Source: an uncultured Acidimicrobiia bacterium (GTDB taxonomy: Bacteria; Actinomycetota; Acidimicrobiia; Spongiisociales; UBA5794). From it: a DNA stretch of 64,000 nt. How positions within the stretch are numbered: the first letter of the stretch is position 1; each line of letters opens with the position of its first letter. This document shows, in pieces, positions 1-64,000 of the stretch. Below the pieces are notes generated by a model. It was not told the origin of the DNA. It did no database searches and saw only the letters and a program-made list of their open reading frames with translations. Where the stretch lies: NCBI GenBank assembly GCA_963792405.1, contig CAWBVU010000005.1, forward strand, positions 355,668 to 419,667, in the 5' to 3' direction. The position numbers were made by a program, and so were the translations under genes.

Positions 1-415
1 GTCCCCAGGTCGGGAGGGCGAGGACGAGCAGGAGCGCACCCCAGGCCATGAAGACGAGGAGCGCCTGGAGCGCGGGGGAAGTGCGGATGATCAGGCCGAG
101 CCTCGGGTGGGTGCCGAGGAACACGACGATGCCGAAGGCGATCACCATCTCACCGATGAACGCGGGCGTGCCCGGCACGTGGATCCATGCGAAGGCCTTG
201 TCGAAGAACAGGTAGCCCGCCAGGACGAACAGGATGGCCGTCTCGAGGCCATCGAAGCGTCGCCGATCCTTGAGCGTGGGAGCGAGGAGACCCGACGCCA
301 GCAGCGCGTGGTCATCTGCCCCGAGCCGGCGCCCGTTGCCGTTCGATCGGGTGGTCACGACGCCCGAGATGCCCGCGCCGATGAACGCGACGATCGTACC
401 GACCAGCACGATCAT
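1..415 (-). CDS. Integral membrane protein, partial; N-terminus near 415, C-terminus beyond the window edge
   Basis: Hand translation of the minus strand gives the hydrophobic run MIVLVGTIVAFIGAG...FGIVVFLGTHPRLGLIIR...LLVFMAWGALLLVLALPTWG with no stop down to position 1. The plus-strand ORF 107..580 is charged junk typical of antisense reading. Confidence 0.35.
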   Translation of the reverse strand, partial: MIVLVGTIVAFIGAGISGVVTTRSNGNGRRLGADDHALLASGLLAPTLKDRRRFDGLETAILFVLAGYLFFDKAFAWIHVPGTPAFIGEMVIAFGIVVFLGTHPRLGLIIRTSPALQALLVFMAWGALLLVLALPTWG

Positions 416-776
416 GGAGACGGGAGGGACCGAGACCGCGAGGATCACGGCGCACCCATCCGCGCCGGGGCGGACCGCCACGGGATCATGGCGACCGGAC
501 CATGTGGAGTGTCGTCGCCGATCACGACTTCCTGCCCCTCCGTCGCCGCTCAGCCCGTGCCCTCAGGCTCGCTAGTATAGCCGCGCACCTCCGGGGATGG
601 CACGCGCTTAAAGTGTTCAAATGGATGCTCTCCATACTCGGTGGGACGACACTTGGGGGACGAGGAGTGACACCGACCCACATCGACGATGCGTCGGCCG
701 CCACCGCCCCTGAGGGCTTCCGGGCGCTTCCCAACGTACGACAAGGGGCTTCGAACACGATGCCGAGGCAACCGCG

Positions 777-1553
777 ATGACGCCGCCGAAGGCGCCCGTC
801 GTCGGCACACCCGTGTCGCTCACCTCCTACGACGAGGTGATCGCCGCATTGGCCGAGCCCCCTGGAGACCGTGCGGCGACGGTGGCCGTGTGCAACGTCC
901 ACTCGGTGATGTCTGCCCGCAATGACGAACGATTGGCGAAGGCGATCGCAGGTGCAGATATCGCCACACCCGACGGAGTCCCGATCGTGTGGGCACTGCA
1001 GTGGACGACGGATCGGAGCGATCAGGAGCGGGTGTACGGGCCCGAGCTGATGCGGCGTGCGCTCCTCTCGTCCGACGGAGGTCTCCGCCACTACCTGTAT
1101 GGATCCACACCTGAGACCCTGGATCTGCTCCAACGCAGGATCAGCGAGCTCGCCCCCGGCGCCGAGGTGGTCGGCGCGGACTCCCCTCCGTTTCGACCAC
1201 TGACCGACGACGAGGAGGAGGCCGCGCTCGAACGCATCCGCACGAGCGGTGCCAACGTCGTGTGGATCGGGCTCGGCATGCCGAAGCAGGAGCTCTGGAT
1301 GGACAGCGTGGCTCCCCGCCTTCCCGGCGTCACCCTCGTCGGCGTGGGTGCCGCGTTCGACTTCATCGCAGGCACGAAGGCCCAGGCACCACCATGGATG
1401 CAGAAGGCAGGGCTCGAGTGGTTGTTCAGGCTGGTCCACGAGCCCCGACGCCTGTGGCGACGCTACATCTGGAACAACCCCGCCTACCTCGTCCTGCTCG
1501 CCCGTCAGGTCGTCACATCACGCCTGACCTCCCGCCGACGGGGAGCCGACTGA
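777..1553 (+). CDS. WecB/TagA/CpsF-family glycosyltransferase (ManNAc-type transferase)
   Basis: 258 aa with family-typical motifs (YGPELMRR, WIGLGMPKQELWM, FRLVHEPRRLWRRY). First gene of a glycan locus. Confidence 0.8.
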   Translation: MTPPKAPVVGTPVSLTSYDEVIAALAEPPGDRAATVAVCNVHSVMSARNDERLAKAIAGADIATPDGVPIVWALQWTTDRSDQERVYGPELMRRALLSSDGGLRHYLYGSTPETLDLLQRRISELAPGAEVVGADSPPFRPLTDDEEEAALERIRTSGANVVWIGLGMPKQELWMDSVAPRLPGVTLVGVGAAFDFIAGTKAQAPPWMQKAGLEWLFRLVHEPRRLWRRYIWNNPAYLVLLARQVVTSRLTSRRRGAD

Positions 1554-1645
1554 CCCATGGCACCGGTGCGATCCGTGGACCGATGTCGCAGAGGCCCCGC
1601 CGAAGGCCAGGTGGGGCCATGCCGAGGCGTCGAGGGACGAACATC

Positions 1646-2842
1646 ATGAAGGTGGTCGTCTGCCACAACTACTTCCGCGAGCGTGGCGGCGAGGATCAGG
1701 TGTTCGAGGACGAGGTCGCGTTGCTGCGATCCGGCGGCCACGAGGTCATCGAGTACGTCAAGCGGAACAAGGAGATGACCGGGCCCCAGGTCGTGGGCTC
1801 CGCCATCCGAGCCCCGTGGAACACGACGTCGTACCGCGACGTGCGACGCATCGTGCAGGAGTCGGGCGCCGACATCGTCCACATCCACAACACGCTGCCG
1901 CAGCTGTCGCCCGCCGTGTTCAAGGCGGCACGCGACGGGGGAGCCGCCGTCGTCCACACCCTCCACAACTACCGATGGGCGTGCCCGAAGGGCATCCTGT
2001 TCAGGGAGGGGAAGGCATGCGAGGAGTGCCTCGGGCGGACGGTTCCGTGGCCGGCGGTCCGACACGGGTGCTACCGCGACAGCCGGACCGGGTCCGCCGT
2101 GGTGGCGACGACGCTCGCCGTGCACAACGCCCTCGGCACACCGCAGAGCGCAGACGCGTACGTCGCGGCGGGCACGTTCATCAAGGAGAAGATGACCGAG
2201 GCGGGCCTTCCCGGGGATCGCATCTACGTCAAACCCAACTTCCTCGATCCGGATCCGGGGGCCGGAGGGGGGACGGGTGACTACGCGATGTACCTCGGCC
2301 GCCTCTCACCGGAGAAGCGGATCGACACGCTCCTCGCCGCATGGGAACTGCTCCCCGAGCCGATCCCCCTGAAGATCTCCGGTGACGGGCCGCTGCGCCC
2401 CATGGTGGAGGCCGCGGCGGCAACGCACCCGCACATCGAGTACCTCGGCTTCGCCCCGAAGGACGACGTGAACCGCCTCCTCGGGGAGGCGCGGGTGCTC
2501 GTGTTCACGTCCGGCACCTACGAGGCACAGCCCCTGACGATCCTCGAGACGTTCGCCAAGGGCACGCCCGTCATCGCGGGACGCCTCGGGGCGATGCAGG
2601 GGATGATCGAACCGGGGCGGACAGGATGGCTGTTCGAGCCCGGCGATGCCGCAGACCTCGCCCGCGTCGTCACCGAGGCCTTCGCCTCACCTTCCCTCCT
2701 CGCCTCGTTGCGCCCCCAGGTGCGCGACCATTTCGAATCGACCTACACGATCGCTAAGAACCTCGATCGACTGGTCGATATATACGGGCACGCGATCGAT
2801 CATCGCAACCAACGGACAGCGGACATGGGGAGTGGCAGATGA
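1646..2842 (+). CDS. GT4-family glycosyltransferase with N-terminal Cys-rich motif
   Basis: Start MKVVVCHNYFRERGGEDQ with a GAGGGA RBS about 10 nt upstream. Contains HNYR, CPKG...CEEC and a C-terminal GT4 fold (EAQPLTILETFAKGTPVIAG). The upstream part of ORF 1262..2842 is non-coding. Confidence 0.8.
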   Translation: MKVVVCHNYFRERGGEDQVFEDEVALLRSGGHEVIEYVKRNKEMTGPQVVGSAIRAPWNTTSYRDVRRIVQESGADIVHIHNTLPQLSPAVFKAARDGGAAVVHTLHNYRWACPKGILFREGKACEECLGRTVPWPAVRHGCYRDSRTGSAVVATTLAVHNALGTPQSADAYVAAGTFIKEKMTEAGLPGDRIYVKPNFLDPDPGAGGGTGDYAMYLGRLSPEKRIDTLLAAWELLPEPIPLKISGDGPLRPMVEAAAATHPHIEYLGFAPKDDVNRLLGEARVLVFTSGTYEAQPLTILETFAKGTPVIAGRLGAMQGMIEPGRTGWLFEPGDAADLARVVTEAFASPSLLASLRPQVRDHFESTYTIAKNLDRLVDIYGHAIDHRNQRTADMGSGR

Positions 2843-3579
2843 GAGCAGTGATCCTGGCGGGCGGCAAGGGCACACGCCTTGCGCCCTACACCATCACCTT
2901 CCCGAAACCGCTCGTCCCCGTCGGTGACATGCCGATCCTCGAGATCGTGATCCGTCAGCTGAGCGCTGCGGGCTTCGACCACGTGACCCTGGCCGTGGGC
3001 CATCTCGCCGAGCTCATCGAGGCGTACTTCGGGGATGGCAGCCGTTGGGGCATCACCATCGACTACTCCCGGGAGGACCAACCCCTCGGCACGGTCGCAC
3101 CGATCAAGCTGATCCCCGACCTTCCCGAGCACTTCCTGGTGATGAACGGCGACGTGCTCACCAGCCTGCCGTATCGCTCACTGTTCGACGGCCACGTCAC
3201 CTCGGGTGCGCAGTTCACGATCGCCGTCCACCGCCTCAACGTGCAGATCGACTACGGCCTGATCGAGTTCGACGGTCGCCTGAGGGTGACCGGGTATCGG
3301 GAGAAGCCCACGTTCCCCGGCGACGTGTCGATGGGCGTGTATGTGTTCTCGCGGGAGGCACTCGATCTCATCCCCGAGGGGGAGTACATGGACATCCCGA
3401 CGCTCGTGACGAGGCTGGTCGCGGAGGGCCGCGAGGTGAGGGCATCACTGACGGACTGCCGGTGGCTCGACATCGGTCGCCAGGAGGACTACGCACGGGC
3501 CATCGCCTCGTTCGACACCCTGCGGGCCGAGTTCCTTCCCATCACCGAGACGTCCACCGCGGGAGAGGAGACCACATGA
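2839..3579 (+). CDS. Sugar-phosphate nucleotidyltransferase (NTP_transferase family)
   Basis: MRAVILAGGKGTRLAPYT...PKPLVPVG motif. ATGA overlap with the upstream gene suggests translational coupling. Confidence 0.8.
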   Translation: MRAVILAGGKGTRLAPYTITFPKPLVPVGDMPILEIVIRQLSAAGFDHVTLAVGHLAELIEAYFGDGSRWGITIDYSREDQPLGTVAPIKLIPDLPEHFLVMNGDVLTSLPYRSLFDGHVTSGAQFTIAVHRLNVQIDYGLIEFDGRLRVTGYREKPTFPGDVSMGVYVFSREALDLIPEGEYMDIPTLVTRLVAEGREVRASLTDCRWLDIGRQEDYARAIASFDTLRAEFLPITETSTAGEETT

Positions 3580-4538
3580 ACGTCCTCGTCATCGGAGGTG
3601 CGGGCTACGTCGGCTCTCCCCTCGTGTACCAGCTCTGGCGCGACGGCCACTCGGTGACCGTCCTCGACGTGCTGATGTTCGGAGGCGAGTCGCTGCTGCC
3701 CCTCGCCGGGGAAGACCGCTTCCGCCTGGTCGCGGGCGACCTGAGGTCCGAGGCCGTGCTCGACGAGGTGGTACCCGGACAGGATGCGATCGTGCTCCTC
3801 GGCGCCATCGTCGGCGAGCCTGCGAGCAACCGCGACCCCGAGCTGACGGTCTCGACGAACCTGCACGGCTCGGTGGCGGTCCTCGATGCCGCCAAGCGGC
3901 ACGGCGTGCCGAGGTTCGTGTTCGCCAGCACGTGCAGCAACTACGGCATCTCCGACGCCGACGGTCCCATCGCGGAGGACGCTCCGCTCATGCCCCTGTC
4001 GCCCTACTCCGAGACGAAGGTCGCCGCCGAGGAGATCATCATCGGCGCTGCGGGCGACGGCTTCCACCCCACGGTGCTGAGGCTCTCGACGGCGTTCGGG
4101 CTCTCTCCCCGCATGAGGTTCGACCTGCTCGTCTCCGACTTCACCGCCGCCGCCATCAACGACGGGAAGATCGTCATCTTCGGGGAGCAGTTCTGGCGGC
4201 CCTTCGTGCACGTCCAGGACATCGCCAAGGCCATCCGCCTCGTCCTCGAGGCGGACCCGGGGCTCGTGTCCGGTGAGGTCTTCAACGTGGGTTCGAATCC
4301 GAACAACGTGCAGAAGCAGACACTCGGCGAGGCGGTCCAGCGTTTGGTGCCGGGCACGGAGCTCGAGTTCGTCGTCCGCACCGAGGACCCGCGCTCGTAC
4401 CGCGTCGACTTCACCAAGATCGGCGAGGTCCTCGGGTTCACGGCCGACTGGTCCGTCGACGATGGGATCCGCGAACTCGCCGTCGCCCTCGAGCAGGGGG
4501 TCTTCAAGGACGTCGGCGATCCCCGCTACCACAACTGA
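3576..4538 (+). CDS. NAD-dependent epimerase/dehydratase (SDR family)
   Basis: MNVLVIGGAGYVGS Rossmann motif and YSETK catalytic motif. ATGA overlap with the nucleotidyltransferase. The true start is inside ORF 3045..4538. Confidence 0.8.
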   Translation: MNVLVIGGAGYVGSPLVYQLWRDGHSVTVLDVLMFGGESLLPLAGEDRFRLVAGDLRSEAVLDEVVPGQDAIVLLGAIVGEPASNRDPELTVSTNLHGSVAVLDAAKRHGVPRFVFASTCSNYGISDADGPIAEDAPLMPLSPYSETKVAAEEIIIGAAGDGFHPTVLRLSTAFGLSPRMRFDLLVSDFTAAAINDGKIVIFGEQFWRPFVHVQDIAKAIRLVLEADPGLVSGEVFNVGSNPNNVQKQTLGEAVQRLVPGTELEFVVRTEDPRSYRVDFTKIGEVLGFTADWSVDDGIRELAVALEQGVFKDVGDPRYHN

Positions 4539-4540
4539 CC

Positions 4541-5767
4541 GTGGAGGCCCACACGATGCCGACGTCATCTGACATCGTCGTGATCGGAGGTGGCCTCGTC
4601 GGCCTCGCCACCGCCCACGCGCTCGCATCGAGCGCACCGGACGCCTCGATCACGGTGGTGGAGGCGGAGGGGGGCGTCGCACGACATCAGTCCGGCCGCA
4701 ACAGCGGGGTCCTGCACTCGGGTGTCTACTACGCGCCGGGTTCACACAAGGCGACGATGTGCACCGACGGGCGGCGTCGCATGGAGGCGTTCTGCGACGA
4801 GCACGGCGTCCGGTGGGAGCGCACGGGGAAACTGATCATCGCAACCCGCCCCGAGGAGGTCGAGCAGCTCGATGGCCTGCTCGCCCGTGGTCGCGCCAAC
4901 GGCCTCGACGGGCTCGAGATCGTCGACGAGGCAGGGATCCGGGCCATCGAGCCCCACGCGACAGGCCTTGCGGCCCTCGTGGTGCCGCAGGCGGGGATCG
5001 TGGACTACAACGGCGTCGCCCACCGGCTCGTCGACCTCCTTCGCTCGTCGGGTGACACGGTGCTGACCGGCTTCCGCGTCGCCGCCATCGATCGCACCGT
5101 CGAGGGCTTCGTCCTCACCTCCGATCGCGGCGATCGCGTCACGGCCGGCTACCTCGTCAACTGTGCGGGCCTCCATTCCGATCGCATCGCCCGGATGGCG
5201 GGAGCGGATCCTTCCGTGCAGATCGTGCCCTTCCGGGGCGAGTACTACGTCCTCGACCCGTCACGAGCCCACCTCGTGCGCAGCCTCGTCTACCCCGTGC
5301 CGGATCCCCGGTTCCCGTTCCTCGGCGTGCACTTCACACGGCGGATCGACGGGAGCGTGGAGGTGGGGCCCAACGCCGTGCTCGCGCTGGGTCGGCATCA
5401 CTACCGGGGCGAGGGAGGCGCCAACCTCCGCGATACCCGCGAGATGATCGGTTCGAGGGCTCTGTGGGCGCTCGGGCGGAAGTACTGGCGCACCGGCTCG
5501 AAGGAGGCGATCCGCTCCAAGAGCAAACGCCTCTATGCGAAGGCGGCGAAGGCGCTCATCCCAGAGGTCGAGGCGAGTGACCTGCGCAGGGGCGGCTCGG
5601 GGATCCGTGCCCAGGCCCTCGGTGACCACGGTGCACTCCTCGACGACTTCGCCCTCGAGCAGACCGAGCGCGCCCTCCACGTGCTCAACGCCCCGTCACC
5701 GGCGGCCACCGCGAGCCTGACGATCGGCAGGGAGATCGCCGACCGGGTGCTCGCCGCGACCCGCTGA
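4541..5767 (+). CDS. FAD-dependent oxidoreductase (L-2-hydroxyglutarate oxidase LhgO-like)
   Basis: DIVVIGGGLVGLATA dinucleotide-binding motif; 408 aa. The real start may be the Met at 4556. Confidence 0.7.
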   Translation: MEAHTMPTSSDIVVIGGGLVGLATAHALASSAPDASITVVEAEGGVARHQSGRNSGVLHSGVYYAPGSHKATMCTDGRRRMEAFCDEHGVRWERTGKLIIATRPEEVEQLDGLLARGRANGLDGLEIVDEAGIRAIEPHATGLAALVVPQAGIVDYNGVAHRLVDLLRSSGDTVLTGFRVAAIDRTVEGFVLTSDRGDRVTAGYLVNCAGLHSDRIARMAGADPSVQIVPFRGEYYVLDPSRAHLVRSLVYPVPDPRFPFLGVHFTRRIDGSVEVGPNAVLALGRHHYRGEGGANLRDTREMIGSRALWALGRKYWRTGSKEAIRSKSKRLYAKAAKALIPEVEASDLRRGGSGIRAQALGDHGALLDDFALEQTERALHVLNAPSPAATASLTIGREIADRVLAATR

Positions 5768-5782
5768 GCGGCCGCACGGGCC

Positions 5783-6952
5783 TCAGGGCCGCTGGGGCCC
5801 CCCGGTCACGACCTCCTCATAGACGCCCTCGAGCCTGGCGAGGGCTGAAGGCACGGCATAGGTCGTCTCGTAGCGTCGGCGCGCCTCGGCTCCTGCCGCG
5901 TCGACGTGCCCATCGTCGGACAGGCCCCTGATGGCCTCCACCCACTCGTCGAGCGATCCGGGCTTTGTGAGCTGCGCGGCCCCTGCATCACCCGTCACCT
6001 CCCGTCGCGGACCCAGGTCGTTGGCCACCACCGGAACCCCGGCGGCGAGTGCCTCGACGAGGCTGAGGCCCAGCGTCTCGTAGTAGAGGGAGGGGAACAC
6101 GAGCGCCCTCGCCGATCGGAGCGTCTCCATCACCGCCGCATGGTCGAGCCAGCCGATGAACCGCACGCCTCGGATCCTGCGCTCGTCGAACGTCGAGAGC
6201 ATCGGACCGGTCCCGATCACGGTGAGCTCGAGATCACTGCCCGCCTGCTGCCAGGCGTCGAGCAGCAGGTCGAGGCCCTTCCCCTCCGCGATCCTCCCGA
6301 TGTACACGACCTCGTCGGATTCCGACGGTGCGTTGAGGCGAGGACCAGGATCAGGGATGAGCGGAGGGACCACACGTATGCGATCCCCGGGGATGCCGGA
6401 GCGCTCGAGGACGGCACCGGCGAAGTCGCTCGTGACGATGAAGCGATCGACGTTGCGCGTCCAGGTGCCGAGCGACCGGTTGAGGGCGATCGTGGTGGCG
6501 GCGACGAGCGATTCGGCCGCCGAGCCCCTGTAACAGCGATGCGCGACGGCACTCCACGGATGGGATCCGACGCAGTCGGTGCAGGGTGCGCCATCACGCC
6601 ACAGCACACCGTTCGCACAGACGAGGCGGTAGTTGTGGACCGTCATCACGACGGGCACGTCGGCCCTCCCGAGCGCGGAGAAGACGGATGGCGTCCACCG
6701 GTACCACGTGTTGTGGACATGGGCGATGTCGGGCCGATGGTCCGACAGGAGCCGGCCGATGGTGCGAGCACCCCCGGGACCCCACGGGGCGAGGGGAAGG
6801 AGCCTCATCTGATCGAGGCGGGAGGACGGATTGGAGGTGCGAGCCCCGACGACCGTGTGGCCATCAGCCCTGAGTGCATCGGCTTCGATCTCGACGAGGC
6901 GGTCCTCACCCCCGTGCTGGAGGTAGAGGTTGTGGACCTGCAGGACACGCAT
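5783..6952 (-). CDS. GT4-family glycosyltransferase, paralog of 1646..2842
   Basis: MRVLQVHNLYLQHGGED, HNYRLVCANG...CTDC and GT4 C-terminal motifs. Same unusual Cys-rich N-terminus as the gene at 1646. Confidence 0.8.
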   Translation of the reverse strand: MRVLQVHNLYLQHGGEDRLVEIEADALRADGHTVVGARTSNPSSRLDQMRLLPLAPWGPGGARTIGRLLSDHRPDIAHVHNTWYRWTPSVFSALGRADVPVVMTVHNYRLVCANGVLWRDGAPCTDCVGSHPWSAVAHRCYRGSAAESLVAATTIALNRSLGTWTRNVDRFIVTSDFAGAVLERSGIPGDRIRVVPPLIPDPGPRLNAPSESDEVVYIGRIAEGKGLDLLLDAWQQAGSDLELTVIGTGPMLSTFDERRIRGVRFIGWLDHAAVMETLRSARALVFPSLYYETLGLSLVEALAAGVPVVANDLGPRREVTGDAGAAQLTKPGSLDEWVEAIRGLSDDGHVDAAGAEARRRYETTYAVPSALARLEGVYEEVVTGGPQRP

Positions 6953-7012
6953 ATCGATCCGCTACCTCGCTCCCTCCGACATCACTCGCCATGGGGACCG
7001 GGCGACGCGCTG

Positions 7013-10000
7013 CTACCCAAGCCCCATCTGGCCGGAGATCGGCAGCCAGTTGGAGAGGCCCCCGACCCATTGCGCATCGGCCACTCCCGCCGTATTGGTG
7101 TATCGGAAGTACATCGTCGTGGTTGAGGGGCGGAACAGCGCAGGCGAGAAGATCGAGTCGCCCGTCCAGTCACCCGCGACGAGCCGATCGTCGGGGTCGC
7201 CGTAGATGAACTGGTTGTCCGCGTTGCCCTGCGTGTGGGAATTGCGGAAGTACACCAGCCCGGTCGACTCACGATGCAACCCGACCGTCTCGGTCCCGTT
7301 CCCATCGAAGTCACCCACGAACGGTTTGTCCCCGGGATTCCCGAACACGTACGAGAAGTCCGCCGCCCCCAGTCCGCCATCGTTGGCACCGAGCTTGTTG
7401 ATGATGTAGAACGTCTGGTTCGACGGACGGTAGATCGACACCGTGTCACAGCCGTCACCGTCGAAGTCACCCGCGATCGGGACATCACCGGGATTCCCGA
7501 AGAAGAACCTGATGTCACCCGGTCCCTGCGTGTTCGTGTCCCTCAGGTACACGTACCCGTCGGACTGGCGGTACATGCCGGGCGTCTCGATCCCATCACA
7601 GTTCCAGTCACCGTAGATGGGGTAGTCGCCTGGGTTCCCGAAGTAGAACTGGGCGGCGAGGGCGCCGGCGCTGTTGTACAGATGCCAGAGGCCCTGCGTC
7701 GGGTCGACGAGGCCGACCGTGTCGCCGCCTCCGCCAACGGGCCCCATGCCCTGGATGGACACGGCCGCGGTCCCGAGGCCGGTACCCGCCTCGTCGGCCA
7801 CGTTCGCGGACACCAGATACAGGCCCTCCTGGCCATATGCATGGGTCCGTTCGAAGGTCCGCGTTCCGACAGGCGACACGGCGAAGGAGGTCTGCGTGCC
7901 ATCACCCCAGGAGAGCACGACGTTGTGGATGTCGGCGACCCCGGGGTCGGTGAAGGTGACCTTCGCGGTGACGGACTCGTTCGTGGTGAACTCGAACGAA
8001 GGCACACCGCCTGTCTTCGAGGTTGCGACGGAGACTGTCGGCACGACGTTGTCGTTGTCGAGGATCGACCCCGTTGCCGTGGCATCGACGATGGCGGCGA
8101 GCGTGTTCGGCGACAGCTCGAGCGTGAGGGTCTCGGTGATCTCGTCGACGGCGTCGTCGACGATCGGGACCGACGACCTGCTGCGGAGCCCCTCCCGGCG
8201 AGGAAGGTCAGCACGCCCGGTGGTGGGTGTGAAATCGGCGCCTGCCACGGCCGTTCCTCCCACGGCGGTGTAGGTCACCGTCGCCGTCTGGCCGGACGCA
8301 GGCGACAGCACGACGGTGAAGGCGACACCCGCGCTTCCCTCGGCCGCGGGCTGGGCGTCGAGGACCGACAGACCGGCAGGCCCGTCGTCGTCGACGATGT
8401 TCATGGTGTGGCTGGGGTTCGCTCCGATGGCTCCACCGGCGGACAGGGAAGCGGGTTGGAGCGTCAGGGTGATCGTCTCGTTCGGCTCATCCGTCGTATC
8501 GGCGAGGATGGTCACCGGCACGTTCACGATTGCCCCGCTCGCGGAACCTGTCGGGAAGCTCACGAGGAACGGCGACGTGAACTGGAAGTCGATGCCCAGT
8601 GTGGCGCTCGTGGCGGTCAGCGCAGCCTGCACGGTTGCGGGCGACGCAAGCGTCCGTCCCGCTCCGATCGTGAGCACCACAGGGACGTTGACGACGGTCG
8701 ATCCCACCTGCCCTTCATCAGGAGAACTCGTGGGTGACTGGAAGGTGACACTGAAGTCGTCGTCAGTGATGTTGGCCGTCACCGACGCCACGACCGCACC
8801 GTCATACCCGCCACCCGAAGCCGCATGCGTGATCGTCCCCGCGTGAGGTGTGGCCTCGATGGCGGTGTCATTCACTGCCGTGACCGTCACCGTCTGAGCG
8901 CTACTCCAGTTCGCCGTCGTAAACGACAACGACGGCACCGACGTCGTCACCTGCGCATTCGGACTGATGGAAACCGTCACCGTCGACGACGGCTGAGAGT
9001 TCAGCCTCACCGTATACGAACCGGTCGCGCCCCCCTCGGCCACCGCCACCGACGAAACCGACACCGTCACACCGATGCTGTCGTTGTCCGTGATGTTCGC
9101 CGTCACCGACGCCACACCCACACCGTCATACCCGCCACCCGAAGCCGCATGCGTGATCGTCCCCGTATGCGCACCCTCAGCGACCGCATCGTCCACCGCC
9201 GTGACCGTCACCGTCTGAGCGCTACTCCAGTTCGCCGTCGTAAACGACAACGACGGCACCGACGTCGTCACCTGCGCATTCGGACTGATGGAAACCGTCA
9301 CCGTCGACGACGGCTGAGAGTTCAGCCTCACCGTATACGAACCGGTCGCGCCCCCCTCGGCCACCGCCACCGACGAAACCGACACCGTCACACCGATGCT
9401 GTCGTTGTCCGTGATGTTCGCCGTCACCGACGCCACACCCACACCGTCATACCCGCCACCCGAAGCCGCATGCGTGATCGTCCCCGTATGCGCACCCTCA
9501 GCGACCGCATCGTCCACCGCCGTGACCGTCACCGTCTGAGCGCTACTCCAGTTCGCCGTCGTAAACGACAACGACGGCACCGACGTCGTCACCTGCGCAT
9601 TCGGACTGATGGAAACCGTCACCGTCGACGACGGCTGAGAGTTCAGCCTCACCGTATACGAACCGGTCGCGCCCCCCTCGGCCACCGCCACCGACGAAAC
9701 CGACACCGTCACACCGATGCTGTCGTTGTCCGTGATGTTCGCCGTCACCGACGCCACACCCACACCGTCATACCCGCCACCCGAAGCCGCATGCGTGATC
9801 GTCCCCGTATGCGCACCCTCAGCGACCGCATCGTCCACCGCCGTCACCGTCACCGTCTGGGGGACATCCCAGTCCCCCGTCGTGAAGGTCAGCGACGGCT
9901 TGTCCACCGTCACCTGTGCATCCGGCGAAACCGAAATCGTCACGGTGTCGGTGGGGAGCTCGAGAAGAACGACGTCATACGAATCCGTCCCGCCCTCCGT

Positions 10001-10156
10001 CATGGCGAGGGGCGAGCCTGTTACCGAGACACCGGGCACAGCGCGCGCGGGGTCGGGTGGGGCGATGGCGATCAGGGAGGCGACCAGGCCGAAGATGAGG
10101 GCGAGGCGCAGGCTGGCGGACACGCCAATGCGGTGGAACGGCGGTGTCTTGGTCAT
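7013..10156 (-). CDS. Large secreted cell-surface repeat protein (signal peptide, Calx-beta/Ig-like tandem repeats, FG-GAP-like repeats)
   Basis: 1047 aa. N-terminal signal MTKTPPFHRIGVSASLRLALIFGLVASLIAIAPPDPARA. Three identical 107-aa repeats (VAEGAHTGTITHAASGGGYDGV...TVTAVDDA) plus diverged flanking copies. The C-terminal half carries five FGNPGD.P..GDWDGDG..T.G.YR blades. Confidence 0.8.
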   Translation of the reverse strand: MTKTPPFHRIGVSASLRLALIFGLVASLIAIAPPDPARAVPGVSVTGSPLAMTEGGTDSYDVVLLELPTDTVTISVSPDAQVTVDKPSLTFTTGDWDVPQTVTVTAVDDAVAEGAHTGTITHAASGGGYDGVGVASVTANITDNDSIGVTVSVSSVAVAEGGATGSYTVRLNSQPSSTVTVSISPNAQVTTSVPSLSFTTANWSSAQTVTVTAVDDAVAEGAHTGTITHAASGGGYDGVGVASVTANITDNDSIGVTVSVSSVAVAEGGATGSYTVRLNSQPSSTVTVSISPNAQVTTSVPSLSFTTANWSSAQTVTVTAVDDAVAEGAHTGTITHAASGGGYDGVGVASVTANITDNDSIGVTVSVSSVAVAEGGATGSYTVRLNSQPSSTVTVSISPNAQVTTSVPSLSFTTANWSSAQTVTVTAVNDTAIEATPHAGTITHAASGGGYDGAVVASVTANITDDDFSVTFQSPTSSPDEGQVGSTVVNVPVVLTIGAGRTLASPATVQAALTATSATLGIDFQFTSPFLVSFPTGSASGAIVNVPVTILADTTDEPNETITLTLQPASLSAGGAIGANPSHTMNIVDDDGPAGLSVLDAQPAAEGSAGVAFTVVLSPASGQTATVTYTAVGGTAVAGADFTPTTGRADLPRREGLRSRSSVPIVDDAVDEITETLTLELSPNTLAAIVDATATGSILDNDNVVPTVSVATSKTGGVPSFEFTTNESVTAKVTFTDPGVADIHNVVLSWGDGTQTSFAVSPVGTRTFERTHAYGQEGLYLVSANVADEAGTGLGTAAVSIQGMGPVGGGGDTVGLVDPTQGLWHLYNSAGALAAQFYFGNPGDYPIYGDWNCDGIETPGMYRQSDGYVYLRDTNTQGPGDIRFFFGNPGDVPIAGDFDGDGCDTVSIYRPSNQTFYIINKLGANDGGLGAADFSYVFGNPGDKPFVGDFDGNGTETVGLHRESTGLVYFRNSHTQGNADNQFIYGDPDDRLVAGDWTGDSIFSPALFRPSTTTMYFRYTNTAGVADAQWVGGLSNWLPISGQMGLG
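8880..9850. repeat. Perfect in-frame tandem repeat, 321 bp x ~3, inside the surface-protein gene
   Basis: Identical DNA blocks (e.g. ctgagcgctactccagttcgccgtcgtaaacgacaacgacgg recurs at ~8894, ~9214 and ~9536). Likely copy-number hot-spot. Confidence 0.85.
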
Positions 10157-10252
10157 TCGTAAACCCCCCGGGCAGATTCGGCACCCTCAGGTGGCAATCT
10201 AGTCGGCGCCGCCACTAGCGGCATTGGGGAGGTGACGTTTCGCGGTGTGAAC

Positions 10253-11632
10253 TCAGGCCTCGTCGACCGACGCCGACCTGGAGTAGCGCCCGATGCCCTC
10301 GTAGGCGAGGCCGGCGTCCTCGACGGCGTCGTGGTCGAGGGCGTTGCGCCCGTCGATCACGACGTGGCCCCGCATGAGCCGCGCCATGCGGTCGTAGTCG
10401 AGGTCGAGGAACTCGGGCCACTCGGTGAGGAGCACGACGGCGTCCGCTCCCTTCACACACTCGTAGGGATCCTCGAAGATGTCGACGTGGTCCATGTCGG
10501 GCAGCTCCCTGACCATCGGGTCCGAGGCCCGGATGAGCACGCCCTTCTCCTCGAGCGACCGGATGATGGAGAGGGCCGGTGCATCTCGCAGGTCGTCGGT
10601 TCCCGGCTTGAACGCAAGGCCGAGGAGGGCGATGCGGCTGCCCCGCAGCGGGCGCAGGTAGTTCTGGAGCTTGCGCACGACGACGTTGCGCTGGTTCTTG
10701 TTGACCCGCTTGACCGCCTCGAGGATCAGCGGCTCGATCCCCTGCTCACGGGCCATCGACGCCAGGGCATCGATGTCCTTGCCGAAGCAGGACCCGCCCC
10801 AGCCGACGCCGGCGTTGAGGAACTTCGGGCCGATGCGCGAGTCGAGGCCGATCGCGTAGGCGACATCCTCGACGTCGGCATCGAGCCATTCGCAGATGTT
10901 GGCGATCTCATTGATGAAGCTGATCTTCATCGCGAGGAAGGCGTTCGCGGCGTACTTGATCGTCTCCGCCGTTGCCCTGCCGGTCTTGACGAGGGTCGGC
11001 TTGCGCGTCGGGTCGCCACCCTCGAAGGACTGCGACAGGATCGGCTCGTACACGTCGGCGACCTTCTCGACCGCCTTCGGGTCGTCGCCGCCCACCACGA
11101 CCCGATCCGGCTGGAGGAAGTCCTCGACGGCAGCGCCCTCGCGGAGGAACTCCGGGTTGCTCACCACCCTCACGACGCCCGGATCGACCCCATCGGGAAG
11201 CGCGGAGGTGATGGTGGCCTCGAGCCAGTTGCCGCTTCCCACGGGGACGGTGCTCTTCGTCACGATGATGTGGGGCGTCCTCAGGGCGGCCCCGATCGAT
11301 CGCGATGCGGCGGCAACGGAGCTCATGTCGGGATGGCCGTTCGTTCCCGGTGGCGTGTCGACGCACAGGAACACGATCTCGGACTGGTTCATGGCCAGTT
11401 GGTAGTCACTCGTGAACGACAGGCGACCCGACGACAACGCCGACGTGAGACGCTCCTCGAGGCCCGCCTCGTAGAAGGGGACCCTGCCCTCCCTCAGTGA
11501 GGCGAGCTTGCCCTCGTCGATCTCCACGCTGATCACTCGCCGGCCGAGGTCCGCCAGACACACCGCCACCACGGTGCCGACGTATCCGCTACCGACCACC
11601 GCGATTCCGGGGGTGTCCCTTGGTTCCGTCAT
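10253..11632 (-). CDS. ugd: UDP-glucose 6-dehydrogenase (UDP-glucose/GDP-mannose dehydrogenase family)
   Basis: Start MTEPRDTPGIAVVGSGYVG at 11632 with GGAAGG RBS. Motifs CVDTP and GGSCFGKD. The upstream 75 codons of ORF 10253..11854 are not coding. Confidence 0.8.
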   Translation of the reverse strand: MTEPRDTPGIAVVGSGYVGTVVAVCLADLGRRVISVEIDEGKLASLREGRVPFYEAGLEERLTSALSSGRLSFTSDYQLAMNQSEIVFLCVDTPPGTNGHPDMSSVAAASRSIGAALRTPHIIVTKSTVPVGSGNWLEATITSALPDGVDPGVVRVVSNPEFLREGAAVEDFLQPDRVVVGGDDPKAVEKVADVYEPILSQSFEGGDPTRKPTLVKTGRATAETIKYAANAFLAMKISFINEIANICEWLDADVEDVAYAIGLDSRIGPKFLNAGVGWGGSCFGKDIDALASMAREQGIEPLILEAVKRVNKNQRNVVVRKLQNYLRPLRGSRIALLGLAFKPGTDDLRDAPALSIIRSLEEKGVLIRASDPMVRELPDMDHVDIFEDPYECVKGADAVVLLTEWPEFLDLDYDRMARLMRGHVVIDGRNALDHDAVEDAGLAYEGIGRYSRSASVDEA

Positions 11633-11919
11633 TGCTGCCTTCCAAGCCCTACGCCGCTCGTCTGCGCCGTGGGATCGAGTGTAGATGATTCGACCACTCT
11701 CGGCAATACCTTGACCACATTGCGTGGGTTCATGTTCGAGGCTCGCTCCTGGCTGAGCGGAATGGTATCCCCGCTCCCGGCACGCACTCGCCATCGATGT
11801 CCGATTTCGCGTCCACGGCAGCTGGGAGTCCTCGATGCCGGGTCTCCGCCGCACGCCGCGCCGCGTGGTCGATCGCGGAACCCCCCTCGGTCACACCCTG
11901 CCGGTCGCCCGGCAGGAGC

Positions 11920-12618
11920 TCATGCCCCGCGCTTGCCCCCGAGCATCGCCGACGGCGTGCGGAGGATGATGCGGAGATCGTTCATGAACGTGATGTTGTC
12001 GACGTACTCGATGTCGATGTCGGTCGCCTCGTGCATCGGCACGTGTCCACGTGCGGAGATCTGCCAGAGGCCCGTGAGACCGGGCTTGACCTCGTGCCGA
12101 CGGTGCTGCCACTCCTCGTAGCGAGCAACGACCTGCGGCAACTCGGGCCGCGGGCCCACCAGGCTCATGTCGCCCAATGCCACGTTCCAGAACTGTGGGA
12201 TCTCGTCGAGGCTCCACTTGCGGAGGAACCGGCCGATGTCGGTGTGCCGGGGATCATCCGCGGACTTGTGGTTGAAGCGTCGGTCCGGGTGATCGATCGC
12301 CTGCATGGCGGCGCGGCGGTCCTGGCGCATCGTGCGGAACTTGTAGACCTCGAACTCCTCGCCGAATCGACCGAGGCGCACCTGGCGGAAGATCGCGGGC
12401 CGTCCGATGGACAACCAGATCAGGGGAACGACGACGGCGACGATCGGAAGGGTGACGACCGTGAGCACGACACCCCCGAGGCGGTCGAGTCCCGGCTTGA
12501 CGAACCGCTCGTAGAACCCGGCCCCATGGACCAGCGGAACCACCCGCGGTCCTGTGTACTGCGATTCGCCGTCGACGCCACGAAGTGCATCGACGTTTCT
12601 TTCGACGTCCGCCACCAT
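11920..12618 (-). CDS. Priming sugar transferase (bacterial sugar transferase family, WcaJ/CpsE C-terminal domain type)
   Basis: One transmembrane segment followed by YKFRTM...[21 protein letters not shown] motifs. Confidence 0.8.
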
Positions 12619-13008
12619 GCCCCCTAAGCACCCCCTCCAAGCCCTGGAGAGGAATCCAACCTCACAAGCCAGTCTATGCGGTAGTCATCAGACTGCAATG
12701 CGTATTTCGATGAATTCGTGAGAACTAGTCCCTGAACCCGCGATATCCGCGCCAAAGGCGCGAAATCCGCACGAAGTACCGTCTGACTCCCACTGCGTCG
12801 TCGGCCTGCCCCCCGTCGCCTCCCCATGACGTCGCCGAAGGAGCACCCTTCGCACACGTCAACCCGTCGACCTTCCAGCTTGTTCCGCCCTCGTCACCGG
12901 GCACGACGACGTCGGCATGGCGCCTGATGCCGGGACGCACCGACACCGATGCGCGAAAACGCGGCGACGTACCCGCGTATCAAAGCCGAGGTGTGATTAC
13001 CCTCCCGT

Positions 13009-13924
13009 CATGGACGTGATCAGGCGGAGCCGGTTCCCGCACCTGCGCAATCCCATCGGCATCGTCGCGTTCGGTGGATGGAACGACGCATGCGATGTCG
13101 CCTCCACGGCCGCCGAGTTCATCCTCGACGCACACCCGGACTCCGAGGCCTTCGCCGAGATCGAGCCGGATCCGTTCTACGACTTCCAGCAGCAGCGCCC
13201 GACCATCGACATCCGCGACGGTGTCGCACGCTCGGTGCAGTGGCCGGGGATCACCTTCACCGCCGTGTCGCGGCCCCGCGACGACCGCGATGTCGTGGTC
13301 GTGACGGGGCAGGAGCCGAACTTCCTCTGGAAGACCTTCGCACGCAGCGTCGTCGAGGTCCTCGTCGAGGTCGGCGTCGAGGAGGTCGTCCTCGCAGGCG
13401 CCTACGTCGGGGCGGTGGGGCACAGGGACCCCGTCGTGCTGTCGGGTGTCGGCTCCGATGAGGTCAGCGTCATCCGCAGCGGGCTCGAGACAGCCTCGTA
13501 CCACGGCCCGACCGGCATCGTCGGGGTCGTCCAGGGTGCATGCAAGGAGGCAGGGATCCGGTCCATCTCGATGTGGGCGCCGACACCCCCCTACCTCGCG
13601 GGCAACCCCTTCCCCAAGGCGGTCCTGGCGATCGTCGAGCGCATCGCCGACATCACGAACCTCCACATCGACACCGCTGAGCTCATCGCCGTCGACGCCG
13701 AGTACTCGCAGAAGGTCGATGAGGCGCTCGAGAACTCCGGTGCAGACCTGGAGGAGTACCTCGAGGAGATGGAGTCCTACGACGAACCGCTCCTCGGGCC
13801 CCTCCTCGGGACAAGCCGTTCCGAGCCGATCGACGATCCCCATATCCAGCGCCTCGACCCGGAGCGCACCGATGCGCTCGTCGACGAGATCGTCAGGTTC
13901 CTGGAGGGCGACGGCTCGTCGTGA
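13009..13924 (+). CDS. PAC2-family protein
   Basis: Start MDVIRRSRFPHLRNPIGIVAFGGWNDA, about 305 aa. Family assignment is from recall. The upstream part of ORF 12917..13924 is unlikely to be coding. Confidence 0.55.
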
Positions 13925-14310
13925 CCAGGTACGAGATCCTCAAGTGGATCCATCTCGTCGCGGCCTCCGTCTGGACGGGGGGCCTCATCGTGCTTGCCTT
14001 CACCGTCGGGGCGATCCGCTCCCAAACCGACGACCGTGAGGTCCTGCGCGCCGTGGCGAGGAGGTTCGGGGTCGTGTCGTGGACGGCGCTGGGCATCGCG
14101 CTCGTCACGGGCATCTGGATGTACACCGACTTCGGCCTGCCGTGGCGGGAGTTCGAACTGAAGGGCGCGCTGATCGGCATCGCCATCGTCCTGGCGCTCG
14201 TCCACCAGTTCACGGCCAGGCGCACGCCCCCCGCCGTGCGGGGGATCCTCCAGCTCCTGATCCTGCTCGTGAGCGTTGGGATCTTCGGCGCGGCCGTCAC
14301 CCTGCTCTGA
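13921..14310 (+). CDS. Small integral membrane protein
   Basis: 129 aa with four predicted TM helices. GTG start overlaps the PAC2 stop. Confidence 0.5.
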   Translation: MTRYEILKWIHLVAASVWTGGLIVLAFTVGAIRSQTDDREVLRAVARRFGVVSWTALGIALVTGIWMYTDFGLPWREFELKGALIGIAIVLALVHQFTARRTPPAVRGILQLLILLVSVGIFGAAVTLL

Positions 14311-14327
14311 TCGCAGGCCGCGCGAAC

Positions 14328-14852
14328 TCACAGGTCCTTCGCGAAGACGACCTGCTCCTTCTCCACCATGTACCCGCGCCTGCGATAGAACCTGTGGGCG
14401 TCGGCGCGGACCACGTTCGAGCGCAGCCTGACCGTCGCGTAGCCGCGGGCACCCGCCCACGACTCCGCCTCCTCGAGCAGCCTCCCACCCACGCCACCGG
14501 TGCGGTACCCGTCGGAGACGACCAGCCCGACGATCTCCGCGAACGGCTCCTGCTGCACCTGGTCCATGCCAAGGACGTGGACCCAGCCGACGACGGCGCC
14601 GTCGTCATCGGCCACGAGGAAGACGCTGGAAGGCGACGATACGACGCCGGCGACCCGCCGCGTCACGTCCCACGGCATCGCCTCGTACCCGAGCTGGTCG
14701 ACGAGCACGGCGACGCCGGCTGCGTCGTCCTCTGCATATGGGCGGATCTGGATCACGGTGCTCTCCTCGTCCTCGGCGCGGTCACGGGCGGTGCCGGTGA
14801 GACGCGGTGCCCACGCTCGTTCGGGAGCGGGGTGACCCGGGGACGCCGTCAC
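14328..14852 (-). CDS. GNAT-family N-acetyltransferase
   Basis: GNAT acetyl-CoA binding motif (VGGRLLEEAESWARARG..RL). The start may be the internal GTG near 14756 (VIQIRPY...). Confidence 0.7.
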   Translation of the reverse strand: MTASPGHPAPERAWAPRLTGTARDRAEDEESTVIQIRPYAEDDAAGVAVLVDQLGYEAMPWDVTRRVAGVVSSPSSVFLVADDDGAVVGWVHVLGMDQVQQEPFAEIVGLVVSDGYRTGGVGGRLLEEAESWAGARGYATVRLRSNVVRADAHRFYRRRGYMVEKEQVVFAKDL

Positions 14853-14886
14853 GTGGGAGCGCCCCCAGTAGGGGGCGCTCCGAGGA

Positions 14887-14982
14887 CTACTTCTTCTTCC
14901 GCTTGTGCCTGTTGGCCTTGATGCGCTTGCGGTATTTGTGCTTGCTCATCTTCTTGCGGCGCTTCTTGATCAGCGAACCCAT
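14887..14982 (-). CDS. Ribosomal protein bS22 (Actinobacteria-specific small basic protein)
   Basis: Translates to MGSLIKKRRKKMSKHKYRKRIKANRHKRKKK*, resembling mycobacterial bS22 (MGSVIKKRRKRMSKKKHRK...). It is the C-terminal part of ORF 14887..15099. Confidence 0.65.
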   Translation of the reverse strand: MGSLIKKRRKKMSKHKYRKRIKANRHKRKKK

Positions 14983-15119
14983 GCAGTGTGAACCCCTGTG
15001 TCGAGACCGGATGTTCCGTGCGGAACTCCTTCGTGGGCCGCACTGACCGCGGAAGGATAGGCGAATCCGGCTGCTGACGTTCGTCGGCGCACCGGGCAAC
15101 CCTTCCCTACACTGGCTGT

Positions 15120-15860
15120 ATGCGCCCCATCATCGGCATCACCGGCCGTCCGCACGTCGTCGCGTCCGCCGGCACCACGGTTCGGACCTATCGCGCCGAT
15201 CAGACCTACACCGAGTCCGTCAAGCGGGCGGGCGGCATCCCCATCACCCTCATCCCGATGGCGCCGGAGGCGATGCCCCAACTGCTCGACATGATCGACG
15301 GGCTCCTGATCCCCGGCGGCGGCGACATCAACCCCGAGCGGTACGACGCCACGCCGCACGAGGCGGTCAACGGCGTCGACGACGAGAGGGACGCCTTCGA
15401 ACTCGAGATGGTCCGCAGGGCCCGCGATCGGCGGATCCCGACGATGGCGATCTGCCGGGGCCTCCAGGTCGTGAACGTCGCCCTCGGCGGCACCCTCGTC
15501 CAGGACCTCCCCTCGCACAAGGGGGCCCACGGCCACGACATCACGGGTGAGGGGGCGTATGAGCCCCACTCCGAGGCGCTCATCGACCCGGGGTGCCGCA
15601 TCGCATCGATCATCGGGGAGGGCCTCCACCAGATCAACTCGATCCACCATCAGGCCGTCGAGGAGCTCGGCGAAGGCCTCCGCGTCGTCGGGGCGGCACC
15701 CGACGGCACGATCGAGGCCATCGAGCACGAGGACACCTCGTGGCCACTCATCGCCGTGCAGTGGCACCCCGAGTTCCTCGGGATGGCAGACCATGGCGAG
15801 TCACACGACCTGTTCCACGCCTTCGTCGAGTCGGCCGCGAAGTACCGCGCCGACTCGTAG
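15120..15860 (+). CDS. Gamma-glutamyl-GABA hydrolase-like class I glutamine amidotransferase (peptidase C26)
   Basis: MAICRGLQVVNVALGG with catalytic Cys; IHHQAV...WHPEF His/Glu motifs. Confidence 0.8.
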   Translation: MRPIIGITGRPHVVASAGTTVRTYRADQTYTESVKRAGGIPITLIPMAPEAMPQLLDMIDGLLIPGGGDINPERYDATPHEAVNGVDDERDAFELEMVRRARDRRIPTMAICRGLQVVNVALGGTLVQDLPSHKGAHGHDITGEGAYEPHSEALIDPGCRIASIIGEGLHQINSIHHQAVEELGEGLRVVGAAPDGTIEAIEHEDTSWPLIAVQWHPEFLGMADHGESHDLFHAFVESAAKYRADS

Positions 15861-15877
15861 ACCACCGAGGAGGAATC

Positions 15878-16339
15878 ATGGACATCGGAATCGACGAGGC
15901 CGACCGCAAGGCCATCACGGGTGAGCTCGACGTGCTGCTCGCCAACACCTACTCGCTCTACCTCAAGACGCAGGGATACCACTGGAACGTGACGGGGCCG
16001 ATGTTCCGCACGCTCCACCTGATGTTCGAGGAGGAATACCAGGAGCTCGCCCTCGCCGCGGACGAGATCGCGGAGAGGATCCGGTCGCTCGGCGCCCCCG
16101 CCCCTGCGTCCTTCGGGCAGTTCAACGGGCTCGCCACCGTCAAGGGTGACGACGGCGTGCCCGAGGCGATGACGATGGTGGCGAACCTCGTCGACGGCCA
16201 CGAGGCGACCGCTCGATCGGCACGCCAGACGCTCAAGGTCGGCGAGGAGGCAGGAGATGCCGTCACCGTCGACCTCGCGACGCGCAGGCTCGAGGTGCAC
16301 GAGAAGACGGCGTGGATGCTCAGGAGCCTGCTCGCCTGA
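15878..16339 (+). CDS. dps: Dps (DNA protection during starvation) ferritin-like protein
   Basis: MDIGIDEADRKAITGELDVLLANTYSLYLKTQGYHWNVTGPMFRTLHLMFEE. GAGGAGG RBS. The true start lies inside ORF 15593..16339. Confidence 0.85.
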   Translation: MDIGIDEADRKAITGELDVLLANTYSLYLKTQGYHWNVTGPMFRTLHLMFEEEYQELALAADEIAERIRSLGAPAPASFGQFNGLATVKGDDGVPEAMTMVANLVDGHEATARSARQTLKVGEEAGDAVTVDLATRRLEVHEKTAWMLRSLLA

Positions 16340-16764
16340 CCCGCACGATCCTCTTCGTCTGCTCCGGCAACATCTGCCGGTCCCCCTTCGCCGAGGCGGC
16401 CGCAAGGGCGGGGTTCCCCGACGAGGATCTCGTCTTCGCCAGTGCCGGCACGATGGCGATCGATCAGGACCATGCCACGACGCCCATGCAGGAGGTCGCC
16501 GCCGAACGGGGCCTCGACCTGTCCGACCATCGGGCGAGGCTCCTCACGGCGGTGCCGCAGCCCGACCTGGTGTTCGGGATGGAGATCGAGCACCTGATCG
16601 CTGCCCGAACGGCATTCCCCGACCTTCCGAGGCAGTCGATCCAGCTGCTGGACCATCCCCGCGCCATCGACGACCCCTACGGCCGTCCCTCCGACGTCTA
16701 CCGTCGCGTCGCCGATCAGATCCAGGACGCCCTGACCCGCCTCGACCCCGGCATGCTGGCGTAG
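16312..16764 (+). CDS. Low-molecular-weight protein-tyrosine phosphatase
   Basis: P-loop CSGNICRSP (CX5R) and the DP motif. Start is uncertain; it overlaps the dps 3' end. Confidence 0.8.
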   Translation: MDAQEPARLTRTILFVCSGNICRSPFAEAAARAGFPDEDLVFASAGTMAIDQDHATTPMQEVAAERGLDLSDHRARLLTAVPQPDLVFGMEIEHLIAARTAFPDLPRQSIQLLDHPRAIDDPYGRPSDVYRRVADQIQDALTRLDPGMLA

Positions 16765-16767
16765 GGC

Positions 16768-17610
16768 TCAGATGAGGCCCTCGGTGTCGACATCGAGGGC
16801 GAGCACCTCGCCGTCGGCTCCCAGCACGCCCGCCATCGCGCCGATCACCCTTCCCCGGTTCTCCGCCGTCACGAAAGCGAGGGCGGTCGGGCCCGCACCG
16901 GACCAGCAGACGTGCAATGCGCCTGCGTGATGCGCCGCCACCATCAACTCGTGGGTGACGGGCGACAGGTGGCGCCTCGGGGCCTCGTGGAGCTCGTCCC
17001 CCGCCGCCTGCGACAGCACCTCCGGATTGCCGTCCTGGAGGCCCTGGAGCACGAAGGCGAGCCTGCCGAGCGACCGCACGACGACGTCGCGGGGCACCTC
17101 CGTGGGCAGGGCCGCCCGTGCCTCGGACGTCTTGAGGTGGGCGTTGGGGATGCCGACCACGGGGTGCAGGGTGTCGTGGAGCTGGAGCCGCTGGATGCCG
17201 TCGGAGGTGGCGACCACGAGCCCGCCGAACACCGCGGCGGCCGCGTTGTCGGCGTGGCCCTCCAACTCGTCGACGATCGTGAACACCTTCGGTCGGCCGC
17301 CATCGTCCCCGGTCACCTTCATGGCGGCGCCGGCAGCTGCAGCGGTGACGGCTGACGACGAGCCGAGCCCCCTGGCCCTCGGGATCTGGTTGTCGATCGT
17401 CAGGTGCATCGGCCGTCCGACGGCCATCATCACGGCCCTCGCGATCATGTCGCCATCGTCGAGTCGCCTGGTGGAGCCGTTCTCTGACACCGTCATCGTC
17501 TCGGAGGGCTCTGCGGTGACCGTGCAGCGCAGCGCGAGCGCGAGGGCGAGGATGTCGAACCCGGGCCCGAGGTTGCCCGACGAGGCGGGGGCGGATGCGG
17601 CGCCGATCAT
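16768..17610 (-). CDS. thrB: Homoserine kinase
   Basis: GHMP kinase motifs NLGPGFD and ARGLGSSSAVTAAAA. Confidence 0.8.
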   Translation of the reverse strand: MIGAASAPASSGNLGPGFDILALALALRCTVTAEPSETMTVSENGSTRRLDDGDMIARAVMMAVGRPMHLTIDNQIPRARGLGSSSAVTAAAAGAAMKVTGDDGGRPKVFTIVDELEGHADNAAAAVFGGLVVATSDGIQRLQLHDTLHPVVGIPNAHLKTSEARAALPTEVPRDVVVRSLGRLAFVLQGLQDGNPEVLSQAAGDELHEAPRRHLSPVTHELMVAAHHAGALHVCWSGAGPTALAFVTAENRGRVIGAMAGVLGADGEVLALDVDTEGLI

Positions 17611-18506
17611 CGCACGGCCTCGATGAACACCTGCGACGCCTCAGGGCAGGCAGCCTGGATCGACTCCTCGACCTGTCGGATCGCGCCGACCTCGTCGACA
17701 CCCTCGTCGAACGCCACGTCCGCCGTCACCAGGATCTCGTGCGAGGCGAGCTGCATCGTCAGCAGGCGGTCGACGTGGTTCACCGCCCCGACGGAGAGGA
17801 TCGCCAGGCGGATCGCCGAGCGGTCCTTCAGACTGGCGGACTCCCCCACGAGCAACGACCTCATCTCATACGCGAGGACCAGGGCGACGGCACCGAGCAG
17901 GATGCCGATGAGGATCGACGCGAGGCCGTCCCAGAACACGTTCTCCGTGACCTCGGCGAGGACGATGCCGGCCGCGGCGATGGCGAGGCCGACGGCTGCA
18001 GCGGTGTCCTCGAAGATGACGATGACGAGCGCCGAGTCCTTCGACTCGCGGATCGTCCGCCATGCGCCCTTGGTGCCGCGGATCTTGTTGAGCTGGCGGA
18101 TGGCGGGGATCAGGGCCACACCGATCTCGAAGGCCGCCGAGATCCCGAGGACGACGAGGGAGAACACGAAGCCGCTGCTGTGGCCCTCGTCCGGGTGCGA
18201 GAGGCGCTGCCACCCGTTGTAGATGGACAGGACGGCGCCGCCGACGAACAGCACGACCGCCACCATGAACGACCAGAAGTACATCGACTTGCCCCGCCCG
18301 AACGGGTGCGTGACGGTGGCCGCATAGCGGGACACGGCCTCGCCGCGGAGGAGGAACAGCTGGTTCCCGCTGTCGGCGACCGAGTGGAACGCCTCCGCCA
18401 GCATCGCCGCACTACCCGAGATCCCGGCGGCGATGAACTTGGTGATCGCGATGCAGACGTTCGCAGCGAGGGCGAGGATGATGAGACGCTTCGACTCGGC
18501 AGCCAC
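17607..18506 (-). CDS. Cation diffusion facilitator (CDF) family transporter
   Basis: Proposed GTG start at 18506 (VAAESKRLIILALAANVCIAITKFIAAGISGSAAMLAEAFHSVAD). Six TM helices plus a C-terminal cytoplasmic domain. The N-terminal 100 aa of ORF 17607..18842 are translated repeat DNA. Confidence 0.75.
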   Translation of the reverse strand: MAAESKRLIILALAANVCIAITKFIAAGISGSAAMLAEAFHSVADSGNQLFLLRGEAVSRYAATVTHPFGRGKSMYFWSFMVAVVLFVGGAVLSIYNGWQRLSHPDEGHSSGFVFSLVVLGISAAFEIGVALIPAIRQLNKIRGTKGAWRTIRESKDSALVIVIFEDTAAAVGLAIAAAGIVLAEVTENVFWDGLASILIGILLGAVALVLAYEMRSLLVGESASLKDRSAIRLAILSVGAVNHVDRLLTMQLASHEILVTADVAFDEGVDEVGAIRQVEESIQAACPEASQVFIEAVR

Positions 18507-18554
18507 GCCGGCGATTCTATGCCCACACAATGCTCCGTCTCTCCCTAGCGCTCC

Positions 18555-19020
18555 GCGGCCAGTCCCCGCCCACGCGGAGACGACAGCGACGCAGAGAGGG
18601 CCTTCCTGCTTCGTCTCTCCCCGCGGGAGAGACGCGGAGCGCAGCGACGCAGAGAGGGCCGCAGTACTGACAGACGCCTCCCGCACCGCACTCCCCCCTC
18701 TGCCCTCCGGGCATCTCCCCCAAGGGGGAGAAGGAAGAGTGGAGCGAGCGCAGCGAGGCCTCCATGCTGTCTCTCCCCGCGGGAGAGACGCGGAGCGCAG
18801 CGACGCAGAGAGGGCCGCAGTACTGACAGACGCCTCCCGCACCGCACTCCCCCCTCTGCCCTCCGGGCATCTCCCCCAAAGGGGGAGAAGGAAGAGTGGA
18901 GCGAGCGCAGCGAGCCCAATACTGTCTCTCCCCGCGGGAGAGAGGACGCGGAGCGAAGCGACGCAGAGAGGGCCGCACCCTCACACACGCGGAGCGAAGC
19001 GACGCAGAGATCGCCGCGCA
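18555..19020. repeat. Composite hairpin repeat cluster A
   Basis: Alternating modules: H1 (GTCTCTCCCCGCGGGAGAGAC then GCGGAGCGAAGCGACGCAGAGAGGGCCGC), H2 (CCTCCCGCACCGCACTCCCCCCTCTGCCCTCCGGGCATCTCCCCCAAAGGGGGAGAAGGAAG) and linkers (GAGCGAGCGCAGCGAGC). Confidence 0.85.
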
Positions 19021-19027
19021 GCAGGGA

Positions 19028-19955
19028 TCAGGCGACCGGCCAGGTTTCGGCGACTTCGGGGGCGACTTCCTCGTGGGCACGCCTGGCGGCCCGGTCGGAG
19101 AGGTAGAGCCCGATCAGCACGAGGACCCCACCGATGATGATGCCCGGTTGGAGTTCCTCGTCGAGGAGGAGGAGCCCACCGCTGAGCACCATGAACGGGA
19201 CCATGTAGCCGATGAGCGACACGTTCGTCGCCGACACCTTCGTGAGCAGCCAGTACGAGAGCAGGAACGGCATGAAGGTGGCGAACACGGCCATCTCGAT
19301 CATCAGCCACCAACCCGCGGCGGAGACATCCGTCGGCAGCCCTTCCGTCACGAGCATGGCGACGACGAGCCAGATCGCGGCGATGGCGAACTGGAGGCCG
19401 GTGATCATGACCGGCTCGTACTCACCAGCGTGACGCTTGCCGAAGGCATTCGCGAACCCGATCGACACCACCGAGACGAGGCCGAGGACCCCTGCGACGA
19501 GAGGCCGTCCGCCCTCGCTGAGGCCCGAGTCCCCGGACAGTAGGAGGAACGCGACGCCGGAGAATGCGATGAACAGCGCGACGACCTTCGTCGCCGTCAG
19601 GGGCTCGTCGGGAAGCATGAAGTTGGCGAACACCGCCGTTGCGAGGGGGATGAGTGCTGCGATGAGGCCGACGAAGCCCGCCGATGCCTCGGCGTAGGCG
19701 AAGGTGAACAGCACGTACGGGATGGTCATGTTGAAGACCGCCTGCACCAGCCCGTACCCGAGGACGGTCCTCGACGGCAACGGTGTGCGCTGGACGATGA
19801 GGACGACCATCACCATCAGGGCGGCCAGCACGATGCGCACCCCGATGATGGTCCACTCGCCCACACCCTGGTCGAAGGCTGCCACGCGTCGCGATGCCGC
19901 CCGACGCCCATCCGAGTGCGGCGGCAACCATGGCGAGCCAGTAGATCGGGCGCAT
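19028..19955 (-). CDS. EamA/DMT-family transporter, frameshifted near 19885-19895
   Basis: TM1 (MRPIYWLAMVAAALGWASGGIATR) reads in one frame and the other nine TMs (ORF 19028..19927) in the +1 frame. This points to a 1-nt indel. Confidence 0.65.
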
Positions 19956-20014
19956 CAGGCGAGGCTACCGACACGGGTGCGCCGTGCGTTCCGGACACCC
20001 GGTGCTCCGCCCGA

Positions 20015-21313
20015 TCAGCTCTCGAGGTCGGGGTCCCATTCGTAGACGGGGCCGTCCTCCTCGTACTCGGGGACGCGGTCCTCGTCGCGGGTCATGATGC
20101 CCGACAGGCCCTCACCGAACTCGGTGCGTCCGGAGAGGAGGTCGCTGCCGTGGGTGACGACGAGCCGCCCGTACTTGCGGCGCAGCTCGTCCACCGAGGC
20201 GTCGAGGGCGCGGTACTCGATCTCCTTCGGGGTGCCACCCGTCGAGGTGGTGTCGTCGACTCCCATGGCGAGCTGCATCGGCTCCCCCACGGCGAGGCCC
20301 GAGGTGGAGATCCCGACGAGGGACGTCTCGTGCCTCGGGTACTCGTCGACGACCTTCTGCAGCAGCTTCGTGGCGATGTCCATGATCGCCCCGGTCGCGG
20401 CCGTCGGTGTGGGCATGGTCGCCGACCGGGTCACCGCCGACAGGTCGCCGAACCGCACGCGCACGGTCACGGTGCGCGCCGTGCGGTTCTTCGCCCGAAG
20501 CCGCTCGGCGACACGGTCGGTGAGACGTTGGAGGACGGGCACCAGCTCGTCCATCGTGCGGATCTTGGAGCGGATCGCGCTCTGGGCACCGACGGACTTC
20601 GCCCGCCGCTCCCGCGTCACGGGTCTGGGATCCTGGTTGTTCGCGAGGGCGTGGAGATGCCCTGCCGCCCCGGGGCCGAGCATGGCCGTGAGCGCATCGA
20701 GCGGCGTGTCGGCGATGTCCCCGATCGTCTCGAGCCCGTAGCTGCGGAGCTTGCGCTCCGTCACCGGCCCCACCCCCCACAGCAGCGACACGTTCAGGGG
20801 ATGGAGGAACGCCAGCTCCTCGCCCGGCTCGACGACGATCAGCCCGTCCGGCTTCGCCACCTGCGAGGCGATCTTCGACAGGAACTTGCGGGTCGAGGCC
20901 CCCACCGACACGGCGAGTCCCGTCTCGGTGCGCACCCTCTCCCGGATCGCCTCTGCGATCTCCCGCGGCGACCCGAAGAGGTGGACCGAGCCCGTGACGT
21001 CGAGGAACGCCTCGTCGATGGAGATGCCCTCGATGGCGGGCGTGAACGACTCGAAGATGGAGAACACCGTCCGCGAGTAGGCCGTGTAGGCGCCGAACGT
21101 GCCGTCCACGAGGATGAGCTGCGGGCACAGGGCCCTGGCGTCCACCATCCGCATGCCGCCGCGCACACCGAAGGCCCTCGCCTCGTAGGTGCACGACAGC
21201 ACCACGCCCGTGCCGACGGCAACGGGCTTGCCGGCAAGCGACGGATCCTCGAGCACCGCCACCGCGGCGTAGAACGCGTCGAGATCCGCATGCAGGATCC
21301 CCGGTATGTCCAT
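20015..21313 (-). CDS. dinB: DNA polymerase IV (Y-family)
   Basis: MDIPGILHADLDAFYAAVAVLEDPSLAGKPVAV, SIDEAFLDVTG and little-finger domain; 432 aa. Confidence 0.85.
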   Translation of the reverse strand: MDIPGILHADLDAFYAAVAVLEDPSLAGKPVAVGTGVVLSCTYEARAFGVRGGMRMVDARALCPQLILVDGTFGAYTAYSRTVFSIFESFTPAIEGISIDEAFLDVTGSVHLFGSPREIAEAIRERVRTETGLAVSVGASTRKFLSKIASQVAKPDGLIVVEPGEELAFLHPLNVSLLWGVGPVTERKLRSYGLETIGDIADTPLDALTAMLGPGAAGHLHALANNQDPRPVTRERRAKSVGAQSAIRSKIRTMDELVPVLQRLTDRVAERLRAKNRTARTVTVRVRFGDLSAVTRSATMPTPTAATGAIMDIATKLLQKVVDEYPRHETSLVGISTSGLAVGEPMQLAMGVDDTTSTGGTPKEIEYRALDASVDELRRKYGRLVVTHGSDLLSGRTEFGEGLSGIMTRDEDRVPEYEEDGPVYEWDPDLES

Positions 21314-21411
21314 GGCGCCATGGTGTCACACAGGTGCGACACGCGCCCGCGAAAAGGACTCCAGTCGGCTCCCGATCGGCGGCCTAGCGTCACGGGGGAA
21401 GGGAGGCACGA

Positions 21412-21792
21412 ATGGATTTCCAGATGATGCCGTCACTGCCCGCGTCCGACATCGGCCGCGCACGTGCGTGGTACGAAAGGGTGCTCGGTGTGACACCCGC
21501 CATGGAGGACACCGACGGATCACTCATGTACATGTCGGGCGACAGCGCGTTCATGGTCTACGAGTCCCAGTTCGCCGGCACCAACAAGGCGACCGCTGCA
21601 GGTGTCGTCGTCCGGGACTTCGACGCGGCAGCGGCGGCGTTGCGCGCCGCGGGCGTCGCGTTCGAGGACTACGACTTCGGCGAGGACCTCCGCACCGTCG
21701 ACGGTGTGATGACCGACGACGCCGGGAGGCGCATGGCGTGGTTCAAGGACTCGGAGGGCAACATCCTCGGCTTGGCCGAGAACCCGATGTAG
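21412..21792 (+). CDS. VOC/glyoxalase-family protein
   Basis: 126 aa with a glyoxalase/bleomycin-resistance fold pattern. Confidence 0.65.
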   Translation: MDFQMMPSLPASDIGRARAWYERVLGVTPAMEDTDGSLMYMSGDSAFMVYESQFAGTNKATAAGVVVRDFDAAAAALRAAGVAFEDYDFGEDLRTVDGVMTDDAGRRMAWFKDSEGNILGLAENPM

Positions 21793-21801
21793 CCCCCGCC
21801 C

Positions 21802-21990
21802 TCAGGACTCGTCGTCGAGGTCGTCGGTCCGCACCGTGCCATAGGTCGACTGCGACGCGATGAACGCGTCCGCGTGCTGGTTGCACACGGGACGATCATC
21901 GTCGTCGAGGGTCAACGCGGGACGATGGCACACATGGCAGGACTTCTTGAAGACGGGTTCGTCCGAGGTCATGCGCGGATCATCGGCCAA
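21802..21990 (-). CDS. Small hypothetical protein with a CxxC...C zinc-ribbon-like motif
   Basis: 62 aa (CHVCHRP...PVCNQH). Good GC3 codon bias. Divergent from the palindrome at 22030. Confidence 0.4.
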   Translation of the reverse strand: MADDPRMTSDEPVFKKSCHVCHRPALTLDDDDRPVCNQHADAFIASQSTYGTVRTDDLDDES

Positions 21991-22029
21991 TCAGCCTCCG
22001 GCTGCCAGACACATCCTCGGTCGGCATGA

Positions 22030-22043
22030 GGTGACTAGTCACC
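22030..22043. promoter_or_regulatory. Perfect 14-bp palindrome GGTGACTAGTCACC (candidate operator)
   Basis: Seen directly in the sequence. Lies in the 86-bp divergent intergenic region, 34 bp upstream of the DinB_2-like gene. Confidence 0.35.
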
Positions 22044-22076
22044 GACCAGCCCGGAGACTCCCGGTACGCTGATGCC

Positions 22077-22589
22077 ATGGACATCAGCGCTGTGTATCTC
22101 GACGCCTTCGGCCGTATCGAGGAGGACGTGGAACGGGCCGTCACCGGCCTCGACGGGGACGCCCTCGCCTTCCGGCCCGATCCGGACGCGAACTCGATCG
22201 GATGGCTCGTGTGGCACCTCACCAGGGTGCAGGACGACCACGTCTCCGAGATCGCCGGCCGCGACCAGGCCTACGTCGCCGATGGGTGGGCGGAGCGGCT
22301 CGGGCTGTCGCCAGACATCCACGACACCGGATACGGCCACACCTCCGACCAGGTCGCCGCCGTGCGGTTCGATGGCCCCGCCGACCTGCTCGCCTACCAC
22401 CGCGCCGTGGCCGGCCGCAGCCGCGAGTACCTCGAGACGGCGACGCCCGACGACCTCGACAGGATCATCGATGAACGATGGGACCCACCCGTGACCGTGG
22501 GTGTGCGGCTCGTCAGCGTCATCGACGACTCCCTCCAGCACGCCGGCCAGGCCAACTACGTCCGCGGCATCTGGGAACGCACCGCCTGA
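22077..22589 (+). CDS. DinB_2/DUF664 (mycothiol maleylpyruvate isomerase N-terminal-like) family protein
   Basis: WLVWHLTRVQDDH...H..D metal-binding pattern; 170 aa. Confidence 0.65.
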   Translation: MDISAVYLDAFGRIEEDVERAVTGLDGDALAFRPDPDANSIGWLVWHLTRVQDDHVSEIAGRDQAYVADGWAERLGLSPDIHDTGYGHTSDQVAAVRFDGPADLLAYHRAVAGRSREYLETATPDDLDRIIDERWDPPVTVGVRLVSVIDDSLQHAGQANYVRGIWERTA

Positions 22590-23150
22590 ACCCGCAGTAC
22601 CGAAGGAGGCCTCCCGCACCGCACTCCCCCCTCTGCCCTTCGGGCATCTCCCCCAAAGGGGAGAAGCGAAGAGAGGAGCGAGCGCAGCGAGCACCTTGGA
22701 TGTCTCTCCCCGCGGGAGAGACGCGGAGCGAAGCGACGCAGAGAGGGCCGCCCAACGATGAGGAGCGAGCGCAGCGAGCACCTTGGGATGTCTCTCCCCG
22801 CGGGAGAGACGCGGAGCGAAGCGACGCAGAGAGGGCCGCCCAAGGATGAGGAGCGAGCGCAGCGAGCACCTTGGATGTCTCTCCCCGCGGGAGAGACGCG
22901 GAGCGAAGCGACGCAGAGAGGGCCGCAGTACCGAAGGACGCCTCCCGCACCGCACTCCCCCCTCTGCCCTTCGGGCATCTCCCCCAAAGGGGGAGAGGAG
23001 CGAGCGCGGGCATCTCCCCCGGGGAGGGAGCAAAGCGGAGCGAGCGCCAGCGAGCACCATTGCTTCGTCTCTCCCCGCGGGAGAGACGCGGAGCGAAGCG
23101 ACGCAGAGAGGGCCGCTCCCTCGCAGACGAAGCGGTGCTGTGGGGAGCGG
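22590..23150. repeat. Composite hairpin repeat cluster B (includes ~63-bp tandem units x4)
   Basis: Same H1/H2/linker modules as cluster A. Positions 22670-22920 hold four tandem units (gaggagcgagcgcagcgagcaccttggatgtctctccccgcgggagagacgcggagcgaagcgacgcagagagggccgcccaa). Confidence 0.85.
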
Positions 23151-24294
23151 TCAGCCGGTGATGGTGGAGGCGATGGTCGTGCCGATCGCGACGTGGCCCT
23201 CGGGGTTGGGGTGGGGCCAGCCCGCCCACTTCTGGGTGCTGATCGGCTGACCACCGAGGTCGACCCAGACGACGTCGTCGCTCAGGCCCGCACGGATCGC
23301 CTCGTGGAGCTGGCCGAGGGCGAGGTTCATCTCGTCCTCGCACTCGCCGCCGACGGGTGACCACAGCGGTGCGAACCGTGTGCCGGCGAGCTGGTAGTAG
23401 CTCGTCCAGTAGATGTCGGCGTTGGTCCTCGAGGTGACCTCGTCGACGATCCGGCTGGTGGCGTCCGTGATGAATCCCTTGCGCTCGTCCAGGTTCCACT
23501 CCTCGTTCACGGCTCGCTGGCACACCTTCTTGTCGCCCGAGTCCGTGAATGAGAACAGCGTGTCCCTGGTGAGGCCGGTGATGACATCGACCCAGTTCGT
23601 CGAGTTGATGCCCGCCGTCATCACCACGACGTTCCACGTCGACGGGTCGGCGAGGCGGGCGATGTCGTCCACCTGGCTCGGGTGGCCGGCCGAACACGAG
23701 TCGGACCCGCCGTCGAGGACGTCACCGACCCCTGCGCCCGGGAAGGCGATGTTCACGTACCTGGGCGTCCACGCGGCGGGGAGCTGTGAGGCGACGGCCC
23801 GCTGCACGGTCGAACCGTACGAGTAGTCGTCGTCGCGGCAGACGGAGTCCTGGGTGAACCACTGGCGGGAGTAGCCGGAGGCGACCGAGTCGCCCGCGAC
23901 GATCACGTTCGGCACGCCCGGGGTGACACCCTCCCACGCGGTGACCCACTTCGACTCCCAGCCGTGGCGGTCCACGGCGCGCACCTCGAGGGTGGCCGCC
24001 GTCTCGGGGAGGGTCCGGGCGAACGACACCGTGGGGTTCACGACGGAGGTCGACACCGGCGTGCTCCCGTTCCATCGGTACTCGTAGCGGCGGATGCCGA
24101 GGTCCGTGTCGGCGTCGATGACGAGGTCGGCCTCGAGGAGGTCGTTGTGGCGCTGGGGGGAGACGAAGCTCGGCGGACACCACCACGGGACGGGTCTGCC
24201 CGTCGGGAAGGATCTCGGCAGGCAGGCGCACGGCAGCAACGGCAGGGCTGGCGAGCCCCATGATCAGGGCGGTGATGGCGATGGTGAGTACGCG
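23151..24294 (-). CDS. Secreted SGNH/GDSL hydrolase, frameshifted in a C6/G6 homopolymer (~24164-24169)
   Basis: Signal peptide VTRRVLTIAITALIMGLASPAVAA after GGAG plus a GTG start at 24294. The catalytic frame contains NVIVAGDSVASGY. The two frames join at ctcccccca. Confidence 0.6.
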
Positions 24295-24481
24295 GCGCGT
24301 CACGAATCGTCTCCGGAAGGTGCCGGGAAAGGGTACGTCACTGAGACGTACACCTTCCCCGAAAGGTTCCCCGGACCGCTTCAGTGGGCCCGGTCGCCGG
24401 CCGAAGAAACCGGGAGGGCGTGCGAGAACCCCGGTTCGGGTGCGCCTCCATATACTCGCCTGACGACCAGGAACAGGGGAC

Positions 24482-26609
24482 ATGCGACCACCACGCATCC
24501 GACGACCACGGCTCTCCGACCTGCTCACCCTCGCCGTCTTCTCGATGATCCTCACCGCCGCGGTGCTCTACTCGCCCGGGTGGACCGTCGGGGGGAGAGC
24601 GGAGGCCACCGCCCCCGTCGACCTCGCCAACGTCGCTGCATCGCTCCAACCCTTCATCCCCAAGCCGGTCCTCGCGGCGTCCGTGCCCGCGGGTGCCCAC
24701 GGTGTGGGCCTGGTCGACACCGAGCAGGGCGTCTGGCACCTCCGCACCCGCGACGGCGACCCCGCCTCGTTCTTCTACGGCAATCCAGGCGACTACCCGT
24801 TCACGGGCGACTGGGACTGCAACGGCACCGACACGCCCGGCCTCTACCGCCAGTCCGACGGGTACGTGTACCTGCGCAACTCGAACACGCAGGGCCCGGG
24901 TGAGATCAAGTTCTACTTCGGCAATCCGGGCGACTTCCCGCTGTCTGGCGACTTCAACGGCGACGGCTGCGACACCCTCTCCCTGTACCGGCCGTCCGAG
25001 CAGCGGATCTATGTGATCAACACGCTCGGGTCGAACGACACCGGCCTCGGTGAGGCCGAGTACTCGTACATCTTCGGGAACCCCGGTGACAAGCCGTTCA
25101 CCGGCGACTTCAACGGCAACGGCATCACCACGGTCGGCCTGCACCGTGAGTCGACGGGCTTCATGTACTTCCGCAACACGAACACCCAGGGCGTGGCCGA
25201 CTACCAGTTCTACTTCGGCGACCCCGGCGACCGCCTCATCGCAGGCGATTGGACCGGTGCGGGCGAGGACTTCCCCGCCGTGTACCGGCCGTCGAACCGC
25301 ACCGTGTACATGCGGTTCTCCAACACGCAGGGCAATGCCGACGAGTTCTACCAGTGGGGCGAATCGCCCTACATCCCCGTGGCGGGGTTCTTCGGGCCGC
25401 TCGACAGCGGCGTGTCGGTGAGCGTCTCGGGCGCCCCGACCGAGCTCAAGTACGCCATCGAGTCCTTCTACCAGGACCAGCAGGCGGCCCCGCACATCCC
25501 CGAGGGGCTGCGCACCAACCTGCTCGGCCTCCGCGACTATCCGAAGGTGAAGATCGCCTCCGGTTCGGCCACCACCTCCACGGCGTACGGCAAGGGCGTG
25601 GCGGTGGCCACCGTGAACGGCGACACGTTGCTGGCGGTCACGGACAACGGCTGGGAGTGGCGCATCGTCGGGAGCGAATCCGTTCGGGCTGGGCCGCACC
25701 CTGTACTACGGCGGGAACGCCCGCCACGTGGCGATGATCGGCACCGACTGGCAGCAGTCCGGCTCCACATGGCCGACCGACGTGACCCGCACCAACGCCG
25801 ATTCGCTGCACCTCTACACGGTGAACCCGGTGGCGGGGGCGGGCGCCGTCTCGGGCTTCCCGCGCTCGACGTACATCACCACCCCGTTCGGCTACACGCG
25901 TGTCGCCAAGACCACGGTCGACGGCGGCCCGTCGAACACCGTCACCTCGCTCCGGATGGAGACGGGCCTCCCGGTGGAGGGCTACTTCCTCATCGGCATG
26001 GGCAGCTTCAACCCTGGCGCCCCTCCGGGGTTCTCGGACCTGGTCGACGCCTACGGCGGCTTCCCCTTCCTCGTGCCGTACGAGCCCCTCGGTGGCGTGC
26101 CGGCGGTGGGCGACACCTTCCTCAATGGCACCGAGGCGATCGCCTGGGCCCGTGAGCGCCAGAACTCCCCCCACGGCGGGTCGGACCGCACCCTCAACCA
26201 GGGTCAGATGATCAAGGCGGCGCTGGCGACGATCCAGCCGCTCGGGATGTCCCAGATCCCCAACCTGCTGTCCATCATGGACGGGTTCGTGTACACGGAC
26301 CTGTCGATCGACCAGGTCCTCACCTTTGCGGCCACCGTGTACACGGTCAACACCGGCGCGATGCCGACCATGACACCCCAGGACCTCATCAACTCGGGAC
26401 ATGTGGCGCCGAACAAGATCGTCCCGACGCACGGCCCGTACAACCAGAACCCCGGCACGCTGCCCAACGTGCTGATCAAGGGCTGCCTGTACACACCGGA
26501 CGGTGTCACCTTCGGCTACTCGCTCACCGCGCAGAACAAGGCGCTGTTCACCGACCTCGCCGACGGCGTCCTCGACACCGCACCCTGGATCTGTGACGAC
26601 GGCACCTAG
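24482..26609 (+). CDS. LCP (LytR-CpsA-Psr) family glycopolymer ligase with N-terminal TM anchor and FG-GAP-like repeats; frameshift ~25675
   Basis: TM anchor, then five FGNPGD...GDW/FDCNGTDT blades paralogous to the surface protein. The LCP domain reads in the +1 frame (25728..26609): FLIGMGSF...FLNGTEAIAWARERQ. Confidence 0.65.
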
Positions 26610-26663
26610 GCCCGCCACCAGCTGAGGCGGCCTACGCTATGCGCGCCTCATCGAAGGACGCCG

Positions 26664-27245
26664 ATGCGCTCGCTCGCCCTCATCCTCATGCTCATGCTCG
26701 TCACCGCCTGCACCCAGCAGGCGGACGACGACGTCACCGACGCCACCCTGACGACGACCTCCACAGCCGCGGGCGCCACGACGACCACCGGTGAATCGTC
26801 CACGACCACGACCGGCGGGACGACCACCACCACGACGCGCCCGTCGGGCGGCACGACCACCACCACCCGGGCGACGACGACGACCTCCTCGCCGTCGACG
26901 ACCACGACCACCATCCCCGCGGACAACCTCCCGCCCACCGTGGAGATCCTCGCCCCCGCCAACCTGTCCTCCCACACAGCCGCCTACGACGCAGCCCTCG
27001 GGGACTTCGGCACCTACCTGACGCTTCGAGCGACGGCGAGCGACCCCAACGGTGACCCCGTCGTGATCCGCTGGTCCGCCTCCACCGAGGGCGGACTCGG
27101 CACCGGCACCGAGATCACGGCGTGGTTCTCGACCAATGGCTCGGACGCCACCCAGCCCATCATCACCGCCACCGCCGTCGACCGGTGGGGCGTCACCTCC
27201 TCCGCCTCGGTCAACATCATCGTCTGGATCCCCTCCGACACCTAG
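26664..27245 (+). CDS. Lipoprotein with Thr-rich linker and Ig-like domain
   Basis: Signal peptide with lipobox LVTAC. 50% Thr linker. C-terminal beta-rich domain. Confidence 0.6.
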   Translation: MRSLALILMLMLVTACTQQADDDVTDATLTTTSTAAGATTTTGESSTTTTGGTTTTTTRPSGGTTTTTRATTTTSSPSTTTTTIPADNLPPTVEILAPANLSSHTAAYDAALGDFGTYLTLRATASDPNGDPVVIRWSASTEGGLGTGTEITAWFSTNGSDATQPIITATAVDRWGVTSSASVNIIVWIPSDT

Positions 27246-27535
27246 GCAGGAAGAGCGAGCACAGCGAGCCCTGCCTGTCTCTCCCCGCGGGAGAGACGCG
27301 GAGCGCAGCGACGCAGAGAGGGCCGCACCCTCGCAGACGCGGAGCGAAGCGACGCAGAGAGGGCTTCCTGCTTTGTCTCTCCCCGCGGGAGAGACGCGGA
27401 GCGAAGCGACGCAGAGAGGGCCGCAGTTCTGAGACCTCTCGAAGGACGCCTCCCGCACCGCACTCCCCCCTCTGCCCTCCGGGCATCTCCCCCAAAGGGG
27501 AGAAGGAAGCACAGGGGTCTTGGATCGGATGTGTG
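27244..27535. repeat. Composite hairpin repeat cluster C
   Basis: H1-H1-H2 modules, immediately upstream of the DUF559 gene. Confidence 0.85.
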
Positions 27536-27554
27536 ATCTTGGTACTCGTGGGCC

Positions 27555-27905
27555 ATGCACGATCGAGAACAGCTGCGCAGCTTCGCGAAGGAAATGCGGT
27601 CGGATCCGACCCTCGGCGAGCGGATCTTGTGGGACGAGCTCCGAGCGAGACGACTCGGCGTGAAGGTGCGTCGCCAGCATCCCGTCGGCCCGTTCATCCC
27701 CGACTTCGTCTGCTTCGCACGCCGCCTGGTCATCGAGGTCGACGGCGACTCCCATGAGGATCCGGAGCGGGATGCACGCCGCGATCAGTGGTTCCGGGAC
27801 AACGGCTGGCGTGTCCTGCGGTTCACAGACGACGAGGTGATCGACGAGCTCGACATGGTCCTCGACACCATCTGGCACGCCCTCCACGCCAACGAGGAGA
27901 AGTGA
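27555..27905 (+). CDS. DUF559 endonuclease-domain protein (Vsr/PD-(D/E)xK-like)
   Basis: 116 aa with the DUF559 hallmark ...RQHPVGPFIPDFVCF...LVIEVDGDSHE...WRVLRF. Confidence 0.75.
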   Translation: MHDREQLRSFAKEMRSDPTLGERILWDELRARRLGVKVRRQHPVGPFIPDFVCFARRLVIEVDGDSHEDPERDARRDQWFRDNGWRVLRFTDDEVIDELDMVLDTIWHALHANEEK

Positions 27906-28455
27906 GCGAGCGCAGCGAGCACCGCCCAAGGATGAGGAGTGAGCGCAGCGAGCACCTTGGATGTCTCTCCCCGCGGGAGAGACGCGGAGCGAAGCGACGC
28001 AGAGAGGGCCGCAGTACTGGAAGCGCCGCTCCACAGACGCCTCCCGCGTCGTAGCTCCCCCCTCTGCCCTTCGGGCATCTCCCCCAAAGGGGGAGAAGGA
28101 GAAGGAGATAGACGCCTCCCGCACCGCACTCCCCCCTCTGCCCTTCGGGCATCTCCCCCAAAGGGGGAGAGGGAAGCATGGGTGCGGGCTCTCCCCGCAA
28201 AGGGGAGAGAGAGCGATGGCGAGCGTGCCCCGCAGGGAGAAGACGCGTTCGCGCATCTCGCCCCCAAGGAAGGATGAGCGAGCGAAGCGAGCACCATGCC
28301 GTCTCTCCCCGCGGGAGAGACGCGGAGCGAAGCGACGCAGAGAGGGCCGCAGTACTGGAAGCGCCTCCCACAGACGCCTCCCCGCTCTGCCCTCGGGCAT
28401 CTCCCCCAAAGGGGAGAAGGAAACAGGGTTCGGGCATCTCCCCCAAGAGGGGAGA
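27905..28455. repeat. Composite hairpin repeat cluster D
   Basis: H1/H2/linker modules. Starts at the stop codon of the DUF559 gene and runs to the RBS of the next gene. Confidence 0.85.
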
Positions 28456-28461
28456 AGTAGC

Positions 28462-28869
28462 ATGAGTCGACCGAGTGAGAGGCACGGGATGAGGCTCAAT
28501 GCGATCGGGATCGTGTGTGCGGATGTCGAGGCGTCGCTGCGGTTCTACCGTCTGGTGGGCGTGCCGTTCGGCGAGTTCGATCCCGACAACGGGCACTACG
28601 ACGCCGACCTCGGCGGCTTCCGGCTCATGCTCGACTCGCATGAGGTGATGGAGGCATTCAACCCGCATTTCTCCCCGCCGAAGGGCAACGACCGCATCAG
28701 CCTCGCGGTGGAGTGCGCATCCCCCGCAGCGGTCGACGAGGCCCACGCCGCGGTCGTCGATGCGGGGTTCGTGTCGGTACGGGAGCCCTTCGACGCCTTC
28801 TGGGGACAGCGGTATGCGACCGTGGCGGACCCCGACGGCAACCACGTGGACCTCTACGCCGCCATGTGA
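28462..28869 (+). CDS. VOC/glyoxalase-family protein
   Basis: MSRPSERHGMRLNAIGIVCADVEASLRFYRLVG. GGAGAAG RBS. The real start is inside ORF 27961..28869. Confidence 0.7.
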   Translation: MSRPSERHGMRLNAIGIVCADVEASLRFYRLVGVPFGEFDPDNGHYDADLGGFRLMLDSHEVMEAFNPHFSPPKGNDRISLAVECASPAAVDEAHAAVVDAGFVSVREPFDAFWGQRYATVADPDGNHVDLYAAM

Positions 28870-28909
28870 TCTCGCGAAAGCGATGTGCGAACCGGCGGGA
28901 GCGCCGTAA

Positions 28910-30500
28910 AGTACGGTCTCCACCACCGGGCAGGCCAGCATCGACGACCAACCGAGCCTCTTCGCGGCGCTGTGGCGCTACAAGTTCCTGATCGCGTTCG
29001 CCGCGATCCTCGCCGCCGTCGCCGGCTACTTGCTCTCCACCCAGCAGGCCAAGGTCTACCAGGCCGACGGGCTCGTGCTGCTCACCGACCCCCGCACCGA
29101 CGGCACGCCGGCGACGGAGCTGTCGATCTTCTGGAACCCGACGCGGTACCTCGAGAACCAGGTGGCGGTGATGGAATCGCCGAACGTGATGAACCGAGCC
29201 GCCGAGGACCTCGGCAATGGGATCACGGCGGACGAGATCGCCGAGAAGGTGTCGGTCCGGTCGGAGAACGACATCGATGCCCTCACGGTGACGGCGACGT
29301 CGACCGACCGGGAGGAGCCGATCGTCCTCGTCAACGCCGTGGTGCAGGCCTACGGCGAGGTGATCTCCGAGGAGGTCATCAAGAACGCCGAGGACACCAC
29401 CACCGATCTCGAGACCTCCAAGGCGGCCCTCGCCGCCAGGCTCGACGAGCTCGATGCCCTCGTCGAGGAGAACCCCGACGACAGCGCCCTCCAGGCGGAG
29501 CTCCAGTCCACCAAGGAGGCGTTCCGATCGACGTCGACGGCCGCATCAAGTCGATCACCACGAACGCCCTCCTCTACGGCACCGGTATCCAGTTGTACGT
29601 GCCGCCCCAGCCCCCTGCCGACCAGATCGCCCCCCGTCCTGCCCGCAACGCCGCCATCGCGTTCGTCCTCGCCGCCCTCGCCGCAGGCGCCTTCGCATGG
29701 TGGAGGGCCGAGCAGGACCAGCGTGCCGACACGAAGGACGTCCCCGCCTCCGTGCTCGACGCCCCTCTCCTCGCCGCGGTGCCGGACTCTCGCCACCGCC
29801 AAGGCATGGGCGCCGGCCCCGACCATCACGAACCCGGACTCCGCAGCGTCCGAGGCGTACCACTTCGCCCTGTCGTCGCTGTCGTTCATGATGGAGCAGT
29901 CGGACCGCCACATCATCCTCGTGACCTCGTCGGGTCCCGGGGACGGGAAGACGGTCACCACCCTGAACCTCGCGATCGCGGCGATGAAGGACGGCCGCAA
30001 GCCGCTGCTCATCGATGCGGACGAGCGGGCGAAGGGCCTCACCCGGCTCTCGGGTGTGACAGAGCGGATCCCCGAACGGCAAGGTCGGGCACCAGTACAG
30101 CTGGCCGATCACCCCGCAGGAGAGCATCGACTTCGTGGCCTCCGGGCGCAACCTCGGCACCGACGTGTCCGGCTACTTCCGCTCGAACGAGTTCCGCCAG
30201 ACGTTCCAGGAGGTCACGGCGAACCGTGACATCGTCCTCATCGACGCCCCGCCGGTGATGTCGGCATCCGAGACCGCCGAGATCGCCGAGCGAGGCTGAC
30301 GGTGTCGTGTTCGTCGTCGAGCGGGACACCCCGCTGCGGGAGCTCGCCGACGCCAGGGAGCGCATCCGCCTCACGGGCACGCCCATCGTCGGGTACGTGT
30401 TCAACAGGGCCGACTTCAAGTTCGACCGCTACTACACGTACTACCCGTCCGGGAAGCCCTACAGCAGGACGCCGAGAAGAAGTAGTCTCAGGCCAGCTGC
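28910..30500 (+). pseudogene. Polysaccharide co-polymerase (Wzz domain) / BY-family tyrosine autokinase with at least 4 frameshifts
   Basis: Hand reconstruction: TM1 LWRYKFLIAFAAILAAVAGYLLS, then the Wzz domain, then IDVDGRIKSITTN...NAAIAFVLAALAAGAFAWW (TM2). The P-loop reads ILVTSSGPGDGKT, Walker B DIVLIDAPPV, then VVFVVERDTPL...IVGYVFN and a Y-cluster YYTYYPSGKPY. Frame switches occur near 29528, 29790, 30050 and 30296. No canonical start codon was found. Confidence 0.65.
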
Positions 30501-32262
30501 TTGGCGTACAGCCTGGCGTACAGCCCGTCGGCGCGCCATCAGATTCGCGTGAGTGCCCTCCTCGACGATCCTCCCGTCGTCGATCACGACCAGCCGGTCG
30601 GCGTCGATCACCGTGGACAGCCGGTGGGCGATCACGAGCGTGGTGCGCCCCTCCATGAGCCGGGCCAGGGCCTCCTGGACGAGCGCCTCGGACTCGTTGT
30701 CGAGGGAACTCGTCGCTTCGTCGAGGATGAGGATGCGAGGGTCGGCGAGCAGTGCCCGTGCGATGGCCACCCGCTGTCGCTGGCCACCCGACAGCTTCAC
30801 GCCTCGCTCTCCCACCACCGTGTCGTACCCGTCGGGGAACTCGACGATGAACTGGTCGGCGTTGGCCGCCTTCGCCGCCGTGACGAGGTCCTCGTCCGAT
30901 GCGTCGGGTTTGGCGATGCGGAGGTTCTCCGCGATCGTGCCGGAGAACAGCTGGATCTCCTGGGGGACGGCCGCCATACGGCTGCGGAGGTCCTCGATGT
31001 CGTACGACCGGACATCCAACCCGTCCACCTCGACCACTCCCGAGTCGACGTCGTAGAACCGTGGGATCAGCTGCACGATGGTCGACTTCCCCGCACCCGA
31101 GGGCCCGACGAGCGCCACGACCTCGCCCGGGGAGACGGCGAGGTCGATACCGTGGAGCACCGTGGTGTCCCTCGAGGCATAGGAGAAGGTCACATCGTCG
31201 AAGCGGAACGCTCCTTCGGCGGGACGGGTGGCGCCACCCTTCGAGCCCTCACCCACCTCCGGCGGGGTACGCAGCAGCTCGAAGATCCGATCGGACGCCC
31301 CGAGTGCCTCCTGGATCTCCGAGTAGAGGCTCGCGAACGACCCGATCGCCCCCGCGACCGTGAGGGTGTACAGGAGGAAGGCCACGAGGGCACCAGCGCT
31401 GATCGACCCGGACGCGACGAGGCGCCCCCCTGCCCACAGCACGACGGCGAGCGTCGAGAAGGCCACAAACGTGATCCCGGGGACGAAGAGGGCCCGCATC
31501 CGGGCCCGCCGATACGCGAGCCGGTACGACGACACGACCTCGGCGTCGTAGTCAGAGCTGAGCCTCGACTCCGCAGAGAACCACTTCACCACACGGGCCG
31601 ACGCGATCGACTCGTCTGCGAGCGAGTTGGCCACCGCGAGCTGGTCGTGATAGGCAGTCGACAGCTTCCTCAGCCTCCTCCCGAAGAAGATGGCGCCGGC
31701 CATGATGACCGGGACGAAGGTGAGCACGCTCAACGACAGGAGCGGGCTGATGAGGACGAGCAGGACCACACCGCCGACGAGGGTGATCGCCTGGGACAGG
31801 GCCGTTCCGACGGCGTCCGACACGACCGACTGGACGACCGCCGCGTCGGAGGTGAGGCGTGACGTGATGTCGCCGGTGCGCTTCCCGTCGAAGAACGGCA
31901 CCGGGAGCCGCACGATGCGGTCGAACAGCGCTTTGCGGATGTCGGTGACGACACCCTCGCCCACCACGGACAGGTTGAACGACCGGATGTAGTTGAACAC
32001 CGCCTGGACGGCGAACACGCCGAGCAGCCCGATGGCGTACAGGTTGAGCTGCGACGTGTCCTCGGCAGCGTCGCTGCCGAGGGCGGAGTCGACGAGGCTG
32101 CCCATGACGGCAGGGAACACCAGACCGAGCCCCGCCGCGACGACGACCGACGGCCGTGCCGATGACGAGGCGCCACCGGTACGGCCGGACGAAGGCGAAC
32201 ATCTGGCGCAGATGCGTCCATTGCTCGCTCAGCGATGCCCTTGGTGTCGCGTCGTCGTCCAT
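30459..32262 (-). CDS. ABC exporter, fused permease/ATPase; frameshift near TM1 (~32140)
   Basis: N-terminus MDDDATPRASLSEQWTHLRQMFAFVRPYRWRLVIGTAV reads one frame off the main body (ORF 30459..32120). Six TM helices. Walker A GPSGAGKST, signature LSGGQRQR and Walker B ILILDEATS. Confidence 0.7.
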
Positions 32263-32308
32263 GGCCACGATGGTAGGGCTCCGATTCCCGACCACACCGG
32301 CTGGCACG

Positions 32309-32773
32309 TCATGCCGGATCGGCGGCGGTCACCTCGCGCAGGAACCCGTGGAGGTCCGAGTCGCCGAGGTCGCCTGCACCGTCGCGGTGGCGCACGATCG
32401 CCGCGAAGGCGAGGAAGAGGACGATCCCGATCACCACGCCGATCACGTTGAGGATCACGTCGTTGATGTCCGCAGTGCGGGGGGCGGCGGGCACGACCTG
32501 GAGAAGGAGCAGCTGGAGGCACTCGACGGCGAGGAACAGTCCTGCCCCGTATGCGAGGACACGCCACGGTGAGGGTCGCCTGATCACGAAGAAGGCCAGG
32601 AACCCGAACGGCACGCCGAGGAACACGTTCGGGATCGCCTGCTCCCGGTTGATCGGCGGCCCGTCGAGGAAGTTCCGGAACGGCACCAGGTTGAACCTCG
32701 TCGCGTTCGCCGGAGCCGACCCGTCGATCGGGATGGGGAACATCGTCGCCTGCACCACGAGCACCAGGTACAC
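32309..32773 (-). CDS. VanZ-family membrane protein
   Basis: NLVPFRN...VFLGVPFGFLAFF...AVECLQLLL...DINDVILNVIGVVIG. The VanZ assignment is from recall of the family pattern. Confidence 0.6.
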   Translation of the reverse strand: MYLVLVVQATMFPIPIDGSAPANATRFNLVPFRNFLDGPPINREQAIPNVFLGVPFGFLAFFVIRRPSPWRVLAYGAGLFLAVECLQLLLLQVVPAAPRTADINDVILNVIGVVIGIVLFLAFAAIVRHRDGAGDLGDSDLHGFLREVTAADPA

Positions 32774-32919
32774 GGCGAACAGCGCGGTGAAGACCGCCCG
32801 AACCCTGCGCTCAGGCCGTGCGCCGCATGTCCACGGCGAGCCACACCGCCACCCCGGCGATCGCCACCAATGAGAACACCTGCCCCCGAATCATCCCCCC
32901 AGCCTGCCACATCCCTGTT

Positions 32920-33380
32920 TCCTTCTCCCCCTCCAAGTCGGTGCTCGCTCCGCTCGCTCCCCCTATCCCGTTCTGATCGGTGCTCGCTCCGCTCGCTCAT
33001 CCCTCTCAGTCCCCTCTTCCTTCTCCCCCTTTGGGGGAGATGCCCGAAGGGCAGAGGGGGGAGCCGCGATGCGGCGCTTCGTCCTCTCTGCGTGCTCCCC
33101 CTTCGGGGGAGAGACGAAGCAGGGAACCCTCTCTGCGTCGCTTCGCTCCGCGTCTCTCCCGCGGGGAGAGACGAAGCAGGGAGCCCTCTCTGCGTCGCTT
33201 CGCTCCGCGTCTCTCCCGCGGGGAGAGACGAATCGGTGCTCGCTTCGCTCGCTCATCCCTCTCTCTTCCCTGCGGGGGAGAAGCCCCAGCTCCACTTCCC
33301 TCTCCCCTTTGGGGGAGATGCCCGAAGGGCAGAGGGGGGAGCCGCGACGCGGGAGACACCCTCCGAGCGACGGCCGCTCG
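32920..33380. repeat. Composite hairpin repeat cluster E (inverted orientation)
   Basis: Reverse complements of H2 (cttccttctccccctttgggggagatgcccgaagggcagagggggg) and H1 (gtctctcccgcggggagagac). Confidence 0.85.
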
Positions 33381-33403
33381 CGCACGGCGCCTACGCTCGA
33401 GCC

Positions 33404-34273
33404 ATGACACGACCCACCTTCCTGATCACCGGAGCGACCGGGTTCCTCGGGCGGCGGGTCGTCCCGCGTGCGCTGACCGAAGGCCGCGTCCTCGCCGCCA
33501 CGAGCCGTCCCGAGGCCGCCGTCACGGGCGGCGAGAAGGTGGTCCTCGACGTCACCGACCGCAACGCCACCCTCGGCACCGTCGAACGCGTCGCACCCGA
33601 CGTGATCCTCCACCTCGCCGCGATCAACCCCGGGCAGGGCGACGACGAGACGATGCGGCGTGTGAACGTCGACGGGTCACGTCACGTCGCGGAGGCCGCC
33701 GCTGCCAGCGGGAGCACGCCTGGTGGCCGTGTCCACCGACGTCCTCCACGACGGCACCGCAGGCCCCTACCCGGACGATGCGACGCCAACGCCCCTCGAC
33801 ATCTACGGTCGCTCGAAGGCAGAAGGAGAAGCCGCCGTCCTCGATGGACTGCCATCGGCGCTCGTGGTGCGCACCTCACTCATGTACGCGGTCGACGAGA
33901 TGGACCGCGGCACCGCAGGCTTCGCCCGTCGCCTCGCTGCAGGTGAGCCGCTTCGCCTCTTCACCGACGTGTGGCGCAACCCCGTCTGGGTCGAGACCCT
34001 CGCCGACGCCCTCGTCCGTCTCGCCGCCACCGAGGCGTCCGGCATCCTCAACGTCGCGGGCGCCGAGGCCATGACCAGGGAGACCTACGCCCTCGCGCTG
34101 CTCGACTACTGGGGTATCGACGACCTGGGCCGCTACGAGCCCGTCCGTGCCGCAGACGTCTCCGACCACGATCCCCCTCGACGTCCGCCTCGACTCCACC
34201 CGGCGCCGAAGCCCTCCTCGGGATGACCTTCCCCGGCGTCACCGAGGTCCTCGCCTCCCACCCTCGCTCGTGA
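33404..34273 (+). CDS. NAD(P)-dependent reductase, dTDP-4-dehydrorhamnose reductase (RmlD)-like SDR; about 3 frameshifts
   Basis: MTRPTFLITGATGFLG. After an extra G near 33712 the STD..YGRSK catalytic block (ARLVAVSTDVLHDG...YGRSKAEGE) reads in the +1 frame. The C-terminus (IPLDVRLDST, then AEALLGMTFPG) again changes frame near 34175 and 34200. Confidence 0.55.
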
Positions 34274-34330
34274 CGCGGAGGAGGGGAACGGACGACCGTT
34301 CCCCTCCCACTCGTTCGCTGGTTCGTCCGA

Positions 34331-35155
34331 CTAGCCCATGAAGTCGTAGATGAAGTCCAGCACGTTCTGACGGTCGAGGCGGAAGACGCCTCCGGTCCCG
34401 GCACAGTTCCCGTTGATCCCGAACGACGTCACACCCGCGACGACCTGCGAATCGCCGAGGAAGTTGGGTCCGCCCGAATCGCCGAAGCACGTCCCGCCGG
34501 TCGAGGCGTTGTTCGACAGGAGGAGCGAGAAGTCGCCGACGTAGCCCGTGTTGATCTGGTCGAGCTTCGGATAGGCGATGTACCGAACACGCTCGGACTC
34601 CACGAAGACCGGGTTGATGAGCTGGAGCCCATATCCGACGGCGGTGAAGTACGTGTCGGCCTGTCCCCGCTTCGTGGCGAGCGCATCGAGCTGGTCCACC
34701 TTCGGCAGCTTCCCGTAGCTGGCGCCCCTGGGCAGCTTCACGGGCTTCTGCAACTCGATCATCCCCACGTCGTGCAGGTAGAAGGCGGCCGACGTGTACA
34801 GCGGGTGGGTTGCCCACCGCTTCGCCTCGACGCTGTTCTTGCCTCCGCCGTAGGGGTAGTTGTTGTCGCCGTTTTCCACGTCGGACTCGGTGAAGATGCG
34901 CATGCCGCTGAACTCACCGGGTTCACCCGTGCAGTGTCCGGCCGTCAGCACGATGGTCGGTGACACGAGGGTCCCCGAGCAACGGTAGGCGGGCTCGCCT
35001 GCTTCCTCCATGAGGATGAGCACCACCTCCGGGTGTCGGTCACCCGCCGGTTCCCCGTCGGTGATCGCCCCTGCCGGCACGGCGACCGTGATCGCCATCA
35101 CCAGCGCTCCGAGCAGGATCGCAAGTCTCTTCATACGTCGCTCCTCAGTTGGCAT
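34331..35155 (-). CDS. Secreted trypsin-like S1 serine protease
   Basis: Signal peptide, then TAGHC (His), D and GDSGGP (Ser) catalytic triad motifs. Confidence 0.8.
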   Translation of the reverse strand: MPTEERRMKRLAILLGALVMAITVAVPAGAITDGEPAGDRHPEVVLILMEEAGEPAYRCSGTLVSPTIVLTAGHCTGEPGEFSGMRIFTESDVENGDNNYPYGGGKNSVEAKRWATHPLYTSAAFYLHDVGMIELQKPVKLPRGASYGKLPKVDQLDALATKRGQADTYFTAVGYGLQLINPVFVESERVRYIAYPKLDQINTGYVGDFSLLLSNNASTGGTCFGDSGGPNFLGDSQVVAGVTSFGINGNCAGTGGVFRLDRQNVLDFIYDFMG

Positions 35156-35214
35156 GTGCCCAGGGGTCCTCCGTGGGCCACGCCACGCTACCGACTACGC
35201 AGCGCATATGCATC

Positions 35215-35712
35215 GTGACACGAACGCCAATGGGCCGGCTCCCCTCTGCCCTCCGGGCACCTCCCCAAAGGGGAGAGGGAAGCAGAGGTACGGGCACCTC
35301 CCCCAGAAGCAAGGATGAGCGAGCGCAGCGAGCCCAATGCTGTCTCTCCCCGCGGGAGAGACGCGGAGCGAAGCGACGCAGAGAGGGCCGCACCCTCGCA
35401 GACGCGGAGCGAAGCGACGCAGAGAGGGCCGCAGTACCGACGACCTCTGGAAGGACGCCTCCCGCACCCCACTCCCCCCTCTGCCCTCCGGGCATCTCCC
35501 CCAAAGGGGAGAAGGAAGCAAGGTGCGGGCACCTCCCGCGAGGAAGGATGAGCGAGCGCAGCGAGCCCAATGCTGTCTCTCCCCGCGGGAGAGACGCGGA
35601 GCGAAGCGACGCAGAGAGGGCCGCACCCTCGCAGACGCGGAGCGAAGCGACGCAGAGAGGGCCGCACCCTCGCAGACGCGGAGCGAAGCGACGCAGAGAG
35701 GGCCGCGGTGCT
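35215..35712. repeat. Composite hairpin repeat cluster F (its 3' end forms the left edge of the duplicated lasso cassette)
   Basis: H2-linker-H1-H1 modules repeated twice. The last 72 bp are also found at the duplication junction (40969-41040). Confidence 0.85.
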
Positions 35713-35729
35713 CCCGCTACGCTGATCGT

Positions 35730-36871
35730 ATGGCTGCTCCCCATCCGCTGTTGGCGCCGTTGATCGCAGGGGAACCCGTGCCGGACGACGCGGTGATCAC
35801 CCTCGACGTGGTGCGATCGGCTGAGGAGCACGGGGTCTCCGCGCTGCTCGACGACGTCCTCACACGGGGCGACTTCGACATCTCACCTCCGCAGGTGAAG
35901 CAGCGCCTCGCCATGCGAGCCCTCGAAGCCGCCGCGGAGAACCATGCCGCACTGATCGCGGTCGGAGAGGTGCTCGACGTCGCCGGTGCGCTCGGCATCG
36001 AGGTCGCCATCGCGAAGGGTGTGGCCGTGGGGTCCCGGTGCTACCCGAACCCCGACCTTCGGCCCACGATCGACGTGGACGTGTTCGCCGACCCCGGGTC
36101 CCTCGACCGCCTCGGCGACCTCGCCCTCGCCCTCGGGGCGTCTGCGCTCGACAAGATGGCGATCGACGCCATGGTCGCCGAAGGCCGCGTCTTCGAGGTG
36201 ACCCTGCCCACCAGCGGCGCCGACGTCGACCTGCACCGTGACCCGATGAACATGGTGCTGCCGTCGACCCGTGAACGGGACCGCTGGGACCGCACGACGA
36301 TGGTCGCCCTCCCGGACGGGACGAAGGTGCGGACCCTGGACCTCGAGGACACGGTGATCCTCGCCCTGCTGCACCTGTTCCGGGACAACTTCGCGATGCT
36401 GCTCCACGTCAACGACGTCCGCCTGATGATCGAGGCGGGCCCCGACTGGGACGAGGTCGAACGACGGGCGGCCGACGACGGCTGGACCGACATCGTCCGC
36501 TACGCCGCCTGGTTCGCCTCCGACACCTTCGGCATGCCGTCGCCCCTCCCCACCGCCATCGCACGGTGGCGCAAGGCGATCATCGACGCCGTCTGGCCCC
36601 GCTCACTGCTGCTGCAGGGGGCCGACAGCGTGGTGCGCAGCCAGCGCCGCCAGTCCGCCCTCTCGCTCCTCACCGTCCGGCCGCACCGAGCGCCCTCGCC
36701 TCCGCCTACGCCAGGCGGCTCTTCCCGTCCCGGACCGTGATCGACCAGCGCGGCGGCGCCTCCGACCTCTCGTACCCCGTGGCCCTCGCCGACTGGCGCC
36801 TCCGGCAGCGGCGGGAGAACCGGGCGATGATCGACGACGGCGGGGACCCGACACCGGAGCCGCCCCTGTGA
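35730..36871 (+). CDS. Nucleotidyltransferase-family protein (NTP_transf_5-like, lasso-cluster associated), copy 1; frameshift near 36680
   Basis: MAAPHPLLAPLIAGEPVPDDAVITLDV... is co-linear with the intact 379-aa copy 2. The C-terminus reads in the frame of ORF 36566..36871. Confidence 0.6.
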
Positions 36872-37122
36872 GGCGATCCGACCACGCCATGGCCCGCGAG
36901 CTCGACGGCGAGATCATCATCCTCGACGTGCCGTCGGGCCGGTACTTCGGGATCAACGACGTGGGCGCCGTGGTGTGGGGGCTGCTCGACGGGACCCACG
37001 ACCGTGACGCCATCGTCGATGCGGTGACCGCCGAGTTCGACGTCGATCGGGACACCGCCGCGGCCGACCTCGATGCGCTCCTCGACCAGCTCGTCGACGC
37101 CGGCCTCGTGGTGGACCCGTGA
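36868..37122 (+). CDS. PqqD-family protein (lasso B1 leader-recognition element), copy 1
   Basis: 84 aa: ELDGEIIILDVPSGRYFGINDVGAVVWGLLDG...IVDAVTAEFDVD. Confidence 0.75.
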   Translation: MRRSDHAMARELDGEIIILDVPSGRYFGINDVGAVVWGLLDGTHDRDAIVDAVTAEFDVDRDTAAADLDALLDQLVDAGLVVDP

Positions 37123-37536
37123 CCCAGGGGTCGTCCACCGTCGGCAGGATCCTCGTGGCACGAGCAGGTGTCCTGCTGACCCGGGTCGCCCTGCGCACCG
37201 CGGGCTTCGCCGCCACCATCCGAGCCCTGTCCGCGCTGCCACGGGTCCTGCACGCCACGACACAGCTCCCGACCCACGATGGGCAGGAGAGATCGCCACG
37301 GCGGACACCGCCAGGCTCGGAGGGACGTGCCTCGACCGGTCCGTGGCCCTGTGGTTCACCATGCGCCAGCACGGCCTCGACGGCGACCTGCGCATCGGCG
37401 TGGCGAGGAACGGTGACACCCTCGACGCCCACGCCTGGGTCGAGTACCAGCGGCGCGGTCCTCAACGACACCGCCGACGTCGCGCGACCGGTTCGCGGTA
37501 TTCGACGACGACCCGACGGACCTGGTGTTCACGTGA
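37119..37536 (+). CDS. Lasso peptidase B2 (transglutaminase-like Cys protease), copy 1, about 3 frameshifts
   Basis: Co-linear with intact copy 2. The catalytic block GTCLDRSVALWFTMRQHGLDGDLRIGVARNGDTLDAHAWVEY reads in the frame of ORF 37073. The stop TGA overlaps the GTG start of the kinase. Confidence 0.55.
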
Positions 37537-38264
37537 CGGCGGCGGCCACCATCGGCGGGGTCCGCTTCGTCATGGACACGCTCCTGATCGGGACGGGGGA
37601 CACCGGGTTCTCCGACCTCGAGCTCGAGGCCCGCTGGTTCGAGGGCGACGCTCCCGATGCGACGATGCTGGCGGCCCCCATGGGCCTCCACCTGTGGATC
37701 GACCACGAGGCCGGCGTCGTGCACCTCCCGGTCCTCGACGACGAGGTGGAGATGCGGGGCTGGCAGCTGCGCCAGGTGGCCCCGACCGTCGCCGCCTTCT
37801 ACGACCGGCTCACCCTCCACGCGTCCGCCGTGTCCGTCGATGGCCGTGTGCTGGCGTTCGTGGCGGGGTCGGGCACCGGCAAGACGACGCTCGCCTGGGC
37901 CCTCGTCAAGGCCGGCGCCGCGGCGATCAGCGACGACCTCCTCCCCATCCGGTTCGACGACCGCCCCGTCGTCCCGACGGACACCGATCGGCTTCCCGTC
38001 GCGGCGCTGTGCTTCCTCGACCGCCACGGCGGCGACCTCGCCGAGTCCACCCTCGAACCCGCGCTCGCCATGCGACGGCACATCGCCAACGGCTTCGGGG
38101 AGCACGGCGAGCCGAGGGTGTGGGGCTTCCAGTTCGACGCCTACCACCGCCTCGTCACCGAGGTCCCCCACGTCGACCTGGTGGTCCCCGACGACCGCGA
38201 GCAGGTGGCATCCGTCGCCGAGCGACTCATCGACCTCGTCCGCACCGGCGGGCTGGGCGGCTGA
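37533..38264 (+). CDS. HPr kinase/phosphorylase-like kinase (lasso tailoring kinase candidate), copy 1
   Basis: 243 aa with P-loop FVAGSGTGKTTLAWALVKAG. Lies inside ORF 37119..38264. Confidence 0.7.
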   Translation: MTAAATIGGVRFVMDTLLIGTGDTGFSDLELEARWFEGDAPDATMLAAPMGLHLWIDHEAGVVHLPVLDDEVEMRGWQLRQVAPTVAAFYDRLTLHASAVSVDGRVLAFVAGSGTGKTTLAWALVKAGAAAISDDLLPIRFDDRPVVPTDTDRLPVAALCFLDRHGGDLAESTLEPALAMRRHIANGFGEHGEPRVWGFQFDAYHRLVTEVPHVDLVVPDDREQVASVAERLIDLVRTGGLGG

Positions 38265-40029
38265 TGGGCGGCCTCGCCGTCGCCGTCGACTGGTCGGAGC
38301 GGCCCGAACCCTCGGCCTTCGCCCCGATGGTGGAGGCGATGGGACACCGCGGCCGTGCAGGCATCCGGACCGCAGATGCGGGTGCGGCGCTGCTGGCGGA
38401 GGCCCGGCTCCCAAGGGACGGGACGGAGGGCTGGCGCATCGCCACCGCAGGCCCGCTCACCCTCGTCGGTGACCTGCGCCTGTGGCACCTCGATGCCCTC
38501 CGCTCGCTGGCAGGGATCGACGACGCCGACCCCCGGATGCTGGCGCTCCACGCCTGGGCGGCCCACGGCGCAGCCATGATGGACGCCGTCGACGGCGACT
38601 TCGCCTTCGCCATCTGGGACGCCGACACCTCCACCCTCTTCGCCGCCAGGGACCGCTTCGGCGCCAAGCCGCTGTGGATCCAACAGACACCCGGCGGCAT
38701 CCGGCTCGCCTCCGGGACCGGCCAGCTCGTCGCCGCGACCGATCCCCGGCCGGGCCCCGACCCGGTGACGGTCGAGCGGTTCCTCCGCGACGAGGTCGCC
38801 TACGACGACCGCTCGTTCCACGAGGGGATCCGCCGCCTCATGCCCGCCCACCACCTCGTCGCCACCGCCGACGGTGTCACCACGACCCGGTATTGGAATC
38901 CCTCGGAGATCCCCGAACGGCCCGCCACCGACGTGCCCGCCACGTTCCGCCGCCTCGTCGTCGACGCCGTGGCGGACCGCCTCGCCGGTTCCATGCGCAC
39001 CGTCAGCGACCTCTCCGGGGGGCTCGACAGCTCATCGATCACCGCCGCCGCCCACGACCTCGTCCCCGATCGCCTCGACGCCGGGCGGTTCGTCACCGTG
39101 TCGGCGATCGTCCCCGGCACGGAGACCGACGAGTCACCATGGATCGCCGCGACGGTCGCGACCCAGCCGTTCGCCCACCGCGACCACACGGTGGGCATCG
39201 GGGACATCGACGACTACGCCGACGACATGGCCACCACCGGCATGCCCGTCGCCCACCACATCCGGGACCTCGCGGTACGCACCGCGGCGATCGCCGTAGA
39301 GGAGGGCGCCGACCTCGTCCTCACCGGCAACGGCGGTGACGAGGTCGCCGACGACCGGTGGATCCTCAGACACCTCCTGCGCACGGGACGGCTGTGGCCA
39401 TGGGGCCGCACCGTCGCCTCGATGGGCGCCCAGTCGCCGTACGCGGCGCGCTGTGGGCGGCCTCCTCGGTCGGCCAGGCGCTCCCACCCCGTGTCCGTCG
39501 GGCGATCCGCGGACAGTGGCGCCGCACGGACACCGAGGGCGCCGACGACAGCCACATGCCTCCCGGTGCCGGCATGCCCCACGACATCGCGTCACGCCTG
39601 CACACCGGACGGGGCCTCCTGGTGCTCGAGTGGCTCGAGGCCATGTACGCCGCCTCCGGCATCGAGGTGTCCCACCCGTACCTCGACCGCAGGATCGTCG
39701 AGTTCGTCGCCTCCCTCCCCGCAACGGCGATACCGGTGGGCATGGCGAACAAGGCGCTCATCAGGGGCGCGTTCCGGGGTGCCCTCCCCGACACGGTGGT
39801 CGACCGGACCGAGAAGGTGACCGGCAACGAGCACATCGACCGGGTCGTCGCGACCCAGGGACCGGCCTTCCTCGAGCGGTTCCCCGACGTGCCGGACCGG
39901 GCAGCCCCGTTCATCGATCCCGACCGGTATCGGGACGAGGTCGCCCGCTTCCACGCCGACGACGCCGATGCGGCAGGCGATCTGTGGCCCGCATGGTCCG
40001 TCATGCTCTGGCTCGACGGCGCACCCTGA
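38264..40029 (+). CDS. Asparagine-synthetase-like lasso cyclase (C protein), copy 1; frameshift near 39445
   Basis: MGGLAVAVDWSERP... Glutamine-amidotransferase-like N-terminal domain (DGDFAFAIWD, RDRFGAKPLW). PP-loop SGGLDSS. Co-linear with copy 2. Confidence 0.7.
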
Positions 40030-40077
40030 GTCGCCCCACCTCAAGATCCATGGGAAATCGGCCGATGTCGGTACGGT

Positions 40078-40248
40078 ATGCAGGGCATGAAGGCCTACCG
40101 AACGCCCGTTCTGGTGGAACTGGGCACGATGTCGCATGTCACTCGCAAGAGTGGCAGGAAGCGTGACATCCAGACCCTCGCCGCCGCACCCAAGACGGTG
40201 CCGCCCATCTGCGACATCATGCCCTGGCTCCCGCCCTGCAACCCCTAG
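40078..40248 (+). CDS. Candidate lasso-peptide precursor (56 aa), copy 1
   Basis: MQGMKAYRTPVLVELGTMSHVTRKSGRKRDIQTLAAAPKTVPPICDIMPWLPPCNP. The leader matches the conserved Y-x-x-P-x-L-x3-G-x5-T motif (YRTPVLVELGTMSHVT). Sits in a 240-bp gap between C and the methyltransferase. Absent from the ORF track (<60 aa). Confidence 0.5.
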   Translation: MQGMKAYRTPVLVELGTMSHVTRKSGRKRDIQTLAAAPKTVPPICDIMPWLPPCNP

Positions 40249-40272
40249 GCGACCTGCCTCCCTGACCCCGAT

Positions 40273-41052
40273 GTGACGACTCGCCCTATCGTGCGGGCCA
40301 TGGCGCACCCGATCACGACCGAGACGTCCGACACCGCCAGCCGCCTGGTCCGCTGGGAGCTCGCCTCGAGCCGCGCCAGCCAGGCACTCCTCGCAGGGGC
40401 ATGGGGCGCCCACGCAGGGATGTGGCTCGGGCTGATGGGCGACGCCGACCTCGCCGCCGCCACCGACGCCTTCTACCGCACCACCCCCAGGTGGCGCAAC
40501 GACGACTTCGTCCGCAGCGGGCTCGCCCCATGGGAGGCCGCCGCCGTCGAGGCCTGGTTCCCACCCTCTGGCCGTGTCCTCGTCCCGTCGGCGGGCGCAG
40601 CCCGGGAGATGCTCCCCCTCGCCGCGATGGGCTACGACGTCGTGGGCTTCGACCCGTCCCCTCCGCTCGTCGACTTCGGGAACCACGTGCTCACGGCGAC
40701 GGGCACTGCGGGGACGCTGCTGCACAGCCGGGCGAGCGACGTCCCCGAGGGCCTGGAGGGGCCGTTCGATGCGGTCCACTTCGGCTGGGGAGGGATCAGC
40801 CACGTCCGCTGGCGAGGGACCCGTGTCGCCATGCTGCGGTCGGTCCGCGCCCTGTGCGCCGACGGCGCCCCGATGCTGATCTCGTTCCTCACCCGGCCGC
40901 CGGACTCCCGCCGCTTCCACGTGGCCCGTTCCGTCGCCTCCGCCGTGGGTCGCCTCCGAGGCGACCGCGCGAAGCGACGCAGAGAGGGCCGCACCCTCGC
41001 AGACGCGGAGCGAAGCGACGCAGAGAGGGCCGCGGTGCTCCCGCTACGCTGA
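40273..41052 (+). CDS. Class I SAM-dependent methyltransferase, copy 1 (3' end replaced by junction/repeat sequence)
   Basis: Identical to copy 2 up to ...VGRLRGDR (~40968). It then reads into the 72-bp repeat fragment (AKRRREGRTLADAERSD...). Confidence 0.6.
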   Translation: MTTRPIVRAMAHPITTETSDTASRLVRWELASSRASQALLAGAWGAHAGMWLGLMGDADLAAATDAFYRTTPRWRNDDFVRSGLAPWEAAAVEAWFPPSGRVLVPSAGAAREMLPLAAMGYDVVGFDPSPPLVDFGNHVLTATGTAGTLLHSRASDVPEGLEGPFDAVHFGWGGISHVRWRGTRVAMLRSVRALCADGAPMLISFLTRPPDSRRFHVARSVASAVGRLRGDRAKRRREGRTLADAERSDAERAAVLPLR

Positions 41053-41056
41053 TCGT

Positions 41057-42196
41057 ATGGCTGCTCCCCATCCGATGTTGGCGCCGTTGATCGCAGGGGA
41101 ACCCGTGCCGGACGACGCGGTGATCACCCTCGACGTGGTGCGATCGGCTGAGGAGCACGGGGTCTCCGCGCTGCTCGACGACGTCCTCACACGGGGCGAC
41201 TTCGACATCTCACCTCCGCAGGTGAAGCAGCGCCTCGCCATGCGAGCCCTCGAAGCCGCCGCGGAGAACCATGCCGCACTGATCGCGGTCGGAGAGGTGC
41301 TCGACGTCGCCGGTGCGCTCGGCATCGAGGTCGCCATCGCGAAGGGTGTGGCCGTGGGGTCCCGGTGCTACCCGAACCCTGACCTTCGGCCCACGATCGA
41401 CGTGGACGTGTTCGCCGACCCCGGGTCCCTCGACCGCCTCGGCGACCTCGCCCTCGCCCTCGGGGCGTCTGCGCTCGACAAGATGGCGATCGACGCCATG
41501 GTCGCCGAGGGCCGCGTCTTCGAGGTGACGCTGCCGACCAGCGGCGCCGACGTCGACCTGCACCGTGACCCGATGAACATGGTGCTGCCGTCCACCCGTG
41601 AACGGGACCGCTGGGACCGCACGACGATGGTCGCCCTCCCGGACGGGACGAAGGTGCGGACCCTGGACCTCGAGGACACGGTGATCCTCGCCCTGCTGCA
41701 CCTGTTCCGTGACAACTTCGCGATGCTGCTCCACGTCAACGACGTCCGCCTGATGATCGAGGCGGGCCCCGACTGGGACGAGGTCGAACGACGGGCGGCC
41801 GACGACGGCTGGACCGACATCGTCCGCTACGCCGCCTGGTTCGCCTCCGACACCTTCGGCATGCCGTCGCCCCTCCCCACCGCCATCGCACGGTGGCGCA
41901 AGGCGATCATCGACGCCGTGTGGCCCCGCTCGCTGCTGCTGCAGGGGGCCGACAGCGTGGTGCGCAGCCAGCGCCGCCAGTCCGCCCTCTCGCTCCTCAC
42001 GTCCGGCCGCACCGGGGCGCTCACCTCCGCCTACGCCAGGCGTGCGTTCCCGTCCCGGACCGTGATCGACCAGCGCGGCGGCGCCTCCGACCTCTCGTAC
42101 CCCGTGGCCCTCGCCGACTGGCGCCTCCGGCAGCGGCGGGAGAACCGGGCGATGATCGACGACGGCGGGGACCCGGCACCGGAGCCGCACCTGTGA
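41057..42196 (+). CDS. Nucleotidyltransferase-family protein (NTP_transf_5-like), copy 2, intact
   Basis: 379 aa continuous ORF. Confidence 0.7.
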   Translation: MAAPHPMLAPLIAGEPVPDDAVITLDVVRSAEEHGVSALLDDVLTRGDFDISPPQVKQRLAMRALEAAAENHAALIAVGEVLDVAGALGIEVAIAKGVAVGSRCYPNPDLRPTIDVDVFADPGSLDRLGDLALALGASALDKMAIDAMVAEGRVFEVTLPTSGADVDLHRDPMNMVLPSTRERDRWDRTTMVALPDGTKVRTLDLEDTVILALLHLFRDNFAMLLHVNDVRLMIEAGPDWDEVERRAADDGWTDIVRYAAWFASDTFGMPSPLPTAIARWRKAIIDAVWPRSLLLQGADSVVRSQRRQSALSLLTSGRTGALTSAYARRAFPSRTVIDQRGGASDLSYPVALADWRLRQRRENRAMIDDGGDPAPEPHL

Positions 42197-42447
42197 GGCG
42201 ATCCGACCACGCCATGGCGCGGGAACTCGACGGCGAGATCATCATCCTCGACGTGCCGTCGGGCCGGTACTTCGGGATCAACGACGTGGGCGCCCTGGTG
42301 TGGGGGCTGCTCGACGGGACCCGCGACCGTGACGCCATCGTCGATGCGGTGACCGCCGAGTTCGACGTCGATCGGGACACCGCCGCGGCCGACCTCGATG
42401 CGCTCCTCGACCAGCTCGTCGACGCCGGCCTCGTGGTGGACCAGTGA
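42193..42447 (+). CDS. PqqD-family protein (B1), copy 2
   Basis: GTG start overlapping the upstream stop. 84 aa. Confidence 0.75.
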   Translation: MRRSDHAMARELDGEIIILDVPSGRYFGINDVGALVWGLLDGTRDRDAIVDAVTAEFDVDRDTAAADLDALLDQLVDAGLVVDQ

Positions 42448-42857
42448 CCCAGCGGTCGTCCACCGTCGGCAGGATCCTCGTGGCACGAGCAGGTGTCCTG
42501 CTGACCAGGGTCGCCCTGCGCACCGCGGGCTTCGCCGCCACGATCCGAGCCCTGTCCGCCATTCCCAGGGTCATGCGCGCCAGCCCGAGCCCCGATCCAC
42601 GGTGGGCAGGTGAGATCGCCACTGCGGCGACCGGCCGGCTCGGGGGGACGTGCCTCGACCGGTCCGTGGCCCTGTGGTTCACCATGCGCCAGCACGGCCT
42701 CGACGGCGACCTGCGCATCGGCGTCGCCCGCTCCGGTGACACCCTCGACGCCCACTCCTGGGTCGAGTACGACGGTGCGGTCCTCAACGACACGGCCGAC
42801 GTCGCCGACCGGTTCGCGGTGTTCGACGACGACCCGACGGACCTGGTGTTCACGTGA
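42444..42857 (+). CDS. Lasso peptidase B2 (transglutaminase-like), copy 2, intact
   Basis: 137 aa with C...H...D triad context (GTCLDRSVALWF, DAHSWVEYDG). Confidence 0.75.
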   Translation: MTQRSSTVGRILVARAGVLLTRVALRTAGFAATIRALSAIPRVMRASPSPDPRWAGEIATAATGRLGGTCLDRSVALWFTMRQHGLDGDLRIGVARSGDTLDAHSWVEYDGAVLNDTADVADRFAVFDDDPTDLVFT

Positions 42858-43585
42858 CGGCGGCGGCCACCATCGGCGGGGTCCGCTTCGTCATGGACAC
42901 GCTGCTGATCGGGACGGGGGACACCGGGTTCTCCGACCTCGAGCTCGAGGCACGCTGGTTCGAGGGCGACGCTCCCGATGCGACGATGCTGGCGGCCCCC
43001 ATGGGCCTCCACCTGTGGATCGACCACGAGACCGGGGTCGTGCACCTCCCGGTCCTCGACGACGAGGTCGAGATGCGGGGCTGGCAGCTGCGCCAGGTGG
43101 CCCCGACCGTCGCCGCCTTCTACGACCGGCTCACCCTCCACGCGTCCGCCGTGTCCGTCGATGGCCGTGTGCTGGCGTTCGTGGCGGGGTCGGGCACCGG
43201 CAAGACGACGCTCGCCTGGGCACTCGTCAAGGCCGGCGCCGCGGCGATCAGCGACGACCTCCTCCCCATCCGGTTCGACGACCGCCCCGTCGTCCCGACG
43301 GACACCGATCGGCTTCCCGTCGCGGCGCTGTGCTTCCTCGACCGCCACGGCGGCGACCTCGCCGAGTCCACCCTCGAACCCGCACTCGCCATGCGACGTC
43401 ACATCGCCAACGGCTTCGGGGAGCACGGTGAGCCGCGGGTGTGGGGCTTCCAGTTCGACGCCTACCACCGCCTCGTCACCGAGGTCCCCCACGTCGACCT
43501 GGTGGTCCCCGACGACCGCGAGCAGGTGGCATCCGTCGCCGAGCGACTCATCGACCTCGTCCGCACCGGCGGGCTGGGCGGCTGA
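42854..43585 (+). CDS. HPr kinase-like kinase, copy 2
   Basis: 243 aa, same P-loop as copy 1. Confidence 0.7.
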   Translation: MTAAATIGGVRFVMDTLLIGTGDTGFSDLELEARWFEGDAPDATMLAAPMGLHLWIDHETGVVHLPVLDDEVEMRGWQLRQVAPTVAAFYDRLTLHASAVSVDGRVLAFVAGSGTGKTTLAWALVKAGAAAISDDLLPIRFDDRPVVPTDTDRLPVAALCFLDRHGGDLAESTLEPALAMRRHIANGFGEHGEPRVWGFQFDAYHRLVTEVPHVDLVVPDDREQVASVAERLIDLVRTGGLGG

Positions 43586-45350
43586 TGGGCGGCCTCGCCG
43601 TCGCCGTCGACTGGTCGGAGCGGCCCGACCCCTCGGCCTTCGCCTCGATGGTGGAGGCGATGGGACACCGCGGCCGTGCAGGCATCCGGACCGCCAATGC
43701 GGGTGCGGCGCTGCTGGCGGAGGCCCGGCTCCCAAGGGACGGGACGGAGGGCTGGCGCATCGCCACCGCAGGCCCGCTCACCCTGGTCGGTGACCTGCGC
43801 CTGTGGCACCTCGATGCCCTCCGCTCGCTGGCAGGGATCGACGACGCCGACCCCCGGATGCTGGCGCTCCACGCCTGGGCGGCCCACGGCGCCGCCATGA
43901 TGGACGCCGTCGACGGTGACTTCGCCTTCGCCATCTGGGACGCCGACACGTCCACCCTCTTCGCCGCCAGGGACCGCTTCGGCGCCAAGCCGCTGTGGAT
44001 CCAACAGACACCCAGCGGCATCCGGCTCGCCTCCGGGACCGGCCAGCTCGTCGCCGCGACCGATCCCCGGCCGGGCCCCGACCCGGTGACGGTCGAGCGG
44101 TTCCTCCGCGACGAGGTCGCCTACGACGACCGCTCGTTCCATTACGGGATCCGCCGCCTCATGCCCGCCCACCACCTCGTCGCCACCGCCGACGGTGTCA
44201 CCACGACCCGGTACTGGGACCCGTCGGAGATCCCCGAACGGCCCGCCACCGACGTGCCCGCCACGTTCCGCCGCCTCGTCGTCGACGCCGTGGCGGACCG
44301 CCTCGCCGGTCCCAGCGCACCGTCAGCGACCTCTCCGGGGGGCTCGACAGCTCGTCGATCACCGCCGCCGCCCACGACCTCGTCCCCGATCGCCTCGACG
44401 CCGGGCGGTTCGTCACGGTGTCGGCGATCGTCCCCGGCACGGAGACCGACGAGTCGCCCTGGATCGCCGCAACGGTCGCGACCCAGCCGTTCGCCCACCG
44501 CGACCACACGGTGGGCATCGGGGACATCGACGACTACGCCGCCGATATGGCCACGACCGGCATGCCCGTCGCCCACCACATCCGGGACCTGGCGGTGCGC
44601 ACCGCGGCGATCGCGGTGGAGGAGGGCGCCGACCTCGTCCTCACCGGCAACGGCGGTGACGAGGTCGCCGATGACCGGTGGGTCCTCGCCCACCTCCTGC
44701 GGGCGGGACGGCTGTGGCCATGGGGCCGCACCGTCGCCTCGATGGGCGCCCAGTCGCCGTACGCGGCGGCGCTGTGGGCGGCCTCCTCGGTCGGCCAGGC
44801 GCTCCCGCCCCGTGTCCGCAGGGCGATCCGCGGACAGTGGCGCCGCTCGGACACCGAGGGCGCCGACGACAGCCACATGCCTCCCGATGCCGGCATGCCC
44901 CACCACGTCGCGTCACGCCTGCACACCGGACGGGGCCTCCTGGTGCTCGAGTGGCTCGAGGCCATGTACGCCGCCTCCGGCATCGAGGTGTCCCACCCGT
45001 ACCTCGACCGCAGGATCGTCGAGTTCGTCGCCTCCCTCCCCGCCACGGCACTACCGGTGGGTGTGGCGAACAAGGCGCTCATCAGGGAGGCGTTTCGGGG
45101 TGCCCTCCCCGACACGGTCGTCGACCGACAGGAGAAGGTGACCGGCAACGAGCACATCGACCGGGTCGTCGCGACCCACGGACCGGCCTTGATCGAGCGG
45201 TTCCCCGACGTGCCGGACCGGGCGGCGCCGTTCATCGATCCTGACCGGTATCGGGACGAGGTCGCCCGCTTCCACGCCGACGACGCCGATGCGGCAGGCG
45301 ATCTGTGGCCCGCATGGTCCGTCATGCTCTGGCTCGACGGCGCACCCTGA
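43585..45350 (+). CDS. Asn-synthetase-like lasso cyclase (C), copy 2; frameshift near 44305
   Basis: N-terminal part in ORF 43441..45141 up to ADRLAG, then continues in ORF 43995..45350. Confidence 0.7.
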
Positions 45351-45398
45351 GTCGCCCCACCTCAAGATCCATGGGAAATCGGCCGATGTCGGTACGGT

Positions 45399-45569
45399 AT
45401 GCAGGGCATGAAGGCCTACCGAACGCCCGTTCTGGTGGAACTGGGCACGATGTCGCATGTCACTCGCAAGAGTGGCAGGAAGCGTGACATCCAGACCCTC
45501 GCCGCCGCACCCAAGACGGTGCCGCCCATCTGCGACATCATGCCCTGGCTCCCGCCCTGCAACCCCTAG
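45399..45569 (+). CDS. Candidate lasso precursor, copy 2 (identical peptide)
   Basis: Same 171-nt ORF as 40078..40248. Confidence 0.5.
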   Translation: MQGMKAYRTPVLVELGTMSHVTRKSGRKRDIQTLAAAPKTVPPICDIMPWLPPCNP

Positions 45570-45593
45570 GCCACCTGCCTCCCTGACCTCGAC

Positions 45594-46440
45594 GTGACGA
45601 CTCGCCCTATCGTGCAGGCCATGGCGCACCCGATCACGACCGAGACAGCCGACACGCCCAGCCGCCTGGTCCGTTGGGAGCTCGCCTCGAGCCGCGCCAG
45701 CCAGGCACTCCTCGCAGGGGCATGGGGCGCCCATGCGGGGATGTGGCTCGGGCTGATGGGCGACGCCGACCTCGCCGCCGCCACCGACGCCTTCTACCGC
45801 ACCACCCCCAGGTGGCGCAACGACGACTTCGTCCGCAGCGGGCTCGCCCCATGGGAGGCCGCCGCCGTCGAGGCCTGGTTCCCACCCTCTGGCCGTGTCC
45901 TCGTGCCCGTCGGCGGGCGCCGCCCGGGAGATGCTCCCCCTCGCCGCCATGGGCTACGACGTCGTGGGCTTCGACCCGTCCCCTCCGCTCGTCGACTTCG
46001 GGAACCACCTGCTCACGGCGACCGGCACCGCCGGGACGCTGCTGCACAGCCGGGCGAGTGACGTCCCCGAGGGCCTGGAGGGCCCGTTCGATGCGGTCCA
46101 CTTCGGCTGGGGAGGGATCAGCCACGTCCGCTGGCGAGGGACCCGCGTCGCCATGCTGCGGTCCGTCCGTGCCCTGTGTGCCGACGGCGCCCCGATGCTG
46201 ATCTCGTTCCTCACCCGGCCGCCGGACTCCCGCCGCTTCCACGTGGCCCGGTCCGTCGCCACCGCCGTGGGACGCCTCCGAGGCGACCGCAGGCCCATCG
46301 AGCTCGGCGACACCGTCGACGGCAGCTTCGACCACTACTTCACCTTCGACGAGATGGAGTCCGAGCTCACCGACGCGGGGTTCACGACCGTGGCGCGGGT
46401 CGCCCAGCCCTACGCCCACGTCGTCGCCACGGCGTCGTGA
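45594..46440 (+). CDS. Class I SAM-dependent methyltransferase, copy 2, full length (282 aa) but with one frameshift near 45905
   Basis: SAM-binding GYDVVGFD motif. The C-terminal 50 aa (RPIELGDTVDGSFDHYFTFDEMESELTDAGF...) are absent from copy 1. Confidence 0.65.
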
Positions 46441-46460
46441 CCCGACCAGGAGCACGGCTG

Positions 46461-48300
46461 ATGGGGGGCTTCGCCGTCGTCATCGACTGGGACCGCCCCG
46501 TCGACCCCCACGCCACCGACCCGATGATGGCCCTCGTCCCGCACCGGGCCACGGGCGGCACCCGCACCCACGTCACGCCCCATGCCGTACTCGCCGAGGG
46601 CCGTACCACGCACCAGGTGGATGGCGGCCCATGGGAGGTCGCCACCCTCGGACCGCTGGCGATCGTCGGCGACATCCGCCTCTTCGACACGGGCCGCCTC
46701 CGCGCCGCGGCAGGCGGCAGTGCGGCCACCGACGGCCTCGACGACCGCCACCTCCTGCTCGCCGCCTACCGGCGCAGGGGCATCGGGTTCCTCGACGCCG
46801 TCGACGGAGACTTCGCCTTCGTCATCTGGGACGACGACTGAACGCAGTGTCCTCGCCGTCAGGGACCGCTTCGCCGTCAAACCGATCTTCTACGAGGAGA
46901 CAGCCACCGGCATCCGCTTCACCTCGGAGGTCAAGCAGCTGGCGGCGACATCACTGCGACCCCCCGAGCCTGACCCGTTGTCACTCGCCGAGTACGTCGA
47001 CCTACGACTTCCGGGAGAAACGCCGCACGTTCTTGACCGGGATTCAGCGCATCCCTGCATCCGGGCGATCATCGCCGCATGGCCACGCGCCCCGGGCGCT
47101 GCGCTACTGGGACCCGACGCCGCCAACCGCCAGCGCATGAGCCATCGAGCCTTCCCCACCTCTTCCGCGAGCACCTCATCGCCGCCGTCGATCGGCGGCT
47201 CGAGACCGTCCAGCCACACGGTCAGCCAGCTCTCGGGCGGTCTCGACTCCTCGTCCATCGCTGCAGCTGCGGCGATCCTCGCATCCCGCGGAGAGCCCCT
47301 GGCGTTCACCACCGTGTCGGCTGTGTACGACTTCCCGTCGATCGACGAGTCGGGGTGGATCGACGACATCGTCGCCAGCCAGCCCTTCCCCCACCACGAC
47401 TTCGTCCCCGAGGTCGCCGACATCGAGCAGTTCGATGCCGACATGTGGACGGTCGATGGACCGCTCGTCGACCCCATCCGCGACATGAAGCACGTCACCG
47501 CTCGAATCGCCGTCCAGCTCGATGCACCCCTCGCCTGACCGGGGCAGGAGGTGACCACCTTCTCTATCAGGCCCGCTACCTGGGCGACATCCTGCGATCC
47601 GGCCACCATCCGCCGCTTCGCCCGGGACACGACCGTCGTGCACGCGCGATGGTCCGGGATGGGGCTGCTGCCGACCCTCTCTGCCCCGGTACGACAGGCC
47701 ACACCGCCGCCGCGTCCGCTCCATTGGGCGAGGGGTCCGCCGCTGCCAGGAGCCGAGCATGCTGGGCAATCCCTCTTCACCGGGGCAATCGAGCAGGCAT
47801 CGGAATCGCGTCGGACGAATCCGAGCACCTCGGCTTTCGCTCAGCAACACAGAACGCCATCGCATCGGATCTGCGCGAACCGCTGGCTCGCATGGACCAA
47901 TGAGACGACAAGCGATGGTCTTTGGCGCGTCATGGAGTCGATCTCAGCCATCCGTATCTCGACCGGGACCTCGCACAGTTCGTCGTTGTCGATCGATCCG
48001 CTCGATCTACCGTTCGACGGCCGGTCGAAGACGCTCGTCCGCCAAGGCTTCGCGGACACGCTCCCGGGCTCGGTTCTCGGTCGTCGACTCACGACATTCG
48101 CCGATGAGTACATGCAGGAGGCGCTGCGTTCCCAGCGCACGGCAGTACCGGGAGTCGATTCGCCGAGCATGCCGCTGCCTGCGGCCCCGGCCTCATCGAC
48201 GAGGACGCCTACCGAAGCGCACTCAGCGAGTTCGACAGCGCGTGCTCCCGCCCAGAAGATGTGCACGCCTCTGCGTTCCTGGCGGGCCATGGCATGTGAT
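46461..48300 (+). pseudogene. Third, diverged Asn-synthetase-like (lasso cyclase-like) gene, heavily frameshifted
   Basis: MGGFAVVIDWDRPVDPHA...DGDFAFVIWDDD. Then RDRFAVKPIFYEE, SGGLDSSSIAAAA, HLLYQARYLGDILRSG and HPYLDRDLAQFVV lie in at least five different frames. AGGAG RBS. About 35% identity to the C copies. Confidence 0.5.
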
Positions 48301-48399
48301 GGTTGACGCTTGGCGCATACAGGGCCGCCGACGACGTAGGATCCCTGCCCATGGAGTCGAAACCCAAGAGTGCAGGATCGACGCCGCGGGCATACACGC

Positions 48400-49502
48400 C
48401 GCCCCGGCTTCGCCACTTGGGGCTCATGTCGGCGGTCACTCGGAAGACTGGACCTAGGGAACGACGGCCAACTGCCTCGACCCAAGCGGCCAGCCCTAGG
48501 CGCGCCCACCCGACGAGGGTCAGGCTGCGATGACCTCGCCAAGAGGTTGCGATGCGCGCGAACGCCGAACGACCCATCCGGGAGAGTCGTCGGCTCCGTC
48601 GGCACCGTCACGGTCCGGATCGACCCCGACGACACCGAGCGCAGGTCCCATGTCAGCGCCACGGCGTCACCGATCCCCAGAGTGTCCGACAGCACGATCG
48701 TGTCGTCGAGCTGCTCGGCGAGGCCGGCCAGTTCCACCGGTGACCGCACCGTCTTGAGCCGATCCAACAGCGCGAACATCAGCTCCTGCTGACGGGCCAC
48801 TCGCACGGCGTCACCGGTCTCGGCCTGGAACCGCCACTCGCCGTCGACGAGTTCCTGCGTGCGCCGGGACCGGATGTAGGCGAGGGCGTGCTCGCCGTCG
48901 ATCATGCGAGCACCCTGCGGGCACGAGGTCGTAGCCTCCCTCACGCAGGGCGTTTCCGAGCAGATCTGCACGCCGCCGACCGAGTCGACCATCTCGACGA
49001 GCGCATCGAACTTCATCAGGGCGAAGTGGTCGATCGGTACGCCCGAGAAGTCCTCGACCGCGACGGCCACCAGCTCGGCGCCGTTCACCTCGCCCGCACC
49101 CCTCCAGGGTGCGGTCCAGCTTCGTCTCACGACCGGTGCACGGGTCGACGACGACCAGTCGCGGGGAAACGAGACGATCGTCGGTGACCGTTCCCCTCCT
49201 CGGGGAGGAGGTAGAGCAGCACGGCGTCGGCGAACGCCGTCACCTGCTTGTGTAGTCGTTGGCGACGTCTCGTCGGAGCCGACCACGAGGACGGATTGGT
49301 ACGTCGTCGGGGGAACGGTGGCGGTGGCTCCCGCCAGCGTGGTCGTCGACGGAAGGTCTCGACGTGCCTCCTGAAGATCGAAGTCGACACGCTCGACCGA
49401 GTTCCATGCCACGAGTGCCCTCACGCCTTGGTATCCCACGAACGGCGACGAACACGGCCAGAAGGCACCCACTGCAAGCAGGATCTTCCTGCGTCTCGAC
49501 AC
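48400..49502 (-). CDS. LCP (LytR-CpsA-Psr) family protein (C-terminal boundary uncertain)
   Basis: N-terminal TM anchor, then SVLVVGSDETS...IVSFPRD...GVPIDHFALMKF...GEHALAYIRSRR. ORF 47841..49502 runs past the domain, probably through spurious read-through. Possible compensating frameshifts around 49250. Confidence 0.6.
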
Positions 49503-49595
49503 CTCGTCCCCTCGCTACCGACCTGAGAAAGGTAGGAGGAGGACCCGCATAGGCGTCTCCTGACCTCATTCGCGGATCTTGAAGCTACCGCTGCG

Positions 49596-50840
49596 CTACC
49601 GATCGAGCTCTCGGGGAACGCCCGAGCTGACGTCGACGACGATGGCTTGCCTCATGACGTCTTCCAGCACAGCACGCATCCGAAAGATCTCGGCGAGCAC
49701 GACGCTATGGGGAACCAGGATCGCCATGAGATCGGCACCCGCTGACATCTCGGCCAGGTCACCGGCGAACTCTGGAACGAGGGGGTCGTACACGACGACG
49801 TCGGCGCCAGCTTCTTGCAGCCGATCTCGGATCGTTAGCGCCGGCGAATTCCGTATGTCGGACACATTCGGCTTGTACGACGCGCCGGCGAGCACCACGC
49901 GAGGACCGTCGACTCCCGCGATGAGGGTCATGAGTACCTCGGCGACACGGCCGGGCCGTCGATCATTCACCAACCGTGCGGTCACGATGAGGGCGCCGTC
50001 ATCCTCCCCGCCAACGAGGAACCACGGATCCACGGGGATACAGTGACCTCCCACGCCGATCCCAGGGATCAGGTAGTTGACGCGCGGGTGACCGTTGGCG
50101 ATCCGAATGGCCTCGAGCGGGTCGACGCCATGACGGTCGGCGAGCTCAGCGATCTGATTGGCCAAGGCGATGTTGACATCGCGGAACGTGTTCTCCATGA
50201 GCTTGCAGAACTCGGCCGTCTCGAGGTTCGTCTCGATCAGCTCTCCCTTCGAGAAGGTCCGGTAAAAGCGCCGTGCTGCTTCCGCCGAGTCCGCATCGAT
50301 CCCCCCGATGACCCGCTCACCTGTAGTCAGCTCCTCCAAGGTTCGACCGGGAAGGATGCGCTCCGGGCAATGGGCGAGGAAGAAGTCGGCCCCAACCCGC
50401 AGGCCGCCCTCTTCGAGTATTGGTGCGACCAATGCCCGACAGGTGCCGGGCGGCACGGTGGACTCGACGATCACCATTGCACCTGAGCGAAGTCTTGGAG
50501 CGACGGAATGTGCGGCCGCAGCGACCATCGAGAGGTCGGGAGTCCTCCCATCCTCGGCCACGGGAGTCGGTACGCAGATCACGAAGACGTCGGACACTTC
50601 GGGCGAGGCGGCACCCCGAAGCTTCTGCGACGATCTTGCCACTTCGAGGAGATCGCCCAGCCCCGGCTCATCGGTCACAGGGCGAGCATCGTTGATGGAT
50701 CGGATGACCTCGGGATTGATGTCGACCGCGAGGACGTCGTGGCCAGCGGCAGCGGCGAGGAGCGCAAGGGGGTACCCCACATAGCCGCAACCGATGACGT
50801 TGACCGTAAGCCCGACCTCGCTGTTGCGGATCACACCCAT
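49596..50840 (-). CDS. Nucleotide-sugar dehydrogenase (UDP-ManNAc / UDP-GlcNAc 6-dehydrogenase, WecC/WbpA-like)
   Basis: Start MGVIRNSEVGLTVNVIGCGYVGYP at 50840. Motifs CVPTP and GVGGHCIPVDP. 414 aa. The upstream 380 codons of ORF 49596..51971 are non-coding. Confidence 0.8.
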   Translation of the reverse strand: MGVIRNSEVGLTVNVIGCGYVGYPLALLAAAAGHDVLAVDINPEVIRSINDARPVTDEPGLGDLLEVARSSQKLRGAASPEVSDVFVICVPTPVAEDGRTPDLSMVAAAAHSVAPRLRSGAMVIVESTVPPGTCRALVAPILEEGGLRVGADFFLAHCPERILPGRTLEELTTGERVIGGIDADSAEAARRFYRTFSKGELIETNLETAEFCKLMENTFRDVNIALANQIAELADRHGVDPLEAIRIANGHPRVNYLIPGIGVGGHCIPVDPWFLVGGEDDGALIVTARLVNDRRPGRVAEVLMTLIAGVDGPRVVLAGASYKPNVSDIRNSPALTIRDRLQEAGADVVVYDPLVPEFAGDLAEMSAGADLMAILVPHSVVLAEIFRMRAVLEDVMRQAIVVDVSSGVPRELDR

Positions 50841-50987
50841 CCCCCAATGACTCCCCCGCGTGCGGAACCATAGCCACGACGTCGCACACGCCTGCCACAG
50901 CCCGGATGCTCGACGCACACGACATGGACGACATGGCGTCTGGCGTCCCCGTATCATCGGGACACAGCAACGGCTTGGGGGGACACC

Positions 50988-52744
50988 TTGTCCGGATGGT
51001 TCAGCGCGATACGACGGTGGCGATACGTCGCTTCGGCCGCCGTCGATTCCTCGTTGTGGTTCGTGGCCCTGTACGTGGCTGCACTGGCACGACTGAACTT
51101 CGAACCGAGCGCCATCGAGTTGGGCGACTACTTCGCCGTGGCGGCAGTGGCCGTCGTGGTACAACTCGTTGGCGGGGTCGCCGACGGCCTCTATCAGGGG
51201 CGGCGGACCATCGCCTCCTTCGGCGAGGTACTCCTCGTCGTCACCACATCGTCCATGGCGGGCATCGCCGCTCTCGCGATGGTGCTCCTCGGAGGATCCC
51301 CGAGCCTCCTGCCGGTGAGTGCGGTCCTCGCCGCAACGGCATATCAGATGCTCGGCGCCCTCGGCGTCCGCTACCTCGGCCGGCTCATCGTGGAGGTGCG
51401 TTCCCGCTCGCGCCACACCCGTGATCACCGAGTCATCGTCTTCGGGGCGGGTGACGCAGGCAGCCAGATCGTCCGTGCCCTCCAGAGGGACCGCACGACG
51501 GACCTCGATCCCGTGGGTCTCCTCGACGATGACCCGACGAAGCGAAGGCTGAGGGTCCACGGCGTGGCCGTCGTGGGCACCCGGGATGACATCGCACGGA
51601 GCGCGACCACCCTCGATGCCACCACGCTCCTCATTGCGATACCAAGCGCCTCCCAGAGCGACATCAACGACATCGCCGATGCTGCGCTCGAGGCGGGGCT
51701 CGCGGTGAAGATCCTGCCCACGCTCGGCGAGCTCACGACGGGGCAGGTACGTGTCGCCGACATCCGCGACATCGAACTCGCCGACTTCCTCAACAGGGAC
51801 GAGGTCACGATCGACGACGAATCCGTTCGGGGATATCTCGCAGGTAAGCGGGTCCTCGTCACCGGAGCGGGCGGCTCGATCGGTTCGGAGCTCTGCCGGA
51901 CGATCCTCCGGTTCGACCCCGCCCGCCTCGTCATGGTGGACCACGACGAGAACGCCCTCCATGCACTCCAACTGAGCATCGAAGGCCGGGCCCTTCTCGA
52001 GTCACCCGACCTGGTGCTGTGTGACATCCGCGACGAGGCAGCGCTGAGGACCGTCTTCGAGACCACCCATCCCCACGTCGTGTTCCACGCCGCGGCGCAC
52101 AAGCACGTGACCTTCCTCGAACGGTTCCCGGATGAGGCCCACAAGACGAACGTTCACGGCACCCGCAACGTGCTCCACGCCGCAGCGGATACGGGAGTGG
52201 AAGCCTTCGTGAACATCAGCAGCGACAAGGCCGCCGACCCGATCAACGTCCTGGGCGAGACCAAGCGGGAGGCGGAGGTCCTCACGGCCCTCATGAACCC
52301 ACCCAACGGTGGGCGCTACCTCTCGGTGCGGTTCGGCAACGTGCTGGGCTCCAATGGATCGGTGATCCCGACGTTCCTGGCTCAGATCGAACGGAACGAA
52401 CCGATCACCGTGACCGATCCCGACGCGACCCGCTTCTTCATGACGACCGCGGAGGCGGTGCTCCTCGTCCTCCAGGCGGGTGCCCTCGGCGAGAGCGGGG
52501 ACGTCCTCGTGCTCGACATGGGCGAACCGGTCAGCATCAACGACCTCGCCGTCCGCCTCTCGAGAAGGCTCAAGCCCGGGGCCGAGCCGAAAATCGTGTA
52601 CACGGGACTGCGTCCGGGGGAGAAGCTCCACGAGGTCCTCGTGTCGCCAGACGACGAGCCGCTGCCACGACCCCACCCACGCCTCCAGCGCTTCCGCGTG
52701 GTGACGCAGGACCTGGAGCCCGAGGCCGTGCCCCCGGGCGCGGT

Positions 52745-52748
<4 letters not shown>
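50988..52748 (+). CDS. Membrane-anchored UDP-HexNAc 4,6-dehydratase (CapD/PglF/WbpM family)
   Basis: Four N-terminal TM helices, then the SDR domain VLVTGAGGSIGSEL ... YGETK. Confidence 0.8.
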
Positions 52749-53871
<1,123 letters not shown>

Positions 53872-53875
<4 letters not shown>

Positions 53876-54486
53876 GCCGGGGCGATCTCCGCGGCTGGAT
53901 TGCCTGCGACGGTCGCACCCGCCCTGACATTCCGGATGACAACCGCGCCGGCACCGATCGTCGCGTCGTCACCAACGTGTACGCCCGGGAGGACCGTGGC
54001 TCCCGCACCGACGAGCACCCGTCGGCCGACCGAAGCACCGCCGGTGACCGTGGCGTGCGGGGCGACGTGGGAGAAGGCTCCAATCTCGACGTCGTGCTCG
54101 ACGATCGCGCCGGAGTTGACGATCGCTCCCTCTCCGATCGAGGCATCACATTGGATCACCGCTCCTGCGAGCACCACGACCCCTGCGGCCAGGGACGCGT
54201 GGCTGGACACCGACGACCATGGGTGCACCACCTGCAGCCATCGGTTCGTCGTGGTGGACGACACCCGTTCCCGAACCGCGTTGTCACCGATCCCATGGAT
54301 GAGCTCGCACGTCAGGGTTTGGACGAGGCCCAGGTCCCCGATCACGGGTACCGACAGCACGAACGCGCCGTCAAGGGCGGGGTCGTCATCAATGGCACCT
54401 GAGACGGCCACGCCCAGCGTTTCGACGGCATCGAGAACGACCTTCGCATGGCCTCCTGCCCCCACGATGACCGGGCCCTCAGCCAT
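53872..54486 (-). CDS. Sugar N-acetyltransferase (PglD/NeuD-like hexapeptide-repeat)
   Basis: N-terminal Rossmann-like [17 protein letters not shown] plus a left-handed beta-helix of hexapeptide repeats. Confidence 0.75.
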
Positions 54487-55140
54487 CGGGTGTTCCCTCG
54501 AACTTCGGCATCGTCGCCTCCCCCTGCGCCGAGATGCCCGACATGGAGAGCACCCGGCCCACGGTCATGAACAGGATCTTGAGATCGAGCCACACGCTGC
54601 GGTGGTCAACGTACCAGACGTCGAGCGCCAGCCGCCGTTCCCACGTGGTGTCGTTGCGGTCGAGGACCTGGGCCAGCCCCGTGATTCCGGGACGGACCTC
54701 ATGGCGGCGTCGCTGGTCCTCCGAGTACAGCGGCAGGTACTCCATCAGCAGCGGACGGGGCCCAACGAGGCTCATGTCGCCCTTGACGACATTCCACAGC
54801 TCCGGGAGTTCGTCGAGACTCGTCGATCTCAGAAGGCGCCCCGCAGGCGTGAGGCGGTCGGCGTCCACGACTGTCGCAGCACGGAGCCATCATCGTGCGG
54901 AACTTGTACAGGGTGAACGACTTGCCGAGATGGCCTGGCCGTTCTTGTCGAAAGAGGACTGGTCGGCCCATCGTCGTCCGGACGAAGGCAGCGACAACGA
55001 GGGCCACAGGAGTAAGAACGCCCAGGACAGCCGAGGCAACGATCAGGTCGAGCGTCTCGCTTCAGACGCTCCTCCGACGAGGGAGTCCAGCAGGCATTCG
55101 ATCTTCCGGCCACGCCCCGGCTCGGTGTGCGGCGACCCAT
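54479..55140 (-). CDS. Phosphoglycosyl transferase (PglC-like small bacterial sugar transferase), at least 2 frameshifts
   Basis: Hand-joined sequence [46 protein letters not shown]...YKFRTM // [38 protein letters not shown], spread across three frames. Confidence 0.55.
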
Positions 55141-56231
55141 CGCCTCCCCTTGGCGCCCAGACTCCGGCGCTCCGAGGCGTGAGCTCCGCCATTCGGAGCA
55201 TTGCCGACTCGAGGTGCTCGGGCTCGACGACGATGCCCAGCTTCGACTTCACGACGAGGTCTCCGACCTCGCCGGGCGCATTCGTGATCACGGGAAGCCC
55301 TGCGGCCATGTACTCGAACAGCTTGTTCGGGCTCACGCCGAATCGAAACAACGGGACATCGGCAAGCACATGCACCCCGATCGGGCATCGGCGAGGACGT
55401 CGGGCATGTCTGCTTTGGGGACGGGCTGGACGAACTCGACATTCCCGATCTTCTCGAGCCTTGCACGCTGAGCAAGGGCCTCCTTCACGACCCCATCGCC
55501 AACGAGCACGACCCGAATGTGAGGTCCCGTCGCTTCGAGCTCCGCGGCGGCATCCAGGAGGAGATCCAGGCCATTTGCAGGACCGTGCGCCCCGGCGTAC
55601 ATGAACGTGACCGGAAGCGTGTCCTGATCCGGCTCTACGACTGCGAAGCGATCGATGTCTGCCCCGTTCGGAATGAACAGGACTCGCTTCTCCTCGCCCA
55701 CAATTCTCCGGATGACGAACTCCGAGCCTCGTGCGAGAACGACGATCGCATCGGCTGACCGATACAAGTACCTCTCGAGCCGGTGAGTACCCGGTACAGC
55801 AGCGAATTCTGACTCAGTCGTCCCATGTCGACCAGTATCTGAGGCCACAGGTCGCGGAATCTCGAGGACGAATGGCACACGCCGCAGCCGCGCAACCGCC
55901 AAGCCGGCTGCTGCCGCAAGGAGATGTGGCGAGGAGGCGTAGACGATGCTCGGCTTCGGTCCGCTAGGCCCGTGACCAGCGATCCGATTGCGTACGACAC
56001 CCAGTTCAGGATCCGAGCGACGCCGTTCGAGGTGTATGGCGACGTCCACACGAATCGGAATCGTGGGTCATCGGTGACCGTGCGCCGCCGGTCGAGCAGA
56101 TTGCGGTCGGCGGCGATGATACGCACGTCCCAGCGATCGCTTAGCGCGCCGAACATCTCGACGTGGCGCGTACCCCCCGGAGCTCCATCGGGCACGGCGA
56201 AGTGGTTGAGCACGAGGACTCGTTCAGCCAA
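55100..56231 (-). pseudogene. GT4 glycosyltransferase (WbuB-like), at least 4 frameshifts
   Basis: N-terminus MAERVLVLNHFAVPDGAPGGTRHVEMF (ORF 55635..56231). Middle and C-terminal segments fall in ORFs 55333..56049 and 55043..55375 (SPNKLFEYMAAGLPVI). Confidence 0.55.
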
Positions 56232-58228
56232 GGGTGACCTCTGCTGTGTGGTGGTCTCCGCTCACGTCCACCTCGAGCCGCGCACCGCGTGCCCGGAACG
56301 TGACACTGTAAGCAGGACCGTCCCGAGGGGGCATCCCATCTGGCGTCCAATCGAACCCGCTTGGGCCGCCGTCATCGGTGCCGTAGGTGATCGCCCATGC
56401 GGGCCTCCAGTGGCCATAGGTGTCGCTCCACCAACCGGCCATCGGCTCGGTCGCTCCCCTCGAAGGCGCCTCCCAGGATGCACCGTGGAGTCTCAGGGTC
56501 CCGCACCCTTCGCTCGAGCGCGAACATACCCTCCCCGACCGGAATGAGATCGTTCACGTCTGGGCCGATTTGAAGCGTCGTTTCGGAATCGGCCACAGGC
56601 CCTCCGTCAAGTCCCGAACCTGGACTGATCCGTAGTCGGAGACGCTCACGGTCCGCACAACCCGACACGGGGAGTCCGGCGATGAGTAGGCATCGTGGAT
56701 TCCCCACATCACGATGCCACCGCATAGCGGATTGGCTCTCCGACGACGCCATTGGCTGATGTGAGCCATCGGAAGGCACGGTGTGGCTCCAATTGCTCAG
56801 CGCCTGCCACCCGCAGGACGTTGTGGCTCGCCGAACCGCGGAAGTGGTTGCGAACGGTGATGTCCCCGTTGTAGGTCCCGGTCCCGGCGTCGCCGAGGAT
56901 GACCGTATCTCGGTACACGACAGACACGGACGACAGGTCGGCGTGACCATGCGAGGGCCCGCTTCCCATCTTGAGCCACACGATTGTCGACGCACGCCCG
57001 ACGCGCGCGATCCCTGCACCGAGGTCGAATCCGTTGCCTTCGGCTGGCTCGGCGTCTACGGGTACCCCCACGCCTGCATGCCACGCGACCTCGTCGAAAC
57101 GTGCCCGCTGTCCTCTGGCGACCCCGTTCCTCCCAGCGCCAGCGCCAGAGCGACGGACCCAGCGAGCCCAGTGGGATCGCCCGCCGTTGTCAGGACCCTG
57201 CCCTCGTCCCAGTCGCCGTACTGGGGAATGTATCCGGCGTTGACGCCGAGACGGGACAGGAACTGGGCGGCGGACACCATCTGCCTATCGACGAGGCTCG
57301 GTGATGCTCCGAGGAGGTGGCGCGTGATGAGCATCTCAAGGACGAATCGGTGATAGGAAACCGAGTCCTCGACCATCGACCCGTCGACCCTCATGTGTCG
57401 TCTCAGTTGGGCTCCGAAGATGCGGTCCCCGAGCGAACCCACCGCTCACGGCCGAACGCCATACCAAGGGCGATGAGCCCGAGCGCATCACCGAGCAGGT
57501 GGTTGTTGCGCATGGTGCTCACGGTGTAGGGAAGGTCCGCAATGAGGTGCCGCCCGGCGTGGTAGAGATGAAGGTCCATTTCCTCGCGCTGCGGCGACGA
57601 GATCGCCTCACCTGCGAGAGCGATCACCTGAAGCCACGCGATCGCGCGGAGCGCGATCTCGAGGTTCGAGTACCAGTGGACTCCGACCTCGGGTGGATTG
57701 GCGTTCAGCCACGAAGCCAGTTGGGCATCGAGCGCATCCGAGTACCGAGGATCGGTCGGTGCAAGGTGCACGGCCCGTGCGAGTACCACGAGGTGGCGAT
57801 GCCGACCGAGCTCCCAAGCCCATTTCACGTCACCCGCTCGCCGGTCGGAACGAATGTCGATCTGCCACCAGTGGTCCGGTCGCCCAGTGCCCTTCGCTCT
57901 CGACCACCGCGTGCCAATCGGGAACCTCCGCCACCGGGATCCTCCGCCCGAACAGCAGGGCTCCCTCGCGAAGGATCAGATCGGCTTCGGCGAGGTTCCT
58001 CTGTGCGATGCTGTCCGGCACGCTGGCAGGGATACCCAGCGGCATGTGAAGGGGGGGAACACGTCTGCGAGGAGGAACCACAAGCCTGAAGACCGCATCA
58101 TGGCCCCCGAGCCGCTTCGAGCCCTCATAGGCCGCACGCAGCGGCGCCCCAGTGCCCAGCGCCCTCACGTCACCCCATGCTCGCCGGAGCGTCGAACCGC
58201 TTCCCCGATCCGCACCCGTCATGACCAA
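56224..58228 (-). pseudogene. Heparinase II/III-like family protein, multiply frameshifted
   Basis: Segments in ORFs 57830..58228, 57403..57828 (WELGRHRHL...SWLNANPPEVGVHWYSNLEIALRAIAW), 57056..57442, 56709..57071 (GSGPSHGHADLSS) and 56224..56442. Confidence 0.5.
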
Positions 58229-60344
58229 GTGAGGTCGATCGCCGCACCCGTCATCATCGACTCGATCGCCGCGATCGCCGTTCGCGACGTGACGAATGCC
58301 GATTCTGCCAGCGGGGCAGCGTCCCGCGTCCCCTCGATCGCCTCCCTGAACACAACGAACTCGGCCGCGTGGCCCTTGTCCGCCGGCTTAAACTTCGTCG
58401 TCTTCACCGACGTTGGGCTGCGGAGCGTGAGGGAGCGATAGTCATCGATTTCTGCGCTCCTGTCTCCTCGGCGAATGTCGACACGTTCCTTGCTCGACCC
58501 CTTCGGCGCACCTGCCGTGTACACGATCACCGCCTGGGAGCCCGACGGGTAGTCGAGTGTGATGGTGAAGTTCTCATCGAGCAGCAGTTCACCGACACCC
58601 GACCCGATGGCATACACCCCACGAGGGCTCTCACCAACGATCGCATTGCACGTATCGATGAAGTGACACCCCTCACCGAGCAGCCGCCCACCCTGGCGCC
58701 GGTCCTTGAGCCAATGGCCTTCCGGCAGTGATCCCGCATGGACCCGGTAGACGATCTGGATCGGGCCGCCGGTGCCAACGAATTCCCTGGCCGCCTTGAC
58801 TGCTGGAGACCACCTGCGATTGAAGCCGACCATGAGCACTGCTGTCGATTGGCTCCGGCGTCGGCCACGTGGCTGAGCTCCTCCTCGGACAGGGCAAGCG
58901 GCTTCTCGCAAAACACATGCTTGGCCGCGCCAAGACTTTGGGTCACATAGTCAGCGTGTGAGTCGTGACGTGACGCAATGAAGACAACCTTGGTCTCGTC
59001 GTCTTGCAGAACATCGTCGAAGTTGGTTACCGCGGACGCGGATCCGTACCGCTGCCCCAGTGCGACCGACGAGACGCCGCTTGCTGATACAACCGACCTC
59101 CAATGTGAGAATCCAGCCGCGCTCGCCGCGGGAACAAGAACCTCATCAGCGAAGCGACCGGCCCCGATAAGTGAGCTTGCCAGGCTGTCCTTCTGAGCCT
59201 TCCGAGGCCCAAGCTTGATGGCAGACGCTTGCGAAGCCTGGTCCGCCTTGTACTCCAACAGGATGCCCAGGTACGGGTCCTCGCCCTTGAAAGTCTCGAA
59301 CGCTTTGACTGCGTCGTCAAACGCGAACCTGTGGGTTATCAGATCACGAACCTGAAGCTTGCCATCGGATATGAGGTTTACGACTGTCTGAAGATTGCGC
59401 TTGATCGTCGGCGGTTCGTAGCCAACCGGGTAGTCGATTCCGAGCCTCTCATAGGTGGGGTCGTACCTTCCAGCTCCGTACGGGCGCGATATTCTCACCG
59501 CCAGTTCCTTCTCGTACATGAGCCGCCGATCGAGCTCAAGCCCAACGTCTCCGACGACGACAATCGTTCCACGATCGCGGGCGAGCTGCGCCGCCAGCTC
59601 CACGGGGGCCGACGAGGGTGTGGCAGCTGCCACCACCACAGCGTCGACGCCGCCCCCTTCTGCCCACTCTCGGATCGATTCGGCCATTGATGCGCTATCG
59701 AACGCCTGAAACCCCGCGTCGTTCGCACGCAGGACCTTCCAGGGATCGATGTCGGTCCCTGCGGTGCGGTACCCGAATGCCGCAGCCAAGCGAAGTGTCA
59801 GCTGGCCAATGAGTCCGAGGCCGATGACCGCCACCGAGCTGCCCAGGCTGAGATCGCACAGACGGAGCCCGTGAAGACCTACGGCAGCGATCGCAGAAAA
59901 GCACCCCTCTTCGTAGCTCACGGAACTTGGCAAGAGCGCACACATGTTGGATTGGACAACCTGGAGTTCGGAGTGGCCCGAGCCAGCAGTGACAACCCGG
60001 TCACCTTCGCGGAGGCCCTCCGCTGCTGATCCCGCCTCGGTGACAACACCGCTGGCCGAGTAGCCAACGGGGATCGACTCTTCGAGCCTTGAGCGAACGG
60101 CCTCCGCGGTGGATCGAAGGCCGTCAGACCGAGCTCTGTCTATCACAGCGCGAACGAGGTCGGGACGCGCCCTAGCCTTTGTGAGCAGAGATGCAGACGC
60201 GAGCTGCCGCGCTGCCTTCTCCGTACCACTCGAAATCAAACTCGATCGTACCGATACTGCCACGCCGGTGGACTCCGGCCTCGCTGGGAGCCCAGAGGCC
60301 AGTGACAAGGCGCCGTCTGACACAGATAGAACAAGTGACCTCAT
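58219..60344 (-). CDS. Bi-domain oxidoreductase (Zn-dependent alcohol dehydrogenase domain plus Gfo/Idh/MocA domain); one frameshift near 58900
   Basis: N-terminal MDR/ADH fold with a Rossmann motif (SVAVIGLGLIGQL). A second Rossmann motif (VVFIASRHDSHADY...CEKPLA) and the Gfo/Idh/MocA C-terminal domain (VLMVGFNRRWSP) lie in ORF 58219..58911. Confidence 0.6.
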
Positions 60345-60431
60345 CGCACTCCCCTCAAGGTGCTGAGGCTAGACAAGTCGCCGTCCTCAGCTCCGTGAAT
60401 CGGCACCCCTCGACTCAGCATTCGTGCTTTC

Positions 60432-61650
60432 TCACCCAGCCTTGGCGGCTGCGGACCGAAGGACGCGTACGTATTCCGATGCGACTGATACCCAATCAGG
60501 CGGAGGACTCGGAGAAGGGACTCGCCGACTCCCGGCCAGCGTTCGCACTATCGCAAGACCAAGCGCCTCTGCATCCCCCAGCGAATACAGATGAAGGCCC
60601 TCGTCTGATCGGTCACGAACCGGGAGGTCAGACGCCACGACCGGTACATGCACGGCTCGGGCCTCGTGAACACCTAGGTCGAAGGATTCAAGACGGCTTG
60701 TGCTCACGAGCAGGTCGCACTCATGGAACTCTCGGGGCATATCGGAATGGCACACGAAACCCCCAAACTCGACCAGACCCTCAACTCCAGCACCTTTGAC
60801 GCTTGCCAGGACTCCCTCTTGCTCGGCTTCGCTGAAGCCTCCCAGTAGCCGCACCTCAACCCGCCCCTTGTGTGCCGATCTCACGTGTGGAAGAGCCTCC
60901 AGCAGCTCGATGAGGTTCTTGTGGGGGGAGCTGTTGCCAATCCAGAGTATGCGGGCAACTCCCTCTTTCGGGCTGGCACACGAGTCCGGCAGGAACACGT
61001 CATCGATACCGTTCGGAATCAGATGCAACCGCTCGCGAACACGAGGTTCGCGCACAGCGACGAGATCACACGCGTATGCACTCACGCACACTCCGACGGC
61101 CCCAGTCTTCAACGTGCCCAACAGCAGCGCACGCTGAAGACGTCGTTTTAGCTTTGACGACCAAGGCGCACGCCGATCAACCACGAAGTGATGAGCGTTC
61201 TGGACAACCACGGCTTGAGGCACGCCAGAACAGACCAGACCGAATCCTCCAATGCCGAGAATGACATCGCACTCGGCTTCACGTGCGATCGCTGCCAGCC
61301 TTACTTGCTCCCACCACGGTCGCAGATAGGCGAGTCGCCAACCATCCCACCCTGACAAATGTCGCACACGACTGTTCACTTGCGCTTGAAGGAAGAAGGT
61401 CGTCCTTCACTAGCACAACGACATCAACTCCTTCGATCTTGCACAGCCCACCAAGTAGCCCTGCTGCGACCACCAGACCACCTCCGGGAGCCACCGACAG
61501 AGCGTTCATGAGAATGCGCAGCGGCTCTCCAGCCCCCCCGTGAGCACGGAGGGCCTCGGGGACCTCCGACAGCCGTTCACACGCGTGGTTGTGGTTTCCT
61601 ATCACTAGCTTCACCCCATCTGCTGTGACCGCCGCACACGGGACTACCAA
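60432..61650 (-). CDS. GT4-family glycosyltransferase; one frameshift near 61340
   Basis: N-terminus in ORF 61279..61650 (KLVIGNHNHA...RILMNALSVAPGGG). C-terminal GT4 domain in ORF 60432..61379. Confidence 0.6.
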
Positions 61651-61889
61651 CCGAAGTGCGCGGCAGTCCCGGGTTTCGGCACATCGCGAAGACGACGTCT
61701 ACGCCGGGCCGCTGAAGGATCGAGTCGTCCACCGCTCGGAGTAGGTGCCTGAACACGAACCCAATCGTCACGAGCAGCCTACCGGACAACAGCTGCGGCG
61801 AAGTAGGATCGGGTTTCCGCAGGGCGAGAGGGTCGGTGACCGCGTCTCTGCAGCGAATAGTCACAACTGAGGGGACGTGGCCTCGACCG

Positions 61890-63053
61890 ATGAACAAGCG
61901 GGGTCGGAATGGTTGGAGTGGCAAGGAGGGCGGGGGTGTCGAAGGCACCCGAGTTCTATTCGCGTCCGCAGGGTTTCAGCTGCCCGGGGGCATTTCGAAT
62001 CTTGCCGAGACGACTCTTTCTGCCCTCAATCAGCTTGTTGCCAAGGGGCGGTTGGCTTCCGTCGACGCAGTCTCACTGCTCGATGGCGACTCCACGAAGA
62101 CGAGAACTCCCACCAGCGTGAATGCCTGCAACGGAAGCAAGCCCAGATTCGTGCGGGAGCTGGGAAGACGAGCCTACGCCAGCGACGTGATCATCTTCGA
62201 CTCGGTCGGTCCGGCAAGGGCGATGAGCCTTCTCCCGTGGTGCCGCACCCCCGTGGCAACCTTCGTGCACGGAATCGAGGTTGACCGTCCCATCCGCAAG
62301 ACGCTCATTCGTCCACTGAAGCAGGCGACGTGCCTGCTATGCGTCTCGCCCACGACCCTCAAGAAGGTCCGGGAGAACGTTGCGCGCTCATCTGGCGGCT
62401 CAATCGTCCTCGCACCCGGGATCTCTCCCGATCGGATTCAACTGTGGTCCGGCGTTGAGAGCCGGAAGACACCAGGCATCGTGCTGGCAGTAGGGCGAAT
62501 CGACCCTCGGCAACCAGGCAAGGGTTTCGATACCCTCGTTCGCTCGATGATGGCCGTTAATTCCCGGGTTCCCGGTGCACAGCTGTGGATTGTTGGTGAA
62601 GGCGAGGGCTTGGGGTCGCTACGCAGCCTCTCTATCGATCTCGAGATAGCCGATCGGGTGCGATTCTTGGGTCGCGTTAGTGATCGGGATCTCGGTGAGA
62701 TCTACCGAACAGCCAGCGTGTTTGCGATGCCGAGCAGGCAGGAGGGGTTCGGACTGGTCTACGCAGAGGCCATGTGGCATGGTCTGCCGTGTCTCGGGTC
62801 TGTTGCCGACGCTGCATCGGATGTCATCCAACATGGTCGTACCGGCCTGCTGGTGCCATTCGGGGACGCCGAGGCGACCGCCGAAGCGCTTGTCCGCCTG
62901 CTGGGTGATCCCGAGTACTCCGATCGACTCGGCAGAAATGGACAGTTGCTGGCACGAGAGCGGTACTCACCCGCCGCCTACGAAAGTCGCCTCGCCGAAG
63001 CGATCGCTTGTTTGCTGCCGGAGAGAAGCGGCCGATCCAAGCAGGGGAAGTAG
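61890..63053 (+). CDS. GT4-family glycosyltransferase (RfaG-like)
   Basis: EGFGLVYAEAMWHGLPCLGS motif. Start uncertain: Met at 61890, or the GTG near VEGTRVLF. Confidence 0.7.
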   Translation: MNKRGRNGWSGKEGGGVEGTRVLFASAGFQLPGGISNLAETTLSALNQLVAKGRLASVDAVSLLDGDSTKTRTPTSVNACNGSKPRFVRELGRRAYASDVIIFDSVGPARAMSLLPWCRTPVATFVHGIEVDRPIRKTLIRPLKQATCLLCVSPTTLKKVRENVARSSGGSIVLAPGISPDRIQLWSGVESRKTPGIVLAVGRIDPRQPGKGFDTLVRSMMAVNSRVPGAQLWIVGEGEGLGSLRSLSIDLEIADRVRFLGRVSDRDLGEIYRTASVFAMPSRQEGFGLVYAEAMWHGLPCLGSVADAASDVIQHGRTGLLVPFGDAEATAEALVRLLGDPEYSDRLGRNGQLLARERYSPAAYESRLAEAIACLLPERSGRSKQGK

Positions 63054-63478
63054 TCGTCGCAATTCATCGTAGGAGCAGCCAAGCCATCCAGGACCTGTGG
63101 CACCGCGCCAAGAAGTATGGACCTAGCCTGTCCGCCATTGCCGTCGTGCGGCTGTTTGCTGGTGTGGGCGCCATGTTGGCGTTGCGGGTCCTCACCGAGG
63201 CAGTCGAGCCTTCCCAGCTCGGCGATTTCAGACTCCTCACCGGTCTAGGCCTGCTGCTTGCTGCCGTCGGAATGGCGCCCATCGGCCGGTACGCAATGCG
63301 CGACATACACGATGCCGAAGGGGCCGGCCTGGGGAGCAGCCAAGTGGGTACTGCGCGGCAAGGTGAAGCAATGGCTGCGGTAGGAGTACTCGCCGTTTCG
63401 GCGATGCTTGGGCTTGCTGTCTTTGCTGCGACTGGTGATGTCACCCGCATTCCTGGGTTCGGGCGGGCGCCTATTTAG
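63008..63478 (+). CDS. Membrane protein, possibly a truncated Wzx/MOP-type flippase N-terminal fragment
   Basis: 156 aa with three or four TM helices. Ends abruptly in front of an AT-rich segment. Overlaps the GT4 stop by 46 nt. Family assignment is a guess. Confidence 0.3.
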   Translation: MFAAGEKRPIQAGEVVVAIHRRSSQAIQDLWHRAKKYGPSLSAIAVVRLFAGVGAMLALRVLTEAVEPSQLGDFRLLTGLGLLLAAVGMAPIGRYAMRDIHDAEGAGLGSSQVGTARQGEAMAAVGVLAVSAMLGLAVFAATGDVTRIPGFGRAPI

Positions 63479-63533
63479 ATATGGTTTTCCAGTTCCTCTT
63501 CGTGAGTCCCTAGGTCCGACCTAAACTGACTCA

Positions 63534-63539
63534 TATAAT
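63534..63539 (+). promoter_or_regulatory. Consensus -10 box TATAAT in an AT-rich spacer (GGTGG RBS at ~63554, ATG at 63562)
   Basis: Positions 63480-63560 are about 45% GC against about 70% elsewhere. No convincing -35 element. Confidence 0.3.
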
Positions 63540-63561
63540 TGTATCCCTCATACGGTGGTAT

Positions 63562-64000
63562 ATGGTAACCTGGGATATTACCCTACCAGGTGGCGTATTT
63601 ATCCGCCCCCTCAGGGGTAGAAGCGTGCTCTTCCTGTCATCGGCGCTGATGTTTCTAGTCTCCGGGTCGAAGATCGGTGTTATCAGCGTCGTCTTTGCAG
63701 TTGCTGCGACCAACACGCTCTCAAGACGTAGGCTCAATCCCCGAGTGCTTGGGATCGGTCTTGTCGTGACGGCTTTCGTATTTGTGTTCGTCAATCAGTA
63801 TCGCACGGAGATCCGGTACGGAGGTGCTTCGATCACCGAGAGCGCCACGACGAATCTGGAGCGGCTAGCGAGCGGTAGTGGTCCGTTTCGTACTGCCATA
63901 TCGGGCATCACATCTGTGCTTCTGCGTGCGGAAAACCTCGAAGAAGTGGCCGTTACCCTCAGGCTGAGTCCCAGCCGCTTCGCCTACAAGTCGCTGGCCG
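63562..64000 (+). CDS. Membrane protein, partial (runs off the window end); Wzy-like polymerase or other lower-GC glycan-locus membrane protein
   Basis: Open frame from 63514 to the window end, with ATG at 63562 and GTG at 63625. Hydrophobic segments LFLSSALMFLVSGSKIGVISVVFAVAA and VLGIGLVVTAFVFVFV. GC about 55%. Confidence 0.35.
   Translation, partial: MVTWDITLPGGVFIRPLRGRSVLFLSSALMFLVSGSKIGVISVVFAVAATNTLSRRRLNPRVLGIGLVVTAFVFVFVNQYRTEIRYGGASITESATTNLERLASGSGPFRTAISGITSVLLRAENLEEVAVTLRLSPSRFAYKSLA

What the first reader, a model, noticed from the sequence alone, without database searches (positions are those of the whole stretch)
35636..46440. Kinase- and nucleotidyltransferase-associated lasso-peptide gene cluster, present as a tandem duplication
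Each ~5.33-kb copy encodes the same seven genes in the same order: an NTP_transf_5-like nucleotidyltransferase, PqqD (B1), a transglutaminase-like protease (B2), an HPr-kinase-like kinase, an Asn-synthetase-like cyclase (C), a 56-aa precursor and a SAM methyltransferase. This is the architecture of class II lasso RiPP clusters of the kinase-containing (paeninodin-like) type, with a methyltransferase added. Two diverged copies (~98-99% identical) in direct tandem is unusual for a RiPP cluster. It could double the dosage, or let two slightly different tailoring sets act on identical precursors.
Basis: partly seen in the sequence, partly recalled or inferred. Interest (0 to 1): 0.8.

Follow-up and report, generated by a model that had tools for sequence, protein, structure and literature searches.

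The report
Duplicated lasso-peptide gene cluster, imperfectly assembled
This is a real gene cluster for a knotted "lasso" peptide, of an unstudied type found in uncultured Acidimicrobiia, sitting as two head-to-tail 97%-identical copies, but as assembled neither copy is fully intact and the peptide does not follow the rule of the known kinase-type family it was compared with.

Summary
The duplication is real in the sequence: 35642-40968 and 40969-46290 are head-to-tail copies. They are 97.0% identical, not 98-99%, with 149 mismatches and 13 one-base indels. Profile searches confirm all seven gene families: NTP_transf_5, PqqD/B1, B2, an HPr-kinase-like kinase, the lasso cyclase, a 56-aa precursor and a class I methyltransferase.

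"Seven genes per copy" holds only after repair. Nine indels break reading frames in copy 1 (A, B2, C) and copy 2 (C, MT). The junction also cuts off the conserved C-terminus of the copy 1 methyltransferase. No cyclase or methyltransferase gene is intact as assembled.

Differences between the copies show purifying selection (dN/dS 0.19). Six copy 1 insertions look like merges of two alleles, and frameshifts also occur in patches outside the cluster. I therefore judge most indels to be consensus errors (about 65%).

The precursor family (11 members) has an invariant YxxPxL...VT(R/K)|KS; D7 is invariant among the eight aligned members and present in two of the other three, and the two Cys are invariant in those eight. 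None ends in Ser, so the paeninodin rule fails. The closest precedent is ring-Ser phosphorylation by BsfK.

The locus also extends beyond the reported coordinates, with a second cyclase (46458-48305), a third precursor-like ORF and an upstream ABC exporter. Verdict: a new variant of a known kind, of moderate interest.

The parts
35241..35707 (.). REP-like intergenic repeat array (41-nt units inside a 233-nt higher-order unit). The left duplication breakpoint (35642) lies inside it, and its last 65 bp recur at 40969-41033.
   Evidence: Members of the same family lie in five other intergenic sites between 18.5 and 33.4 kb. No Rfam match.
35642..40968 (+). Copy 1 of the tandem duplication.
   Evidence: blastn self-hit 35642-40968 against 40969-46290, 96.96% over 5331 columns. 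Global alignment.
40969..46290 (+). Copy 2 of the tandem duplication. Unique sequence, the true 3' end of the methyltransferase gene, resumes at 46291.
35730..36871 (+). Gene A, copy 1: NTP_transf_5 nucleotidyltransferase. The frame is broken by 2 extra bases near 36673 and 36689.
   Evidence: The high-GC3 frame switches at about 36650. Removing 2 bases restores a 379-aa ORF. The extra bases are absent from L003 and from copy 2.
41057..42196 (+). Gene A, copy 2: NTP_transf_5 nucleotidyltransferase, 379 aa, intact.
   Evidence: PF14907, E 4e-31, profile positions 8-249 of 249.
36868..37122 (+). B1 (PqqD-like RRE), copy 1, 84 aa, intact.
   Evidence: PF05402 1e-21; lasso_PqqD_Strm 4e-17.
42193..42447 (+). 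B1, copy 2, 84 aa, intact. It differs from copy 1 at 3 residues.
37119..37536 (+). B2 leader peptidase, copy 1. The frame is broken by 4 extra bases (near 37258, 37267, 37450, 37484). This allele is 94-97% identical to the B2 of L004 and L003.
   Evidence: Removing 4 bases restores a 137-aa ORF.
42444..42857 (+). B2 leader peptidase (transglutaminase-like), copy 2, 137 aa, intact.
   Evidence: PF13471 9e-19; NF033537 lasso_biosyn_B2 7.5e-19.
37533..38264 (+). HPr-kinase-like kinase, copy 1, 243 aa, intact.
   Evidence: HprK_rel_A 1e-6 and Hpr_kinase_C 5e-3, both below the curated cut-offs. H96, K117, D134 and D135 are invariant in 20 homologues.
42854..43585 (+). HPr-kinase-like kinase, copy 2, 243 aa, intact. 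One residue differs from copy 1.
38264..40029 (+). Lasso cyclase C, copy 1. One base is missing at 39447/39448, and L003 shares this deletion.
   Evidence: Adding one base gives a protein of about 588 aa that matches Asn_synthase 8e-33 and lass_lactam_cya 8e-52.
43585..45350 (+). Lasso cyclase C, copy 2. One base is missing at 44315.
40078..40248 (+). Precursor, copy 1 (56 aa): leader MQGMKAYRTPVLVELGTMSHVTR, predicted core KSGRKRDIQTLAAAPKTVPPICDIMPWLPPCNP.
   Evidence: Y, P, L and T fall at -17, -14, -12 and -2 relative to K24 (rule from PMC10368454). Invariant columns in alignment A1. lasso_leader_L3 E 0.008, sub-threshold.
45399..45569 (+). Precursor, copy 2, identical to copy 1.
40273..41052 (+). 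Methyltransferase, copy 1. It is cut by the duplication junction at 40968, and its last 28 residues are read from repeat DNA.
   Evidence: It lacks the conserved C-terminal block of alignment A3.
45594..46440 (+). Methyltransferase, copy 2: full length (281 aa) once the extra G at 45905 is removed.
   Evidence: Methyltransf_25 8e-6, just below the cut-off. 19 homologues found.
46458..48305 (+). Second, diverged Asn-synthetase-like cyclase (C2), read in at least 4 frame segments.
   Evidence: tblastn with C and with the L006 and L004 cyclases. The same extra cyclase follows the methyltransferase in L001 and L005; L006 and L011 also carry extra cyclases, in other positions.
48348..48533 (+). Third precursor-like ORF: ...AYTPPRLRHLGLMSAVTRKTGPR, then NDGQLPRPKRP in the next frame. 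It runs convergent with the LytR gene.
   Evidence: Counterparts are L001 KSGINLDGQSINKK... and L006 KSSIYPDGNSGKMDKKKP*.
30462..32228 (-). ABC transporter (fused membrane and ATPase domains), the candidate exporter/immunity protein.
   Evidence: ABC_membrane 2e-56, ABC_tran 5e-33. It is 73% identical to the syntenic L005 gene, and an ABC gene lies directly beside the L011 cluster.

Best explanation
The region is a genuine lasso-peptide (RiPP) biosynthetic locus of an uncharacterised family seen so far only in uncultured Acidimicrobiia-type Actinomycetota. The gene set is nucleotidyltransferase (N), B1, B2, kinase (K), cyclase (C), precursor and methyltransferase (M). A second cyclase with its own precursor follows, and an ABC exporter lies nearby.

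In this contig the N-to-M segment has been duplicated head to tail. One breakpoint falls in a REP-like intergenic repeat and the other inside M. Copy 1 therefore carries a truncated methyltransferase, and copy 2 follows copy 1 with only a 4-bp gap between their genes.

The two copies are diverged alleles (dS 0.07) that evolved under purifying selection and have exchanged tracts with related strains. Most of the nine frame-breaking single-base indels are probably consensus errors of a long-read metagenome assembly, not real lesions.

Inferred mechanism:
1. B1 binds the leader through YxxPxL.
2. The kinase phosphorylates the linear precursor, most plausibly on Ser2 of the core, which is invariant across the family. 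The nucleotidyltransferase may then decorate that phosphate.
3. B2 cuts after Thr-Arg.
4. C joins the alpha-amine of Lys1 to Asp7 to form a 7-residue ring.
5. The long tail carries two invariant Cys, which may form a disulfide.

The target of the methyltransferase is unresolved.

What is shown: the gene families, the duplication, the selection signature and the precursor conservation. What is inferred: the modification sites, the ring, the threading, the reality of the duplication in the organism, and the artefactual nature of the indels.
For: Gene families:
- All core families match profile models.
- Sequence motifs are present: SGGLDSS in C, Cys/His/Asp in B2, and the Walker A motif GSGTGKT in K.
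- His-Lys-Asp-Asp is invariant in 20 kinase homologues, with H-to-K and K-to-DD spacings of 21 and 17/18 as in BsfK (PMC10368454).

Precursor:
- Y7, P10, G16, V21-T22-R23-K24-S25-G26, D30, C45 and C54 are invariant in 8 sequences from 5 loci.
- Y, P and L fall at -17, -14 and -12 from K24, the published register (PMC10368454).
- The short third-type cores after the second cyclase keep the K1...D7 pattern: KSSIYPD and KSGINLD.

Gene set: the same set recurs in L001, L004, L005, L006, L007-L009 and L011.

Duplication. The junction is blunt and joins unrelated sequence (methyltransferase interior to repeat), which an overlap-based mis-join would not produce.

Selection: 93.7 synonymous against 51.3 non-synonymous differences, dN/dS 0.19, p = 4e-22 against neutrality, and no nonsense codons.

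Indels as artefacts:
- Six copy 1 insertions are absent from the copy-1-type contig L003 and from L004. They sit exactly where the two allele types differ, and they read as merges of both alleles.
- Deleting them restores full ORFs.
- Frameshifts also occur in patches outside the cluster: the CbiA/Wzz-like gene, the epimerase, C2, and 54.5-59 kb. Meanwhile 0.7-28 kb and 49.6-54.5 kb read cleanly.

Precedent for ring-Ser phosphorylation in a cluster with both K and N genes: BsfK acting on Ser3 (PMC10368454).
Against: - As assembled, no cyclase and no methyltransferase gene is intact, so the locus could be dead.
- The single-copy C2 gene is also frameshifted, which cross-mapping between the two copies cannot explain.
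- The copy 1 deletion at 39447 is shared by the independent contig L003 and may be real.
- All relatives come from long-read metagenome assemblies that carry frameshifts of their own, so no clean reference exists.
- There are no reads and no independent contig spanning the junction.
- Lys at core position 1, a 33-residue core and a 7-residue ring are unusual for lasso peptides.
- One distant precursor (L011, KSFVKGGSKKD) has no acidic residue at positions 7-9.
- The kinase matches the HPr-kinase models only below their curated cut-offs.
- The Ser2 target and the role of the nucleotidyltransferase rest on analogy alone.
Confidence: 0.6

Rival explanations
1. Real duplication, but a decaying locus. 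After the duplication the cluster lost function, and the frameshifts in A, B2, C (both copies), MT and C2 are true mutations. No lasso peptide is made.
For: - Nine frame-breaking indels lie in 10.6 kb, with at least 3 more in C2. Large flanking stretches read cleanly.
- The -1 at 39447 is shared with L003.
- The copy 1 methyltransferase is truncated in any case.
- C2 or C3 is also fragmented in L001, L005 and L006.
Against: - dN/dS of 0.19 with no nonsense codon is not what neutral decay long enough to fix 9-12 indels would leave.
- The precursors are identical and intact.
- Six insertions are chimeras of two allele types and are absent from the nearest independent sequence.
- Unrelated neighbouring genes (CbiA-like, epimerase) are frameshifted too, which points to sequence quality rather than selection on this pathway.
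Confidence: 0.28
2. Assembly artefact. The organism has one copy, and two co-existing strain alleles (copy-1 type and copy-2 type) were strung together by the assembler.
For: - The related ENA metagenome assemblies ERZ25039600 and ERZ25039514 hold several variants of this cluster. L003 is about 94-98% identical and of copy-1 type, and L004 is about 84% at the kinase.
- The copy 1 consensus shows allele mixing.
- Divergence with low dN/dS is what orthologous alleles from two strains would show.
- No independent contig spans the junction.
Against: - The junction joins the interior of the methyltransferase gene to a repeat unit with no shared sequence. An overlap-based join has nothing to align there, and a strain bubble would be collapsed or split, not placed in series.
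- Relatives show real multi-copy rearrangements of the same genes: L006 has K-C-pre-A-B1-B2-C-pre-MT fragment-C, and L011 has two cyclases.
- A chimeric read would have to join the two alleles in the same orientation, in a way that exactly mimics a tandem duplication.
Confidence: 0.2
3. One reading: a functional paeninodin-type class II cluster whose kinase phosphorylates the C-terminal Ser, with the duplication doubling dosage or offering two tailoring sets.
For: A kinase and an NTP_transf_5 gene accompany B1, B2 and C, as in the paeninodin and pseudomycoidin clusters (PMC8498205). The precursors are identical in both copies.
Against: - No precursor in the family ends in Ser.
- Two Cys are invariant in the eight aligned precursors.
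- Copy 1 lacks a complete methyltransferase.
- The tailoring enzymes differ by only 0-3 residues in K and B1, so there are not two distinct tailoring sets.
- Gene order and phylum differ from the described Firmicutes and Proteobacteria types (PMC8498205).
Confidence: 0.07

Closest known systems
Bsf lasso cluster of Bradymonas sediminis (BsfK/BsfN; PMC10368454)
   Same: A split B1/B2, a C, an HPr-kinase-like K and a nucleotidyltransferase N. The precursor does not end in Ser. The kinase phosphorylates a Ser inside the ring (Ser3) of the linear precursor, helped by B1. YxxPxL sits at -17 to -12. The kinase motif H...GxxGxGK(S/T)...DD has the same spacing.
   Different: Here the leader keeps Thr(-2), not Ile. 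The core starts with Lys rather than Gly. The predicted ring has 7 residues (K1-D7) rather than 8 (G1-D8). The invariant Ser is at position 2. A methyltransferase and a second cyclase belong to the set. The tail is long and has two Cys. The host is an actinomycete lineage. Whether BsfN is a PF14907 protein was not checked.
Paeninodin / ThcoK / SyanK kinase-type lasso clusters (PMC9266682, PMC8498205)
   Same: An HPr-kinase homologue with catalytic His-Lys-Asp-Asp sits next to B1, B2 and C. Some of these clusters also carry a nucleotidyltransferase.
   Different: The defining C-terminal Ser of the precursor is absent in all 11 relatives. The gene order and phylum are different. No ABC transporter lies inside the operon.
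Pseudomycoidin (PsmK + PsmN; PMC9266682)
   Same: A kinase plus nucleotidyltransferase pair, which in that system gives a phospho-hexosylated peptide. It is the only functional precedent for the N gene.
   Different: There the modification is on the C-terminal Ser. That system is from Bacillus and has no methyltransferase.
Lassomycin-type C-terminal O-methyltransferase clusters (StspM; PMC9266682) and PIMT-type aspartimide clusters
   Same: An actinobacterial lasso cluster with a SAM-dependent methyltransferase.
   Different: The methyltransferase here matches only generic class I models (Methyltransf_25, with weak TPMT and daptide_MTase hits). It matches neither the mitomycin-O-MT-like fold ascribed to StspM nor PIMT.
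Class IV lasso peptides (LP2006, felipeptins; PMC7689547 title; details from my own knowledge)
   Same: If the two invariant Cys are oxidised, the only disulfide would lie within the tail, which is what defines class IV.
   Different: Not tested. The core is far longer (33 aa) and the cluster carries K, N and M genes.

Membership tests
Lasso peptide biosynthetic gene cluster | RRE / PqqD-like B1 | tested here: met
   PF05402 E 1e-21, full-length match. NF033530 lasso_PqqD_Strm 4e-17, below its strict cut-off. Both copies are intact.
Lasso peptide biosynthetic gene cluster | Transglutaminase-like leader peptidase B2 | tested here: met
   NF033537 68 bits against a cut-off of 33; PF13471 9e-19. 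Copy 2 is intact; copy 1 is frameshifted as assembled.
Lasso peptide biosynthetic gene cluster | Asn-synthetase-like lasso cyclase C | tested here: met
Neither copy is intact as assembled.
Lasso peptide biosynthetic gene cluster | Precursor with YxxPxL at -17 to -12, Thr at -2, and Asp/Glu at core position 7-9 | tested here: met
   Y7, P10, L12 and T22 are at the right distances from K24, and D30 is core residue 7. The Y, P, VT and KS columns are invariant across the family, D7 is invariant in the eight aligned precursors and present in all but two of the eleven, and L(-12) is F in one member. The NCBIfam leader model gives only E 0.008. One distant member lacks D/E at 7-9.
Lasso peptide biosynthetic gene cluster | Threaded lariat product | not testable with these tools
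   Needs expression, MS/MS, and protease/heat stability tests or NMR.
Paeninodin-type (C-terminal phospho-Ser) lasso clusters | HPr-kinase homologue with His-Lys-Asp-Asp | tested here: met
   H96, K117, D134 and D135 are invariant in 20 homologues. They align to HprK 1jb1. The Pfam and NCBIfam hits are sub-threshold.
Paeninodin-type (C-terminal phospho-Ser) lasso clusters | Conserved C-terminal Ser in the precursor | tested here: not met
   The ten precursors that read through to a stop codon end in P, R, R, R, R, P, D, N, P or V; the eleventh, the L011 ORF at 3969-4253, has no clear end. None ends in Ser.
Bsf-type (ring phospho-Ser) lasso clusters | [quoted passage not shown] | tested here: inconclusive
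   Ser2 is invariant, and K and N are present. The phosphorylation site itself cannot be tested here. The kinase was not aligned to BsfK itself.
Class II lasso peptides (no disulfide) | No Cys cross-links in the mature peptide | not testable with these tools
   Two Cys in the tail are invariant in the eight aligned precursors, so class II is doubtful. Their oxidation state is unknown.
Lassomycin-type C-terminal methyl-ester clusters | StspM-like O-methyltransferase (homology-modelled on mitomycin 7-O-methyltransferase; PMC9266682) | tested here: not met
   Only Methyltransf_25, TPMT and Methyltransf_23 gave weak hits. The fold search is generic; MitM, another mitomycin-pathway methyltransferase, appears only at rank 50.
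Tandem segmental duplication | Two adjacent direct copies with a novel junction | tested here: met
   The junction at 40968|40969 joins the methyltransferase interior to a repeat unit.
Tandem segmental duplication | Support from reads or an independent assembly spanning the junction | not testable with these tools
   No reads are available. L003 stops 430 bp short of the junction. The source contig is the same assembly.

The most novel reading that the evidence does not exclude
Acidimicrobiia make a lasso-peptide type not yet described. It would have a Lys1-Asp7 seven-residue ring whose invariant Ser2 is phosphorylated by the HPr-kinase homologue and then decorated by the nucleotidyltransferase. 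It would also have an unusually long (about 26-residue) tail locked by a Cys-Cys bridge and modified by a dedicated methyltransferase. One set of B1/B2/K enzymes would serve two cyclases and several precursor types. In this reading the tandem duplication is real and both copies are functional, so it captures amplification of a RiPP cluster at a REP-rich, recombination-prone locus.
Probability: 0.2. Interest if true: 0.65.

Novelty: new variant of a known kind. Interest (0 to 1): 0.42.

Why it matters
Lasso peptides are stable scaffolds with antibiotic and receptor-binding activities. Tailored ones, whether phosphorylated, glycosylated or methylated, are rare, and only a handful of kinase-type systems have been studied, in Firmicutes and Proteobacteria.

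This locus defines a conserved gene set (N-B1-B2-K-C-A-M plus a second cyclase) in an uncultured actinomycete class. The library search found no lasso work on that class. Its precursor breaks the C-terminal-Ser rule, and the invariant K-S-G...D motif gives a concrete, testable site for ring phosphorylation.

The duplication, if real, would be a rare snapshot of whole-cluster amplification.

There is also a practical lesson. Several genes of both copies are split by single-base indels in the public record, so automated mining would find no intact cyclase or methyltransferase gene here.

Tried and rejected
- Source look-ups: exact-product look-ups for window proteins returned nothing on record, so the sample of origin could not be named.
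- Genome scan: the genome-contig scan with C found only one true relative, L001.
- Metagenome scans: the scan with the precursor alignment found 55 pattern hits, but none passed tblastn. The repeat scan with the kinase alignment gave 4 loci.
- RNA and signals: Rfam found nothing in the window. The promoter/terminator scan was no better than shuffles.
- Microhomology at the junction: a GC-rich motif resembles part of the repeat, but the junction is not in register with it. I reject microhomology-mediated crossover as shown.
- Sulfur-directed methyltransferase: phmmer's best PDB hits were Ecm18 (4NEC), a thiol methyltransferase and TPMT, at E 0.003-0.3 (PMC10491745). However, the AlphaFold model (pLDDT 86) matches N-, O-, C- and S-methyltransferases equally, with Ecm18 only at rank 46. 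The substrate stays open.
- Class V (Lys side chain to C-terminus): this needs a clostripain-like transpeptidase (PMC13178200). None is present. The neighbouring trypsin-like gene is not conserved next to the cluster in L005.
- 'All indels come from cross-mapping between the two copies': rejected as a complete explanation, because C2 and the flanking genes are frameshifted too.
- Coding-potential screen: a GC3-only screen was misleading because antisense frames also score high. I replaced it with GC1/2/3 patterns and domain continuity.

Full report
**1. Observation**

A self-comparison of the window gives one dominant hit: 35642-40968 against 40969-46290, at 96.96% identity over 5331 columns (repeat families). 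A global alignment counts 5169 identities, 149 mismatches and 13 single-base indels. The copies are adjacent with no spacer.

Divergence is uneven. There are 2 mismatches in the first 500 bp, but 21 in 250 bp and then 13 in 250 bp across B2. So the duplication exists, but it is about 97% identical, not 98-99%.

**2. Gene content**

The window is 67.7% G+C, and the cluster is 72-73%. Because of this I used codon-position G+C to follow the coding frame and rebuilt each gene.

- NTP_transf_5: PF14907, 4e-31.
- PqqD: 1e-21; lasso_PqqD 4e-17.
- Transglut_core3: 9e-19; lasso_biosyn_B2 68 bits against a cut-off of 33.
- Asn_synthase 8e-33, GATase_7, and the lasso cyclase model 8e-52.
- An HPr-kinase-like protein, with sub-threshold hits to HprK_rel_A (1e-6) and Hpr_kinase_C (5e-3).
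- A class I methyltransferase: Methyltransf_25 8e-6, with weak TPMT and daptide_MTase hits.

The 56-aa ORF is identical in both copies.

**3. Integrity**

The frame plot and the alignment show that nine of the 13 indels break reading frames. The other four form two compensating pairs that are really substitutions.

| Copy | Gene | Lesion |
|---|---|---|
| 1 | A | +2 bases (36673, 36689) |
| 1 | B2 | +4 bases (37258, 37267, 37450, 37484) |
| 1 | C | -1 base (39447) |
| 2 | C | -1 base (44315) |
| 2 | MT | +1 base (45905) |

Each lesion is repaired by a single base, giving full-length proteins with no stop codons.

The right breakpoint of the duplication lies inside the methyltransferase gene. 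The copy 1 MT therefore reads 232 homologous residues and then 28 residues of repeat DNA. It lacks the nearly invariant C-terminal block ELGDTVxGxFDHYFTxDE seen in 15 homologues.

As assembled, the intact genes are A (copy 2), B1 (both copies), B2 (copy 2), K (both) and the precursor (both). No cyclase or methyltransferase gene is intact.

**4. Are the indels real?**

Four lines of evidence bear on this.

- **Selection.** Substitutions between the copies are strongly biased towards synonymous changes: 93.7 synonymous against 51.3 non-synonymous, dS 0.072, dN 0.014, dN/dS 0.19, p = 4e-22 against neutrality. No nonsense codon is present. Neutral decay long enough to fix nine or more indels should have left far more replacement changes.
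- **Allele merging.** I aligned both copies with two contigs from an ENA metagenome assembly: L003, a noisy 5-kb contig of the copy-1 allele type, and L004, a more distant relative. The six copy 1 insertions are absent from both. They sit exactly where the two allele types differ, and they read as merges of the two. For example, copy 1 has GCACGCCACGACACAGCTCCC, L003 and L004 have GCACGC-ACGACAC-GCTCCC, and copy 2 has GCGCGCCA-GCCCGAGC-CCC.
- **Patchy frameshifts elsewhere.** A CbiA/Wzz-like gene (28922-30471) and an epimerase (33404-34267) each fall into three frames relative to single ORFs in L005 and L006. C2 falls into at least four segments. Partial-domain ORFs occur at 54.5-59 kb. In contrast, some 25 genes at 0.7-28 kb and 49.6-54.5 kb give domain matches that each stay within one frame, nearly all of them full-length. 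This patchiness fits local consensus problems in strain-variable regions.
- **Evidence the other way.** The -1 at 39447 is shared by L003, which carries a compensating +1 sixteen bases upstream. C2 is single-copy and yet broken.

I put about 65% on most indels being artefacts.

**5. Is the duplication real?**

The junction is blunt...GAGGCGACCGC|GCGAAGCGACGC.... It joins the interior of the methyltransferase gene to a unit of the 41-nt REP-like repeat, and the two parental sites share no sequence. An overlap-based mis-join of two strain alleles has nothing to align there.

Relatives show real rearrangements of the same genes. L006 reads K-C-precursor-A-B1-B2-C-precursor-MT fragment-C, L011 has two cyclases, and L005 has REP arrays and a SnoaL gene inserted between C and the precursors.

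The public source contig has the same structure (two kinase members, and MT calls of 250 and 169 aa), but it is the same assembly. No independent sequence spans the junction. I estimate a 75-80% chance that the duplication is real.

**6. Mosaic history**

L004 is only 50-85% identical to the window over most of the unit. It is 94-98% identical to copy 1 across B1-B2, where copy 1 and copy 2 differ by 9-10%. The locus therefore exchanges tracts between strains. The two copies are best seen as diverged alleles, not a fresh in-place duplicate.

**7. The wider locus**

- A second, diverged Asn-synthetase-like gene follows copy 2 at 46458-48305. It is 35-46% identical to C.
- A third precursor-like ORF lies at 48348-48533 and has the same leader: AYTPPRLRHLGLMSAVTRKTG.
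- L001 and L005 have the same extra cyclase after the methyltransferase. In L001 and L006 a short third-type precursor follows the last cyclase: KSGINLDGQSINKK... and KSSIYPDGNSGKMDKKKP*.
- Upstream lies an ABC transporter (30462-32228, minus strand). It is 73% identical to the syntenic gene in L005 and matches an ABC gene directly next to the L011 cluster.
- The whole region sits in a cell-envelope polysaccharide neighbourhood that is shared with those relatives.

**8. The precursor family and the inferred mechanism**

Eight precursors from five loci align with these invariant positions: Y7, P10, G16, M18, V21, T22, R23, K24, S25, G26, D30, C45, P49, L51 and C54. Y, P and L sit at -17, -14 and -12 from K24, and Thr sits at -2. 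This is the published register for lasso leaders (PMC10368454). The core therefore starts at Lys24.

Asp at core position 7 is the only invariant acidic residue, because the Asp after the first Cys is Ala in L006. The third-type cores keep the K1...D7 pattern. This points to a seven-residue Lys1-Asp7 ring; the 7-9-residue rule is given in PMC8498205. The remaining 26 residues hold the motif PPxCDxxPWLxxC.

The kinase keeps His-Lys-Asp-Asp (H96, K117, D134, D135 invariant in 20 homologues). These align with the catalytic residues of HprK 1jb1, and their spacing matches BsfK (PMC10368454).

Known lasso kinases phosphorylate the linear precursor. No family member ends in Ser, and Ser2 is the only invariant hydroxyl residue in the core. 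I therefore infer phosphorylation of ring Ser2, by analogy with BsfK acting on Ser3. A possible further decoration by the NTP_transf_5 protein would follow the PsmN precedent (PMC9266682). These steps are inference only.

**9. The methyltransferase**

It belongs to a small family of 19 homologues. One is annotated as coming from an Acidimicrobiales MAG. The family travels with the cluster even when the gene order differs (L007-L009).

Sequence search of the PDB gave weak best hits to Ecm18 (4NEC, the disulfide-to-thioacetal enzyme; PMC10491745), a thiol methyltransferase and TPMT. That is tempting, given the two invariant Cys. However, a confident model of homologue P0066 (pLDDT 86) matches N-, O-, C- and S-methyltransferases about equally, with TM-scores near 0.5 and Ecm18 at rank 46. 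The substrate is unresolved.

**10. Comparison with known systems**

This is a lasso cluster by every testable criterion.

It is not a member of the paeninodin/ThcoK/SyanK group, whose defining feature, a conserved C-terminal Ser, was tested and not met. It works most like the Bsf system (K plus N, with ring-Ser phosphorylation), but it differs in these ways:
- Thr at -2;
- Lys at core position 1;
- the ring size;
- the methyltransferase;
- the second cyclase;
- the Cys pair;
- the phylum.

Its methyltransferase is neither the lassomycin/StspM type nor the PIMT type. Class II cannot be asserted.

Library searches found no paper on lasso peptides of Acidimicrobiia or on tandem duplication of a lasso cluster. 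Absence from that library is not proof of absence.

**11. Verdict**

| Question | Verdict |
|---|---|
| Observation | Partly confirmed |
| Novelty | New variant of a known kind |
| Interest | Moderate |

The precursor/kinase logic is a good experimental lead. The duplication and the functional state of the genes depend on read-level checks that I could not make.

Noticed in passing
window 18572-19018, 22592-23129, 27241-27516, 27882-28464, 33009-33367 (inverted), 35241-35707, 40969-41034: A dense REP-like intergenic repeat family. It has a 41-nt unit, 88- and 233-nt higher-order units, and hairpins such as TCTCTCCCCGCGGGAGAGA. It fills most intergenic gaps over 17 kb and has no Rfam match. L005 has an analogous but different family around its lasso genes.
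   Followed up: partly
window 27537-27902 (+): A DUF559 / Vsr-like endonuclease-domain ORF (E 1e-31) with REP arrays on both sides. It may be linked to the spread of the repeats.
   Followed up: no
window 28922-30471 (+) and 33404-34267 (+): A CbiA/Wzz-like gene and an NAD-dependent epimerase each read in three frames, compared with single ORFs in L005 and L006. Frameshifts are therefore not confined to the duplication.
   Followed up: yes
window 54482-58950: ORFs that match only part of their domain: Bac_transf 70-178 of 179, Hepar_II_III_N 84-220 of 340, and only the C-terminal domain of GFO/IDH/MocA. G+C falls to 60-62% by 58-64 kb. This may be another low-quality or foreign patch.
   Followed up: partly
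window 8756-9899, inside ORF 7016-10186 (-): A 324-bp tandem repeat, about 3.5 copies at 92-95% identity, inside a 1057-aa Calx-beta/PKD/fn3 surface-protein gene. Separately, 7159-7717 is 76% similar, in inverted orientation, to 24704-25261.
   Followed up: no
window 34334-35194 (-): A trypsin-like serine protease gene directly upstream of the cluster's repeat array. It is not next to the cluster in L005, so it is probably unrelated.
   Followed up: partly
L004 4438-4822; L005 13644-14016: Relatives carry two different precursor genes side by side. The second type is ...VTRKSGVDYDLEIFDFASAGNPPPICDLYPWLWFCP or ...KSGNRFDFETFEWTQDGERPPWLCDLFPWLCD. The window instead has the first type twice, through the duplication.
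   Followed up: partly
L006 3475-12444; L011 1912-9697: Other Acidimicrobiia-type contigs carry two or three cyclase genes and rearranged orders of the same gene set. The L011 precursor KSFVKGGSKKD... has no acidic residue at positions 7-9.
   Followed up: partly
window 36887-37487 compared with L004 1199-1863: The B1-B2 tract of copy 1 is 94-98% identical to L004, although the rest of L004 is only 50-85% identical. This is a recombination tract shared between otherwise diverged clusters.
   Followed up: yes

What the first reader, a model, noticed from the sequence alone, without database searches (positions are those of the whole stretch)
40078..40248. Candidate lasso precursor, missed by the ORF track, with a textbook leader motif but an atypical core
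The peptide is MQGMKAYRTPVLVELGTMSHVT-R-KSGRKRDIQTLAAAPKTVPPICDIMPWLPPCNP and is identical in both copies (second copy 45399..45569). The leader carries the conserved lasso recognition motif Y-x-x-P-x-L-x3-G-x5-T, with the Thr at -2. That would put the cleavage site before Lys1 and allow an Asp7 macrolactam (ring K1-S-G-R-K-R-D7). Residue 1 is usually Gly, Ala, Ser or Cys, so Lys at +1 is unusual. The ring would be very basic and the tail is Pro-rich with two Cys (possible disulfide). Kinase-containing lasso clusters phosphorylate a C-terminal Ser, but this peptide ends in Pro. The kinase and the methyltransferase may therefore act on a different residue (Thr or Ser in the tail, an Asp, or the C-terminal carboxylate).
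Basis: partly seen in the sequence, partly recalled or inferred. Interest (0 to 1): 0.75.

Follow-up and report, generated by a model that had tools for sequence, protein, structure and literature searches.

The report
Lysine-first lasso peptide precursor family
The small gene is real and encodes the precursor of a knotted "lasso" peptide from a large, uncharacterised family known only from uncultured bacteria, whose ring always starts with lysine instead of the usual small residue; in this assembly, however, several of the enzyme genes around it are frameshifted.

Summary
It is coding: GC3 is 0.86 in frame, and differences from orthologues fall mainly at third codon positions.

It belongs to a family of at least 48 clusters (50% identity), all metagenomic "hypothetical proteins". 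All share Tyr(-17), Pro(-14), Leu(-12), Gly(-8), Met(-6), Val(-3), Thr(-2), then Lys1, Ser/Thr2, Gly3 and Asp7. The genes sit next to lasso genes B1, B2 and C, an HPr-kinase-like kinase, an NTP_transf_5 protein, a methyltransferase and an ABC exporter. The proposed Arg(-1)|Lys1 cleavage and Lys1-Asp7 ring are therefore well supported by comparison, but not shown experimentally.

Three points need correcting:
- A third precursor-like ORF (48348-48533) follows a third cyclase gene.
- Lasso-type kinases do not only target a C-terminal Ser. BsfK and LppK phosphorylate core Ser3, so the conserved Ser/Thr2 is the best candidate here.
- The start codon is probably 40087, not 40078.

Caveat: all three cyclase genes and several others in this locus are frameshifted, through assembly error or decay. 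This is a new variant of a known kind.

The parts
40078..40248 (+). A1 precursor, copy 1 (probable true start ATG 40087, giving 53 aa). Leader runs to Arg23. Predicted core is KSGRKRDIQTLAAAPKTVPPICDIMPWLPPCNP.
   Evidence: GC3, codon-position bias; family.
45399..45569 (+). A1 precursor, copy 2, nucleotide-identical to copy 1 (probable start 45408).
40041..40077 (+). Conserved non-coding element upstream of A1: TCAAGATCC (40041-40049) ... CGATGTCGGTAC (40063-40074), with a TAnnnT-like hexamer TACGGT (40072-40077). Probably the precursor's own promoter or operator. The second copy is at 45362-45398.
   Evidence: Alignment of six loci. The sigma-70 consensus scan found nothing. Function is inferred.
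35642..46290 (.). Tandem duplication of the 5.3-kb cassette (35642-40968 and 40969-46290), 97% identical. The left edge lies in an interspersed-repeat array. The junction truncates the copy-1 methyltransferase.
   Evidence: Substitutions are mostly synonymous: 71 synonymous against 32 non-synonymous codons.
41057..42196 (+). NTP_transf_5 gene (N), copy 2, intact. Copy 1 is 35730-36871, with a frameshift near 36673-36691.
   Evidence: Pfam PF14907, E 4e-31.
42193..42447 (+). B1 (PqqD-type RRE), copy 2. Copy 1 is 36868-37122.
   Evidence: Pfam PqqD, E 1e-21. Best NCBIfam match is lasso_PqqD_Strm, 61.3 bits.
42444..42857 (+). B2 leader peptidase, copy 2, intact. Copy 1 (37119-37533) has about three frameshifts and the highest divergence.
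   Evidence: NCBIfam lasso_biosyn_B2, 68.4 bits against a cut-off of 33.
42854..43585 (+). HPr-kinase-like kinase (K), copy 2. Copy 1 is 37533-38264; the tool's alignment summary gives 100% identity, but one search counts one non-synonymous codon among 9 synonymous differences, so the two proteins differ at one residue.
   Evidence: (His96...GxSGxGK117[ST]...Asp134-Asp135, same spacing as in BsfK).
43585..45350 (+). C1 lasso cyclase (Asn-synthetase-like), copy 2, one frameshift near 44314. Copy 1 is 38264-40029, one frameshift near 39447.
45594..46440 (+). Class I SAM methyltransferase (MT), copy 2, full 3' end but a frameshift at 45905. Copy 1 (40273-40968) is cut by the duplication junction; its ORF reads on to 41052.
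46461..48306 (+). C2, a third and more divergent cyclase gene, with at least two frameshifts as assembled.
48348..48533 (+). A2, a second-type precursor-like ORF: MESKPKSAGSTPRAYTPPRLRHLGLMSAVTR|KTGPRERRPTASTQAASPRRAHPTRVRLR. The leader and Lys1-Thr2-Gly3 are intact, but as assembled it has Glu6 instead of Asp7. Deleting one nucleotide in GGACCTAGG would give KTGLGND.
30459..32120 (-). MsbA-like ABC exporter, 73% identical to the one in syntenic locus L002. Candidate D transporter. The N-terminus may be frameshifted near 32152.

Best explanation
The ORF encodes the precursor (A1) of a lasso peptide from a previously undescribed family.

Inferred pathway:
1. [quoted passage not shown]
2. B2 cuts after Thr(-2)-Arg(-1).
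3. The Asn-synthetase-like cyclase C1 joins the new alpha-amine of Lys1 to the side chain of Asp7. This gives a 7-residue ring (K-S-G-R-K-R-D) threaded by a 26-residue tail.
4. The two tail Cys (core Cys22 and Cys31, a C-x8-C aromatic/Pro-rich loop) probably form a disulfide after export.

Three tailoring enzymes are conserved with the family. By analogy with BsfK and LppK, which phosphorylate core Ser3, the HprK-like kinase most likely phosphorylates the conserved Ser/Thr2 on the linear precursor. The NTP_transf_5 protein may then decorate the phosphate, as PsmN does. The methyltransferase has an unknown target.

A second cyclase-precursor pair (C2-A2, short Cys-free core) shares the same B1, B2 and leader.

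Shown here: the ORF is coding; the family conservation pattern; the gene neighbourhood; the kinase catalytic motif. Inferred: the cleavage site, ring chemistry, threading, modification sites and disulfide.

In this assembly the cyclase genes are frameshifted, so production by this organism is uncertain. Intact versions exist in related loci.
For: ORF and coding signal.

Family size: 8 word-index hits; 48 clusters at 50% identity with E <= 1e-3 (one of which, P0038, is a false hit); 7 loci in GTDB genomes and 3 in metagenomes from one DNA pattern, all true members.

Position statistics on 70 aligned members:
- Tyr(-17) 70/70
- Met(-6) 69/70
- Val(-3) 68/70
- Ser/Thr(+2) 67/70
- Gly(+3) 69/70
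- Asp(+7) 63/70
- Lys(+1) in all 72, including the two sequences the alignment pattern missed
- positions 4-6 unconstrained

Register -17/-14/-12 and Thr(-2): PMC10368454.

Neighbourhood: NTP-B1-B2-K-C-A(-MT-C2-A2) in the window and in L001-L010. B2 passes the NCBIfam lasso B2 cut-off. The cyclases' best NCBIfam match is the lasso cyclase model.

Kinase: His...GxSGxGK[ST]...DD, with His-to-Lys 21 and Lys-to-Asp-Asp 17/18 residues, as in BsfK His148/Lys169/Asp186-187 (PMC10368454).

Precedents for N-proximal Ser phosphorylation: PMC10368454 and PMC13381572. Bulky residue 1 (Trp1, Tyr1) and 7-9-residue rings: bioRxiv 10.1101/2020.11.25.399105.

NCBIfam lasso_leader_L3 hits residues 7-27 at E 0.008, and no competing family hits.
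Against: - No experimental product exists for any family member.
- Lys at +1 has no characterised precedent that I know of (my own knowledge; large predicted sets could not be checked).
- The curated lasso-leader model scores 16.2 bits, below its cut-off of 19.
- Cyclase and kinase scores are far below the curated cut-offs.
- A 7-residue ring carrying three basic side chains and possibly a phosphate is sterically demanding.
- The window's C1 (both copies), C2, B2 and NTP copy 1, and both MT copies are frameshifted or truncated. Other window genes I tested have full-length domains, so the locus may be decaying.
- Ser2 is Glu or Pro in 3 of 70 members, so it cannot be a universal phospho-acceptor.
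Confidence: 0.75

Rival explanations
1. The peptide gene is genuine, but the locus in this organism is a decaying, non-producing cluster. The duplicated cassette and the C2-A2 module are accumulating frameshifts, and A1 survives only because it is short.
For: About 11 frameshifts or truncations lie between 30.5 and 48.5 kb: ABC, RmlD x2, NTP copy 1, B2 copy 1 x3, C1 x2, MT x2, C2 at least 2. The indels are not in long homopolymers. Six other window genes show full-length Pfam domains. A2 lacks Asp7 as assembled. The NCBI record itself splits these genes (P0065, P0066).
Against: Substitutions between the two copies are mostly synonymous (71 against 32 codons). The kinase has 9 synonymous changes and 1 non-synonymous change. 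Copy 2 has only two frameshifts. Relatives come from long-read MAG projects (MFD MAGs), where indel errors are common, and L001 shows similar split cyclases. The genes I tested as intact were chosen because they were long ORFs, so that comparison is biased.
Confidence: 0.3
2. It is a lasso-type product with a different linkage. Either the epsilon-amine of the invariant Lys1, not the alpha-amine, closes the ring onto Asp7, or the leader is cut at a neighbouring bond (Thr|Arg, giving an 8-residue ring Arg-...-Asp).
For: Lys1 is strictly invariant, and position -1 is Arg/Gln/Lys/Leu. This calls for a reason beyond a free alpha-amine. Ring positions 4-6 are unconstrained. A few members place Asp at +8.
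Against: Every characterised lasso cyclase uses the N-terminal alpha-amine (bioRxiv 10.1101/2020.11.25.399105). The -17/-14/-12/-2 register puts the cut exactly before Lys (PMC10368454). Cutting after Thr would put Val at -2.
Confidence: 0.1
3. The peptide is not cyclised. It is a linear phosphorylated RiPP of the LPP kind (RRE + HprK-like kinase + NTP transferase + exporter) that merely shares a locus with lasso genes.
For: [quoted passage not shown] They phosphorylate core Ser3 and often sit next to lasso clusters among polysaccharide genes (PMC13381572). This window is also flanked by RmlD, LytR and glycosyltransferase genes.
Against: No signal-peptidase-I-like gene is present. B2 and one to three cyclase genes are always present, and each precursor gene abuts a cyclase gene. 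Asp7 is conserved at lasso ring spacing, and Thr(-2) is invariant.
Confidence: 0.05
4. It is a chance ORF in GC-rich DNA.
For: ORFs are abundant in all frames of 68% GC DNA. The loose leader motif alone could occur about 0.5 times per window by my rough estimate.
Against: Frame-specific GC3, third-position substitution bias, dozens of homologues with conserved residues, conserved position after the cyclase gene, and a conserved upstream element.
Confidence: 0.01

Closest known systems
bsf lasso cluster of Bradymonas sediminis (BsfA/B1/B2/C/D/K/N; PMC10368454)
   Same: Split B1/B2, a cyclase, an ABC transporter, and an HprK-like kinase with the same His/P-loop Lys/Asp-Asp spacing, plus a nucleotidyltransferase. 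The leader has YxxPxL at -17 to -12. The kinase acts on a ring-proximal hydroxyl residue (Ser3) of the linear precursor, helped by B1.
   Different: BsfA has Gly1-Asp8 and Ile at -2. This family has Lys1-Asp7 and Thr at -2, Ser/Thr at position 2 rather than 3, an extra methyltransferase, and one to three cyclase-precursor pairs. No bsf lasso product has been observed either.
Paeninodin / ThcoK / SyanK and pseudomycoidin clusters (PMC9266682, PMC8498205, PMC6993621)
   Same: Lasso clusters with an HPr-kinase homologue. Pseudomycoidin also has an NTP-transferase homologue (PsmN) that adds hexose to the phosphate.
   Different: Those precursors end in a conserved Ser, which is the phospho-acceptor. 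The window peptide ends in Pro, and only 2 of 72 relatives end in Ser. Those start with Ala or Gly, not Lys.
LPP linear phosphorylated RiPPs of Bacillota (PMC13381572)
   Same: The module of RRE + HprK-like kinase + NTP transferase + MsbA-like exporter, phosphorylation of an N-proximal core Ser (Ser3), and a setting among polysaccharide genes.
   Different: LPP uses a signal-peptidase-I-like leader peptidase and no cyclase. This locus has B2 and cyclases and a lasso-spaced Asp.
Fusilassin, cellulassin and halolassin (bioRxiv 10.1101/2020.11.25.399105)
   Same: Actinobacterial lasso peptides with a large side chain at core position 1 (Trp1, Tyr1) and split B1/B2.
   Different: They have aromatic rather than cationic residue 1, 8-9-residue rings onto Glu, and no kinase, NTP transferase or MT.
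Seven-residue-ring lasso peptides (xanthomonins, huascopeptin) and class IV lasso peptides with a tail-internal disulfide (LP2006; felipeptins, PMC7689547)
   Same: Ring size 7 lies within the natural 7-9 range. Both Cys lie in the tail, as in class IV.
   Different: Those start with Gly and lack the tailoring set. The comparison with xanthomonins, huascopeptin and LP2006 rests on my own knowledge and was not tested here.

Membership tests
Lasso peptide precursor (A) | Leader recognition motif Tyr(-17)-x-x-Pro(-14)-x-Leu(-12) | tested here: met
   Tyr7, Pro10 and Leu12 with Lys24 as +1. Tyr(-17) is in 70/70 and Leu(-12) in 60/70 relatives. Register as in PMC10368454.
Lasso peptide precursor (A) | Thr at the penultimate leader position (-2) | tested here: met
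   Thr22. It is present in all 72 relatives, although the alignment pattern required it.
Lasso peptide precursor (A) | Asp/Glu acceptor at core position 7, 8 or 9 | tested here: met
   Asp30 is core position 7. Asp is at +7 in 63/70, and most of the rest have Asp at +8.
Lasso peptide precursor (A) | Small residue (Gly/Ala/Ser/Cys) at core position 1 (usual, not absolute: Trp1 and Tyr1 exist) | tested here: not met
   Lys at +1 in 72/72. Precedents for bulky residue 1: bioRxiv 10.1101/2020.11.25.399105.
Lasso peptide precursor (A) | Encoded beside B1 (PqqD RRE), B2 (transglutaminase-like peptidase) and C (Asn-synthetase-like cyclase) | tested here: met
   Window and loci L001-L010. B2 scores 68.4 bits against a cut-off of 33.
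Lasso peptide precursor (A) | Match to a curated precursor or leader model at its cut-off (NCBIfam NF033521 lasso_leader_L3) | tested here: not met
   16.2 bits against a cut-off of 19, E 0.008. It is the only family hit. RODEO itself could not be run.
Lasso peptide precursor (A) | Threaded [1]rotaxane product with an N-terminus-to-side-chain isopeptide | not testable with these tools
   Needs MS/MS, NMR and a carboxypeptidase/heat assay.
Paeninodin-type phosphorylated lasso peptides | HprK-like kinase with the conserved His / P-loop Lys / Asp-Asp motif | tested here: met
   His96, G-x-S-G-x-G-K117-T, Asp134-Asp135, with the same spacing as in BsfK (PMC10368454).
Paeninodin-type phosphorylated lasso peptides | Conserved C-terminal Ser as phospho-acceptor | tested here: not met
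   The peptide ends ...CNP. Only 2 of 72 relatives end in Ser.
Bsf/LPP-type N-proximal phosphorylation | Hydroxyl residue next to the leader-core junction that the kinase phosphorylates (Ser3 in BsfA and LppA) | tested here: inconclusive
   Ser/Thr is at +2 in 67/70, but it is position 2 rather than 3, and 3 members have Glu or Pro. Phosphorylation cannot be tested here.
Class IV lasso peptides | One disulfide between two Cys that both lie in the tail | tested here: inconclusive
   Two tail Cys with C-x6-10-C spacing are conserved in all long-type members. Disulfide formation cannot be tested here.

The most novel reading that the evidence does not exclude
The invariant Lys1 is kept because its epsilon-amine is used chemically. 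It could be the ring-closing nucleophile, giving a side-chain-to-side-chain Lys1-Asp7 lariat with a free N-terminus. Or it could be the site modified by the family-specific methyltransferase, next to a phosphorylated and possibly glycosylated Ser/Thr2. Either would define a new structural class of lasso peptide with a decorated ring, made by clusters that carry one to three dedicated cyclase-precursor pairs served by a single B1/B2.
Probability: 0.12. Interest if true: 0.8.

Novelty: new variant of a known kind. Interest (0 to 1): 0.58.

Why it matters
If these peptides are made as predicted, they would be the first natural lasso family with a cationic Lys at the ring-forming N-terminus. This would extend the known substrate rules of lasso peptidases and cyclases.

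The family is sizeable (at least 48 clusters at 50% identity). It is confined to uncultured Acidimicrobiia and other Actinomycetota, plus a Thermoanaerobaculia MAG. No curated model covers it, so standard annotation misses it.

It also offers a compact system for an open question: what the kinase + NTP-transferase (+ methyltransferase) tailoring module does in RiPP clusters. The NTP transferase is still functionally unresolved in the Bsf and LPP systems. A second question it could address is how one B1/B2 pair serves several cyclase-precursor pairs.

Tried and rejected
- The look-up of encoding contigs for the exact window peptide: not on record.
- Sigma-70 promoter and intrinsic terminator scan around the ORF: nothing found. 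The promoter idea rests only on cross-locus conservation.
- Rfam on the whole window: no family.
- PDB sequence searches with MT, kinase and NTP transferase: only marginal hits.
- AlphaFold2 model of an MT homologue plus Foldseek against the PDB: a generic class I methyltransferase. Hits mix N-, O- and C-methyltransferases, so the target cannot be inferred. The weak NCBIfam hit to the daptide MTase (27.7 bits against a cut-off of 175) is likewise uninformative.
- Pfam on the peptides: only a sub-threshold DUF5972 hit.
- Literature check for Lys1 lasso peptides: hits were Lys1x residue numbers or class V Lys2-to-C-terminus links made by a clostripain-like enzyme, which is absent here.
- The LassoPred supplement and the RODEO, paeninodin and fusilassin papers are not held. 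So 'Lys1 is unprecedented' rests on my own knowledge.
- P0038 (284 aa) from the profile search is a repeat-derived false hit.
- Alternative cleavage registers were rejected. Ser25 or Gly26 as +1 would give 6- or 5-residue rings, outside the natural 7-9 range.
- Reading A2 in the +1 frame gives a canonical KTGLGND but then an implausibly long tail. This is left unresolved.

Full report
**Observation.** They lie in a 5.3-kb tandem duplication (35642-40968 / 40969-46290; 97% identity, 149 substitutions plus indels). The longest difference-free run of the duplication (330 nt, 39921-40251) spans the 3' end of the cyclase gene, the spacer and the whole small ORF. A second run of 305 nt elsewhere means this is suggestive only.

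The ORF is coding. GC3 is 0.86 in its frame against 0.57 and 0.52 in the others. Against orthologues the differences pile up at third positions, for example 7/4/22 by codon position against L001, with 18 synonymous and 9 non-synonymous codons.

**Surroundings.** Pfam and NCBIfam give the cassette NTP_transf_5 (N), PqqD (B1), Transglut_core3 (B2), HPr-kinase-like (K), Asn-synthetase-like cyclase (C1), small ORF (A1), class I methyltransferase (MT). The genes are packed end to end, so there is no room for another precursor inside the cassette.

- B2 of copy 2 passes the curated lasso-B2 cut-off (68.4 against 33 bits).
- B1's best match is the lasso PqqD chaperone.
- The cyclases' best match is the lasso cyclase model, though far below its cut-off.
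- The kinase carries His96...G-x-S-G-x-G-K117-T...Asp134-Asp135. The spacing matches the motif reported for BsfK: His148, Lys169, Asp186-187 (PMC10368454).

Downstream of the duplication lies a third, more divergent cyclase gene (C2, 46461-48306). It is followed by a third precursor-like ORF at 48348-48533 with the same leader and Lys-Thr-Gly. Upstream on the minus strand is an MsbA-like ABC exporter (30459-32120).

**Related sequences.**
- The peptide has an exact copy in the public record (unnamed; 451-kb contig) and an 85% relative on a metagenome contig.
- A profile search of the word-indexed database gave 8 members.
- A full HMMER search of 1.84 billion representatives gave 48 clusters at E <= 1e-3. 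One of them (P0038) is a repeat artefact.
- One degenerate DNA pattern recovered 7 loci from GTDB species genomes and 3 from JGI metagenomes, all true members and no chance hits. The GTDB loci are Actinomycetota and Acidimicrobiia MAGs plus one Thermoanaerobaculia MAG.
- All named members are 'hypothetical protein' from metagenomes.

On 70 aligned non-redundant sequences:
- Tyr(-17) 70/70
- Leu(-12) 60/70
- Met(-6) 69/70
- Val(-3) 68/70
- Arg(-1) 55/70 (otherwise Gln, Lys or Leu)
- Ser(+2) 57 and Thr(+2) 10
- Gly(+3) 69/70
- Asp(+7) 63/70, with most of the rest at +8

Lys(+1) is present in all 72 sequences, including the two the alignment pattern missed. Pro(-14), Gly(-8), Thr(-2) and Lys(+1) were required by my pattern in the 70. 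Ring positions 4-6 are free.

Two subtypes exist. Long cores (31-54 aa) have two tail Cys in a C-x6-10-C aromatic/Pro loop, as in the window's A1. Short Cys-free cores (15-23 aa) often carry [HWF]-P-[TS] near the end; this is the A2 type.

**Synteny.** Intact loci L002 and L003 show N-B1-B2-K-C-A. L002 continues with MT-C2-A2, where A2 is KSGPLWDGSSEQNRTP. tblastn across 13 loci shows that K and MT recur and that every precursor gene abuts a cyclase gene. The window's proteins are 60-70% identical to those of Acidimicrobiia MAG loci.

**Leader/core boundary.** With Lys24 as +1, Tyr7, Pro10 and Leu12 fall at -17, -14 and -12, and Thr22 at -2. PMC10368454 gives this register as invariant for lasso leaders and uses it to place the core. 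Taking Ser25 or Gly26 as +1 would give 6- or 5-residue rings, outside the natural 7-9 range (bioRxiv 10.1101/2020.11.25.399105). The family-wide Lys-x5-Asp spacing agrees with the boundary. The Arg(-1)|Lys1 cut and the Lys1-Asp7 macrolactam are therefore the best-supported reading, by inference. Bulky residue 1 has precedents (Trp1, Tyr1; same preprint). As far as I know, Lys1 has none among characterised lasso peptides. I could not check the large predicted sets.

**Start codon and expression.** Six A1-type loci share a non-coding element: TCAAGATCC-N13-CGATrTCGGTAC, followed by a TAnnnT-like hexamer. It ends 9-12 nt before the conserved ATG-AAG. In the window the hexamer TACGGT ends at 40077, directly before the first ATG. 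Homologues begin MK.Y. So Met4 (40087) on a leaderless or near-leaderless transcript is the likelier start. This is inference, and the sigma-70 scan was silent.

**Tailoring.** However, BsfK (a lasso cluster with K and N) and LppK (RRE + K + N) phosphorylate core Ser3 on the linear precursor, and B1 stimulates BsfK (PMC10368454, PMC13381572).

Here only 2 of 72 peptides end in Ser, while Ser/Thr2 is conserved in 67 of 70. Ser2 is therefore my preferred phospho-site, at roughly 40-50% confidence. Alternatives are Thr10 in the long-type D-x-[EQ]-T motif or the [HWF]-P-[TS] of short cores.

The NTP_transf_5 protein may decorate the phosphate, as PsmN does. Its function is unresolved even in the studied systems.

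The MT belongs to a tiny family (11 database hits). Its AlphaFold2 model (pLDDT 71.8) matches N-, O- and C-methyltransferases alike. I cannot name its target.

**State of the locus.** Comparison with intact L002 proteins and a GC3 frame plot show frameshifts or truncations in these genes:
- ABC exporter (near 32152)
- RmlD-like gene (2)
- N copy 1
- B2 copy 1 (about 3)
- C1 copy 1 (near 39447) and C1 copy 2 (near 44314)
- MT copy 1 (cut by the duplication junction) and MT copy 2 (45905)
- C2 (at least 2)

A2 reads Glu6 instead of Asp7 as assembled. Removing one nucleotide gives KTGLGND. Copy 2 is the better preserved.

Substitutions between the copies are mostly synonymous (71 against 32 codons). 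The kinase has 9 synonymous changes and 1 non-synonymous change. Both copies were therefore under selection until recently. Six other window genes have full-length domains, although I chose them as long ORFs. Relatives come from long-read MAG projects. I cannot decide between consensus indel errors and real decay, and I give decay about 0.3.

**Comparison and novelty.** The closest studied system is the bsf cluster. It shares the enzyme set and the kinase motif, and its kinase phosphorylates a ring-proximal Ser. It differs in having Gly1-Asp8, Ile(-2), no MT and a single cyclase. Paeninodin-type membership fails on the defining C-terminal Ser. LPP membership fails because this locus has B2 and cyclases and lacks a signal-peptidase-I-like gene. 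The curated lasso-leader model scores just under its cut-off (16.2 against 19 bits), so annotation pipelines leave these peptides unnamed.

I rate this a new variant of a known kind. It is a lasso family defined by Lys1-Ser/Thr2-Gly3...Asp7, with a conserved kinase/NTP-transferase/methyltransferase set and multiple cyclase-precursor pairs. Interest is moderate to high for RiPP specialists. Nothing here is categorically new, and no product has been shown.

Noticed in passing
window 18572-19018, 22592-23129, 27241-27516, 27882-28444, 33009-33355 (inverted), 35241-35706, 40969-41034: An interspersed GC-rich repeat family with units of about 41-88 nt and core palindrome TCTCTCCCCGCGGGAGAGA fills many intergenic regions. 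There is no Rfam match. The left edge of the 5.3-kb duplication lies inside one array. It looks REP/MITE-like.
   Followed up: partly
window 48348-48533: A second-type precursor ORF (A2) follows a third cyclase gene. The leader and Lys-Thr-Gly are intact, but as assembled it has Glu6 instead of Asp7. A one-nucleotide deletion restores KTGLGND. The tail still contains the short-type HPTR motif.
   Followed up: partly
window 30500-48500: Frameshifts are concentrated in the lasso region (ABC, RmlD-like, N, B2, C1 x2, MT, C2). Other window genes I tested are intact. This is either local assembly error or real decay.
   Followed up: partly
window 34331-35155 (-): A secreted trypsin-like serine protease gene sits between the RmlD-like gene and N. 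It is absent from the syntenic locus L002.
   Followed up: no
window 8756-9859: A 321-nt tandem repeat of 3.4 copies (96% matches) lies inside a 1047-aa ORF on the minus strand.
   Followed up: no
L002 10308-11278: An antitoxin-like 69-aa ORF and a Fic/Doc-domain gene are inserted between A1 and the methyltransferase. The Fic ORF's C-terminal part aligns to the N-terminus of the window's MT.
   Followed up: no
family members P0013, P0015, P0016, P0018, P0021, P0023, P0024, P0026: A subset of long precursors ends in a Gly/Ser-rich extension finishing ...GSGSF or ...GTGPF after the second Cys. This may be a follower sequence or a further modification site.
   Followed up: no
L008 1733-2151; L001 6112-6285, 10001-10162, 12283-12440: Related loci carry two adjacent A1-type genes (L008) or three cyclase-precursor pairs (L001). 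Multiplication of the C-A module recurs in the family and is not special to this window.
   Followed up: partly
window 1-3600, 25700-26600, 33400-34270, 48700-52750: The cluster is embedded among cell-envelope polysaccharide genes: WecG and GT4 glycosyltransferases, LytR_cpsA_psr x2, an RmlD-like gene, a Polysacc_synt_2 gene and a UDP-glucose-dehydrogenase-like gene. PMC13381572 notes the same setting for kinase/NTP-transferase RiPP clusters.
   Followed up: no

What the first reader, a model, noticed from the sequence alone, without database searches (positions are those of the whole stretch)
40900..41100. Duplication junction lies inside the methyltransferase gene and uses a 72-bp piece of the hairpin repeat; internal mosaic divergence between copies
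The copy-1 methyltransferase is identical to copy 2 up to ...RLRGDR. It then switches into sequence identical to the last 72 bp of repeat cluster F (35636-35707), followed by the start of copy 2. This is the signature of a tandem duplication whose left breakpoint fell in the repeat. Only copy 2 keeps a full-length methyltransferase. Within B2, the roughly 90 nt around 37220-37320 (copy 1) versus 42550-42650 (copy 2) are only about 75% identical while the flanks are about 99% identical. That suggests gene conversion or recombination with a third allele.
Basis: seen in the sequence. Interest (0 to 1): 0.55.

Follow-up and report, generated by a model that had tools for sequence, protein, structure and literature searches.

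The report
Tandem duplication of lasso-peptide operon
A 5.3-kb operon for making a lasso peptide sits twice, head to tail, with the join cutting off the end of a methyltransferase gene; this is an ordinary duplication, except that the two copies look like separately evolved alleles, so an assembly error is not excluded.

Summary
Copy 1 (35642-40968) and copy 2 (40969-46290) are direct, abutting repeats, 96.96% identical. The join at 40968|40969 is blunt, with no microhomology. Its left side is codon 232 of a roughly 281-codon methyltransferase (...RLRGDR). Its right side is base 10 of a 41-nt unit in the intergenic repeat array, so 65 nt of repeat are carried over, not 72.

The unit is a whole lasso-peptide operon: nucleotidyltransferase, PqqD/B1, B2 protease, HPr-kinase-like protein, cyclase, precursor and methyltransferase. 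Three relatives (about 70% nt identity) carry it once, followed by a second cyclase and precursor.

The B2 patch is real: 72% identity over 87 columns against 97.2% elsewhere. The in-window third cyclase is not the donor.

Two things change the reading.
- Differences fall mostly on third codon positions (40/17/98; dN/dS 0.17), even in the truncated methyltransferase (0.05). The copies therefore did not simply diverge in place after the truncation.
- Frameshifts are as frequent in flanking genes as in the copies. They probably reflect consensus quality, not operon decay.

The copies were either joined as already-diverged alleles or patched by recombination. A concatenation of two strain haplotypes by the assembler cannot be excluded without reads. 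Low novelty.

The parts
35236..35707 (+). It has two composite elements of about 190 nt (35241-35433 and 35476-35666, 95% alike). It ends in 41-nt units at 35592-35632, 35633-35673 and 35674-35706. The left breakpoint of the duplication is base 10 of the second unit.
35642..40968 (+). Copy 1 of the duplicated unit (5327 nt).
40969..46290 (+). Copy 2 of the duplicated unit (5322 nt).
40963..40974 (+). Novel join GACCGC|GCGAAG at 40968|40969. It is blunt, with no shared base between the methyltransferase parent (46285-46290) and the repeat parent (35642-35647).
40969..41033 (+). 65-nt remnant of the repeat array (1.6 units), carried in front of copy 2. It is 100% identical to 35642-35706.
40273..41052 (+). 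Copy-1 methyltransferase. It is truncated after residue 232 (...RLRGDR) and reads on through the repeat remnant for 27 foreign codons (AKRRREGRTLADAERSDAERAAVLPLR*). It stops 4 nt before the copy-2 nucleotidyltransferase start.
45594..46440 (+). Copy-2 methyltransferase. It reaches the natural stop, but as assembled it is split by an extra G at 45905.
35730..36871 (+). Copy-1 nucleotidyltransferase (PF14907). It goes out of frame by a net +2 in a patch of four indels at 36673-36720, about codon 315.
41057..42196 (+). Copy-2 nucleotidyltransferase (PF14907, E 4e-31), intact at 379 aa.
36868..37122 (+). Copy-1 B1 (PqqD-type recognition element), intact. It differs at 3 aa from copy 2.
42193..42447 (+). 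Copy-2 B1 (PF05402, E 3e-22), intact.
37119..37536 (+). Copy-1 B2 leader peptidase (transglutaminase-like). It is out of frame between about 37258 and about 37484, from two extra bases at each end of that stretch. It contains the 72%-identity patch at 37235-37321.
42444..42857 (+). Copy-2 B2 (PF13471, E 9e-19), intact at 137 aa.
37533..38264 (+). Copy-1 HPr-kinase-like protein, intact. It differs from copy 2 at 1 aa and 10 nt.
42854..43585 (+). Copy-2 HPr-kinase-like protein (weak PF07475 match), intact.
38264..40029 (+). Copy-1 lasso cyclase (asparagine-synthase-like), with a single frame break at 39447 where a G is missing.
43585..45350 (+). Copy-2 lasso cyclase (PF13537 + PF00733), with a single frame break at 44314 where a base is missing.
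40087..40248 (+). Copy-1 precursor peptide A1: MKAYRTPVLVELGTMSHVTRKSGRKRDIQTLAAAPKTVPPICDIMPWLPPCNP. It is identical to copy 2.
45408..45569 (+). Copy-2 precursor peptide A1 (same peptide as copy 1).
46461..48300 (+). Second-type cyclase (orthologue of the 605-aa cyclase of L003). It lies outside the duplication and is broken in several frames as assembled.
48351..48533 (+). Second-type precursor-like ORF (…AYTPPRLRHLGLMSAVTRKTGPRE…), matching the 43-aa ORF of L003.

Best explanation
The genome carries a real head-to-tail duplication of a complete 5.3-kb lasso-peptide operon.

How it formed: a homology-independent (end-joining or template-switch type) join connected a break in codon 232 of the methyltransferase gene to a break 88 nt upstream of the operon's first gene. 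That second break lies inside a 41-nt unit of the intergenic repeat array.

Consequences:
- Copy 1 ends in a truncated methyltransferase fused to 27 repeat-encoded codons.
- Copy 2 keeps only 88 nt of its original upstream DNA, so it is probably transcribed by read-through from copy 1 (inferred).
- The precursor gene and all maturation genes are doubled.

The 3% difference between the copies did not arise by mutation in place. It consists of mostly synonymous, clustered differences of the kind seen between alleles of related strains. Two routes would produce this. The join may have united two already diverged alleles, for example through integration of a circularised fragment from a related strain. 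Alternatively, a young duplication may later have been patched by homologous recombination with related alleles. The 87-nt B2 tract would be the most divergent such import.

Shown: the join, the gene content, single copy in relatives, the codon-position pattern and the patchiness. Inferred: the joining mechanism, the source of the divergence and the transcription of copy 2.
For: - Exact abutting direct repeat and blunt join.
- Operon content from Pfam and from orthologues.
- L001, L002 and L003 are colinear and single-copy, with methyltransferase followed by the second cyclase. The arrangement in the window is therefore derived.
- The 158 substitutions fall 40/17/98 on codon positions 1/2/3. 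Overall dS is 0.067, dN 0.0115, ratio 0.17. The kinase-like gene and the first 314 codons of the nucleotidyltransferase gene give 0.04. The truncated methyltransferase part gives 0.05 (P = 4e-4 against neutral drift of copy 1). The differences are therefore real evolutionary variants, not consensus noise.
- Derived states are balanced between the copies, 52 vs 54.
- Differences are clustered, with identical runs of 329 and 304 nt next to a tract of 72% identity.
Against: - No reads, so the join rests on one assembly.
- An exact search for the join in JGI metagenome contigs found nothing, so there is no independent sighting.
- The assembly's consensus is visibly imperfect: about 7 frame breaks per 8.5 kb in flanking conserved genes.
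- A 5.3-kb perfect tandem repeat is normally unstable (general knowledge), so long persistence is unexpected.
- Both proposed sources of the divergence need events beyond the duplication itself.
- No donor allele for the B2 tract was found.
Confidence: 0.5

Rival explanations
1. Assembly artefact. The sample held two strains whose operons differ by about 3%. A chimeric long read or a mis-resolved graph path placed one strain's version after the other's. Each copy was then polished by its own strain's reads. There is only one operon per genome, and the methyltransferase is not truncated in any cell.
For: - The differences look allelic: dN/dS is 0.17 overall and 0.05 in the supposedly dead methyltransferase fragment.
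- The join is blunt with no microhomology, as an arbitrary read-end join would be.
- One end lies in a highly repeated array, present 22 times in the window, where overlaps are ambiguous.
- Consensus quality is low across the region.
- The closest relatives come from metagenome assemblies, one of them labelled a MAG.
- All relatives are single-copy.
Against: - A bubble of two haplotypes would normally be collapsed or split, not chained, and a novel join needs supporting reads.
- The two copies carry different frame breaks and a 72% tract, which also fits true paralogues.
- Nothing in the sequence positively shows a second strain.
Confidence: 0.35
2. An old in-place duplication followed by ordinary mutational divergence. 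Copy 1 decays as a pseudo-operon (truncated methyltransferase, frameshifted nucleotidyltransferase, B2 and cyclase) while copy 2 stays functional.
For: - Copy 1 has more broken genes than copy 2 as assembled: nucleotidyltransferase, B2, cyclase and methyltransferase, against cyclase and methyltransferase.
- The copies differ by 3%.
Against: - Derived changes are balanced, 52 vs 54, not concentrated in copy 1.
- Third-position bias and low dN/dS hold in copy 1's broken or truncated genes.
- Frame breaks are no denser in the copies (6 per 10.6 kb) than in flanking conserved genes (about 7 per 8.5 kb). They are better read as consensus indels.
- The B2 tract (28% divergent) far exceeds dS 0.067.
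Confidence: 0.08
3. A repeat-mediated (homologous, unequal crossing-over) duplication between two copies of the intergenic repeat.
For: One endpoint lies in the repeat array. The methyltransferase sequence around 46278-46295 (CCGAGGCGACCGCAGG) loosely resembles the repeat's GCGAAGCGACGCAGAG by eye.
Against: - No repeat copy exists at or near 46290. The nearest motif matches are all at or below 41033.
- The resemblance is out of register with the actual join, which retains both GCGACCGC and GCGAAGCGACGC.
- No microhomology at the join.
Confidence: 0.03

Closest known systems
RecA-independent 'short-junction' tandem duplications in bacteria, described in Salmonella/E. coli, some with endpoints in REP elements (from my own knowledge of the work of Roth, Reams and colleagues; not checked here)
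   Same: A direct head-to-tail duplication of a few kb with a single novel join. One endpoint lies in a short, hairpin-rich intergenic repeat. A truncated or fused gene sits at the join.
   Different: - Only one endpoint lies in a repeat.
- The join has no microhomology.
- The copies are 3% diverged, with an allelic (purifying-selection) pattern. Such duplications are normally near-identical and transient.
False duplications in assemblies caused by haplotype or strain heterogeneity (general knowledge of long-read and metagenome assembly)
   Same: Two adjacent copies differ by a few percent, and the differences look like natural alleles. The surrounding consensus is of modest quality.
   Different: Such artefacts are usually diagnosed from read depth and spanning reads, which are not available here. 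The sequence alone neither shows nor excludes it.
Lasso-peptide clusters with a tailoring kinase and nucleotidyltransferase (paeninodin/pseudomycoidin type) or with a methyltransferase (lassomycin-like). Reviewed in PMC9266682; pseudomycoidin in PMC6993621.
   Same: - Split B1 (PqqD) and B2 (transglutaminase-like) genes.
- An asparagine-synthase-like cyclase.
- An HPr-kinase-like gene and a PF14907 nucleotidyltransferase-like gene, as with PsmK/PsmN.
- A SAM-methyltransferase-like gene.
- A precursor whose leader fits Y-x-x-P-x-L-x3-G-x5-T-x.
   Different: - The described examples are from Bacillota or Actinomycetes. The nearest named relative here is an Acidimicrobiia MAG.
- The ancestral cluster has two cyclases and two precursors.
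- The predicted core starts with Lys and does not end in Ser, the residue phosphorylated in pseudomycoidin.
- No chemistry was tested.

Membership tests
Direct tandem segmental duplication | Two adjacent copies in the same orientation with no spacer, plus one novel join linking the unit's end to its start | tested here: met
   35642-40968 and 40969-46290, 96.96% identical. The join was resolved base by base.
Direct tandem segmental duplication | The unit is single-copy in related genomes, so the arrangement is derived | tested here: met
   L001, L002 and L003 are colinear and single-copy.
Direct tandem segmental duplication | The join is physically present in the DNA (spanning reads, depth, or an independent assembly) | not testable with these tools
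   No reads were available. An exact search for the join in JGI metagenome contigs found nothing. The source contig could not be retrieved.
Homology- or repeat-mediated (unequal crossing-over) duplication | The same repeat, or at least microhomology, at both parental breakpoints | tested here: not met
   No repeat motif beyond 41033. No shared bases at the join.
Assembly over-expansion of a single locus (identical copies) | The copies are identical or differ only by random consensus noise | tested here: not met
   149 mismatches with a 40/17/98 codon-position bias and dN/dS 0.17.
Strain-haplotype concatenation artefact | Per-copy depth is about half the flank depth, and no genuine read spans the join | not testable with these tools
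   Only indirect hints: an allelic-type divergence pattern and low consensus quality.
Gene conversion from the paralogous cyclase in the window | Copy-specific variants match the paralogue more often than background | tested here: not met
   The third cyclase matches copy 1 at 16 differing sites, copy 2 at 25 and neither at 23. Background identity is 56%.
Lasso-peptide biosynthetic gene cluster | PqqD-type B1, transglutaminase-like B2 and an asparagine-synthase-like cyclase, adjacent to one another | tested here: met
   PF05402 E 3e-22, PF13471 E 9e-19, PF13537 E 1e-13 plus PF00733 E 5e-30. The cyclase is frame-broken as assembled.
Lasso-peptide biosynthetic gene cluster | A short precursor with Thr at the penultimate leader position and Asp/Glu at core position 7-9 | tested here: met
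   By inspection of ...AYRTPVLVELGTMSHVTR|KSGRKRD7... It is conserved in L003 (KSGQRRD). The cleavage site is inferred, not shown.
Lasso-peptide biosynthetic gene cluster | A threaded lariat product | not testable with these tools
   Needs expression and MS/NMR.

The most novel reading that the evidence does not exclude
The tandem pair is a natural 'hetero-allelic' duplication. A cell captured a second, 3%-diverged allele of an entire RiPP operon from a related strain and placed it beside its own in one step. The highly conserved, hairpin-rich intergenic repeat served as the break or entry point. These repeats would then act as hotspots for operon-scale cassette gain in this Acidimicrobiia-related lineage.
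Probability: 0.12. Interest if true: 0.5.

Novelty: new member of a known kind. Interest (0 to 1): 0.25.

Why it matters
If real, this is a clean natural example of how a whole peptide-antibiotic operon is doubled by a homology-free join. It creates a truncated fusion gene and doubles precursor dosage. The sequence signature shows that the two copies have separate histories. That bears on how RiPP clusters expand and on the role of intergenic repeats as fragile sites.

In practice it is also a caution. In long-read metagenome assemblies, a 'diverged tandem duplication' with allelic-type differences and widespread frame breaks should be checked against reads before it is counted as biology or as pseudogenisation.

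Tried and rejected
1. **Finding the source contig or a same-species relative.** Exact-protein look-ups failed for the window's nucleotidyltransferase and for both B1 copies, and for the 100%-identical database entries P0001/P0026, which sit on one 451-kb contig. The GTDB genome scan returned only a 52%-identical Acidimicrobiia MAG. The nearest other protein is 81% identical, on a 1.7-kb contig.
2. **An independent sighting of the join.** An exact 24-mer across 40968|40969 had 0 hits in JGI metagenome contigs. A degenerate pattern for the precursor motif CD(I/F)MPWLPPCN also had 0 hits.
3. **Gene conversion from the third cyclase.** Rejected.
4. **Hairpin-driven breakage.** DNA folds of the repeat end (35540-35720, z = -1.6) and of the methyltransferase breakpoint (46240-46340, z = -1.1) are not unusually stable. 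The break is not at an element boundary.
5. **A known RNA family for the repeat.** Nothing reached the gathering score.
6. **Promoter and terminator scans around both upstream regions.** Nothing usable.
7. **Two- and three-state HMM segmentation into 'imported blocks'.** It did not give clean kb-scale blocks. Instead it found a 1.2% background plus many tracts of about 10 nt at about 21% divergence.
8. **Reading the frame breaks as operon-specific decay.** Rejected, because flanking genes are equally affected.

Full report
**What is in the sequence.**

The window is GC-rich (67.7%). Self-comparison of 34-48 kb gives one dominant alignment, 35642-40968 against 40969-46290. It is 96.96% identical over 5331 columns, with 149 mismatches and 13 single-base gaps. 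The copies are direct and touch each other.

I set the three relevant sequences side by side: upstream of copy 1, the join, and downstream of copy 2. This fixes the join at 40968|40969.
- To the left, the join follows the copy-2 methyltransferase up to 46290 (...GGACGCCTCCGAGGCGACCGC, ...RLRGDR).
- To the right, it follows 35642 onward (GCGAAGCGACGCAGAGAGGGCCGC...).
- The bases next to the join differ in the two parents on both sides, so there is no microhomology.

The repeat-derived piece is 65 nt (35642-35706 = 40969-41033), not 72. That is 1.6 units of a 41-nt repeat, and the break falls at base 10 of a unit. It lies inside the conserved core of the element, not at its edge.

**What the unit encodes.**

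Pfam scans and orthologues give this order:
- a PF14907 nucleotidyltransferase-like gene;
- a PqqD-type B1;
- a transglutaminase-like B2;
- an HPr-kinase-like gene;
- an asparagine-synthase-like cyclase;
- a 53-aa precursor, MKAYRTPVLVELGTMSHVTR|KSGRKRD...PWLPPCNP, identical in both copies;
- a SAM-methyltransferase-like gene.

This is a lasso-peptide operon of the kind that carries kinase, nucleotidyltransferase or methyltransferase tailoring genes (literature: PMC9266682, PMC6993621).

After copy 2 come a second-type cyclase (46461-48300) and a second precursor-like ORF (48351-48533). The surrounding genes are for the cell envelope and polysaccharides: LytR_cpsA_psr, Wzz/P-loop, an ABC exporter, epimerases and an aminotransferase.

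**Relatives.**

Three related loci were recovered:
- L003, a JGI metagenome contig of 432 kb;
- L002, an ENA contig of 2.7 Mb;
- L001, an Acidimicrobiia MAG.

They are about 70% identical in DNA and syntenic with the window from the ABC exporter to the downstream LytR gene. Each carries the operon once, in the order N-B1-B2-K-C-A1-MT-C2-A2. The single copy is therefore ancestral, and the window's arrangement is derived. The right breakpoint truly lies inside the methyltransferase.

The 49 residues that copy 1 loses are the best-conserved part of that protein: 71% identity to L003, against 52% for the first 232 residues. Copy 1's methyltransferase instead reads 27 codons through the repeat remnant. 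It stops 4 nt before the copy-2 nucleotidyltransferase start.

**The mosaic divergence.**

At 37235-37321 there are 24 differences in 87 columns (72.4% identity), against 97.2% elsewhere. P is about 2e-16.

Differences are clustered throughout:
- 60 gaps of 5 nt or less, against 24.8 +/- 4.2 expected;
- identical runs of 329 and 304 nt;
- many adjacent double substitutions.

The tract's 28% divergence far exceeds the synonymous divergence between the copies (dS 0.067). Relaxed constraint cannot explain that, so an imported or converted tract is the natural reading. The third cyclase in the window is not a donor: it matches 16 copy-1 variants, 25 copy-2 variants and neither at 23 sites, against a 56% background. 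No donor was found.

**Two results that change the interpretation.**

First, the substitutions between the copies fall 40/17/98 on codon positions 1/2/3. The Nei-Gojobori estimates are dS 0.067 and dN 0.0115, a ratio of 0.17. The ratio is 0.04 for the kinase-like gene and for the first 314 codons of the nucleotidyltransferase gene. It is 0.05 for the methyltransferase segment just before the join, where dS is highest at 0.133.
- These are real evolutionary variants shaped by purifying selection.
- If copy 1's methyltransferase had been a truncated relic since the duplication, about half or more of the changes there should be non-synonymous. Observing 2 of 15 has P = 4e-4.
- Derived states, polarised with the three relatives, are balanced at 52 vs 54.

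The copies therefore did not simply diverge in place after the truncating event.

Second, the many frame breaks are not specific to the operon. Against the intact L003 orthologues, the flanking genes are broken as follows: GDSL lipase once, the 711-aa LytR once, the P-loop/Wzz gene twice, the ABC exporter once and the epimerase twice. That is about 7 per 8.5 kb. The two copies have 6 per 10.6 kb. Together with the very low dN/dS, this points to consensus indels in a long-read assembly rather than to decay of the operon.

So the statement that only copy 2 keeps a full-length methyltransferase is probably right biologically. It is not literally true of the sequence as given, because of the extra G at 45905.

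**Explanations.**

*Best (0.5): a real tandem duplication made by a homology-free join.* The 3% divergence was brought in, not accumulated in place. Either the join united two already diverged alleles, or recombination with related alleles later patched a young duplication.

*Main rival (0.35): an assembler concatenated two strain haplotypes.* The following all fit this rival:
- the allelic-type divergence;
- the blunt join;
- an endpoint in a 22-copy repeat;
- the modest consensus quality;
- the metagenomic origin of the relatives.

Nothing in the sequence can exclude it. An exact search for the join in JGI metagenome contigs found nothing, and the source contig was not retrievable.

*Repeat-mediated unequal crossing-over is rejected (0.03).* There is no repeat and no microhomology at the right breakpoint.

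**Verdict.**

This is a known kind of event affecting a new member of a known biosynthetic family. Its interest lies mainly in the separate histories of the two copies and in the warning about assembly artefacts. Reads would settle the question in an afternoon.

Noticed in passing
window 18572-19017, 22592-23129, 27244-27516, 27882-28464, 33009-33355 (- strand), 35236-35707; L001 76-122, 771-817, 2960-3006, 9058-9104; L002 8227-8273; L003 6292-6338: The intergenic repeat has a 47-49-nt core, GTCTCTCCCCGCGGGAGAGACGCGGAGCGAAGCGACGCAGAGAGGGC(CG): a 9-bp hairpin plus a tail. The core is 100% identical in three relatives whose genes are only about 70% identical in DNA. It occurs at least 22 times in this window, almost always on the + strand. 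There was no Rfam match. Such conservation suggests either a strongly constrained function or a recently spreading mobile element.
   Followed up: partly
window 24166-24282, ~25680, ~30080, ~30288, ~32150, ~33700, ~34190: Frame breaks relative to the intact orthologues of L003 in flanking genes: GDSL lipase, 711-aa LytR, P-loop/Wzz, ABC exporter and epimerase. That is about one per 1.2 kb, so the assembly's consensus probably carries indel errors region-wide.
   Followed up: partly
window 38264-40248 and 46461-48533; L003 12541-17624: The ancestral cluster has two cyclases (593 and 605 aa in L003, about 40% identical) and two different precursors. Both predicted cores start with Lys (KSG...D7). 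The A1 core is long, carries two Cys and ends in ...PWLPPCN(P). This is an unusual lasso architecture for a lineage near Acidimicrobiia.
   Followed up: partly
window 46461-48300: The second-type cyclase is 71% identical to the L003 orthologue over its first 126 residues. It then changes frame several times and has an in-frame stop near 47536. That is much worse than its neighbours, so it may be a true pseudogene.
   Followed up: partly
window 8756-9899 (- strand ORF 7016-10186, 1057 aa): Intragenic tandem repeats with a period of about 321-324 nt (92-95% identical) inside a large ORF whose C-terminal part resembles LytR. A repeated protein domain array is likely.
   Followed up: no
copy 1 / copy 2, e.g. 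38374-75, 39498-99, 39729-30, 39741-42, 39767-68, 39870-71, 40326-27, 40335-36: An excess of adjacent double substitutions between the copies (at least 8 doublets among about 150 differences), including a CG/GC swap. This could reflect multi-nucleotide mutation, micro-conversion or consensus artefacts.
   Followed up: no
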